A stretch of 64,000 bases of DNA from Geosiphon pyriformis uo1 (Eukaryota; Fungi; Glomeromycota), in the NCBI GenBank assembly GCA_016748015.1, contig JAAOMT010000230.1, forward strand, positions 124,001-188,000. Direction: 5' to 3'. The notes below the pieces were generated by a model that was not told the DNA's origin, did no database searches, and saw only the letters and a list, made by a program, of their open reading frames with translations. Made by a program: the position numbers and the translations under genes. Shown in pieces: positions 1-64,000 of the stretch; position 1 is the first letter of the stretch, and every line of letters starts with the position of its first letter.

Positions 1-798
1 ATATTATTATATGTAATAAAGTTTAAATTATTTGATTTTAAATATAAAACAAGTTTTTCTGGTTCGTTAAAATTTTTTATCAATTTTTTATTTTTTAATA
101 CTTAATTTATTAATTTAATATTATATGTCAAAGTTACTGCTTTTTAGTTTTTATTTTATAGTGTTTTTTAATATTCTTATTAAATTAAAATTTATTTTTT
201 TAGAATTATAATTGTATAAGTTATTATAGTTAATTAAATTTGTTGTATAGCTTATTAATTTTTAATTAAACTAGTTTTTTTTTATTGTCTATAAAAAAAT
301 TTAGTTTATTAATAAAATAATTAAGTTTATTAATAAAATAATTAAATATTTTTTTTAAAAAAACAAATTAATAATATATTTAATTAGTTGTTAATATGTT
401 TAAAAACTTTGTTAATTTTAAAAAAAAATTAGAAAAAAATTTGGTACTAAATTTTTAAATAATAAAAATATGAATAATAAAACAAGTTTTTTATAAGTAA
501 AAACATTTTTGATTAATTAATAATTTTGTAATATCTTTAAGGTTTCAAAATTAAGAAAAGCGAAAAAGCATTTAAATTGTGATTAAATAAATTAATTAAG
601 AATATTAATTATTTAAATTGTTGTATCAATAAGATAAAAGCACAGAATTTGTTTTTATTGTTTGATTTTAAAAAAAAAATGATTGGCTTAAGTGATTAAT
701 TACACATTATTTGTAGTACAAATTATGTTTAATGTATAATACTTAAGTTGTATAATATAATGCCTATTGAATTATTTAATTTTAAGCAAAAAAAAAAG
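1..798 (+). mobile_element. 3' end of a heavily decayed ORF1-only LINE-related element
   Basis: Decayed translation (LNYLILNIK, NLILYVKVTA, KLL*LIKFVV*LINFLIKLV) matches the post-zinc-knuckle part of the ORF1 at 10027-10600. GATTGGCTTAAGTGATTAATTAC at ~681 matches the start of the shared LINE 3' UTR. A-tail at 788-798. Confidence 0.45.
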
Positions 799-821
799 GT
801 GTATAATTAATATATATGTAA

Positions 822-980
<159 letters not shown>

Positions 981-1524
981 GTAAATTAATATAAAATTAT
1001 GATTTGCTTTAATTTAATGTAAAATTGTTTAAAATAAATTATATTGTTATATAATAAAATTTTTTTTTACATAATATATGGTTTTTAATTTATTTAACAT
1101 TGTCAAGTGTTAAAATATCGTTTATTCAAAAAATGGGTTTGTCCTGTGATATTTCCGATTTCCGGAAATATCATCGATCTCTTTAACACATACCAAGCGA
1201 CTAGCTGCTAGTGAACTAGTGCTTGCATCAAATTTGCATAGAACCTCGAAGAATTTATCCGCACTAAAAATGCAGCAAACAATCACTTTGAAACAGTGCC
1301 GAGAACTAGTGTTACACCATTCGTTCGCCCTGCGACCTTATCATTTGACTAATAGTTTGTATAAAAAGTAAATTTCAACCTATTCAGATAAACTTTACCC
1401 CTTTCCCTATAATCCTTTTTCCCTTTATATCTCCAATAATATATAAGTTTAGAGTCTTAAGCGTCCTTAGCAAAATAATTTCACTTTAATACCTTATCTT
1501 TTTCAAAAAAAACAAAAAAAACAA

Positions 1525-3984
1525 ATGCCAGCAGCTGCAGCCGAGACAGGGATCCATGAAAGTCCCTTCGAAATGAACCAGGAAGATGTTCCGATGGACA
1601 CTACAAGTTTTTTGCCTTTAGTCTTACAGGCCCAAGACCTCATTTCAAAACTTGAAAATAGAGTAGTAGAGTTAGAAAGCGATCTTGAGGTAAGCTTCTC
1701 AGTCTTGTAACTTTTGGAAATTATTTCCGGGTATTTGATTGAGTTCTCTCCAGTTAAAAGATTTTCAAGGAATTTTTCAATTCACATTTGATATATAATT
1801 ATATTATTAATCGGATAGACCATTAATGAGGCTCATGAACAAGAACGTGAGCAATTACTACAAGAAATCGGCGAAAAGGATGAATATATACATAACTTGA
1901 AAACCAAAGTTAGTAGACTTGAGTTCGGAGCACGGGAGGCTATTGTCGTGCTAGCGCGTACAGTGGAAATGCTCAAGGCACAAAATATTGAGGATGATGA
2001 TGATATTAGTAGTAAGGAAGACGATGATGCTACGGCTGTCGAATCCACTGATTTGGAGGGACAATTTCTTGATAGTATTAAGCTCTGTCTAAACTATTTG
2101 AAAAACTCACAAAATAATTTAAGAGCCCCGCGAAACCATAATGGAAATCATCACGAAAATCCTCAAAATTCTCAGAGGCAGATTATTGATTCTGAAACCA
2201 AACCGTTATCACCACCACCTGTCAGACGTGACTCATCGAATAAACCAGTGAAAACAATAGAAGAAGAGGTCGAGAACCTTGTTGCTTCTACAGAAAATGA
2301 TCCAAATAATACTACTGATGTTCAACGTCGAGAATCGATTAGTAGTAGTCATGTTTCATTGGACGATATCAATGGTTTAGATGAATATGAATTGGATGGC
2401 TCGGAAGATATCGCCGAATTTATACTTGATGAAGAAGAAACCAATAAATTTACTGCCCAATATGAATTGACAAAAACAAAGGACGAAAAGCCAGAATCGC
2501 AGGTTATTAACCAATGCCATTCTCCTCAGGATAATGGCTCGGATTTATCGATTGAAATAGATAATCGAGAAAATGATCCTCTCGAACATGATCACCTTAG
2601 AATAGAAAGTGATGATTATTTAGAAAGGGAGCTTGATTCAGGTGATGACGAAGAGACAGTGGACGAAGAGGATGAAAAGGAAGATGACCCAAATGCCCTT
2701 CCTCGACTTGGACCTATCGAGAACGTCTCTCATCAAACACAAAGCATTTGTCCTAACTGTGAATCATTGCTAGAACAAGTTGATCAGCATATAGAAGAAA
2801 GAGCTTACATTAAACGTGATCTATCAGCAATGGCAATTTCCCTTTCAGAAGAGCAAGCCCTTCGTGTTCAGACACAAAATGCTAAGGAGGATTTGGAATT
2901 GGAAATTGATGACTGGGTGAACGCAATGTTTGAAAAAGTCAATCAAATGGTATTTGATGAAGCTAATTCACGTGAAGAATTGGAAATTCTAAATCGGGAG
3001 GCCAAGGGAAAGCTGGGGAACGCATTGAAGGCATCTGCTTCAAGAGAGGACCGATTACGTGATATGAAATTACTCTTGGTTCACCTGGACTCGATCAAGC
3101 AGAGGCAGGGAGCACCAACCCCTACACCCCCTCCAGGAATATTGAGCAGAACCTCAAGTATTCGAAGAAGTATAATGTCCAACTCTCCGATGAATAGCCC
3201 ACGTGTTAGCAAAAACTTTGGCCACATGTCACCTAGTCTTTTTTCAGCTTCGATGGAAGATTTTATGTTTGCAAAGGGTAGAAAAGTGTATATTGATGGG
3301 ATTATATATGAAGAATTCCAGGAATACGTTAAATCTTTCACCACTAATCCTCCACCGAACAGTCTTAACCTTAATTCATCATATATGAAACGGTGTATGA
3401 TAGAAGATATTCAGCCGTGTTTGTTCGAAGGAAATTCCGGTTGGAAATCCCCATTCTATAAAAGACGTCTTCTTGATGCTATAATAAAAAATCAATGCGA
3501 AATACAAACTATATACTTTAATACATCAATGCCTAGCACACCTACTACTAGTCAAATTAGCATATCATCACGTTCCAGTTACCAAGAACCACCGCCAGCT
3601 CCCAAAGTAAAATGCGGTTTATGTGGATGTTTACGTAGTTGCGATTTCCGAATGAGAATTTCAGGACCTGATGTTGCAGTCCCACCCTCAGCAACTTCTT
3701 TAAATTCCGCAAATTTATCTGTTACGGAAAGACCCGGATGGATTTTGCTTGATCGTTTCTGTCGTGATCGTATTGTGGCAGTTTGCGATTTTTATGGTTA
3801 TCTTTCGCATTTGCGTCAGGGATTGCTAGCAAACTCACCAGTTTGGGGAATTTACAAACAATGCCTTAGACATCGCAGAAAGATGGGAATGGCTCGTGTT
3901 GGTAGTGTGAGCATGTTTGAAAACGATGAGAGCAATGATTTCGAAAGCTCTGATCTGGAAGGGATGGTTGTAATTGTTCATTAA
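1525..3984 (+). CDS. Sec2/Rabin8-like Rab guanine-nucleotide exchange factor family protein, ~776 aa; exons 1525-1689 and 1819-3984
   Basis: Intron GTAAGC(1690)...TAG(1818) joins the two ORFs in frame. Sec2-type coiled coil (KEDLELEIDDWVNAMFEKVNQMV) and the Sec2/Rabin C-terminal Cys domain (EDIQPCL; KCGLCG...CDFRMR...DRFCRDRIVAVCDFYGYLSHLRQGL). Confidence 0.75.
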
Positions 3985-6043
3985 GTTCCGATTCCTAACG
4001 GTTCTCATGGATGGACAATAGACGGCGGAAAACGATTAATTTTCATATAGCGTCGATATGAGTCATTTCATTTTATCTTTGGGCAGTTAATTATAATAGG
4101 CACTAAATGATGTTTGACCAGATAACTTTATTCACATCGCGTTGGATTTCATCGTCTATCTTTAATCGAAAGCGATAATGCTTCCTTTTGCTCGCCTTTG
4201 GCATTTCCACTCCTCGGTAACGGTCCGTCCTCTCCAATATGATAATTATATCCGCAATTTTGGAATAATTTTCTTGGGTATGGGCCACATCAAGTTCATT
4301 ATGGCGTGGCCATCATCTTGGCATATCATTTTAGTCCATCAATAATAAAAATAGAATTGGCATTTAAATTGACTTTTATTTCTTTGTTCTCTTAAATATA
4401 TATATGCACGTAAGTTTTAGTCATTTATTTACATATATGTATTTTTTTATGTCAAACTCATCGGCCCCTTAACATTTCTTATAAATACCCTCTTCCCTGA
4501 TATCTTATTCATGTATCATCACCTTATCTTTACTCAAAAATTCAAATTTTATCACATTCTCATCTTGTTCTGTGGAGAAAAATAAACATTATGGTTAAGG
4601 AAAAGCGTTTTTCTCAACAAAATACCAACAAATATTTTTATAACTTTCACTAAACAATAAACGCATCACTGAATTGACTTGTTAGGACACATGGCCCTTC
4701 ATTGGAAAGGAAATTATAGCAAATACTGTGCCAGTGCGGTATTTGTCTAATGCTATTTATGCCCCTAAACGATTCCTCTGGTCATAATTACATCAAATTA
4801 ATTTATCTTCCTTTTGGACAACATTTGCGGATCCAAATTATACTGTACTTGCATATTAAAAAGTGGGATGTTAAAGGAAATTAAATTGTGGAAATATTTT
4901 TTATTACTTGCATTCTAAATTCACATATGTAAATCTTTTTAATCAGTAGACTTGTAGATAAAATTTTTTTATATTTTCCTCAATTCACATAACCATGTGT
5001 GCGTACATTTCATCGCGTTTTTTTATATACACGAAATTTGACATTGTTATTTGTTACTAATTATAAAACAGTTCCTATCAGCCAATAAAGTTATCAACAA
5101 ACTTATTTTTGGATATTATAGGCTCCGTTTATTGGGTTTTCGATATGATCTTGTATAAACAGGGTTATCATTGTTTTGGACTTAAAAGCCACAACATAAA
5201 AATAAACTTAAAAATTTTTTTTTTTTTAGATTAATTAGTAATATACGGTTATTATTATATTACATTTTTATCTATTCAAAATTATTATTACATTACAAAA
5301 ACACATCTTTAATTTTTTTTTAAATATTTGCATTTTAGAAATAGATTATAAGTTTTACAAAATAAAAAAAAAGCCATTAGTGTAAAAATGGCTTTTTTAA
5401 TGATGAATTTTGATATACATTACTAAGTAGTCTAGCAGCCTAACGGAATACGATCCTCCATTCTTTCAAGACGAGAAATTAGAATTTTTAAGGTCTCACC
5501 ACCCAAAACCGTTTCATGTATAGCGTTAATGTTCAATCTATTATTACTTTTACTATTATTATTATTTTATTATTATTATGTTATCAATTATAAATCAATC
5601 CAGTCACACCGGCACTTTTTCACATTTGGCAATCCATTTACCATCAGATTTATCCCATAATGGTTGCACAATTATCATTCCATTATTGTATATAATTCTA
5701 AAATTGAGCACAATATATTGTGTTGATAAGAAAGGAGAGATAGTTGGCAATCCCCTCGATAAGGACGGAATTGGGATTTTATCCCTCCAATCAACACACA
5801 TTGTGTTTAAGGCATTTGTCGACCCTCTTGTGGGGAAGACGTCTTAAAAGTTTTTTTTTAATTGGTTACAAGTATAGATTGGCAAGAGGTAACGATTCTA
5901 TTTATTGTTTTGCTGAAAATGAAGCTAAATTTTTTAATCTTGTTATTTACTAGTCAAATCGAAGTAAATTTTCATACCAATAAGGTGGCACATAAAAACA
6001 TCGTTTTAAATATGGGTTTTTAATAACAAAAGTCTTTCTACAC

Positions 6044-9036
6044 TCAATTGTCTACACCAAAATTTTCAGCGACAATCCCATTTTTATTTTTTCGTAGATC
6101 TTTTATTCTTACCGCAACTGCGTTACGATGTGCCTCTAATCCTTCCACCTCTGCTAACCGCATTACTGTATCTCCCAAACGATTCAAACCATCCTTCGTT
6201 AGCTGTTGGGCCGTAATATGTTTCAGGAAAGTTAGGGTGCTAACTCCGGAGTACATTCTCGCGTAACCATAGGTTGGAAGGGTATGATTAGTCCCTGAGG
6301 CGTAATCTCCACAACTAAATCAATAAATATGTTAAGAATTTGTCCTGCTGACAAGATCTCATGTATAATCTAACGCTTTAATTATGCAAGGTGGTCCAGC
6401 ATTCGCACACATGAACTTTCTTTTTATTAAAAAAAAATCTTACCTTTCTGGAGAAAAGGAGCCCACAAAGACACTACCTGCATTTTCTACTTTCTCTACC
6501 CATTTTTCGGCATCCACTAAATGCAATATTAGATGTTCAGGTGCGTAATCATTAGAGAAGCGCATAGCATCCTCCATATTATCAACCTCCCAGATAAAAC
6601 TTTTGGCAATTGATTCACGGACAATTTCCACTCGCGGCAGACGGGAAGCTTGATCATGGATTTCCTGTTCAATCGCTTCCAGATGTTTTGGAGATAATGA
6701 TACAGCAACAAGTACAACTTGAGAATCTGTCCCATGTTCAGCTTGTGATAGCAAGTCGGAAGCGACGTAAATCGGATTACTCGTATTGTCAGCTATTACT
6801 AATAGTTCAGAAGGTCCAGCAGGCATATCAATAGCAACCATCGCAGAACTGTCATTCTTTAATGATAACAAGATAAATTTTTAGGCATATAAGTAAATTC
6901 AAAGTACGTCAAGCTTTGAAGTGAAGAACATTGCTCACTTGGGCTAGCATTTTGGCAGCTGTAACATACTGATTTCCAGGTCCACATATTTTGTCAACTT
7001 TTGGAATAGATTCGGTACCATAGGCCAAAGCCGCCACAGCTTGGGCACCTCCAGCTAGCACTACCTTAGTAGCCCCAACTTTATGGGCAACATAAAGGAC
7101 TTCTGGAACCACAGTTCCATCCTTACGAGGTGGAGTGACAATAATTATTTGTTTGCAACCTGCCACTTTCGCTGGTATACCTAACATGAGCGTTGTAGAT
7201 GGGAGAATTGCAGTGCCTCCCGGCACATAGAGACCTACTTTTTCAATAGGTCTGCTGAAACGAGAGCATAAAACTCCTGGCATAGTCTCAACAATCAATG
7301 TTGAACGGTCGTACTGTGCTTCGTGAAATTTATAGATATTCTCGTAGGCTTGATCAATTGCAGCACGTGTGATATCATCTAATGCCATTGCATCTAGTGA
7401 AAATGGGGCCGAAATAACAGGGCTCTTAAGGTCCACCCCGTCAAATTTTAGGGTGAAGTCAAGAAGTGCAGCGTCTCCTCTTTTTTGCACATCTTCAACA
7501 ATTGGTCTAACCCTTGCCAGTAAATCCTCAGATTGAATAATTGGGCGTAGGAGTAATGAAGATCTTTTCTGTGCAGAAATCTCAGATGAACGGAATTTTT
7601 GCATTTTAATCTTCCCTGGCTTAGAAAGGGGTTCTAAAAGAGATTTAGAGGATGGATCATCAATTACTTTTTTTAATGTAGCTGTCGTGGCCTCGCTCTT
7701 TGATTTGGCGGATATATCCCACTGAGGTTTTGCGTTTCCTAGCCTCCGAGTGATTTTTTTTGCACGTTTATCCAATTGTTCTTCCACGTCTGACAATGTG
7801 ACATTATTTGCTATACATTTAGCAAGTGTAAAATAAATTAAATCGGCTGCTTCCCACGCAATATCATTTTTTGTAGTAGCTGAACATAGCTCATCAGCTT
7901 CTTCCATAATCTTTGAACGAAGGAGATCTGGATTCTGAAAAAGCCTTTGTGTATATGAGCCAACAGGTGCAGATGTTTTACGACTTATAAGAGTTTTTTC
8001 CAGGGCATTTAGTCCAGTATCAGGACCAAAACAGCTACGTGTGTTCAAATGACAAAATCCTACATTAAGAATACATTGATTAGAAAGAGAGGCTTTAATT
8101 TAGTATGATTGTTTACTTACCACTTCCATGTTGCTTCACAACAAATCTTAAGGCATCGCTGTCACAGTCTATATCTACCCTTCGTAATTCTTGTACTGCC
8201 CCCGATGTTGCCCCTTTATACCAAAGCCCTCTTTTTCTACTTTGATACACGCCTTTTCCAGTTCTTAAAGACTCACGCAGACTTTCTTTTGAAGTATATA
8301 CTACACCTAAAGCTACACCTCTCTCATCAACTACTATGGTTGTGAATAAGCCATCGGGTCGGTCAGAAATTAGACTACACGTTAACACGTCCGCGATATT
8401 AACTTTTAGGGATTCCCCTTCAGTTGATTCAGTTGTCACGTGTTCAGTGGGGATAACTAGATGGGCATTAATAAAAGAGATTTGTTGAATGACCTCTAGA
8501 GGAGCCACAAAGCTTGGGGGCATAATCACACCAACTTCCGCAAGACCTCCAGAGGGTAGTTTAACTTGATGAGCTACCTTGACAAAATTTTCAATACCAT
8601 CTAAAAGAGTTGAAGAAAATCGATTTCCTGTAGATTCGGAACTAATCAATATTTCTTCCTCCACGCTCACTATATATCCGGATACTGAGCCCGATAAAGC
8701 AGAAAAGGTTTCCTTTGAGGTGTTATATGATAAACTTGCAGCTAATCTTTCAGTTGGTATTTCAGCGAATTTAGACGCTATAATAAGTGAAGCGGGAACG
8801 ACTACTTTGGCAGCGCCTGCGTCGAGAATTTGTATAAAGGTTTGAATTTCAAAAGTTTCAAGGACATTTTGAAAATAAACCCAGTAGTTTTGCAAGGGGT
8901 ATTTTTGGAGAAAAGATTCTAAAGCAGAGATTTCACTTAAGCTAGTAAGTGAAATAATAATACTTCCGATAAGATTAGTAGAATTAACTAAAGAGTTGGG
9001 TGGGGGACTAGTAAGATTTATGATTGAAAGAACCAT
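6044..9036 (-). CDS. HIS4: Histidine biosynthesis trifunctional protein (HisI cyclohydrolase / HisE pyrophosphohydrolase / HisD histidinol dehydrogenase), ~906 aa; exons 9036-8121, 8059-6939, 6856-6444, 6314-6044
   Basis: Motifs [27 protein letters not shown] (HisI), [23 protein letters not shown] (HisE), and [50 protein letters not shown] (HisD). Three GT-AG introns (8120-8060, 6938-6857, 6443-6315) give a 2721-nt open frame. Confidence 0.96.
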
Positions 9037-9749
9037 TATTCTCAATTTAACTCTGTGAAGCTAATACTATACAGACCACAGTCTGCTTTTTTAACTTTGA
9101 AGATTAATCTGGTATTAGCTGATAATCTATAAATTTTCCATTATTAATAGTCGATCTTGAGTATTAATTGCTTTAAATCGATTAACTATTTTAGATTTTA
9201 AAACAAAAATACAATATTTTATTAGTTCATATTAGATATTGATCTTTAATATTATTTTTATTTGACTATTTTAATATAAATAATGATAATAATAATTACA
9301 AAAAATCGGTTTTTTAAACAGTTGTTGTTGTTGCTGTTTTTATGCGATAACGAGTGTGATCCAGCCGCTACCTAAATTATTATTATTTTAGTCAAACTTA
9401 TTAACAATATATATAAAAAGTTCTAATAAAAACCAAAATAATATTTAACCATAATATTGTTGCAATAATACAAATTCCTTGGAATTTAATTGAATTTAAT
9501 ATTTTTACCAGTTAAAATAAATTATAAATCTGTTTACCAAAAAAATTTGCTGTTTTTTCAAATTTAGATGATATTTATTAATAATTATAAAATTATTTAT
9601 AATTCAAAATTTATAAAATAAAAAACAAATAACTTAAATATTTTAAATCAAAATTATTATAATCAAAGTATTAAAATGAAAAAATAATTAAATTAAGTTC
9701 TATTATAATATTATAATGATTTTTTTTCAAGTTATTAATATATATATAT

Positions 9750-12050
9750 TTTTATTATAAGATTTAATAAGCAAGACCCAATTATTATCTAGAAAATAGG
9801 AACAAAACTAAGTGTTCTAGTGCTAAATATAGTTTATGTGCTTTCTATATGTAATCAGCTACTCAAACCAGTTCAGACTATGCTAAGTTAATACAACAGA
9901 AAAAAACTTACCCAAAGATAATATCTATTAAATAACTTCAAACAAAGTAATATTATAAAAGATCAATTCAACCAGCTATTCAGCTGTCTTTAAAGAATTA
10001 GTTTTAACACTAACAGATTTATGAGCCTAAAGAGACATTAAGTTAAAAAACATATTATCATCTATGCCAATTAAATGCTTTGAATTATTAGACATATTAA
10101 TATTATTCAAGCAACACTTTTTTTTCAAAGAAACCATTTCTTTTTCCAGCTTACCAACAATTTTGCTAAAAAAATCCAGATAAACCATAAACTTATTGAC
10201 CTTTAAACTAAGAATAGTGCTTGAGGTAAAATTATCCTTAATAAAATATTCAAATACAATAACCAATACACTAATAAGTTTAATAATTGATTCAACCAAA
10301 ACTGACAACTTAACTAAATTAGATTCCAGAAACACCAACCAAGAGGAAAACAAAGAATTACCAACAATTACAGAAGAAAAAACAGAAGCTACCAAAGGAG
10401 AAAACTCAGAAAGATTTAAACAAACAGAGGTCTTAACATAAGAAACATTACTTACAAAATATAATTTAAATATTTTAAGAACCATAAAAAAGAGAAATAG
10501 AAAAATAGTACAGTTTGCAATCAGATGACTTATCTTTTGGTATTTAAAGCAGCATTAACAACCAAAAGTTTTCCACTAAATACAACATCTTTTTAGTGTA
10601 CCAGTTTTAACAACTGTAGAGTTCAAATTAACTTAAAAGTCAAATGTAATCAGAGCAAACTGGAAAAAATAACCAGAATTAAGTAAATAAGAAATAAAAC
10701 AAGTCTGATTACCAACTTAAAAAATCATATTACTAATCTCAAAAACAGTACAGTTAAAAGAAAGATTGACCAACTTGGTTCTAAACCTATCATGAAACAA
10801 AATGGTTTCTTTTTGATTTACAAAGAGAAAAATCTAAACACTATTTTTGTCCACCAATATTAACTAGTAATTGAGAACAAATACAGCAGCATCCAATTTA
10901 TTAAAATAAACAACCACTTATTGCCAAACACCAATAAACTTCAGCATAACATGAGAAATCTCATTAAAGACACCAAAAGCTAACTTAATATTAGCAGCAG
11001 ACACATCTAAGGGCATATTATACAGCATAACAACAGTAAAAAAGAAACCAGACTCAGAAACCACCAAAGACTTGGCAATTTTAAGAGTGACAAAACAAAC
11101 AGAACTTGTAAGCTTAACCAAAAATACAGCATTCAAAGAATTTTGAAAAACAAATTTCATACAAAAAAGCTTTATATTGTCTTTTAATACTGACTTTACA
11201 TCCAAAAAACCATATACAAACTAAAAAACAGTTCTAATATGAGCCAATTTGATCTTAAAAATATTATCAGATATTAGAATAAAAATTACTTATCCAGTAA
11301 ATTTTTGATAAATAATAATGATTTTCCAAACACCACCAATGATAGCATTAGAAACCAGAGAAAATAATTTAATTTCTATTTGATCAACCCAGTTTTCAAA
11401 AACAGATGACTTAATAAAAGATGATTGCTTTGCTTCTAAAACCAGCAAAAATTTACTGGAAAGCATTAGATTTGACAACACAATCAATGGTTAATTTTGG
11501 CTTATTTTGAATAATATGCTGGATAAAACAGTAGAGATTTCATCTAAGATTTTAGTTAGAATCATAAAGAAGTTTAGTATAATAATAGAAGAGACAAGTG
11601 ATTGCTTTTACTTTTTTGAATCTTTGGTCTTTTTAACTATTTTGTTTAAAGAAATAGTGCTAGCAATACCAGATGTAGAAGCTATGATAGGGAAGACCAA
11701 CTTGTTAACTAGTCTGTTATTAAAAACTTTTGAATTCTTAAAAAAAATAAAGACAATATTGTAATTAATCCAAATATGTCTCTTTAAGAGAACTTTGACT
11801 GGTAAAAAACCAGTTAAAAATGAGTAAAATGCTTTAGTGGTCACTAAAAACAGCTTATTATTTTTAATATCTAAGAGAAATATAGTTAAGATATTATGTT
11901 TAGTTGTTTTAATAATAGAGAGACCATCTTGTATTGAAACTTTATTAGTTACTATAGAAAAAGTAATAAGTGCAACTTTTTTACTCTTTGTTTTAGTTAT
12001 AATTATAACTTTAAAGAAACAAAAAAGTTATAAAAAATTTTATTTAAGAT
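9750..12050 (-). mobile_element. ORF1-only non-autonomous LINE relative (copy 1): decayed ~700-codon ORF (~12006 to ~9885) followed directly by the LINE 3' UTR and A-tail
   Basis: Collinear minus-strand ORF fragments (11844, 11487, 11205, 10485) are homologous to the LINE ORF1 core (KFIGVWQ vs QLIGLWQ). No endonuclease or RT. Bases 9760-9880 align with the 3' UTR at 59566-59700. Confidence 0.7.
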
Positions 12051-13713
12051 ATTAATATTTTAAAATTGGTTATAATAATAATTAATTTAATTTAAAAAAA
12101 TAGCAAACATTTTAATTAGTAAAGTTAAAATAATATATAATATGTAATTTATAAATTTTTTAACCAAATTAAACAAATTAATTTTTGTAAATATTAAAAA
12201 AAATATTATTATCTTTAAAGCAAAAATAAAAATAAAAATATTATTTATAAACATTTAATAAAAAATTTAATTTGAAAAAATCTTATAATATTTTAAATAA
12301 AAAAATAAAAAAATATTAAAAAATATTAAAAAATAATAAAACATAATAATAAAAAATATAATAATAATAAAAAAATTATAAAAAAAAAACAAAAAAAATA
12401 ATTTTTATTGTAAAAACAATTAAGCAAAATGTTTTAGAAACATTTTTCTTAAATATTAATAATATAAAACTGTTTTTAATAGTTTTTAAAGAATTTTTTT
12501 TGTTGGTAATTTTTTTTCAATCAAAATTTTTTTTAAAAAACACATTAAGATTAATTTTAATATTGTTTCTATTTTTTAAAAAATCTAAAAACTTTTAACA
12601 ATAAATTAGTTAACAAATTGGTTTTTTTTGTTTTTATTACTATTATTATATTAAACTTTTTTATAATTCCAAATAAAAATTTGAATAAAATTTTTGTTAT
12701 AACAATTAGTTTTTTTTCTAATATAAATAAAAACAATAACAATAGATTTTTTATAATAAGCCAAAATTAACTATAAAGTATATTGTTAAAAATAGTATTT
12801 TTTAATAAATTATTACTAGTTTTAAAAAAAAACAAACCAAATTTTTAAATATATTTTTAACCAATTAATTTATTCGATTAACTAAATAAAAATTAAATTA
12901 ATTAATTTTTTTTTGTTTTTTGGTATTATTATTAATAATATTTAAAAACAATTATTAATTATTAAAGATTTATAAAATAGATAATTTTTATTTTAATATT
13001 TAGTTTTATTATTAAAATTAAAATAGTATTATTAAAAACTTTAATTTTTTTGTTATGTTATTAATACTGTTTTGTTGTTAATTTTATTATTAATAAAAAT
13101 TAATAAACTTTTGATAAGCTAATTTATCTTTAAAGTATTTTTTTATTTTTTAAATTTTTTATGTTATTAAATTTATAATAAAATAACCAATTTTGTATCA
13201 ATTATTTTATATAGTTATTTTACAATAAAAATTTTTTTACTGGAATTTTTGTTTATAAATTTTTTAATAATATGCAATTACTTTGTTATTATTAATAAAA
13301 ATCTAAATTATTAATTAACATAAAATTATCTTTATAATTTATATTGTTAATTAATATTTAATTTATTACTTAATATTTTATTAAATTAAATATTATTATC
13401 TAATTAATAATTTAATTTTATAATACATAATATAATTATATATAATAATTAGATATATAATATTTTAAACTATATAATATTTAAAAATTTAATAAAATAT
13501 TTAAAAATTTAATAAAATATATTAAAATAATTAATAATTTATAAAAACAATTTATAGTTTATTAAAATGTATTTTTATTTTTTATTTTTTTTATTGCTTT
13601 ACAAGTAAGCTCTAAACACTACTTAGTGCTATACATCAAAGAAATGATCTAAACTAGGTGTGAATCATGCACTTTCTACACGTAACCAGCCATTTAGGCC
13701 AATCAAAACAACA

Positions 13714-16700
13714 CTATGCAGCTATATAAACTGAAACTAAGTCACTTATACCTGAGAAAAACAAACAAAATTTGCGAAAGCCAAAACAAACACTAAAAGC
13801 ATCAGCAATACCAAGCAATTTGACCACTCCAGCTGACAACCCAGAAGCCAAACCAGAAACTGAGACAAGAACTGAACCATTAAGGGGAATCAACCCATTA
13901 TTCTCCATATATACACACTATTTAGCATGAACTGATTAGACACTACTTCTAAAATCAAGACTAAGAGAGTGCACAAATTTAACAATCTCCAAACCAGCAA
14001 CTTTTGGATCGTAAAAGATAGTGACTGCTTCGCAAAACCAGTCATTAAAAATGAAACTCTTATAAAGAGCCATGGCCAAAAAGGAGTCAGAAACACATAA
14101 AGACAACATTTGTAGTATGTCTGAAGAAGAATGAGAGAAACCAGAGATTGTCTTTCAGGAGTCCACATAGAATTTCAACAACTGATGTCAGACAGAGTCA
14201 TCAATCTTGTAAGAAAACACATGATCTGATGCCTCCATATTACCACAATATAAGCACAAAACACTTGAATACAGTCTATTATAAAGGCACTTCTGAACAG
14301 CAACTGGCAGCCAGTAGTGCAAAGTCTTTATGAAATAAGAGCAAGCATTAGCCGAGAGTCTACTGGTGAAACCAGCAGTCATGTGCAAGTCAGGGTGCCA
14401 AACCAAAGATGAACAGAGCCAGTCAATCTCAAAAAGCAAACTGCCTGCCAAAAACTTGGAATCAGAACCAACCTCCCAGTACACACAACAAACTGAATGA
14501 TAAATATCATGTACAAAATGTCTGGAATTGTCAGAAACCACACTACCATCAGCCACTATGAAGCATTTATCCAAGTGGTGAAGAAGATACCAACCAGAAA
14601 GAAAAGTATTACCAGCAATCGCATCAGTGCGCTCATTTTCTGAAATGTCAGAGTGGTCTTTAACTTTATGCCAGCTGATTTTCAAATTCTTATAGTAAAT
14701 AACATTGACAATATAATGACATTTGACTCAACACTAATTACAAAAGTTGGGACACACTAGACCTAATTCAGAATTACAGGCATTCAGAACAGATTGACTA
14801 TCCAAAAACAGTTTAACAGAGCTCAGTGGGAAAACACACTCCAGAGCCAGCGCAATAGCCTGCAATTCCACCAAAGTAGATAACATCAAACTTGACACAC
14901 TGATGCCCAAACCCAAATTAATGTCCTCAAAAAATGCAGCAGCACCAGCTCTACAACCAACTGTGTCCAGATTACTAAGAGACCCATCTATATACACTAA
15001 CAAACTATTAGCACCAACTTACAATAAACAATCACAGACAGAAACAAAATCACTAAATTCAAGAATGTTCAAAAAACCAACACCATCTGAAATTGAGGGA
15101 TGAGTAAAAAAGAAACCTTTATCATCAAGAAATGCAACAGAAAACTTGAACCACTCAGGAACAAGGCCACAGGGGTCTAATTTTTTCCAACACTTAAAGA
15201 TATGCCAATCAAAAACAGAACCACAATGATTATGAAGTTGATCCACAAAGGCAACATCATACTGTCAGAGAGAAGGAAAAAACCTGAGAAACTATAACTC
15301 ACCCAGAACAGTAAACATAGAAACCCCACCACAAAACCAAAAGGAATTGGCCAAAAAGCCACTTAAGGACAAACTGCAGTCAAAAAAAATGCAAACCATG
15401 CCCACTAGAAAGTTATTGGAAGAACTGACACAAATACACACAGGAGAACTCAATGGATAACAGGGTGCTAGCACAGAACCTGCAAGTTATGGGATCTATA
15501 AGAAAATAAATGTCTTAAAATGCCACCCAAATTTGCAAAACTAACAAGAAAGACCACTTTGCTCTCAGACTGAACTTGAAAGAAAAATTTCAAACCATAA
15601 AAAGAAGAGTGATGAATTGTATCACTAAGAAAATCAAGAAGTAGGCTGGATTTAAACTTTAATTCCCTATGAATCAAGGCATCCCATTTGTTATATGTAT
15701 CAATAGGAACAAAGTTGAACTGAGTCCTATAACTAACTATAAGATGAAAAACTGCCAACACTAAATATAAAAACTGTTTATCTGAGACAGCTTTTTTCAG
15801 GACCAGGTTGGTAAAAAAATGAATGTCTGAATTCACCTTCACCAAACTAGGCTTTAAGAGACCTTCAGTTGAGAGAAAAATACCTAAATATTGATGAAAT
15901 TTACCCTTTTTGGCTATAGAGATTGGCAAGCCACTGATAGAAAGAGAGAGAGCACTGACTTTGCAATTGATAAGAATGACCACTGTTTTGTCATTATTAA
16001 TAGAAATATTATTTATCCAAAAAAATTTACTTACAATATCTAGAATGTATTGAGTAGCTGCCTTACTACTACCAATCCAAATTGTATCATTAACAAAAGC
16101 ACTAGCAGCAAAAAAAGAAGAAAGCCCAGCCTGGAATTCAGCATGACCATTTCTTGAAATAAAATGAGAACTTAACCTATAACCATACATGCTTTTCTGT
16201 TTCTTGATTTTGTATAGTAGAGGATTATAAAATATACACCACAGAAGAAGAGAAAAAACCTCTCCTTGGTCCAAACTATCATGTACACAATAATCATTCA
16301 TCAGTCCAAAGTCCATCATCACCTTGTTGGTATGATTTTTATAAATACTACCAAAAAACCGAATAAACTTACTATACATCTTAATCCTAACCAAACTTTT
16401 CTTAAGATGTTCTCAGCTGACTGAATTGTATGCTTTCCGCATATCCTGCAAAACCAAACAAAGTTCTCAATTCTTTTTCAATACATCTTCAACCACTGAT
16501 CCAACCACAAAAATAGAAGACTGAGTTATTGTACCTTTTAAAACTAAAAAATTGTCCCCACGAAGAATGTCAAAAGAGCTGCATGCCAAAGAAATCCTAT
16601 CAGAAAGAATCTTGGGAAGAATCTTACAAGCTGTCTTAATTAAAGCAATAGGACAGATATTCATAAGAACACCTTCTCACTCATATGGTTTAGAAATCAT

Positions 16701-18400
16701 TAAGATTTAAGCTTCCAACTAAGGTCTGAGCACTGATTTAGAAGACAAACAAAAGTTCAAAAGCATTAAAAGCATATCCAGAATTGACCTGTCATAATGT
16801 TTTCAAAGCTTATTTGTAATACCTAAAAGACCAGCAGCTTTGCCATTAGGCAGATCAAAAATCACATTAAGCAGCTCATTAAGCTTAACTAAACACATTA
16901 CACCAGAAAAGGCTTCATCAAAAATGTAATCCAATGGCCGATATTGACAAGACCAAACATCAGTGACATCAGCAATCACACCATGCTTCTTGGTCCAATC
17001 CTCCATAATAATGTCCATCTTAGATTTAACTAAATCGAGCTCCAAAATAAGCTTGTCCTCTACAACCAAATGGTCCAGAACCACTTTGTGGAAAGAACAC
17101 TCCAAAACACTTCTGATAGTATAATCTTTATTCATCTCAAAGCTTTCCATTCTCTTATTTATAGCAGCTCTAATGTTAGTTTCTTTAGTTGTCAAAAATT
17201 CAACAAGCTTGAACATATGATAAGACTTTCTTATGCCAGAGAGAGTAGAATACACACAACTAGAGTTTGTACCAGAGTTAATAAGATTCTAAACAACTGA
17301 GGCTTTGACACTGTCCAAAGAGTCCCAGCACTTCATAAGAGAGACAAAACTACCAACATTGGTCTCATGAAAGGCCTTGACAATCTTTAAAACCAAAAGC
17401 TTCAACCTATGAAACTTCGAAGAAACTTTGATGAAAACACTATCAAAATCCTTGAACCATTTCTTACTAAATATCTTATTTGTAGAAAGAACCACTATTC
17501 TGCATAAAACATCCCACATGGCATTCAGATTTAAGAACTTGACAGTGGCAGCAAATTTGTTAAAGAGCATCTTAGCATTGGCCAATGTGGCATTTCTAAA
17601 ATTTTCCCATCTATTGTTATCAGCACCCTTGAAATCAAACTTTCAACAATTCTTATTAGCCTGCTTATAAAGAAAGTTTAACCACACATCCAAAAATCTA
17701 CCTAAACTTACTAACACAAAAACAGCTCGATGATTAGTATTAAAAAATTCACCAATATTACACACAATGCGATCTACCACAGCATTGACTAAGTTTACAG
17801 AAACAAACAAGAAATCTATAGTCTTAGCCATGTCCTGAAATTAGCCCATGTGGGCATCTTGACAAAAGAACTTCCACCCAAAAAATTAACCAAACCAAGA
17901 TCTAAACACCTCTTAAAACTAGCACACCTTTGGGAGCCATTCTTATTAAAGTCACCATTCAAAACCACAAATGAAGATTTATTAACTGCCTTTGTTATTA
18001 CAAAATTGACATCATTAGCCTGAGAGAAGCAAACAGCCAGAAATGTTTCAGTGTAGAGCCCTAAAATCGACACAAAAAGTTTATTTTTGAACAACAGCTT
18101 GACTGAAAGGAGCTGACCAAGCACTTCAGAAACCTTATAAACATGACGAACTAGAGAATTGTTCATAATAATTGCAACACCAGCACCAAGAAACCCCTTA
18201 TTCAACCCAAATGAAAAAACTTTGACCTTATCAAACTTATTCTTAATCTAGAGTTTACAACTAGACCTCAGCTTTGTCTCAGTAATTATTGAAACCAAAT
18301 TTCCAGAATCTCTATGCCAACGGATAATGTTCTCTTGCTTGGTGAGGACATTGATACCACGAACATTACACATTGTGAATTTCCAAACAAAATTACTTAT
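13714..18400 (-). pseudogene. LINE ORF2 (AP endonuclease, RT, RNase H, C-terminal CCHC), many stops
   Basis: CNVRG, ETKL, GDFN (endonuclease). PIALI, LDQGEVFS, AFVND (RT). YIDGS..VELQAIALAL..LDSQ (RNase H). CLYCGNMEASDH. Confidence 0.9.
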
Positions 18401-18663
18401 TGGGGAGAAAGAGAAGTAGATGATCCCAAACCAAAGCACAAATGATCCAATCTTTCCAAGACAAATTCAACTAACACCTCCAAAGCCACCATCTTGGATT
18501 CTAATCCATCCACCTTGGTGGTCAAAACTTTAGAACTACTTGAACTAAGGTTATCAATCAATTCTGCAACAACAACTGAGAGAGAGAGAAGAAAAGATGC
18601 CAGTGTACCATCTAGAGTCATTTTTGAATCCAAATTAGACACTACAAGCACAAGAACAATTGG

Positions 18664-19565
18664 TATTATAGATGATTATTTGGGATTTCAAATCAAATAA
18701 CAAATCTGTAACTTGGTGCTCAATATCTTGACAAGGCTGGTGACACTAGTATGTTGGTTGTATCTGAAGGTTTTTAGAGTTGAATTTTTTGTATAATGGA
18801 CAGAGATTTAATTGATGGTTTTATCTATAGCTTCTCGAAACTGTAGTTTTATCAAATTTCTTTCTTAGTGTAGTGGTCAGTAATCTTCCTGGTAAGCTAT
18901 CCTCAAATCTATGAGTGTTTTACCCTTGTTTTACAGGTCTTTTACCAGTCTCTATGACATCTGTATTTCAGTGCTTATTCCTTAATCAATTTTAGTAAAA
19001 CCAAAGAAATAACAAAAGAAATAAAGAAAATAAAAAAAGATAAAGAAATTAACAAAAAGCAATTACAAGTTAGTATCCCATCAATAGCCGTAATTAAAAG
19101 CTATTGTTCCAGTGTGGTTAAGTATCAATTACTATCAACATAAAGTATTGATAGTAAAGAGTGGATTGAGATAGTAAATAATTATTTATTAATATTTGTG
19201 ATTTAAAAAGTTGCTTAGATAAAATCTAAACAGAAAGGTTTTCTTTACTTTTTTTTTCTTTTTACTTCTAATGCTACCACTATATATACATAATTGATGT
19301 TCTACAAGATTGCTCATATTTCCGAGCAATATACTATGATTTTTTGAGCAATGCTTACATTGCTGAGTAATGTGCTCTAATTTTCTAATATTGCTCCATA
19401 TTGCTAAGCAATGTGCCATGTTTTCTAACATTGCTCCACATTGCTGAGCAATGTGCCATGATTTTTGACATTGCTCCACATTGCTGAGCAATGTGCTCAT
19501 GTGCTAAATACTATTCTCTTATTGGTCTGCTATTTTCCATATCTATTTTCTTTTTATGAGTAACA
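18664..19565 (-). repeat. 3' LTR of element A
   Basis: Direct repeat of 28015-28916, adjacent to the PPT. Confidence 0.95.
19309..19500. repeat. ~5 x ~40-bp tandem repeat in LTR A U3 containing the palindrome CACATTGCT-G-AGCAATGTG (also at 28660-28851)
   Basis: Directly visible units ATTGCTCCACATTGCTGAGCAATGTGCCATG..TTTCTAAC. Confidence 0.9.
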
Positions 19566-19583
19566 TTATCTCCTTCTTTAATA

Positions 19584-20213
19584 TTAAGCTTCATCAAAAT
19601 TTTTATTTTGAATTAATTTTAATACTTCTTTTTTAATTATTGTTTGTTTGACTCTGTTCTTCACATCTTCTACTTGTGTATTGTTTATTCTTCCCCATTG
19701 GTTAATAGTTATGGTTTCTATGTTAGAGTGTAACAATATTTTTGGATAGTTCTGAAATATGTTGTGTAGTTAATAAATTGTTCTTACATGTAGTGTTGAG
19801 TTTGTTTTTTTTCCAATAAATTCTTTAATTTGCTGTATTATATTTTGGTTAAATACTCTCTTGGATTTGTCAATATACAATTCCTGAATATTCAACTTTC
19901 GACCTAGCTGGTAGTAACAATATGATATTGGAAGTTGTTCTGTCCATTGCTTCCAATTTTTTTTTGTAAGCTTTTCAGTTGGTATCATAATAGGTATTTT
20001 TCCAAAAGTGTTCTTTACTTTTTCTACTATCTTATCTGACTAGTTTTTATCATTTTTTGGTGGTCACTAATATGGTGTATTCTTTGTCTTTCTTCTGGTG
20101 TTTTGATAGCAGATAGTTTGGTTATTAATAATAATTTCTATATTTAACTGTTGTTGACTTAAGACCTGAAACAATTGTTGAGCTATTGTGTAAATATGAT
20201 CTGGTATTTCCAT
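19584..20213 (-). pseudogene. Element A ORF3, unknown function, ~209 aa (MEIPDHIYTIAQQLF...NFDEA*)
   Basis: Single frame with only point stops. Protein-level homology to ORF3 of B and D. Confidence 0.7.
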
Positions 20214-20267
20214 TTTCTTTGTTGTTTTTATTGTGTATATTGTGTCTTTATATATTTTTTTAATTGT

Positions 20268-21650
20268 TCAATTTGCCATGTTTGGTGTAATTATTATGAT
20301 TGGTTCCAGATCTCATGGAATCTCATCTGGTTGGACTATTATTTTCTGTACTCCTAATTATAGAATATTATTGGTAAATAGTAGTATTATATTGTGATAT
20401 GGTTTCAGTTGATCTCTATGTGCTGCTTTGGTCAAGATTTTGTTGTTCAATCTTAATTTATAAGCTCCATTTTCTAAAATTTCTTCTATGTGAAATGGTC
20501 TGTCCTATTTGGAATCAAATTTTCCACTCCATTGTTTTTCTGCTTTGGTATAATATAAAAGTACTTTGTCTCCAATCTTGAATTCAACTGGTTTGTTTGA
20601 TAGTTGATTATCATGTCTTTCTTTCTGTTTCTCTTGTGACTTTTGAATTTTATCAGCTGTTTTTTTTCATTTGTTTTCCAGTGTTTCTATTAAGTCATAT
20701 GTTCTTTTTAACAGTGTTTCCTGAAAATTTTCTTTTGTTATTGGTTCAGTTGGATATGTGTTAACTTCTATCTTAACTGGTATTGTTGCTGTTCTACCAT
20801 ATACTAATTCAAATGGTGTTGCTTGTATAGTATCTTGTTTCATTGTTCGATATGCAAATAATACTGATGATATGAACAAATCCCATTCATTCTGGTTTTC
20901 TTGGCTGAGTTTGGCAATTGCTTTACACAATGTTCTATTAAATCTTTCTACTAAATCATTTGTTTGTGGATGATATGGTAATGATAGTGGTCTTTTAATT
21001 CCGAATTTTTGGCTTAATTCTACTAGTGTTCTGTTCACAGAGTAAGTTCCTTGGTCTGATAATAATTCTTTTGGACATTCATGTCGACAAATCAGTTTTT
21101 GATAAACAAATTTGGCAATGGATTCTGCATCCGCTTTTTGAATTGCTTTTGCTTCTGGCCATTTAGTGAGATAGTCCATGGCTACTGCAATATATCTATT
21201 TCCTCTGCTGGTAATTGTTAATGGTCTGACTAAGTCAATTCCAATGTGATCAAATGGTTATCCCACTTTGATTGGTCTCAGTGGTTCACTGGGTTTTGTT
21301 CCTTCTTTTCTTTGACAAGAATCACAATTTTGAATATATTGGATGATGTTTGGATACATTGATGACCAATAGTATCTTTTTCTGGTTCTTTCTATGGTTG
21401 CTTCTTTGTGGAAATGTCCTGCTGTTGGATCTGAATGCATGTTGAACAGTATTGTTTTTTTCTCTGGTTCTGTAACTACTCTAGTTGGTTGATCTGAATT
21501 TTGTCTATTTTTTCAATAAAGTATGTTTTGGTGAGTGATAAAGTATTTTGATTGTTGTTTGATACTATTTCGTTCTGATTGAGATAATTTCTCCTTGAAC
21601 TGTTAAGTATCTATATAATATTTGAGTTGTTGGTATTTTTGTGTGTTCAT
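20268..21650 (-). pseudogene. Element A integrase (HHCC zinc finger, DDE core, GPY/F-type tail) as a stand-alone ORF
   Basis: Starts MNTQKYQQL. HSDPTAGH..CDSC, DYLTKWPEA, SDQGT, YHPQTNDLVERFN. Confidence 0.85.
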
Positions 21651-21711
21651 CTTTTGTTATATTTTCGTTGAATTTGGTTTGGTTTTGTTATATTTTTGGG
21701 TTAAAATGTTT

Positions 21712-24700
21712 TTAGATTTGTCTTATTCATGACAAACCATCTGCATTTTCGTTGTCTTTTTCCTTTTTATAATGTATGGTATAAGTATATGGTGAGAGTA
21801 CTATTTTTCATCTGGATTGTTTGTTATCTCCAAATTCTTGTTTTTGGAGTGATGTCAGTCCTTTGTGATCTGTATACATCTCAAACTTCTGGCTTAAGTA
21901 TTCTTTCCATTTCATGACTGCCCAATAAATTGCTAAATGTTCTAGTTCTGGTGTTCCATAATTTCTTTTAGCTGAAGTTAAACCTCGGCTGACATATGTG
22001 ACTGGATGTTCTCTTCCATCTGGTCCTCTCTGTGATAGTATTGCTCCCAATGCTTGGCTTAATGTATCAGTGGTAATGATGAATAGTTTATTGTGATTTG
22101 GATAGATCAGTACTGGAGCTTGTATAAGTTTTCTTCTTAGAATATCAAAAGTTTCTTGTTGTGCTTCTGTCCATTCGTATTTTACATTCTTGGTTTGGAG
22201 ATGATTAAGTAGTTGGGCTATCTTAGAAAAGTTTTTGATGAAGCATCAATAATAGCCTGCAAATCCCAAGAATGATTTTAACTCTGTCATATTGATTGGT
22301 ACTGGAAAGTTCTTGACTACCTCTATCTTTTCTGGATCTGTTTTGATGCCATCTTTGCTTACTATGTGCCCTAAAAAGTTTAATTCTGTCTTGTCAAAGA
22401 AGCACTTATTGGCATTCAACTTTAGTCCTGCTCATCATAGTCTTTTAAACACTTGTTGTAGATGATGCAAATGATCATCGAATGTTTTGGAGAACACATT
22501 GGTGTTATCTAAATAAATGACTACTAATTTCCACAATAAGCCAGTATATACTATTTTTATTAGCTGTTAAAATATGGCTGGAGCATTTATCAAGCCGAAT
22601 GGCATGATTTCAAACTCGAAATTCCCTTCTCTCATCATAAAAGCTGTTTTTTCTTTGTCTGCTGGATTCATGGCTACCTGCCAGTATCCACTGTTTAGAT
22701 CCAGTATTGAGAACCATTTATTTTCTTCAAAAGCATTAAATAGCTCTTGGATTTGTGGAGTTGGATAGCTGTCTCCATGGGTGACTCCATTGAGTTTTCT
22801 GTAGTCCACACAAAATCTGATCTTTCCATTTTTATTCTGAATGAGTACTATTGGTAATGACCATGGGCTCATAGATGGCTGAATTAGCCTGTTGTTAAGC
22901 ATTTGGTTGATCTCTTAACAAATAATCTCATGGCTGGCTGGTGGTACTCTGTATGCTCATTGTTTGATTGGCATAGCATCTCCAGTCTTGATCTGGTGTT
23001 GGATGATATCAGTTCTGCCAAATTCGTTTTCACTAGTGAAGATGTCATTGAAGTTGTTGAGTAATATCTTGAGTTGCATATGTTGGAGTGGATCCAAATT
23101 TTCCATGTTCATTTGTTCCAATTGTTTTGATTGGAGCAAATAACATTTCTTTTGTCTATAGATTGTTTGTGATGTGATATTCACATATTCACATAGCTGT
23201 AGAAAGTCTGGAATAATGCTTGGTGGTTGATTTTCTAATTTAGTGTTTATGTATCCAATAAAAATTCCCTCTGGTATTGTAATGGCATCTCCTGTGGTGT
23301 TGTAAATAGGAATTTTGATATGGTTGTGGTTTTTGGCTGGTATGTGGAGATTGATGAGTCCAATCTCTCTTGATTTACAAAGGCTTGTTTCTGCTTCAAA
23401 AATCTGATCCTTATCTTTCACCTTTCTCTCTATAATTATCATGTACTGGTCATATGGTGGAATGGAAATTACTTGACCAGTTGAGATAATTTCTTCTTGG
23501 CCAATAATTTTTTCTTCTGCCATATTGACTGGTATGTCTATTCTATCCGTTGATCTAAATCCCTGTATCTCTCTCGCAGTAATTTCTAGTTCTTCCCTTT
23601 TTTTCATTAATACTAACTGAGCTATTTTTACTAAAGGTAGGAATATTGCCTGTGCTATCTTTTCATTTGGCTTTATGATATAGGCCTTTTCTAAGTTGTT
23701 TTGTAGCATGGCAATGATATTTCCCACATATTCCACGTCAATTATTCCTTTTCTTATATTAATCTCTCTTTTCACTAAACTACTTCTAAAAGCTAATTGA
23801 ACCATAGTTGTTGCTGGTATTTCCAATGCTATTTTCAGATCGATGCAGATGTGCAAATAGGGCTCTAATTTGATGGCATCTTTCTCTGGATACCTCAGAT
23901 CAAACCCGGCATCAGTATCATATGTATGTTCTGGCATGATCCCTTTCTCGTTATTGCTGAACCATTTCAAGATCTGTTCTTTGGTGAGATCAAAGAGCAC
24001 GATATATATTTCTGGGTTTGAATTGGAGTTCCAATTGCTGTTGTTTTTGTTGTCATTTTAAACGGAGCTGGCACCAGTGTTTTCATCATCATTATTGTCA
24101 GAGTTTGAATCAGGATTAAATGGTAATTCCGATTTTGATGCACAGCTGCTGATTGGTTTTTCTTCCTCCAGAATTGTGTAGATCATATATGGTGGTAGAT
24201 TGTAAATGAGGTCACAATTATCACAAAATTGGAAGTCACATGGAATTAAACAATGGTCACATAATTGGGTATTGATTTCCTCCAAACATTGTTCTTGCTC
24301 TTCTTTCGTGAGTGCTAGATTCTGATAGTGTTCATGGAATTCTTTTGGGCTGTTTTCTAAGTTAATAAAAGCGTCCGGGTTGAGAACCAAAACAATGTCT
24401 GTTGGTTCTGGAGAATTGTTTTTGATCTCCAGAATTTCACTGGGCAAAGCACTTTCTACTTTAGCATTGGCCATTTGCCAGATCTCATCTTCGTCATGTA
24501 GATAACCTTCTAAGTGAGAGATTGCTTGGTGCCAGGCTGCTATAATAGGTGTTCCACAACTCACTCAGTTGCTAATGAGGATCATGTATTGGCATGAAGT
24601 ATCACATGTTCCCCCTCAACCAGGAATGTTATGCCATATCCCTTTGTCAAGCAGTTGTTCTCCATAAGCGAGACATGGTTTATTGTCCCACTTGTCTTGT

Positions 24701-27700
24701 CTCTTGAAATACCTGTAGCATTTGAAGTAACATAGTTTGCAATAGTAATGAGTGTGCGTCCAGTAGTTTTTGTCTGGCACAACCCAAGCTCCCATTGAAG
24801 ACAACTTCTTGTTGCAGTCTTTATACTTGAGAGGAATATGCGGTGGCTCTGGTCTGGTGTTAGTTGAATAGGATCTTCCCCAGCTACTAGTGCTGGCTTT
24901 GGTGGTTTCATTGGTTTCAAGTCGGTTTTGTTCATTTCTTTTCCCTTTTTCTTGATTGTTTTCTTCTCACTCCCAGATTGATGGGTCTTCTTAATCATTG
25001 TTGATTTCTCAGGCTTGGTCAATGTTCCAGATAAGTTCTTTCTTTCCTTTTCTCTTTTCTTGGTCATTGTCATCTCAGGCGAGTATTGGTGATAGTTCAT
25101 TATGGTCAATATTAGCCCACAACACTTGATATGCTTTCCAGGTGGGTTTTGGCTTCTTTTTCTCCAAGTCAATTAATGGAGCTGGCATGTGACTGGGTTT
25201 GAAATGGCCACATGTTGCTGGTACTTGTGTGTGTTGGCTGTTTTTGCTAAGTTGCAACTCTTAAGTGGTCTAATTGAAGATGGCATTTGTTTTGGTAAGC
25301 CAGCTATTACCAACTAGTGCTTGGTACTAAATGGCTTCTATGACTAGTACTTTGATTGGGATAATTATGTCATTGACTTCTATAGGGAAGTCATTAATTT
25401 CACCAATAGGAGTTTTGGTTGCTCTATCAGCAGTAATGATTTTTGCACTGGCAGTTCAATTAACTCAGCGACCTAATTAATCTATGAGTTGTCTTGTAAT
25501 GATGCTGCCAGCTGATCCACTATCTAGGATCAGTTTGATGGGGTGGTCATTGACTTTCACATCAGTGTATATTGTCATGATGGGTTTTTTCTTTAAGACA
25601 GCTCCACTGAATAATAGTACCATTGTGGTTTCCTCAAATTTGAAAGAAAATATAGCAGCCAATGTTTTGTCATTAGTGATGGTGGCTGGAGGTATGTTGC
25701 TAGTAAGTACTGGTTGTTGATTGAATTCTGAGTTGTGGAAAGTGGCATCTTCTGGAGTAACCAAAAGACTTAAGTAGTGTTGGGAATTCAGATTTTGGGT
25801 GGAACCGGTACTCAAATTCCATTGACAAGAACCAGATTGTTGTGCTGATAAACTGGGGATTGGTTGATGAACTATCATTGCTGATCTCCAGTTTTGTTGT
25901 GTCATTCTTGGCCTTTGGGTTCTATTTTGAGGTGAGTTTTGTGGTGGTATTTGAATTTTGGGTGTTTGATAGATTAACTAGGGCTGTGGCTAATAAATTG
26001 TTGGTGGCTGCAGTTGATAGATAGTCTATGGTTGATATATTGGAGTTTGATATACTGGTGGTTGATAGATTGGCTGTTGTATTATGGACTGATAAGTCAG
26101 TTGATATAATGCTGGGTTAAATTAGTAATTCAGGGTTAGGAACTGGCAATTGGGGTTTCAATATTGATTTTCCGATCATTGATTATCTATTCTTAACCTA
26201 CAGTCAACTCTTAAATGCTCTTGTTTACCACAGTAGTGGCAAACATGTGTCTCCTGCTGCCACTGCTGATTGGTCGAGGATAATGGGTGCAACTGATTCT
26301 GGAAACGATTTGCGTTTCCTTGATTATTGCATCATTGTGGAGGTTGATAGATTGCTTGATTATTAGCTAAGTATTCCTCTAATTTTTGGTTGATAAACTC
26401 ATTGAATTGTTTCAACTTAGAATCCAATTCAGATGATCCATTCATCATTAGGTTTACAGCTTGAGTATGATTGGCCTCTAACTCTGCTGACTCGAAATCT
26501 CTGACATGTGTAACTGCATCTTGAAGGATGTTGGGATGCAATATGCATACATGCTGCAAAATGTTACTTTGCAGACCACGGATAAACTGGTTGAGGATTT
26601 GTGGCACTGTAAAATAGTTAGCGTCAATTGCTTAAATCTGTCACAGATTTCTATGGAATCATCCCAAGTAAGTGGTGACTGCTTCAGTTTCTTCTTGTTT
26701 GATAGTAATGAAAGTGTTGGCCAAGTGATTAATACTATTATTATTATTGAAATATCTTAAAAACTCCAGTTTGAATTTCTAGAAGATTTGTGGTCTGGCT
26801 GTTAGACTTTGATACTAGGAATCAGCAGTATCTTGGAGAAAGTATGAGATTGCTTGAAGGGCTCTTTGGTCATCCCAGTTATTTGCCATGATTGCTTTGG
26901 TGATGTCATTGATCCATGTTTGGGCATTGTCCTCTTTGCCGGTGAACTTTTCAAGTTTTGTGATTGGTACAAATGCCATGGGTTGTTGTTGTTGCTGTAG
27001 AGATAGTATTGGTGGCTGTTGAATTAGTTGTTGAATTGGTTCAATAATCGGTGCAATTGGTGGCTGATTGATGACAATTTCTAGAGGTAAGTTTTGCTGA
27101 TTGATTGTTTTGGGGTTTTGATTATCCTGAGTTGGCAGTGTCTGAATATTCAGAGTTTCAATTTCCAGGTTTTCTAGATTTAAATTTTGCTGAATTTAAG
27201 AATTCGGAGTTTCAAATTCTGGATTTTCAGTGATCGGGTTTTGGTAAGTAAATTCTTGATTCTTGGATTTTTTTTCCTCTTCCTCTTCTTGTTTTCCTTC
27301 TGATTCAGTGATTTCCCACAGACTCACTGTTCTGAAATCTGGTTGAGGTGGTGGAGATTGAAATCTTGATGGCATTGGTAATCTAGATTTAAATCCTTCA
27401 AAATATTCACCGTATAGTCTTAATAGATCCTCTTTCTTTTGTTTACTTTGAAATAGAAATTTTCCAAATGCTGATGTTGCAGTTGCTGTGAATGCACCTG
27501 TTGATGTTATATTGATGGCACTTCCGGGTGTATAATAGTATGATGAGTTGGTTGGTAATTCAACTTTTGTTTTCTTCCAAGTAGGTGGTTGTATCCTTTG
27601 GGGTGTTACTGCTGGTGTTTGTAGTTTTCTTTTACCTTTACTTACATAAGTAATTGGGTATTCTTTGCTGTATGTGGTGTTTGATTTCTTTGTTGATCTC

Positions 27701-27880
27701 AGTAATAATGGATGCAAAATTATGATTTGTTGATAGGCTGGTGTTTTGAATTAATTTGTTGTAAAAAGTTTCTCTTGCTGACTCAATATTTACTAATATA
27801 TCCAACAAATATGCAATTTTCTTGTTGATGTAGAAATTGAAGGCTGATTCTGCTGATATGTGATTATGATTTAATCCCAA
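21712..27880 (-). pseudogene. Element A Gag-PR-Cys-rich-dUTPase-RT-RNaseH polyprotein
   Basis: ORF-track fragments from 27717 to 21712 share one frame. Zinc knuckle CHYCGKQEHLRVDC, LILDSGS, AGFDL, RFCVDYRKLN, LDLNSGYWQV, RNYGTPELE. Confidence 0.88.
23545..23946 (-). other. Trimeric dUTPase domain in element A
   Basis: Motifs 1-5: DAGFDL, RSSL, GIIDVEYVG, KIAQ, REIQGFRSTD (decayed RGxxGFGSTG). Confidence 0.88.
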
Positions 27881-28014
27881 GTGTTGACAGTAGTGTTAAA
27901 ATAAAGATTTCACGAATCTTAAATGGTTTGCTCTTATACTTTCTGATTCTGCCACTGTTGATTAGTTGTTGGTGCTAGTTTTTTATAAGATTATACCTCA
28001 CAGGAAGCACCAAA

Positions 28015-28916
28015 TGTTACAGGTAATTATTTGGGGTCTCAAATCAAATAACAAATCCATAACTTGGTGCTCAATATCTTGACAAAGCTGGTGATACTGG
28101 TATGTTGGTTGTATCTGAAGGTTTTTAGAGTTGAGTCTTTTGTATAATAGACAGAGAATTAATTGATAGTTTTATCTATAGCTTCTCGAAACTGTAGTTT
28201 CATCAAATTTCTTTCTCAGTGTGGTGGTCAGTAATCTTCCTGGTAAGCTATCCTCAAATCTATGAGTGTTTTACCCTTGTTTTACAGGTCTTTTACCAGT
28301 CTCTATCACATCTGTATTTCAGTGCTTATTCCTTAATCAATTTTAGTAAAACCAAAGAAATAACAAAAGAAATAAAAAAAATAAAAAAAGATAAAGAAAT
28401 TAACAAAAAGCAATTACAAGTTAGTATCCCATCAATAGCCATAATTAAAAGCTATTGTTCCAGTGTGGTTAAGTATCAATTACTATCAACATAAAGTATT
28501 GATAGTAAAGAGTGGATTGAGATAGTAAATAATTATTTATTAATATTTGTGATTTAAAAAGTTGCTTAGATAAAATCTAAACAGAAAGGTTTTCTTTACT
28601 TTTTTTTTCTTTTTACTTCTAATGCTACCACTATATATACATAATTGATGTTCTACAAGATTGCTCATATTTCCGAGCAATGTACTATGATTTTTTGAGC
28701 AATGCTTATATTGCTAAGTAATGTGCTCTAATTTTCTAATATTGCTCCATATTGCTAAGCAATGTGCCGTGTTTTCTAACATTGCTCCACATTGCTGAGC
28801 AATGTGCCATGATTTCTGACATTGCTCCACATTGCTGAGCAATGTGCTCATGTGCTAAATACTATTCTCTTATTGGTCTGCTATTTTCCATATCTATTTT
28901 CTTTTTATAAGTAACA
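28015..28916 (-). repeat. 5' LTR of element A
   Basis: Adjacent to the PBS; repeat of 18664-19565. Confidence 0.95.
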
Positions 28917-31099
28917 CTGGAGGAGAGACATGAGAATCAGACACCAAAAGCATTAATTTCACAAAACACAATTTTTCCATAATAGCTGAAACCTGGTCTA
29001 TCAAAAGCTCCAAAGAGTGTTCCAGAGAAACCAATTGATCAACCAAGCATAAATCACCAAGAAAGTCAGAAACCAGCAAGCCAGGTTTAGCACCTAAAGA
29101 TAATCCAGTACCAAAAAAACTCAATGAAACTACACAAGAAGGAAAACTGCTAGCAACCTGTGCCCAAGTCTTCCTGCCAAAAAAAACTGGGTAAACAATT
29201 GGTGTCTGTTTCTTCTTATATATGTTGGCCAAATAGACCTGATCCTAAGGAGTTACCATCTACTTACCACATGCACCAGAATTTCTATCCAATGAACACA
29301 CTATAGAGATATGACCCAATTGTTTACACTTGGCACAACAAGTCAGAAAAAGACCAGCCCAGTGCAAATTCACACCCTTATAAACTGAAATAGAACCAAT
29401 AGCAGCCAATTTGGATGCCTTATTCTCAAAACAAACCACTACACATCTATCACGTACATAAGAATTAGGATTATGACCAATAAAACAGGTCTTCTCACCA
29501 TATGATTCAAGTAAATCAGACAAATCGTGAGCAGTAGTATCAACTGGTAAAGTATAGAGCAAAGTCCTATGCTGATTTCTAAATACCCAAGATTGTTTAT
29601 TCTCAATTGTCAAGGCAACTTGCACAGAATTCTTTTCCATGAAAACTGACCACTTGGAAGCAACTGAATTAGCTACTTCAGATAATTCATATTCGACCAA
29701 AGCTTTTTGCCACATGCCAATCAATTGTATTTTGATTGACACAATCTTTCCAAACTTAGAAAACACAGATTTCACAGCCAATTTGGAAAGATCAATCGGA
29801 ATCTCCTTGATGATCACCTCCTAATTTGAACAGTTGTTTACCTTTCTTAAATCATTATTAACCATAATTTTTTCACACATTGCTAATTTCTTAGTTTTAT
29901 TCAGACTAGATTTGGATGTAAATGAAGATTTTATGATCTCTGGGAATTTTGAGGGAGTAAAAGCTCTTCCAAAATCATTAATTCTATAAAAAAAATTTTT
30001 GATTGAAATTAACTATCACCAACAAATTTACCAGATACTGCAGAAAGCTCAATATCAAGTACAAAAGATTTGGTCGAATTGAAACTACATGCATCCAGAG
30101 CATGTGACTCAGATGGTAGTGTTACCAGAGGTTTTTGGTCTTTTTTTAGCTCTTGTATGTTTGTTGTAATGCTGTTAATTCATGACTATGAAAAGTGTTT
30201 GAACCTCCGATAACTGAATTTTATCTACAAATTATCTCCTATAATTTGAACTGCTGGGCTTATAAGTGGAATGGCCAATTTCGTGCCAGTTGCTTTGTGT
30301 AGTTGCGTTGTAGTAAATGTCAACTCTTTCCCAGGAATTGCTTATTTGGAAGCTCACTAAAAATGTGTAGTTATTTTGCTGTAAAAGTTAACTCTTCTAC
30401 AGGAATCTTGTCTATAGACTACTCTAATGATTGTAATAAAAAAATACAAGAAAATAAAAAAAATGTAAAAGAAATAGAATTTTGTCAAGGAAAACGTTTT
30501 CTATCCAGGCCTGGAGTTACTAACAGATTACTGAAATTGGTAGCTAATCAATTTCAAAATGTTAGTTGTGTTGAGGGAATTTCAAGTGTAATAATTAAAG
30601 AATTTGGTTTTTCAAATTATTTGATATTTATTTCTTTTTGTGTGTGTAGGAATAATTCTAAGTGATAAATCTAAAGTAAGATACATTTTTTTGAAAAAAG
30701 AAGCTCTTCTTTTATACAACTTGTTGTAACACTATTTTATGAATTTGAACTTTGCTCTTTTCTACAATTTTGCTGAACTAAAAATACATTTCAGAAAACT
30801 ACAAGTTATTTCTGTGAACTATTAGATATTTTGGTAAACTATCAATTATTTCAATAAATTTCTACCAATTTTGGTGAACTTTTTAAATGTTACATAGTTT
30901 GGGGTATTGCATGATTGATCATTGCAATTAGATTACATTTATGTTATGTGCAAATTGGGTTATTAATTAAATGATAATTTTGGATATTTTGCTAATATAA
31001 TAAGTAATAATTTAAATGATAATATATGTTAATTAATGATAGGAGTTATAAAGATAATTTCATGCTAAATATTATCTCTAATTTTGTCTGGTAACATAA

Positions 31100-31784
31100 C
31101 CTCCTCCTCAAGACTGAGCTCCATCGAAGTCCAAGTACTGTCTGTAATTTCCAGATAATAATCCAAAATTATTGAAGAAATTTGGTCTGAAAATTGTTGA
31201 AATTTCAGTTCTGTGAGCTTTCCAATGTATTAAATCTTTAAAGGTTGTAAAATTGGGTTTTGTAGGACGTTTTCACAGGTGTGAAATAGGTCATAAAGTC
31301 TAAGAGCAGTTCTTAGTTTATAATGACTGTTTGTAGGTTCAGCTGTTGTCTTGAATTCATTGTGGAGTTGTTTCCAAATAGCTTTTTTTGTAAGATTTGC
31401 TGCTGTAAGCTCCCATTTTCATTTGTGAAGTGTTTTTCCAATGTAGAAATATCTATATATTGGAGTATAGTTATAGTTTTCTTCATTAAGACACAGTTGA
31501 AGTTTTTGTTGAATAGTAGCATTTGGTAGAATACTAATAAGAGTGAGCATTAAGTTTTCTCTTAAATCAAGCTTTAAAAGTTCTGGCAGGTGAATTCCAG
31601 AATAACTTCTTGTGTTCTTCTTATATGGGTGATATTTTCGTGAATTTGGGACTAAATTTGTAACTACTTCTGTTTGGGTATAATTAATGTGGTTTCCAGT
31701 AATAGTAATGGATAATTCGGGTATTGTTTTTAAAGCTAACATTAGTTTTTGGGATAATTGTTGAATGTTTTAAGGAATAGTCAT
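31100..31784 (-). pseudogene. Element B ORF3, unknown function (MTIP*NIQQLSQKL...)
   Basis: Single frame including ORF 31419-31742, running to the PPT. Shares YFYIG, LRLYDLF and IGKLT..F motifs with ORF3 of A and D. Confidence 0.65.
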
Positions 31785-31894
31785 TATAAGAGATTTGAAA
31801 ATAAAAGAAAATTATTTTTGGTGTATGAGTTTATATGTTATTTTTGCTTTGTTTTTGTGAGGTTGTTTCTAAATTATAAGGAGATAAATTTAAG

Positions 31895-33280
31895 TTAAGT
31901 GTTCAAGTTGGGAGGTTGTTCAATGACAACTATTGGTTCTAAATTTTGGAAAATATCTTCAGGATTAATTAAAGAGGAATGTGTACCAATTTGTAGAATT
32001 AATGGTTCAGGATTGTTTCTGGAATTATAGTGTTTCAAACGATCTTTATGTGCAACTTTTGCTAGGATTTTGTTATTAAGTCTTAGCTTGTATAATCTGT
32101 TGCCTAGAACTTCATGGATAAAGAATGGTCCATCCCATTTATTTTCAAATTTCTCATTCCATTGTTTTTCAGCTTTAGTTCTGTGTAAGAAAACTTTGTT
32201 TCCAATTTTAAATCCATTGATGACTGGAGGCAATTTGTTGTCATGCCATTTTTTTTGTTGAGCTTGGAAGTGTTCAATATGGGTGGCTGTTATTTGTCAT
32301 TTTCCTTCCAACGTGCTAAGCAGAGTGTAGACTTTTTGTTGAAGTGTTTCTTGGAAATTGTTTTTATCAATTGGTTGTGCTGAGTATGTTTCTACTATGA
32401 AACTAATTGGTAATGTTGCTGTCCTTCCATAAGTTAAATCAAATAGTGTGTGTTTTGTGGTATCTTGTTTTAATGTTTTGTATGCTAGTAACACTGATAG
32501 AATAAAGATATTCCATTCTTGCTCAAAATCGGTTGAGACTTTGGCTAATGACTCACACAGTGTTCTGTTAAAACATTCCACAAATCCATTTGTCTATAGA
32601 TGGTAGAGTGAAGACAGAAGTCTTTTGACATTGAATTGTTCACAGATTTCTTGAATTAGATTGTTCACAAAATGTGTTCCTTGATTAGATAAAAGTTTGA
32701 TTGGGCATCCATGTCTACAGATAATGTCTTTATAGATGAAATTTGCTATTGATTTTGCATCTGCTTGTTGAATAACTCTGGCTTCGGGCCATTTAGTGAG
32801 ATAGTTTATGGCTACTGCAATATAACAGTTTCTTTGGTTTGTGATAGGTAGTGGTCCAACTAAATTGATACCAACTCAGTCAAAAAACTGTCCAACTTTG
32901 ATTGGATTTAAAGGTTCTGTAGAGTGAGTTCCTCTTCTTCTTTGACAATTATCACAAGATCTAACGTATTCATGAATGTCTTTTCTCATTTGAGGCCAAA
33001 AGTAATATTTTAGTGTTCTCTGAATGGTGCTGTCTTTTCCTAAATGTGCTGATAAAGGATCTGAGTACATGTTATATAAAATGGTTTCTTTTTTATGTTC
33101 TTGTATTAATCTGAGCAAATTATCTGGGTTTCTGATGTTTTGATAATAAATAATGTTGTTATGTAAGAAGTATTGTTTGGCTTGTTGTTGTAACTAATAT
33201 TTTTCATCTGGGGACCAATCTGTTGGAATTGTTAATGTCTCCAGATATTGTTTAAGATTGTTGTAGTTTTCAAGGTTCAT
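31895..33280 (-). pseudogene. Element B integrase, stand-alone ORF
   Basis: Starts MNLENYNNL. SDPLSAH..CDNC, DDE core, WDGPF..YKL tail. Confidence 0.85.
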
Positions 33281-33326
33281 TGTTTGTTGTTTTGTTGTTA
33301 ATTCAAATGGGTGTTGGTTTTGTATT

Positions 33327-36300
33327 CTAATCTTGTCTCATTCTTGAAAGACAATCAACATTGGTATAGAGTTTTTCTGGTTTGTGGTGTACAATATATC
33401 AGTAGTTGGCTAAAAATCCTGTTCATCAGGTTTGTTTTGCATTCAGCTAAGTGTTTTTGTTCTGAAACCATTTAAGTCCAATATTATCAGTAATAATATC
33501 AAATTCTTTGGGTCTGAGGTAAAGGTTGAAGTAATGTAGGGCCCAGATTACTGCTGCTGTTTCTAGTTCTGTGGCAGGGTAGTTTTTTTTAGCTGGTTTT
33601 AATGTTCTGCTAGCATAAGCAATTACTCGCTCATTTCTATTGTCATCTAATTGTGATAAGATGATACCAAAAACAGTATAAGAAGCATCTGTAGCTAGTC
33701 AAAATTGGTTACTGAAGTCTGGGTAGGTGAGAATTGGAGCTGTTGTCAGCTTTTCTTTGAGAATTTCAAAAGCTTTTTAGTGTTCTTCTGTCCATTTGTA
33801 TTTGACATTTTTTTTAGTAGTGAGCTGGTTGAGAGGTTTTGCAATTTCTGAGAATTTTTTGATGAATTTTCGGTAATAGGATGCTAATCCAATAAATCCT
33901 CTCAATTCTGTGGTATTTCGTGGGGTCTTGAAGTTCTTAACAATGCTGATTTTTCTGGGGTCTGGTTTAATTCCATCTTTGTTCACAATGTGGTCAAAAA
34001 AGGCCAAACTTGTTTTTCCAAAGTAGTATTTTTCAATGTTCAGTTTCAATTCTGCTTTTTGTAATCGTTGAAAAACTTCTCACAGGTGTTTTAAGTGTAA
34101 TTCAAAAGATAGTGAATAAACATTAGTATCATTGAGATAGACAACTACTGATTTTCAAAGGAGGTTTTTGTAAACAACATCTATGAGTCTTTGGAATGTT
34201 GCTGATGCATTGCATAATCCGAAAGGCATTACGTTGAACTCGTAATTTCCTCCTTGAGTAGTGAATGCTGTTTTGGGACAATCTTTGGGATCCATGGCAA
34301 CTTGCCAGTATTCGCTTTCTAGATCTAGTGTTGAAAAGTATTTGGCCTTTCCAAAGGCATCCAACATATTATTAATTTGGGGAAGGGGATAGGCATCTCC
34401 AATGGTGACATTATTGAGTTGTCAATAATCAACACAAAATCATATCTTTCCATTTTTTTTTTTAACTAAGACCACAGATGAGGCCCATGGACTCATTGAT
34501 GATTGAATAAGCCCATTGTTGAGCATTCGTTGTACTTTTTTGCAGATAAATTTGTGGCTTTCTGGAGCAACTCGGTAGGCTTGCTGTTGCTTTGGTTTGG
34601 CATCTTTTGTATAGATTTGGTGTTGAACCAAATTGGTTCTTCCTAAGTCATTGTTGTTTTCGGCAAAGATATCAGCAAATTCTGCAATTAGCTTTTTAAG
34701 CTGGTTTTGTTGTTGTGGTTCAAGTTGTTCCATGTTGATTCGAAATAGTTTTTCCATAACAACATGGTAGTTTTCAGAGCTGGGGCTTGAGTTGATTTTT
34801 GGTAGTAAATGTCCAATAATTTCAGAGAAATTGGGACTGTTTGAGGTAATTCTTGTTGAAAGATGTTACTGTGAATGATTCCAATTTCTAAGTTATTTAA
34901 TAAAACAATAAGATAATTGTTGGGATTGTAAAAAGTAACTTGGACTTTTTTTGTTCCTTCTGGAATATAAATGTTTGGGATCGAGATATTATGTTCCAAG
35001 CAGACTTGTTCATTGGATTTAAAAATTTGTTGTGTGATTGTTGGCTTTGGGCAGATGTAGATTTCCGAATGTTCTCTAAAGAGTGAAATAGTAATTGGTT
35101 GTGGAAGTCGTAGAATCTAGTGAGATTTATTTTGTTCATTAAGAGCTATGTTTACTGGAACTGTAAATTGTCCAGTTGAACCAAAACCTTGGGTTCCTTT
35201 TTTATTTTTTTCTAATAGTTCTCTTTGATTGACTAATTGTAAACCCGAAATGTTGATTAAGGGTAAATAAATGGCTTGGGCAATTTTCTTGGCATGTTCA
35301 ATCTTAAACAGCTTGTCAGTTTCATTTTGGAGTATTACTGTTATGTTATCAGTATATCCAGCATCGATTATTCCTCCTCTAACATTGATTCCTTTGCTTG
35401 CCAGAGAGGACCGGGAGGCAATTTGAACCATTCCTCCTAATGAGATTTCGAGAGCAATTTTGAGGTTGATTTTTGTGAGAGATTTGGGTTTGAGAATGAG
35501 AGTATTCTTGTTTGAATATCTTAGGTCATATCCAGCATTAATTTCATGTGTTTTTTCAGGTTTTATTCCTTGTCTGTTGTTGTTAAAGTATTTGAGTTGT
35601 AAGGCAGAGTAATTTTCAATGAGATAGATGGGTGTTGTTTTAATTTTTTCTGTTGCTTCAGATTCACCAAATTTGATTTCATATTCGTCACTTTCACTGG
35701 GTAATGGAATGCTAAGGGCATAGCATTCAAGACACCATTGTTTGTTGCATGGCATTATACACTTCTCACATAATTTAATGTTCATTTGCTCTAATCATTG
35801 AATTTGAGCTTCTTGGGTCGGATAAGTGTGACTTGCAATTTGGTGGTATACTTTTACTTCATCTTCATCTTCATAATCAAATCCAGCTAATTCTAATGTA
35901 TATTCAATATATTCAGCTTCCTTTATTTGAAGGACATTTTCCTTGGCTCCTCCGTTAATTAAAACCATGGCAAGTTCATAGATCATTTCGGCATCATGGG
36001 GGTAGTGATAGAGTTTGCTGAGGGCACTGTTGTATGTGGCATTGAAAGATGTTTCACATTTTATCTTTTCTGCAATAGAAAGAGCATATTGGCAAGTTTG
36101 ATTGCAGATTCCTTCTTTAAATGCGACATCAATCCAGTCACATTCATTGGGAAGCTGCTTTCCACAAGTAAGACAGGGTGTTCTATTCCATTTTCCACTT
36201 CTTTTGATCAAGTGGCCCCATCATTCTCGATGGCAGGCCTTGTAGTAGTAGCAGGTATGACTTTCATATTCTTCCTCAGGTAAAATACAAGCTCCCATTG

Positions 36301-38953
36301 ACAATAGTTTCTTGTGACAGTTCTTACATTTAAGGAGAATGTAGGAGTGTTGTTTCCTTGGTTTAGGCTTTGAGTAAGGGATATTCCATCCAGGGGTTTC
36401 AGATTCAGAGTGTGGAGTAAAATGTTTTTGTTCAGTTTCCTCGGCCCAATTGGACGTTGATCCAAGAGCCATGAATGTTTTGATTATTGGTTTTTCTTCT
36501 TCTGGTTTGAATTCAAAAGCTGGGGCTTTTTCGGAGCATTTGTTGAATGTACCACAAGTGGCAGGTACTTGGGCATGTTGTCCTTGGTAGGAGATTGTTA
36601 ACTCTTGTGTCTCCCAATTCAGATTAGCATTGGCTTTTTGGAGCCAATTGTTTCTGACGAGAGCTTGATATTGAAGAGCATCCATGACCAGAACTTTGAC
36701 TGGAATGGTAATTCCGTCAATTGTAAATAAGAAGTTGTCAATTTCTCCTACTGGAGTCTTTTTCATGCCATCAGCAGTAACAATGATTGTCTGAGCTGGT
36801 CGGTCAATATTTCTCTTTAGCTGCTGCATCAATTGATATGTGATGATGCTTCCGGTAGATCCACTGTCTAGGATCAAGTGAATTGGCTTTCCTTCTACTT
36901 TAGCTTTTGTGTACATTGCAGTGATGGCTTTTTGCTCGTTAGCTGCTGCATTGCTAAGCAAGAATGGTGATTTATTTGCTTCAAATTCAAAAGAGAATAT
37001 ATCTGAAAGGTTGGCATTTTTAGCAATTCTGGCTGGTGGGATTGTGATAGGAGTATAGGAAGGATTTTGTTGTCGTGCTGCAGCTCTACCTTCCAAGAGT
37101 GCAGTATAGTGAAAATTCTGTTCTTCAGGTATTGTTAAATAACTGGGTTGAGTGTAATAGTGGTTGGGTCTTGGTTGAGTGGAATTTCGGGGAACCAATT
37201 GGTTGTTCAAACTGATTCTATTGTTGTTTTCTTGGTATCAGTTTTGTGGTGTAAATTGATTTTGTGTAATCAATCTTTAAGCAGGTACCTGATAATGTGG
37301 CATGGGTGATTGTTGGTATTGCTGTTGGATTGGCTGTGAAGTGGGCTGATAATAGTTATTTTGGTATTGGGGTCTTGGTGGATAGTAAGCTGGTAGTGGT
37401 GGTTGATAATAAGATTGCTGTAGTGGAGGGTAACATTGATTACTTCTATTTTGTTGGTCTCATTGTAGCTTTCTGCAATTTTTTTTCCAGTGGTCAGAGA
37501 TTCCACAGTAATAGCAATTCTGAGGCTGGTTATTAGAGGATGATACAAAGTTGTTTTGATTCCATCTTTGGGGTGGTTGATATCTTTGGGGTGGCTGTAG
37601 TTGTTGGTTGGTGAAATAGTTTTCGACTTTCTTTGCGAGTTGGTCAATTTTCTCTTCAGCTGTTGAACTGGTTTCTCCAATGGCTAGGTTCACGAGTTTT
37701 GTATGATTGGCTTCTTCCATGGCCATTTTATATCTCTTTGCATGCTGAATGGCAGAGTTTAAATCTTCTGGGGCATGTGGGCAAACCTTTTTAATCAGTT
37801 TATTCTTTAAACCAGCAATAAATTAATCCAAGATTTGAGCATTAGAATAATAATCATTAGTTTCAAGTTGGCAAATTTGTCTGAGAAGTTTGTTGAATTT
37901 CCCAATATAAGTCATGACAGATTCAGAGGGTTCTTGTTTGATATTGCGAAAATGATTTTGAAGTGTGATTGAGGTGTTGTTATCAGTAAATTGTTCTAAG
38001 AAGGCAGTTTTGAAAGCTGTCCAGTCATTAAAAAGGGTGGTCAAGTTTTCAAACCATTTGCCTGCTGTTTTTTTGAGAAAGTAGAGAATTGTTCTTAACA
38101 TTCTGGCAGCATTCTATCTATTTGCATCTCCAGCTTTAGTAACTTGGTCGAGCCATTCTTGGGGACTGGTTTCAATGTCTTCTCCATTGAATTCAGGGAT
38201 TTTTGTGATGTATGCTGTCATTTTGTCTTCTTCGTTTTTACTGTCTATTGATTCTTCTTTAGATATTACAGAGTCGTTTTCTTTGTTCACTGCTGTCTCA
38301 GAGTGTTCACTTCAATTTTCAGCTAGAAAGTCAAGGAGATTAGAACTAGTTTGAAGGGGTTCTTGTTGTTTGGTGAGACTTCTGAATGATGTAAAATCTT
38401 CTAGTCTTGTAAATTGATTTAAGGATGAATTAGGTGTTTGTGCTTGTGCAAGTGAAGCTAGAAAAGATGTGATAATAAGTAGAAGTTTTGAACTGGTTCC
38501 TTGTTCAGGTGTTTGTAAGTGTTTGGCAGTTGTTTTTGGTAGTATTGGAGTATTTGTGGTGGTTTTTGAGTATTGCTTCAATTTTTGTTTGCATTTGTTG
38601 CTTGTTTCTGTCTTTGATTCAAAATCAATAGAGTATTGAGACTGTACTGGATATGTTTCTTTACAGTACTTGATAATGTTAAAATTAAGTTCTTGAAAGT
38701 AAGTGGCAAGTGTTTCACTGTTAAGGTCTTTAGTTCCCAACTGTGAATAGTGTACTAAATTATTGTAAAGGTTGCTTTTAACTTCTGAGATATTGTAATT
38801 TCTAAAAAGATAATTGTTGATGTGGTTTTCAATGTATTGGTATACTGATTTCTTGACAACTTCAATTCCATCTGGAATGTTGAATCTTTGCTTGCAGTGG
38901 GTGTAAATTGATTGGTAATACTCTAGAGTTGTTACATCTGGTGTGGTCACCAC
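33327..38953 (-). pseudogene. Element B Gag-PR-Cys-rich-dUTPase-RT-RNaseH polyprotein
   Basis: One frame from 38953 to ~34760, then one indel. CYYCGISDHWKKNC, LILDSGS, dUTPase at 35168-35569 (AGYDL, RSSL, GIIDAGY, KIAQ, GFGSTG), LDLESEYWQV. Confidence 0.88.
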
Positions 38954-41834
38954 TTTGAAGTTGTTTTTGCTGTGTTGTTTCTGTGAGAGAGCACCAAATA
39001 TTACCGGAGGTTTTTGGTCTCTTCTTAGCTCTTGTATGTTTGTTGTAATGCTGTTAATTCATGACTATGGGAAGTGTTTGAACCTCTGATAACTGAATTT
39101 TATCTTCAAATTATCTCCTATAATTTGAACTGCTGGGCTTATAAGTGGAATGGCCAATTCTATACCAGTTGCTTTGTGTAGTTGCATTGTAGTAAATGTC
39201 AACTCTTTTCCAGAAATTGCTTGTCTGGAAGCTCACTAAAAATGTGTAGTTACTTTGCTGTAAAAGTCAACTCTTCTACAGGAATTTTGTCTGTAGACTA
39301 TCCTAATGATTGTAATAAAAAAATACAAGAAAATAAAAAAAATGTAAAAGAAATAGAATTCTGTCAAGGGAAACGTTTTTTATCCAGGCCTGGAGTCACT
39401 AACAGATTACTGAAATTGGTAGCTAATTAATTTCAAAATGTTAGTTGTGTCGAGGGAATTTCAAGTGTAATAATTAAAGAATTTGGTTTTTTGAATTATT
39501 TGATATTTATTTCTTTTTGTGTGTGTAGGAATGGTTCTAAGTAATAAATCTAAAATAAGATACATTTTCTCAAAGAGAGAAGCTCTTCTTTTATACAACT
39601 TGTCATAACACTATTTTGAACTTTGCTCTTTTCTACAATTTTGCTGAACTAAAGATACATTTCGGCAAACTACAAGTTATTTCTGTGAACTATTAGATAT
39701 TTCAGTGAACTATCAATTATTTTGGTGAATTTTTACCAATTTTGGCAAACTTTTTGAATGTTATATAGTTCGGGGTATTGCATGATTGATCATTACAATT
39801 AGATTATATTTATGTTATGTGCAAATTGGGTTATTAATTAAATGATAATTTTGAATATTTTGCTAATATAATAAGTGATAATTTAAACAATAATATATGC
39901 TAATTAATGATAGGAGTTATAAAGATAATTTCATGCTAAATATTATCTCTAATTTCGTCTGGTAACAGCGACATCTGATTGGATCTAGCTTTTATATATG
40001 GAGGAAACTCCAAAACACTATTATCATCACTTATATAATCAAATAAAGGCTGCTTTAGCAGATGGTCCAACATGTAAGTATAGGTTCAAGTCTTCCTGAG
40101 GGTAGTGTCATCTATATTCTTATATTCAACTGAAGCATCCAAATCTGCATAGCTCATTTCTTCTGCTACTGTGTTTTTCATGTTCTTAACATCAGAAAGA
40201 CCACTAACACTACTCGCAATACTACCCACCTTATTACTCCAAAACACTACAGATTTAACACCAGTGCCAACAAGGTGATTCATGCTCAAAGGGCTAATAG
40301 ATGAGTCAACAGTATCACTGGTGACAGGCTTCCTTGGCTTTTTATGAGACACACTATAGAAGTATACACTATTCACACAGTTTTTTTTTGCACTCAAACA
40401 AGTCTCCAAACCAGTCGAACCAGTGCTAAGCCCACCAGCAGATGTGCTTATTGGCTTTATCACAACAAATACAAGTATGCTTGAAGAAATAGCTGATAAG
40501 AACAAAGAGAAAGGAGAAAAGGAATACTACAGCTTCAAGAAAAAAAATTTTCACTCTCGTCGTGGTCAGGGAATTAACAAGAGAAAAAGTTTTTTCCTAA
40601 ATTATATTTTTAATTTAGAAAAAAAATATAAATATATAAAATAATATTATAATAAATTATATTAAAAAAAACTTTTTTTTTAAGAAAATATATCTTTTTT
40701 AGAAATTATTTTAGCTTAAAATAAATAAATAATTACTATAAATCAATTTAATAAATTCATAATTTAAAGTTTTTACTAATTATTGTTTAAAATTATAATT
40801 AATTTAATTATTAAAGATAATATTAAGATTTTTTATATAAAATTTATATTTTAAGATTTTTTAAATATTGTTATACAAAATAAACTTACCAATTTACTTT
40901 TTTTTACTTTAAAAATTGCAAAGTTTTTTATGGTTTTTGTTGATTTTTTTTCTTTTTTAGCTGTTGTTTTTTATGATGTTTTTTTTAATATTATTTTTAA
41001 TAATATTAAAATTGTCTTAAATGTTTTTAATAAAATTATTTTTATTAAGTTAAAGTTTATTAATTTGTAACTATATGCTATTTATTTTAAATTTTTTGTT
41101 ATTATTAATATTATTTTTGTTTGCTAATTTGTATTAATAAAAAAATATTATTAAACTTTTTTTAGTTATTTATCATAAAATTATTGTCTTTTAAAAAACT
41201 TTTAAAACTAAATTAATCAAATTTTTTCTAATTATATAGTTTTTAAAATTAGCAAATTGGTTTTTTAATTTAATAATTGTATTTGTTTTATTTATTTATT
41301 TTTTAATTCTATTTGACAATTATAATATATAATTATTATATTTGTTTTTAAAAAAATTTGAATATTATTATTATAAAAACTAGTATTTTAAAAAAGTATT
41401 ATATTTAATAAAAAACTTTTAAATATTAATACTATTTTAAATACCAAAAATTTAAATATTTGATTAGTGTTATTATTATTTTTTTTTAGGTTTTTTTTAA
41501 GTTTACTATTAGTTCTAAAATTTTTAATTTTTTTTATTAGTGTTAAATTTTATGTTAAAACTTTTATTCTATTAATTTTTTATTATTATTTTGTTAACTG
41601 TTTTTTTTGTTGTTATTATTGTTAATTTTATAATTAGTTTTTATTTGGTTTTTTTAAAATTTAATATGACTTATTTAATTTTATTAATTTTATTAATTAT
41701 TAAATTTATTGATATTTTAGTTTAATTAATTATTAAAATAATTAATATTTCTTTAAATTTAATTACAAAATTGAAAAATTTATGTTTTAATCTTTAAATT
41801 AAATTAAATAGCATTAATAAGTTTATAACTAAAT

Positions 41835-42693
41835 ATGAAAAGAGACATAGATTGAATTTAAAACATCTTGGTTTAGCACTCTAATTTACATATGGTGGCT
41901 GGTTATACAAGTAAACCAATTATTGATTTGTACTCATATTTTATAAAAGCTCTGCATCATTGTCTGCCAATTGTTATTTGGAAGTATTTGTATGATAAGA
42001 AATATCCCAATATATTATGTCTTTATTGTAGAGAGGTAGAAACTTCTAACCATTCCTTTATATATCTGTTTGATTCTGGTGCTTATAAGAACCTGTTTAG
42101 TATGGGTTCAGTTGAGTGGAAAGCCATATTGGACTTGAATTTGCTATTATCTTATGTTTTGCAAATGCTTTCTTTGTGTGGTTCTGATAGTGCTGTATAT
42201 ACTGCTTTGTGTAAAGACTATGTGTTTAAAGAATGGTGTTTGAAAGCTGTGTCTTTTTTTGATAGTATTATAATTGTTAATATTAAGGTAGTTGATTTTG
42301 TACAGAGTTTGAAGATGATTTACCAGATTGAAATATGAATGATTAAGGCTAAATACAGATTAATAATAATAAAAAAAGGTCTGATTATACATAATAGGTC
42401 AATATCTTCTATAGTTTGTGATCTGTTAACTCTGCTTTCTGATAGTATTGTTAAGTTGCTTGAGATTGTGAAGACACATGGTGTTAGTTTTGGTTTTTGA
42501 AAGCTCTACAGTTTTTTTTCTGGTACTAATAGTGCTGTGGCTGTTATTATAGATTTATAGTGTTGCTCTGATTGGCCTAAGTAACTGGTTATGTATAAAA
42601 AGTGCATGATTTGTACCTAGTTTAGATTACTTGGTTTGATGTATTGTGCTAAGTAGCTTTTGGGTCTTATTTATTAATAATAATAATAAAAAA
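41835..42693 (+). mobile_element. 5'-truncated LINE (ORF2 C-terminus, 3' UTR, A-tail)
   Basis: CLYCREVETSNH motif and shared 3' UTR. TSD ATAACTAAAT (41825-41834) / ATAATTAAAT (42694-42703). Confidence 0.85.
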
Positions 42694-45600
42694 ATAATTA
42701 AATTAAATTTAAAAATTATAAAACACAAAATTAAGTTTAAATATAATATTAATATTTTAAACATTGCTGTTAATAAAAAAATATATACTTAAATAATAGT
42801 TTTATAAAATTATAGTTATTTAATATTAAATTTTGTGCTAATAAAACTGTTATATAATTAATAATTTAATAAAAAACAATAGTTTATTAGTTATTTATAT
42901 ACAAAAAATGGCTTTTTAGTATATATATTTTTAATTAGATTTAATTTAATTTAATTTAATTTTAAATTAGTTTAAATAATTAATTATATGTAAAAAGTAA
43001 ATAAATTATAATTATATAAAGTTTTTTGTATTTTATATTATAGTTAATAATTGATTATATTTAATTAAAACAATAAGTATTAATTTTTATTGATTTTTTA
43101 TTTACAATAAAAATATTAAGATTTAAAAAAAATAAGTTTGTTTTTACACTTTTTTTTTCTGTTTTTTTTTCTAAAACATTTTTTTAATACAAATCTATTC
43201 ATAATTATAAAGTTGGCTGACAGTTCAGTTAAAGTTGTAAATATTGAGAAGAGTAATATAAAAATTTACTCTGGTCAAAAAAAAAACTATAATATTTATG
43301 TCTATAATTTAAAAAACTTCAATAAATATTTCAAGAAACTTACTGTTAAGTCTAGTATTGTAGATTTTTTAATTGAATTTTTGGTAATAAATGTGTTAAA
43401 AAGTAATGATATAATTAAACAATATTTTTGGAACAATAAAGTTAAAAGTAAAAGAGAGAGCTTTAGTAAAACATCTAATCTAAAAAATTTAAAAAACATA
43501 ATAGTTAAAAAAACAAGCTATTAATTCAAATAGCTTAAGCAATAATAATAAACCTATGAATAAAATTATGTTTAAAGGAACTTACATCAAAATTTACAAC
43601 TTGGTTGTACTCTTTAAGAAAATATTGTTTAGTAAAATAAGTAATAATAAACTTTTTAATTTATTACTGTTTATATTATTAATAGCAGTATAAACATAAT
43701 TTTAAATATCAAAAAAAGTAAAAGTTTTGTATTAGTTAAGTTATTTGTGATAGATGTTGGTTTTGTTGCAATTTTTGACAAGTTTTTAAACTATAAAATA
43801 GTTTTTTAAAAAATTTTTTACAAAATTGATAATTTTAGAAAAGCATCAATTTTGTCAAAATTTTAAACCATTATTAAAATATTTTTTATATTTAAACCTA
43901 GTTTAAAGGCTGTTAAGCAGCTAGTTGTAAGTAAAAAAATTTTTGTTAATATTAATTTAAAAAAAATTAACAATAAATTAAATTAGAAAATTGTTGTCAA
44001 GAAGATTTTAGTAGATTTTTCTAAATTAGCACTTAAAGTAATATTTTCTAAATTTGTTAAAATTGTTTTTATTAAAACACAGTTAATTGGTCTTTAGCAG
44101 AAAATGTTTTTTAAGTTTAAAAGTTTTAAAATTATTAATTTGGTGTTTTTTAAATAGTCAATTTTTTTAAACAAGAATTTAATATGTATAACAAAAGCCA
44201 ATATTAACAAACAGTTGTAAAATAACAAAAATTATTATAATGTTTTTATATATATACTGCCAATAGGCATAATTATTCATAATATTTCTGATTTAGTTTT
44301 ATTCTATAGTAAAAAAACATGTATTATTACTTATAATTTAATCTTATATATACAAGTATATTATGCTATTGTGTATTTTAACTTTACCAAAACTAAAAAT
44401 GCTGTTATATTTTTGATTCCAGTTTTTAAAGGTGTTAATCTGGCTTGGACTGGGCTTTCTAATCTTATTTGTGTTAAGTATAGAAAAACTGGTTATATTT
44501 TCAATATTTATAAACCAAGTTTAAAAACTTTTAATTAAAGCTTAAAAAAAATCTTACTAATTTTAACAAAAAGTGTTTTGCCATAATATATACAAAAAAA
44601 TAGGCTTTAATATCTCATTTAATCTTTTTTAATAGTATAACATGGGCTTTTGTAATAAATAACAGTTTAAAACATCTTTTTTTTAAGTTATTAATTGGTG
44701 CTTTTTTGGTAGATATATTGATTAGCAGTTTTAAAAAAAATATTGTTGTTTTAATTTTGGTTTTTAGACTAAACATTTTTGAACACTTCTTAAAACTTTT
44801 GTCTAATTATGTTATAAATATTTTTTGTCAACTTAATATTTTTTTTCAGTTATTTTTTAATTATATTGTAGAAATATCTATTTTAATACTGTTTTTGTTA
44901 TTAGATATAATTATTAATAAGTTATTGCTTATTTTTCCAATTTCATGTGTAATTTTTAATATCTTTTGAAACATGTTTTTTAGTAGATCCAAAGTTTTAA
45001 CAGCCAAAATTGGTAGTTTAAAAACTAATATAGTGGTTTTAAAAGATTTAATTAAAATTATTTTAAATAAATTAGAGTCTCTTAATTTAGATAATAATAT
45101 AATATCTTTTTTTTATTTTCAATAAATAATTTAACTTGGAAAATAGCTATGTATAATATTAGAAAAATAAATGTTTTTGCCAAGCAAGATGATATTATTA
45201 AGTGGTATAAAAAATTAAAAAATAATATTTCAATTATTATTAAAACTAAACTCTATTCTAATGTCAAATTTTGAATTACAAATAAGTTTTTAAGTATTAA
45301 AGTATTTATTTCTGGTTTGAATTCCAGATATTTTAGTATTAGTATTGCTTTAATTATAAATAAACAGTTAGCTAAACATGTTTCAAATATTTTGAAGATT
45401 TTTAATAGGCTTTTATTGATTCATTTATTATTTAAAAACAAAAAATCAGTTTTTGTATTAGGATTGTATACAAATGTATTTTTGAAAAATATTTAAACCA
45501 AGCTGTTATTATTTATTTTTTTATAGTTTGTGTATACAATAAAAGTATTTTTGTTATTTTAAAAGATAACTTTAATAAAAATAGTTTTAAGCATAGTGTT

Positions 45601-45824
45601 AATTTCAAAAAACGTGTTAATTTAGATTTAATTAATTTGTTAATTAGTAGTTTATGTATTAAGTTTTTTATTTAAAAAAACTTTAGAAACATTAAAAAAA
45701 CTATTGACTTTATTTTTGTTTTACTTAATTTGGTAAATATGTTAATTAATAAAAAAGTCACATATGTAAGTAAATTTTTCAATACTAATTACAATGCTGT
45801 TTATATTATTATTAATCTTAATGA

Positions 45825-46748
45825 TATTACTAATAGAAATTTGAAATATTATTTAATATAAAATTATTTTTATAATTCTTATCATTAATTAGTATATATT
45901 ATTGTTTCAATTTATTACTTATTATTTTATCAAATTATCTAAATTACTATTTAATTAATAATTCAGTTTATACAGAACACAAATATAACTAAATTGTCAT
46001 GGTCAGATTATATAATACACCAAATTATATAATATTTAAAATTTGCCAAAATATTTAATAATTTAACAAAATATTCAATAGTTTATTGAAACAATTAATA
46101 ATTTGTAAAAATAATTTGTAGTTTGTTAAAATATATTTTTAATTTATTAAAATAATAACAAAGAAAAAAGTACAAGTTTACAGATTAATATTATAACAAA
46201 TTATATAAAAAAAGAACTTTTTTTTCAAAAAAAAATATTTTACTTAGAATTAATCTTTTTTAGACTTAATTATCTTTTTATACTTGTTGTAAATCAAATA
46301 AAATCAGATTTTAAAAACAACAAATTTTTTGATTATTATATTTAAAATTAATTAGTCATTAATTTCAATAATCTGTTAATAACTCTAAGCCTAAACAAAA
46401 AACAATTTTTTTAATAAAATTTTTATTTTTTATTTTAAATACATTAGAGTAATTTATAGACAAGATTCTTGTAGAAAAGTTGACTTTTATAGCAAAATAA
46501 CTACATATTTTAGTAAGCTTTCAGATAAGTATTTCTTGAAAAAAGTTAACTTTTACTATAAAGTAACTATATAAGTAACTAGCTTAAAGTTGGTTATTTT
46601 ACTTATAAGTTTAGTAGTTTAAATTATAAAAGATAATCTAAAAATAAATTCAATTATTAAAAGTTTAATTGTTTTTCATAATTATAAATTAACAGTAACA
46701 AACCATTTACAGACAGTAAAAAAAAGAGACCAAAAACCTTCAATAATA
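45825..46748 (+). mobile_element. Solo LTR of family B
   Basis: Reverse-complement homolog of 30120-31096 with a perfect 4-bp TSD ATGA (45821-45824 / 46749-46752). Confidence 0.85.
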
Positions 46749-47866
46749 ATGATTTTTTAAATCTAGTTTTAAGAATTTTTTGTATACAACTTAATAAAAA
46801 TTGATAGAAATTTAATATAAAAAATACTAGTAATATAAAATAAAAATTGTTTAGAATTTTAATTTTTAATATTTTATTATGTTTATTAATAATTTTATTA
46901 CTGTAAAAAAAATTTTGAACATAAATAAGTTGTAAAATATTGTTCATAAAGTAGTTGTTTCTTTAACAAATAAGATTTTTTCCAAGTTTTAGTTTAAAAT
47001 TTACAATAGTGTTTTTCCAAAATCTTTATTTTATTTTTACAAATTGGAATTTTTGGTTTCTAAATTGGTTAAGACATTTTATTTAATTCTAAGTAACATG
47101 TTTAATTTACTTTTAAGACTTTGAATTTTTTTAGATATAAACAATATTTCTGGTATAAAAGTGTTTATTAATTCAGATACTTGTTTTAATACTGTTTAAT
47201 TTGCTTTATTAAAGGTTAAAAAGTTGTATTGGAGTTTTAAAATAGTGGAACTTTAGTATGCTAAAAAGATTTTTATTAAATTTGTTATTAATAGATAGAT
47301 AAAAAGTTTTAAAATAAACAAAAACCATACTATTTAAAGTGTTCTAAGGCATTTTTTTTATAAAATAGTATTGGATTATTTGGTTGTTGAAAAAAAATTG
47401 GTATTAAAGTCTAAGTTAATTAAATCTAAAGTAAATTTTATTATAGAAGATTAAATAAATAAACATAAAATATTAAATGTAATGTCTAAAGTATGATATT
47501 ATTAGTATTTTTTTCTAAATTATGTTGTTAATAATACTTTTTTTGGTATCATGTCTATTAATTTTGGTAAATTATTAAAGATAATATTAAATTTGTTTAA
47601 TAAAAAGCAGTTGACTTTTCTGATATCTTAAATAAGTTATGAAAACATTATAACAGAATAGTATTAAATATGTTTTTAGATCTATTAAACTTGTGTTTAG
47701 TATATAAATTAATTCTATAATCTTAAAAAAAGACTTTAATTTCAATAATCTTTAAAGCTTATGAATTGAAAAATATTTTAATAAATATTTATCTTATTGC
47801 TTTAATTAAAACAGCTTAGAAAGTTTTTTTTAAAATTCTTTTTGATAAGATTTTTTTAGTATACAG

Positions 47867-48196
47867 TGTTATAAGTAATTATTTAAAATATTAAAACAAA
47901 TAACAAACTTATAACTTAGTATTTAATAGCTGATAATATTGATAATTTCTAAAGGTTTTGGAATTTGAAAGTTTTGGTTAAGTTTTTTGTATAATGAACA
48001 GAGATTCAATTAATAATTTTTTCTGTGAATTTTTTTCTTTAGTGTGGTAGCAGATTTATTCTGACAGTTATGTCTTTTTAGTAAACTATCCTTAAATTTT
48101 TACCTTTATTTCTGGGTTTTTTACCAAGCTATCCTTAATATCAAATACTTAGTAATTAATTTCTTTAATTAATTAGTAAATAACAAAGAAATAAAA

Positions 48197-48274
<78 letters not shown>

Positions 48275-51200
48275 AGAAATTAGTATTCTGTTAATAGTCA
48301 TAATTAAGAACTATTAGTCCAATATAATTAAGTATTAGATTTTATTAACATAGAATGTTGATAATAGAAAAATAATTAATATTTCTTTAATCAAATAATA
48401 ATAACATAAATTTGATAATAATAAATAATTTTACTTTAAGTTATAGAAAATTATTTTTTAAAAAAAAGAGTATTGTTCTAAATTAATTTGAACTCTATTG
48501 AATTCTTCTAGAATTATTTTTTTTGCTTTTAATACTCTCATTATATATATATAATTTATGTTATATAAAATTCCTGGAAATTCTGCAATTTTTCAAAAGA
48601 ATCCTGGAATTTTTTATTTTACTATGTTTATTTCTAATTGGTTATTTATTTATTATTATAATTCTTAATTTTTATAAGTAATATTATTTCCTCTTTTTAA
48701 TATTGAACTCTGTTAAGATCTCCTAAATCTCTTAAATTTATATTGGTATGTGAATAAGATTTCAATTTAATAGCAGTTTTTCTTAGATATTTGAGATTAA
48801 ACTTTGTATTAGTATTATATATGTATTTTGGCTTAATACTTTTATCTTTATTGTTGAACCATTTAAGTTTCTGCTTTTTTAAAAAATCTAAGAGCACAAT
48901 ATATTATTTGGAATTGTAATTAAAGTTTGAATTATTATTATTATTATTATTATAGTAAATGATATTAAAACTGTTGTTGTTATTGTCAGAGTTTGAATTG
49001 CAATTGAATTTCAATTCTGATTCCAAAGCACACTTACTAATTAGTTTTTTTTTTGAGAATTAAATAGATCATATGTGATGATTGATTGTAAATAAAGTCA
49101 CAATTATCACAATATTTGAAGTTATTGAGAATTAGATAATGTTTACAGAGTCTAGTGTTTAATTATTTTAAACACTGCTTTTGTTTTTTTTGAGTAGATG
49201 TTAGATCTTAGTAATAGAGTAATTTTTTTCTTAATTCTAACAAGTATAGAATATGCCAACTATTATTTGTTTTTTCTGTAGAGGTGGTGGCTTGCAATTT
49301 GTCCTCTTTTTTTTCTTTTCTCTTGTTATTCCAAAAAAGTATTGGTAACAGTTTATTGTGTTCATTTTTAGCTTATAAGACTTAATAAACTTTTCAAATA
49401 GGTTTTTTTTTTTCAAACTTGATTAGTGGTAATTAGGTGGTAATTAGGTAATAATGTTTGTTTTAAAGTAGTTATAAGTAACAGATATCTGAGTTTGTTA
49501 ATTATTTTGACTGGGCTGTAGCTCTTATGTAGTCTAATTGAGCATAATATTGGTTTTAAACAGTCAGTTATTACTAATAAAAGCTTGATATTATATGGCT
49601 TCTATGACTAAAATCTTAATTGGTATAATAATGCTATTGACTTTGAACAGAAAGTTATTAATTTTGCCAATAGAAGTTTTTATTGTTTCATTGGCTATAA
49701 TAAGTTCAGCACTAGCAGTATAATCAACTTGGTAACCTAATTAATTTATAAGTTGTTATATAATAATACTGTTTGCTAATCTACTATTAAGAATTAGCTT
49801 AATAGATTGGCTATCAACTTTGGCATTAGTATACATAATGGTTATTAGTTTGGTGTCAAGAATAGCTCTATTAAATAGAGGTGTTATTGCTAATTTTTTT
49901 AATTCAAAAGAAAAAATAATTGCGAATAACTTGTTTTTAGTAATAGTTGCTGGTAAAATATTATTAATGAATAGTGTTAAGTCAGTTTCCAAGTTGTTAG
50001 ATAAGTTGTTTTTTGAGGTAATCAAGAAACTTAAATAGTTTTAAGAATTTGGGTTTTGGGTGTATCTACTTTTTGAACTTCACTATTGTAATCTTAATGG
50101 CTAATTTGATAAACTAGAAATTGATTAGTGCTTTATTATTACTGATTGCCAGTTCTGTTAGATGTGTGTAATTTTTGGTCTTTGATTTTTAATTGCCATT
50201 TAATCTTAATTTTGTGGTGGTGTTTGAATTGGTTGAGATTAATAAATTACTTGTGGCTGTAATTGATAGATTATTAGTACTAAAGTCTAATAAACAGAAG
50301 ATATATATATTGTTTATTATATTATTGGTGTATAATAGGGTTGATATGGTTCTAATAATAAATTGTTAACATAATTTTGGGTTTGAAATTTGTGATCAGA
50401 GTTTTAATATTGATTTTTTGATTGTTGGCTATTAAATCTAGAATGGCAATCTGCTTTTAGATAGTTTTGTTTATTACAATAATAACAATTATGTATTTTT
50501 TATTATTATGATTGATTTGATGATAATAATAATAAACATGATAGATTTTGAAAGTGATTGGAGTTTTCTTGATTGTTACAATATTGTAAAAACTAATAAA
50601 TTGCTTGATTGTTAGTTAAGTATCTCTCTAATTTCTGGTTGATATTGGTGCTGGTTTTCTGTTGAATTATATTTTATAGAGAGCATCAAATGTTATAAGT
50701 GATTATTTAGAGTGTTAAAACAAATAACAAATCTATAACTTGGTGCTCAATAGCTAGTAATGTTAGTAATTTCTGAAAAGTTTGGAGTCTAAAAATTTTG
50801 GTTGAGTTTTTTATATAATAAACAGAGATTTAATTAATAGTTTCTTTTGTGAATTTTTTTTTTAGTATGATGGTTGGTTTATTTTAACAGTTGTGTCTTT
50901 TTAATAAGCTATTTTTAAATTTCTATCCTTATTTTTAGGTTTTTTATCAGACTATTCTTAATATTAAATACTTAGTACTTAATTTCTTTAATTAATTAGT
51001 AAATAACAAAAAAATAAAATAAAAAAAAATAAAAAAAATAAAAATAAAAATAAAAAATAAAAAATTAGTATCTTGTCAATAGCCATAATTAAAAACTATT
51101 GGTTCAATATAATTAAGTATTGAATTTTATTAAAATAGAATATTAATAGTAGAGAAGTAATTAATATTTCTTTAATTAAGTAATAATAATATGGATTTAA

Positions 51201-51525
51201 TAATAATAGATAATTTTATTAATATAGGAATGATTTTACTTCAAGTTATAAAAAACTATCTTTTAAAGAAAATAGTATTGTTCTAAATTAATTTAAACTC
51301 TATTGAATTCTCTTGAAATTATTTTTTCTGCTTTTAACATTTTTATTATATATATATAATTTATGTTATATAAGATTCCTGGAAATTCTGCAATTTTCCA
51401 AAAGAATTCTAGAATTCTGCAATTCTGCAATTTTTCAAGAAAATTCTGAAAATTCTTGTTTTATTACACTTATTTCTAATTGACTATTTACTTATTATTA
51501 TAATTCTTAATTTTTATAAGTAATA
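47867..51525 (-). mobile_element. Internally deleted non-autonomous Gypsy element C (A/D-related LTRs; retains Gag tail, protease and dUTPase start)
   Basis: LTRs at 47867-48683 and 50691-51525. Perfect TSD ACAG. PBS ~50678-50688 and PPT after 48683. Internal region only ~2.0 kb. Confidence 0.85.
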
Positions 51526-52222
51526 ACAGTAAGCTTAATATTTTTTATAATAATAATTTTTTGGTTTTAAAAAATACAATAATACAATTATTTATTTTTT
51601 TAATTGAATTAATAATTAAAAATACATTAAAAAATTATGAATTTTGGCTAATTTTGTAAGATATATGTAAAGCATATAATTTTGTGGATTGAAAACATTT
51701 AAAGTATTAGTTTAAATAAAATTAAAATGTGTGACAAATTTATTAATTTTTTTGGTAATATTTATAACAATTGTATTAATCAAATTATGATTAATTTTGG
51801 CTTAATAAATAGATATTATGTGTATGATAGACTAGATTAAAATGAAGTTTTTTTGTTTTTTTGTTTTTTTTTGGTATATTTTTTATACTCTTTTTTTATA
51901 TAAAATTAAAAACAAAAAAGTATGTATAACTATAAAATTGATTCTAAATTTGTTGTTAAAACTGATTAAATTGAAGTCCAAACTAGTTTGACAATATTTT
52001 TTATTACTAATATTTTTGTTAATAATACAATTTAAATAGAATATAGTTAAACACTAACCCAATACATTTTGAATATTACAAATAATTTTTTTTGAATTAA
52101 TAATATTTTAATCAATAATAACAAAACAGTAACCATTTTAATTAATTATAAAATTATAATTTCTTCATTATTAATCAGTAGTTTGCCAATTTTTATAGTA
52201 AAAAAATAAATAAATAAATAAA

Positions 52223-52593
52223 TTTGGTTGGTCCGTGCTAAGCATCGCACTTTCATGGAAAAGAATGAATTAATTCTAAAGGATAGTTCCATTCCTGTTT
52301 CTGTGTCTGGGCTGTCTACTACTCTTTCTGCTGGTATGATTAAATTATTAGATATATTTGAAGCTTTTGGTGTTAGTTTTGGGTTGCATAAGGCTTGTTT
52401 GTTTTTTTCTGGCATAGGAAATCTGGTTTCTGTTCATATAGGTGCTTAGTGTTGTCTTGATCGGCCTGAGTGACTGGTCACGTGTAGAAAATGCATGATT
52501 CACACCTAGATTAGATTATTCAGTTTGATGTATTGTATTAGGTAGTGTTTGGATCTCGCTCATTAAAACTAATAAAAAAAAAAAAAAAAAAAA
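52223..52593 (+). mobile_element. Short 5'-truncated LINE copy with poly(A)
   Basis: Last ~75 codons of ORF2 (WLVRAKHR...VHIGA*), 3' UTR and A-tail at 52574-52593. The host RT frame resumes afterwards. Confidence 0.88.
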
Positions 52594-52918
52594 AGAATTT
52601 CATATATATTTGGGTATTTATTTTTAATAAAAAACTTATTAAAACTTAGTTTAGCTAAAGCTTATTTAGACATTAAATTTTTTGCTAGTGTTGTTTTTAA
52701 AAAAATATTTCTAATAAATAGTTTTTATATTTGGTTTTAGTAATGTTTTATTTTATTATTAATTATAGAATTTAATTTAATTAAAACAAAGTTTAAAAAC
52801 TCTTTCTTTTGTTGATCCCCTGACCATAACGAGAGTATAGAGTAGTCAAAGAAATATCTTTCTTTTCCCTTATTCCCTTCTGTTCCCTTCAGTTATTTCT
52901 TTACATACACCTCTGTTC

Positions 52919-54883
52919 GTGACAATAGATTCAGTAGGCTCTTCTGCTGGTAGGTCAGCATCTGGTTTGGCTGGTGTGGAGACCCATTCTGGCACTAAAA
53001 AAAAGGCGCACGTTGAGAGTGTTTACACTCGTGGTTCATCTTACAAGAAAGTGAAGAAACCTGATGATTCTGGTGTTGTTGTGGATTCGTCGGCTGGCCT
53101 TCTGCCTGTGGACATGCTACATGGTGGTGTTGACAACCGGAAGAAATCTTGGGGCAGCGAAATGGACAGCGAGGAATCAAGTGTTGGCAGAACTTCTAAC
53201 GTTGAGCACATGAAGAACACAATTGTGGAAGAAACGAGCTACGTCAATTTCGACGCTTCCGGGGATAATGAACTAATGAGTAATGCTACGCCAAAGGGTT
53301 TGAGAACAAGAATGTATGTATTTGAACACCTGCCTAAGCAGCCTTCTTTCGTTGATGTGGGTGGTGCTGGTGACGTTTTGGAGCTCCCTCCTCGCACGTT
53401 CAATGGATTCAATCAGTTGCTGCCAGTCACGTCATGTGATTGGGAGATTCGGAGTTTTATTTCAGTGAAATGTTTTGCATTGGATATTGAACTTTCTGCT
53501 GTTCCTGAGAAAACTGTTAGTGATAAGTTGATTCGTGTGAAAAAAATTTTTTATCAAGTTGATGGTTTTGGAGGGGCTTCGACTCCTTCAAAATTTCCTG
53601 GAATAAGAAGGTCATCATTTACATCTGAAAAAAGTTTGATTAAGGCAAGAGAAATGGCAATCTGTGAAAAAATTTTGGTAAATGATGATCTAAAAAAAGT
53701 AAACAGCTGTTCAGATCGGGAGGTGATTGTCAAAGAAATCTCAGTGGATCTTCCCAAATCAGTGATTGAGGCAGTGTTCTCCAAGTTTGGCAAGATTATT
53801 TCAATTAAAGTACAGCTTATTGGTCTTTGGCAAAAGGCCTTAGTAGAATATAAATCATCTGAGATAGCTGATTTGGTCGCGGCTAGATGGTCTGTGCTCA
53901 TGGGTAAAGATTCTGTTCGTGTGGCAAGGGCTGTCGATAATAAACAATCATGGGTATTAAGGGATAGGTTTCGGGCTTTGTTGTATACTCTTCCAAATGG
54001 CACGAATGCTCATAATTTGTCTGAATTAGTGAAGGCTTATGGTGGGAAAACTTGTTTTATAGGCCGTAATCCAACTTCATATGTTTGTAATCAGTGTGCT
54101 ATAATTTGTTTTGAAAGTGAAGCATCCAAGTTGGCTGCTGTTGGTTCGGTTCCAGTTTTCAAAGGTGTGGGCTTGCGTTGGGCTGGTTTTTCTTTGGCCA
54201 GTTGCACTTATTGCAAACTGTTTGGTCATACTGCTGTTGATTGCTTTGTGGGTAGGGGGTCTGGGGGTCATGGGAAACGTGCAGCAACTTTTCAGGATAG
54301 GGTATGGTTGGCCAATATTTATAGGAAGAAGCAGGCGCCAATTGTCTGCCCAGTTTCTTTTGGTGGAAAGACATGGGCCCAAGTTGCAGGCAGCTCTCCC
54401 TCTCGTGTTGCCTCTTCGGGTGCTTCTGGTGTTGGTTTGATCTCTGGTTCGAAGGCTTTCTCAATGAATTTCTTCTCGTCTGGTGCTGCTGATCTAGGTG
54501 GTTGTCTAGCTGTGCTGAAATGCTCTATAGAAATTCTCTCGGACCAAGTCTCGCTCATCTTAAAGAAATTAAGTTTCGTTGACTTGGTGTCATTGGCACC
54601 CTCTCTTTCAGCTCTTCCTTTGGTGTCTCCAACTGCCGTTGTTTCAGATATAGACTCAGATTTGGCTTTGGATAGTACGTTGTTATCGTCTGTCTCTTCT
54701 CCTCCCAATGTTGGTGAGTCAATTGTTGATTTCAGTCCGAGCAGTTCTAAGGTTTTGACTGCCAAGATTGGTGGTTTGGAGTCGAATATGATGGCTCTTG
54801 AGGCTTCAGTTCGCTCAGTTTTGGATAGATTGGATCATCTGCGTTCTGGATCAGGTTTGTTGGCCTTTCCTCCATCTCAATAA
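52919..54883 (+). CDS. LINE ORF1 nucleic-acid-binding protein (RRM-like repeats, CCHC knuckle); open, true start uncertain
   Basis: 654 open codons. IEAVFSKFGKIISIK..WQKALVEY, LLYTLP, CTYCKLFGHTAVDC. Confidence 0.8.
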   Translation: MTIDSVGSSAGRSASGLAGVETHSGTKKKAHVESVYTRGSSYKKVKKPDDSGVVVDSSAGLLPVDMLHGGVDNRKKSWGSEMDSEESSVGRTSNVEHMKNTIVEETSYVNFDASGDNELMSNATPKGLRTRMYVFEHLPKQPSFVDVGGAGDVLELPPRTFNGFNQLLPVTSCDWEIRSFISVKCFALDIELSAVPEKTVSDKLIRVKKIFYQVDGFGGASTPSKFPGIRRSSFTSEKSLIKAREMAICEKILVNDDLKKVNSCSDREVIVKEISVDLPKSVIEAVFSKFGKIISIKVQLIGLWQKALVEYKSSEIADLVAARWSVLMGKDSVRVARAVDNKQSWVLRDRFRALLYTLPNGTNAHNLSELVKAYGGKTCFIGRNPTSYVCNQCAIICFESEASKLAAVGSVPVFKGVGLRWAGFSLASCTYCKLFGHTAVDCFVGRGSGGHGKRAATFQDRVWLANIYRKKQAPIVCPVSFGGKTWAQVAGSSPSRVASSGASGVGLISGSKAFSMNFFSSGAADLGGCLAVLKCSIEILSDQVSLILKKLSFVDLVSLAPSLSALPLVSPTAVVSDIDSDLALDSTLLSSVSSPPNVGESIVDFSPSSSKVLTAKIGGLESNMMALEASVRSVLDRLDHLRSGSGLLAFPPSQ

Positions 54884-57800
54884 GTAGTTTGGTTTGGAAA
54901 TTTGCTACGTGCAACATTCAGGATATCAATGTTCCTGCAAAGCAAGCGGATGTTGTTCGTTGGCATGTAAACTCGGGAAATATGGTTTCTTTTATCACTG
55001 AGACTAAGTTGAGATCCTCTTCTGGGCCATAGATAAAGGATAAATTTGATGGAGTGCGAATATTTTCTTCTGGCTTGGATAAGGGTTTTATGGGTGCTGG
55101 GGTTGCAATTGTTATAAACATTTCTTTGGCCCGTTATGTATCTAAGGTGGAGGAGATTCCTGGTCGGGTTGTTTCTGTTCGGCTTCTGTTTAAGGGCAAG
55201 CTCTCGGTTACTGTTTTGGGGTTGTATGCTGGTGCCTCCTCTGGGGCTAGATTTGGTCAGGCTTCTGAAGTTAACTCTCTCATTGCAAAGGCAGTCAACT
55301 CCAGCAATTTTGTTGTCTTGGGTGGGGACTTTAATGAGAATAGATCTGGTAGAAGTGCTAGTTTCAAGTTTTGTTTAAGCTTGGGTTTGGTCAATTCATT
55401 TGTTGGTCATCATTTGGCTAATTCTTATACATGGAGCAATTCGAGAGGGGTTGAGAAAACGATTGATTACATTTTTGTTGGTAGTAATTTGTCTTCTGCT
55501 GTTGCTGGTCATCAAGTTGTCTCTGTCTCAGATTTCTTTGACACCGATCACAAAGCAGTTGTGGTTTCAGTCGGTTTGGGCAGGCTTCTAGACGTACAAT
55601 TGAATAGTTTGCGCAAGCAGGTGAATAAAGATTGTTGGAAGTTCAAAATCAAGAATGCTGACTGTGTTAGATGGGCTAAGTTTAAGGATCTTTCATCAGC
55701 TAAACTTTTGTCTTTGGGTGAGGTGTTCTCTGGTGCCAAAATACATGGTGATGTGGATGCTATGTGGGCAGTTTTGGTGGGAGCTGTGGTGGATTCTGCT
55801 GATGTGACATTTTCGAGGCACTAGTTTAGTGAATTCAAGTGTTCGAGAAACAAACATTCTTCTAGGTTTTTTGGTCTGGAATTGTTGGTGGCCAAGATTG
55901 TCAAGAAATTTTGCTCTGGTGACTTGCTGGGTGCTAATTGTCTTGTGGGTAAATGGTTGACTCTGGATGACGCGAAGGCTCATGCTTTCAAGGACTTGGT
56001 TGGCTCGGGTGTTAAATCTGATGTTGTTGTTAGGCATTTGTCATTGGTTTGCAGAGATTACAGGAGGTCAAAGATGTTTAAGTCAAGGTTGGCTGAGGAA
56101 ACTTCGGTTAGGAAGGCAATTGAAAAGTGCATGGATAACTTCTGTTCAGATAAGAGTAGTATGATCAGAAGTGTGTTGGAAAAGCCTTTTCATAAGATTG
56201 TGTTGGATCACTTGATAGTTGATGATGATCTGGTTTTGTTGCCTGAGGAGGTAAAGTCCAGTGTGGATAGAATAATGGAGAAGTGGACGAGGAAATGCTC
56301 CGTGCAGCCAGTGCTTCCTGGTCTTTGGGCTCATCAGTACACGCCTTTGGACCATGTTCGGGATGATGCTTTTTCGGGTGTAATGAGTGCAATCGGTATG
56401 GGCAAGTTACTTTTTGTTGTTAGTGGCCTTCCTGATGGCAAAGCTGCTGGTTTGTCTGGTGTTCCTAATGAGTTGTGAAAACATGGTGGTGAGGTGGTTT
56501 TGGGGTGCCTGTTGGCGCTGTTTAATAAATGTTTGTCTGTCAGTGTGGTGCCTGTTTTGTGGAAGAGGGCTTGGGTGTCAATGATTCCTAAGCCTTATGA
56601 CTGGGATAGAGTTCTTATGAACACTCGGCCCATTGCTTTGATTGAGACTGCCAGGAAGATTCTTTGCAAGATTCTGTCTGATCGTATTTCAATGGCTTGT
56701 AGCAAGTTCAATGTTCTTCAGGGTGACAACTTTTTGGTGCTGAAGAGTACATCAACACAATCTCTGGTGTTTGCTGTCAGTTCGGTGATTGAGGATGCCA
56801 TTAAGAAGAATAGGGAGTTGTGATTGGTCTTGTAAGATATGCAGAAAGCTTACAATTCAGTTGGGTGGCATCATTTAAGAGCTAGTTTGTGGTGTGTCAA
56901 GATGTGTGAGAGGTTCATAAGGTTTTTTAGTGGTATTTATGAGGATAGAGTTAATAGGGTGATGACTGACTTTGGTTTGTCTGGTAGTTATAAGGTGCAT
57001 GATGGGTTGGATCAGGGTGAGGTCTTTTCGCCACTTCTTTGGAGAATTTTTTACGATCTGCTTTTGTGTGAGGTTAAGAGGCACGAACAATTGTGTGGGT
57101 ACTGGATTGATACTAAGTTTGTTTCAAAATCTGGCAAAATTGAGAGTGGTGGTGGTTTGACATCGTATTTTTTGGCTGGTGCATTTGTTGATGATATGAT
57201 CTGGGTTGGGAATTGTCAGGCTTCTACTCAATATACTCTGGACATTGCCAGTGAATTTTTTGTGATCAATGATATTTCTATCAATAGTGAGAAGACGGTA
57301 GCTATTCCTATCAATCAGGACGTTAAAGTTGCTTCACTGAACATTTGTGGTCAGCCAATTTCTATTGCCAAGAAAGGGAAAGCACATCAGTATCTGGGTA
57401 TTTTTCTGTCAACTGAAGGGCTCTCCAAGCCATGTGTTGCCAAGGCTCATGCAGATGTATGTTTCTTCATCAATGTTGTGCTTAGGAAGGCTATTACAGA
57501 CAAACAATTCTCCTATCTGGTGTCGGCTGTTTTGCAGCCTATTGTTAGCTATCGCATTCAGTTCAGTTTTGTTTCATCTAATGTTTGTCGCAAGTGGGAT
57601 GTCTTGGTTAGAAAGGGTCTTAGGTCCAAGGCTTGTCTCCCCCGTGATTTTCCTGATGCTGCTTTGCATCATCCCTCATTGTATGGCCTAAAGCCTTTTG
57701 AGCAGGTGCAGTCAGAAGGGAAGGTTGCTGCTTTGATGGCGTTCTCTAATGCTTTTGGTATTCTTGAGCATTTGTTTAGACATAGGTTTTTGGACCTACA

Positions 57801-59565
57801 GGTTCTTGGTTAGGCTCTGTTGGATCCTTTGCAGTTTCCAGTCAGGTTGTGTGTTAGTTCGGTGAACAATTTTTTGGCTGAGATGGTGAAGATCTTTTTG
57901 GGCAATGAGCTTGCTTTGGTGAACAACCTTCCCACTGCATTTTGTAGTCCTGGTCGGTTTCCGTTGTCCTCTGTTCTTGAAAAGTCTCTGTATTTTGATT
58001 CGGTCAAATCTTTTAAACATTTTGGTGTCGCTTTTGGTGATCGGCTTTTTGATAAGAAAAGTGTTTTGTTGAATTGGAAAACTTTTCGTCGTTGGAAAAG
58101 ATTGGATCTGTGTGGCCCTGTGCCTCACTGGTTCATGGTTTCTTCTGAGTTTTTGAAGGGTTAGGGTTACTTATTTTCTGGTTCTATTGGCTCTGCGGAA
58201 AAGCTTGGTTTGGACATTTTAGGATCTGAGGAATTTTCTGCGGTAAAAGATGGAGTGCATGACATTTGGTCGGGCTTTTTTGAAGTTTTTACAGATGGGT
58301 CTTTGAGGAATGCTGGCTCTGCTGAGGTTGCCTGTAGTGCTGCTGCATACTTTCCGGTCTTGGATAAAAGCATTGGTGTCGCTGTTCGTGGCCTTTTGTC
58401 ATCTACTATGGCTGAGTTACAGGCTGTCGCTTTGGCTTTGGAGTGTGTTCCTTCTTCAAGTACTGTGATGTTATATCTTGACAGCCAGGCTGCCATTGAC
58501 ACATGTGTATCTGAGATGTCTTTGGTTGCCCCTGATTTCCGTAATCAATGCTGGCTGGAAAGGCGTCATATTTTCAATTTGGTTAGGAATAAGAATCTTA
58601 ACGTGAGTTGGAGTAAGGTGAAAGGACACTTTGGGATTTCTGGTAATGTGAAAGCTGACTTGGCTGCTGGGACTGCCTCTGGGTCTCCCTTTTCCCTTTG
58701 CGCCGATGTACGTGAACATTTTTTGGTTGCTGAGGGTGTCGCTGTTTCTGGTAATACCCATCATTTTGTCAAGAATATTTTTCAATCAATTTGTTGTGCT
58801 TGCTGGGAAGCTGGGCCTGGTTGTGACATGGTTCCGGGTGTGATGATTGGTTGCATAGACTGGGTTGTCATGGCAAAGGTGTGGCATCCTAATTCTCATA
58901 TGCTTGCTAGGTTCACTAGCCACACGTCCTCAATGCTTCACACTTATACTATGAAGGCTGTGCACAGAAGATTGCCGGTGGTGGTAAGAAAGAGGTTGTA
59001 TGATAAGTGCTACCCTAGTGTATTGTGTTTGTTTTGCAGTGAGGTGGAGTTCTCTGACCACACTTTTACTTGTGTTCATAAGTCTGGCATTTGTGGTGAG
59101 ATTTTGGCGGAGGCTTCTGCTCATTGGTCAGTTTTGGCTGGTGGTTCCCCTGCTTCTGCCGTGTTGTAAGTTTTGTCTTAATGTTCCATTGATGTTGGGC
59201 TGTACACTTTGGTGTGCAAAGAGTTTGTGCTGGAGGAGTGGTATGAGGAGGCTTGTGGTATTTTTGAGGATAGAAAGGTGGCCACTGTTCGGATTATTGA
59301 TTATGTTAGGTTCGTTGTCGGGTTACATTGTGCTAAAGTATGGTTGGTTAGGGCCAGCCACTGGGTGGTAATGGAGAAAGCTGGTCTGGTCTGTGACACT
59401 GGTGTTGTTTCTGGGCTCTTTTGTGGTGTGTCTTCAGTTTTGTCTGATGGTGTTGTGAGATTGCTTGGTGTGGCCAATTCCTTTGCTGTTAGCTTTGGTT
59501 GTTAGAAGCCTTATTGTTTTTTTTCTGGTCTGGGTGGCAGTGTGCAGGTAATTATAGATGTGTAA
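54880..59565 (+). pseudogene. LINE ORF2 (APE endonuclease, RT with FVDD, RNase H, C-terminal CCHC), ~1561 codons with 10 in-frame stops and no frameshift
   Basis: GDFNE, IDYIF, DTDH; RPIAL, DMQKAYNSV, QGEVFSPLLW, AFVDD; FTDGS, AELQA, LDSQ, KVKGH..GN..AD; CLFCSEVEFSDHTFTC. Confidence 0.93.
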
Positions 59566-60084
59566 TGTTGTCTTGTCTGGCCTGAGTGGCTAGCCATATG
59601 TAGAAAGTGCATGAGTCGCGTTTAGTTTGAGCCTTTTAGTTTGGTTCTATGTATTAGATAGCAATTGGGCTACACTCATTAAATGTGTTAAATAAAAAAA
59701 AAAAATTCAATTTTATTTTTAGTAATATGTATAAGAAATGAAACACTGTAATTTATAGAAATTTGAAATTTAAAGCATATTTATTTTTAAATTTTTTAAA
59801 TAATTCAATTTATCATTCTTTCTTATATAATCTAAAAACTTTTAAACAAATATAAATTGAAGACAAATTGGCTTTTATATTGTGTTTCTCTAATATATAT
59901 GGCATCTTAAACTATTTGTTTGAACATAAATCTGTTGATTTATAAGTTTAAAACTGGTTTTTTTACCATTTTTTGTGTTATTTAGTCTGCTTAAAAATTA
60001 GCTCTATTAATAATTTTCTGGCCAATATGATTTGTGTTTTTTGTAAATATTATTTATTTTTAGTTAATTTTTTGTGCTTAGCAT

Positions 60085-63000
60085 TGTTACAGATGATTAT
60101 TTGGAGTCTCAATTCAAATAACAAACCTGTAACTTGGTGCTCAATGACTAATTTGATAGATGATGGTGGTAATATTGATATGTTGTCTTTATCTGAAGGT
60201 TTTGATTGAGTCTTTTGTATAATAGACAGAGATTCAATATTGTCTTTCCAGTAACTTCCTGGAATCGCAATTCCATCAAATTTCTTTCTCAGCATGGTGG
60301 CTGGTAATCTGGCAGTAATCCCCTTCTGGTAAGCTAGCCATTAATATATATAATTTTTATATCCTTCCTTTGAGGTCTTTTACCAGGCTATTTTTGACAT
60401 TAATAACTCAGCACTTAATTTCAATCAATTAGTAACTCCAAAAGAAATAACAAAATAAAATAAAAAAGAAATAAAAGAAAATAAGAAAACAATTAAAAGC
60501 AATTGCAAATTAGTATCCTGTCAATAGTTATGATTAAGAGCTATTGTTCTAGTATGGTTAAATATTACTTACTATCAACATATAGTGTTGATAGTAGAGA
60601 GTGGATTAAGATAACAAATAGTTATTTATTGATGTGGAAGGTTGTTTAGAACAAATTTAAACTGAAAGGTCTGTCTTTTCTACTTTTAACACTACCACTA
60701 TATATACATAATTAAGATTCCTCAATTCCTCAATTCTTCATACTAGGAATCCTGGAATTCCTGGAATCCTGCAATTTTTTTTAAGAGGAATTTTGGAATT
60801 CTGGAATTCTGTGATTCCTTGTACAAGAATCCTAAGATTCCTAAAATCTTGCAATTCTTCTTGAGAGAAATTCTGGAATTCCACATTTACTATGGCTACT
60901 TTTGATTGGCTAATTTATATTCTAATATATTTCTTATATTCTATGAGTAACATTATTTCCTCCATTTTAATATTAAGCTTCATCAAGATCTCCCAAATCT
61001 TCTAGCTCTAATTTTCCATTATTGAGTAGTTCTTGGACTTTTTTTTCGAGAATTATTTGTGTTATTTTGTTTTGTAATTCTTCAAATTAGGCATTGGTTA
61101 TTTTTCCTATTTGGTTGACAGTAACAGTGTCCATTTCAGTGTTAAGCAAAATTTCTGGTCGATCTTAAAATCCAGTATATAGCCAATAAATAACTCTTGC
61201 TTGTATGGTTAAATTGTTTTTTCTCACAAATTGTTCCAGTTGTTGTAGTATTGTTGTATTGAATAATTGTTTTGTCTTATCCATATATAAATTCTGAATG
61301 TTCACATGTTGTTCTAAGTAAAAGTAACAAAAGTTTCTTGGAAATTGTTGTATCCACCAGTCTCAGGTTTTTATAGTCAACTCTTAATATTGGGTAACTT
61401 TGAGTTGTGTTTTTATTGCCAATTTTACTTTTGCCATTATTTTGTCAACAGTGTTTTCTGTTTTTCTTCATACTTTATCTCATAGTCTTTTTTTGGTGTT
61501 TGTATATCTGATAGTTTGTTGATTAATTGTGATTTCCATTTCTTGTTGTTGGATTAATTGAAAGAGTTGTTGTGCTAGTAAGTGAATGTTGTCGGTAATT
61601 TCTATTTTTCTGATGTCTTCTGTCATGTCTACTATGTCTTTATATACTCTTTCTATTGTTTAATTGTACATGTTTGGTCTAATGATTATGATTGGTTCCA
61701 GATCTCATGAAATCTTATCTGGTTGAACTAGTATTCTCTTTACTCCTAATTGTGGAATATTACTGGTAAATAGTAACACTATATAGTAATATGGTTTCAG
61801 TCAATTACTATGTGCTGCTTTGGCTAAAATTTTGTTGTTTTATCTTAATTTATAAGCTTCATTTCCAAGAATTTCTTCTATGTAAAATGGTCCATCTCAT
61901 TTGGGATCAAATTTTCCACTCCATTGTTTTTCCACTTTGGTACAATGTAGAAGTACTTTGTTTCCAATCTTGAATTCAACTGGTTTATCTGGTAGTTGGT
62001 TATCATGTCTTTTTTTTTGTTTTTCCTGTGACTTTTGGATGTTATTAGCTGCTTTTCGTTGTTTGTTTTCTAGTGTTTCCATCAAGTTATATGTTTTTTT
62101 CAACAATGTTTTCTGAAAATTGTCTTCAGTTATTGGTTCTGTTGAATAAGTGTTGATTTCTATCTCAACTGGTAATGTTGCTGTTCTACCGTATACCAAT
62201 TTAAATGGTATTGCTTGTGTGGTATTTTGCTTCATTGTCCGATAAGCAAATAGTACTGATAGTATGAACAAATCTCATTTGTCCTGGTTTTCTTGACTGA
62301 TTTTGGTAATTGCTTCACACAATGTTCTGTTAAACCTTTCAATTAACCCATTTGTTTGTGGATGGTATAGTGATGATAATGGTCTTTCGATTCCAAATCT
62401 TTAACTTAATTTTGCTAATGTTCTATTTACAAAGTGAGTTCTTTAATCAAATAATAATTTTTTTGGACATTCATATCAACAGATTAAATCTTGGTGGACA
62501 AATTCAGCAACAGATTCTGCATCTGCTCTTTGAATGGCTTTTGCTTCTGGCCATTTTGTGAGATAATCTATGGCTACTGCAATATATCTGTTGCCTCTGC
62601 TAGTGATTGTTAATGGTTCGACTAGATCAATTCCAATGCAGTCAAATGGTTGTCCTACTTTGATTGGTCTCAATGGTTTACTGGGTTTTGTTTCACCTCT
62701 TCTCTAACAAACATCACAATTTTGAACATATTAGATAATGTCTGGATATATAGATGGCCAATAATATCGTTTTCTGGTTCTTTTTATGGTTGCTTCTTTA
62801 TGAAAATGTCCTGCTGTTGGATCTGAGTGCATGTTGAATAATATTGTCTCTCTCTCTGGTTCTGTGACTACTCTGGTTGGTTGATTTGGCTTTCTTCTGT
62901 TCTTCTGGTAAAGTATATTTTAATGGTTGATAAAATATTTTGATTGTTGTTTTATGTTTCTTTGTTCCTTTTGAGATAATTTCTTCTTGAACAATTAAGT

Positions 63001-64000
63001 ATTTATATAATATTGTAGTTGTTGGTATTTTTGGATATTTATTTTTTGTTATATTTTTGGGTTAAGATGTTTTAGATTTGTCTCATTTGTGACAATCTGT
63101 TGGCATTTTCATTGTCTTTTCTTTTTTTATAATGTATGGTATAATTGAATAGTGAAAGTTCTATTTTCTATCTGGCATGGCAATTGTCTCTGAATTCTTG
63201 TTTCTGGATTGAAGTCAATCCCTTGTAATCAGTGTACACATTAAACTTTTGACTCAAGTATTTTTTCCACTTGATAACAGCCCAATAGATAGTTAAGTGT
63301 TCTAGTGCTGAAGTTCCATAGTTTTTTTCAGCTGGACTTAAGCTTCTACTGGCATAAGCTACTGAATGCTCTCTTTCATTTGATTCTCTCTGCGATAGTA
63401 CTGCTCCCAATGCTTGACCTGATACATCAGTGGTAATAATAAATGGCTTGCTATGATCCAGATAGATCAGTACTGGAGCTTGAATAAGCTTTTTTTTTAA
63501 TGTATCAAAAGCTTCTTGCTGGGTTTCTGTTCATTTATATTTGGTGTTCTTTGTTTGGAGCTAATGTAGTGGTTGAGCTATTTTGGAAAAGTCTTTGATA
63601 AAGTGGCAGTAGTATCCAGCAAATCTCAAGAATGCTTTCAATTTTGTGAGATTATTTGGTACTGGAAAGTTTTTAACAATCTCAATCTTGTTTGAATCTG
63701 TTTTAATTCTGTCTTTGCTCACTACATGTCCCAAAAACTTGAGTTCTATTTTTCCAAAGAAACATTTGATTGCATTTAGCTTTAATCCGGCTCTTTTTAG
63801 TCTTTCAAACACTTGTTGGAGATAATGCAAATGATTATCAAATGTTTTTGAAAACACATTAGTGTTATCCAAGTATACGACTACTGATTTTTATAGTAAT
63901 CTAGTATAGACAATTTCCATGAGCTGTTGAAATGTTGCTGAAGCATTCATCAAGCCAAATGGCATGAGTTCAAATTCAAAATTCTCTTCTCTTGTTGTAA
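60085..64000 (-). mobile_element. Ty3/Gypsy element D, 3' part, runs off the window: 3' LTR 60085-60952, ORF3 60973-61605, integrase 61660-63042, RT/RNase H 63072-64000
   Basis: TGTTAC...GTAACA LTR related to A, followed by a PPT. GIDLV, DYLTKWPEA, KNYGTSALE, MPFGLMNA motifs. Confidence 0.9.

Follow-up and report, generated by a model that had tools for sequence, protein, structure and literature searches.

Three nested and decayed LTR retrotransposons of Geosiphon pyriformis, named A, B and D, carry a broken reading frame (ORF3) between integrase and the 3' LTR. They lie in the window, which is the whole 64,000-nt stretch of DNA analysed here. A preliminary description, made from the letters alone, had proposed that ORF3 encodes an accessory protein kept by selection and possibly fused to integrase in A and D. 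The locus raises the questions of whether ORF3 is a gene at all, whether it stands apart from integrase or forms its tail, and what a protein encoded in this position might do for the element.

Host elements and the three ORF3 frames

The window consisted of nested, decayed LTR retrotransposons, with element D truncated by the window end. The host element of ORF3 showed the LTR pair, the polypurine tract (PPT) and the pol order protease, reverse transcriptase (RT), RNase H and integrase of Ty3/Gypsy (Table 1), and the integrases of both A and B contained H2C2, rve and Tf2-1-like SH3 domains, the SH3 match being weak. Pfam-type domain searches revealed no Chromo match in the integrases of A, B and the metagenome relative L001, nor in ORF3. 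Transitions accounted for 25 of the 27 differences within the LTR pair of A and for 63 of 65 within that of B, and CpG was depleted in the window (o/e 0.19-0.22). In A, B, D and L001, ORF3 lay in sense orientation after pol and before the 3' LTR, while the contig of a further relative, L002, ends before the LTR. A fourth copy of ORF3 was not found within the window.

Table 1. Features of elements A, B and D in window coordinates
Feature	Position (strand)	Details
3' LTR of A	18666..19565 (-)	97% identity to 5' LTR 28017-28916
Polypurine tract of A	19566..19577 (-)	immediately 3' of ORF3 stop
ORF3 of A	19578..20213 (-)	ATG at 20213; family stop TAA 19580-19578; five internal decay stops including that of 'DEA*'
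Basic-X2-5-PY motif of A ORF3	20070..20090 (-)	in unstructured linker; candidate PY-type nuclear import signal
TATATAAA	20247..20254 (-)	41 nt 5' of A ORF3 start; identical in D (61646-61639); weak candidate for internal-promoter TATA box
TGA ending integrase frame of A	20268..20270 (-)	54 nt 5' of ORF3 ATG
Integrase of A	20271..21599 (-)	H2C2, rve, Tf2-1-like SH3; without chromodomain
dUTPase domain of A	23548..23943 (-)	between protease and reverse transcriptase
3' LTR of B	30122..31096 (-)	92.5% identity to 5' LTR 39001-39967
ORF3 of B	31065..31784 (-)	239 codons; own ATG; three decay stops
Integrase stop and spacer of B	31785..31897 (-)	stop 31897-31895, then 110-nt non-coding spacer; TATAAA at 31835-31830
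dUTPase domain of B	35171..35560 (-)	between protease and reverse transcriptase
3' LTR of D	60085..60952 (-)	GAATTCCA repeats in U3
ORF3 of D	60967..61605 (-)	start decayed to ATA
Junction of D	61660..61668 (-)	TAC at 61668-61666 (TAA in most D-like contigs); D's own TAA 61662-61660

The three frames could be located where the preliminary description had placed them, with four internal stops in A, six in D and three in B. Each ORF3 frame held 4-8 stops including terminal ones, compared to 10-21 in the two other frames. At 12 of the 13 internal stop sites, most homologous models with a residue there carried Q, R, W or K, or the alignment was poor; Q or W was the commonest residue in homologues at all nine sites of D and B. 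The relatives of D ORF3 begin at the same point as D or ten codons upstream (61635). The 3' ends had to be revised. A and D had both been taken to end at DEA followed by a stop, but among 107 A/D-family models, 39 had the ending [AVT]QY and 8 stopped at the A; because the family ends two codons past DEA, the frames of A and D extend to 19578 and 60967. The two elements have a decay stop at one common site, and the shared stop therefore proves nothing by itself. Likewise, the frame of B does not end near 31100 as proposed earlier; it runs on through the PPT and 32 nt into the 3' LTR, as far as a TAG at 31067-31065.

Further features of the window were recorded. An A-related element at 47867-51525, with an LTR pair only 76% alike, had a shortened interior (gag and dUTPase-region remnants) and no ORF3 match. 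Scattered copies of a further repeat family, characterized by CCHC knuckles, were located at 29098-30071, 53468-54443, 15672-18546 and 54734-57609; this family is likely a non-LTR element, into whose copies A and B were apparently inserted. The U3 of the A LTRs (19306-19502 and 28692-28853) contained repeats of 40 nt that include a palindrome of 19 nt; two are perfect and two or three have decayed. They are candidate factor-binding sites. Four GAATTCCA repeats were present in the U3 of D (60700-60890), some of them of the type TTCnnGAA, which resembles heat-shock elements. Family-specific LTR palindromes, considered as binding sites, were evident in A, weak in D and absent in B.

Homology, distribution and persistence of ORF3

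Comparison of the ORF3 proteins of A and D revealed 37% identity (E 6e-39), and B matched A and D weakly in pairwise comparison (E 0.004 and 1e-4, respectively). When the A/D and B profiles were compared by hhalign, the alignment began at the first residue and spanned 187 columns (Prob 94.5, E 7.4e-8). On 78 full-length B-family models, the A/D profile had a median score of 22 bits (scores from -4 to 31); the controls reached at most 9.7 bits (386 scored shuffles) and 4.0 bits (reversed sequences). The alignment of A, B and D claimed earlier is significant as profiles and against shuffles despite the weak pairwise scores of B, and the motifs quoted for it sit in aligned columns.

Database searches with D ORF3 yielded 97 matches (169 candidates), all of them hypothetical proteins of Geosiphon pyriformis; B ORF3 yielded 202 matches (284 candidates), the best 120 of which were all likewise hypothetical proteins of this species. 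When 1.84 billion representatives were searched with a profile, 117 matches (cluster representatives) were obtained, which included more Geosiphon lineages and distant proteins; 10 of the 117 were looked up, and seven belonged to Geosiphon and three were metagenome proteins. The family members comprise hundreds of G. pyriformis gene models and three metagenome proteins, and dozens of the B-family models have intact, indel-free, full-length frames. The phylogenetic tree separated B-type and A/D-type groups, with long branches and unsure placement. No relatives were found in phage records, and none of 360 pattern matches in prokaryote genomes was confirmed. ORF3 is a real gene family, of which A, B and D each hold one decayed copy. 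Many of the 'hypothetical protein' models P0004-P0230 represented either ORF3 itself or chimeras in which it is combined with gag, integrase or other repeats, the latter being joined through apparent false introns that skip stops.

Selection was evaluated between A and D, as the preliminary description had suggested. The dN/dS value of ORF3 was 0.46 (bootstrap 0.28-0.74) over 195 codons, and that of integrase was 0.27; differences by codon position were 0.41/0.27/0.44, with the second position changed least. The off-frame controls reached 0.57 and 0.69, and their intervals overlapped the value obtained in frame; the dN/dS test alone is therefore soft. Across A, B, D and L001, identity was 54-76% for integrase and 22-41% for ORF3, with the frame, length and position of ORF3 retained. 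Such persistence across lineages is the stronger argument for selection. Together, the profile match, the dN/dS value, the intact copy in L001 and the lack of a membrane segment bear out the earlier view of a non-Env accessory protein under selection.

The junction between integrase and ORF3

In the window copies of A and D only, ORF3 lies in the same frame as pol behind one stop; this arrangement fails in B, as stated previously, and also in L001 and L002. The env-like ORF of Sirevirus-type elements is read in such a way, by read-through in the pol frame behind one leaky stop. For A and D, the junction stop had earlier been considered a possibly decayed sense codon. In D-like contigs, which come from one DNA run (probably the window's own sample) and are at least 80% alike to D, position 61666 carried a letter other than that of D in 27282 of 27500 depth units (99%; 71 contigs), a summed depth that is not a copy count, and the codon accordingly reads TAA. 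Position 61667 differed in 13% of the depth, and 61668 had no variant at the 8% threshold, though both of its neighbours were listed. With TAA at 61668-61666 in most contigs, the integrase of most D-like copies therefore ends two codons before the stop of D, and a decayed sense codon at the junction was not confirmed. The internal stops of D at 61089 and 61468 were read as sense in 82% of the depth (both were seen among the best 40 of 314 variant rows; D has six such stops).

The gene models could be examined for the same boundary. Among 107 A/D-family models, 39 started at MEI, 26 ten codons earlier and three farther upstream, among them the only one (P0088) that read from integrase into ORF3 without a stop. 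None of ten longer models had integrase in front, and all five short models that fuse the integrase tail to ORF3 skip the junction. The metagenome sequence L001 contained a near-intact RT-RNase H-integrase, a stop, a 316-nt spacer and an intact ORF3 of 230 codons, which differs in frame from integrase and ends inside the LTR. The corresponding spacer of L002 was 708 nt long. Because of the TAA in most D-like contigs and the spacers of 110, 316 and 708 nt in B, L001 and L002, ORF3 is normally a stand-alone gene; it is separate from integrase in most families. The proposed fusion may hold only for family A and for the P0088 type, since stops or spacers stand against it in B, L001, L002 and most D-like copies.

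The spacer of L002 also contained a 128-codon ORF (L002:425-811 (+)) with no Pfam match, possibly a fourth gene. In addition, CpG was not depleted in L002 (o/e 0.72, in a short sequence), unlike in the window and in L001 (about 0.2), which weakly suggests that its host differs in methylation.

Predicted protein, proposed role and known systems

The ORF3 proteins had pI values from 5.4 to 9.8. Their highest 19-residue Kyte-Doolittle mean was 0.27-1.29, and no transmembrane anchor or hydrophobic signal segment was present in the 11 proteins assessed, in agreement with the earlier observation that transmembrane segments and a chromodomain are absent. Structure prediction of the full-length protein gave a helix and a hairpin at low confidence, followed by a linker without structure (residues 39-66) and then by a helical core predicted with confidence; when folded alone, the core was predicted as all-helical, with about 130 residues (pLDDT 89.8, pTM 0.82). 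No confident match to a described Gypsy Env or ORF3 family, which would have counted against the preliminary description, was obtained: Pfam, PHROGs and PDB sequence searches gave no named family at threshold, and none of the 49 members matched an Env family among the Pfam families listed (best 25 of 42). The best PHROG was an unnamed family (10 of 49 members, E 4e-4). Foldseek revealed no match at E <= 0.001 in PDB or BFVD, and the VIA fold search of 48161 chains revealed none at Z >= 8, the best (Z 6.1) being a designed protein.

Below these thresholds, several leads could be noted. In VIA, the whole core was covered by the DNA-binding region of Spo0J (Z 5.6, rmsd 4.2, 91 aligned) and by KorB (Z 4.5, rmsd 4.6, 96 of 114 aligned); unrelated helical domains scored level with Spo0J. 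A PNPase helical domain (Z 5.8, 63 aligned) matched only the first half of the core, as did the coat of a filamentous virus (Z 5.2, 69 aligned). DUF1016_N (PF17761) was matched by three of 49 members (best E 0.028; 12.9 bits vs a cut-off of 32.8), and DUF3102 (PF11300) ranked 19th in Foldseek (E 2.2) and 21st in the Atlas (score 0.86). Both are helix-turn-helix-type families; they were considered as candidates after one weak DUF1016_N match and before the DUF3102 matches. These predictions suggest a sub-threshold helix-turn-helix-like likeness of the core. The top Atlas match was an unnamed 98-member Mucoromycota cluster, which may be the ORF3 family itself. The best named ones were Closter_coat (closterovirus coat; 0.93, 154/256 features) and Translat_reg (phage translation repressor; 0.89), both RNA binders. 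Closterovirus coat had no Pfam match to ORF3 and was absent among the fold matches listed. A profile test for homology to ParB was negative: the score against nine ParB/KorB proteins (10.7) fell inside 40 column shuffles (8.1-20.3), and KorB alone gave E 0.42.

Translation of an ORF that lies 3' of a stop is inefficient on genomic RNA, and ORF3 would therefore need a shorter RNA. TATAWA was present upstream of ORF3 at 41 nt in A and D, 51 nt in B and 62 nt in L002, with none in that range in L001; the match was noted post hoc and has a chance of 0.10-0.20 per element. A splice acceptor 5' of ORF3 was considered and rejected, since B, L001 and L002 had pyrimidine-rich stretches without an AG directly before the start. 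Over the last 40 integrase codons (20280-20399 vs 61672-61791), A and D differed at only three third positions, compared to about 4-5 per 20 codons elsewhere; in this small, post hoc sample, the conserved end may hide a cis element for ORF3 expression. The linker was basic (7-12 K/R in 13 of 14 proteins) and, where pLDDT fell below 50, contained a motif that corresponds to the PY-type nuclear import consensus R/H/K-X2-5-PY given in the available text of PMC2408616. It was found in seven of ten lineage representatives (A, B1, B2, C, E, P0261 and P0275) and in L002, counts which represent one conserved motif and not independent events (chance 0.02-0.05 per protein). The motif was lacking in the representatives D, D2 and P0323, and 49 of the 107 B-family models did not carry it either.

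Based on these signs, which are weak but convergent, we tentatively read ORF3, at a little less than an even chance, as the conserved and mostly integrase-separate third gene of a dUTPase-bearing Gypsy clade, whose soluble helical product is likely nuclear and likely a DNA-binding regulator of the element that encodes it. ORF3 would be translated from a shorter RNA, possibly begun at the TATA box 40-60 nt upstream, and the basic PY motif would allow import of the protein into the nucleus, a step for which PY-type signals use karyopherin beta-2. There, the predicted helix-turn-helix-like core may bind the LTR of the element, which could then be switched on or shielded from methylation silencing. 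The fuller version, in which this fungal clade encodes a sequence-specific nuclear regulator of prokaryote- or phage-type helix-turn-helix origin, expressed from an internal promoter and binding the LTR against methylation silencing, is unlikely as a whole.

The same gene may instead encode an RNA-binding protein that coats, exports or translationally controls genomic RNA and may shuttle via the nucleus, a reading with a minor but appreciable chance of being correct. The PY motif is compatible with shuttling RNA-binding proteins, and the named Atlas matches as well as the PNPase and virus-coat folds point to RNA. However, Atlas scores of at least 0.9 arise in 4-10 of 100 shuffles, just one of the ten best named matches shares the family, and the VIA matches do not extend past the first half of the core. 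It is quite unlikely that the protein acts by protein contact only, blocking a host silencing factor or serving as an integrase cofactor in trans. ORF3 diverges far faster than integrase, like proteins in conflict with a host, and the host genome of the elements shows strong CpG loss and transition decay. The available text of PMC13547354 further ascribes more predicted host contacts to accessory proteins than to core enzymes. Against protein contact, the weak fold and family leads are mostly nucleic-acid-binding domains.

In a different explanation, the integrase of the A/D lineage has, or once had, ORF3 as its C-terminal end, joined through fusion or read-through of the stop, and this tail directs integration in the manner of a chromodomain. 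The shared frame and identical spacing in A and D, the read-through in P0088, the single junction stop of A and the missing chromodomain agree with this. The explanation is nevertheless very unlikely, considering the early TAA of most D-like contigs (with two internal stops of D mostly sense in the same depth), the gene models that lack integrase or skip the junction, the spacers of 110-708 nt and an integrase-ORF3 linker with dN/dS of 0.93, on only 18 codons. The evidence leans, weakly, toward a nuclear nucleic-acid-binding regulator over an integrase-borne domain. That the frames are non-coding leftovers, alike by chance or neutral descent, would fit the three broken copies of the window and the soft dN/dS control, but it is hardly credible given the intact full-length frames in B-family models and L001, the full-length homology between lineages at 22-41% identity and the confident predicted fold.

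ORF3 is apparently an undescribed accessory gene family. No paper listed by full-text searches of mainly open-access literature described it in its title or the start of its abstract. Several hundred 'hypothetical protein' models of G. pyriformis are transposon parts and not host genes. According to the available text of PMC11952901, LTR sequences make up 41.2% of this genome, and ORF3 bears on the broader question of why some lineages expand LTR elements so far under heavy silencing. A small, soluble, well-folding protein common to several abundant families, with an intact copy in L001, makes retrotransposon-borne regulators or anti-silencers testable in fungi. If ORF3 were an LTR-binding anti-silencing regulator, a fungal retrotransposon would carry a transactivator of the retroviral type, which might partly account for the expansion of LTR elements in Geosiphon.

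In Ty3/Gypsy elements, additional ORFs located between pol and the 3' LTR have been described before (PMC7264820, PMC5408684, PMC11963269, PMC2864245). The aORF-3S sense ORFs (PMC7264820) share with ORF3 the position, the orientation, many copies in several families and no known function; they are, as far as described there, env-like with transmembrane segments, whereas the fungal ORF3 encodes a soluble protein and reaches up to or into the PPT. Retand TRP28 and Grande GENE23 (PMC11963269, PMC7264820) are also pol-3' LTR ORFs proposed to encode nuclear or DNA-binding regulators of the element, but in the available accounts they are antisense, plant-specific and TRP28-bearing, while ORF3 is sense with no such Pfam match. 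The ORF3s of bdelloid rotifer LTR elements (PMC5408684) are similarly non-Env and occur in dUTPase-bearing Gypsy-like lineages; those described in the accessible text encode GDSL esterases, DEDDy exonucleases or membrane proteins, and the fungal ORF3 matches none of these families. The helical core has a weak resemblance in fold or features to ParB/Spo0J/KorB, DUF3102 and DUF1016_N, which is sub-threshold throughout, and the N-terminal domain of ParB proteins is absent from ORF3. Fungal dUTPase-bearing Gypsy elements (PMC2864245) resemble A and B in the dUTPase between protease and RT; some are drawn with an 'add. ORF' of unknown function (Figure 3 of that paper), likened to ORF3 by description only, and Glomeromycotina are not among the entries considered of its survey table. 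Foamy virus Tas/Bel (PMC7828637), as presented in the available text, is a functional analogy: an accessory ORF before the 3' LTR with an internal promoter and a role in transcription regulation, although it is retroviral and lies behind env, and both the promoter and transactivation would be conjectural for ORF3. As far as these sources extend, sense pol-3' LTR ORFs have so far been env-like or enzymes, and the proposed DNA binders have been antisense and from plants.
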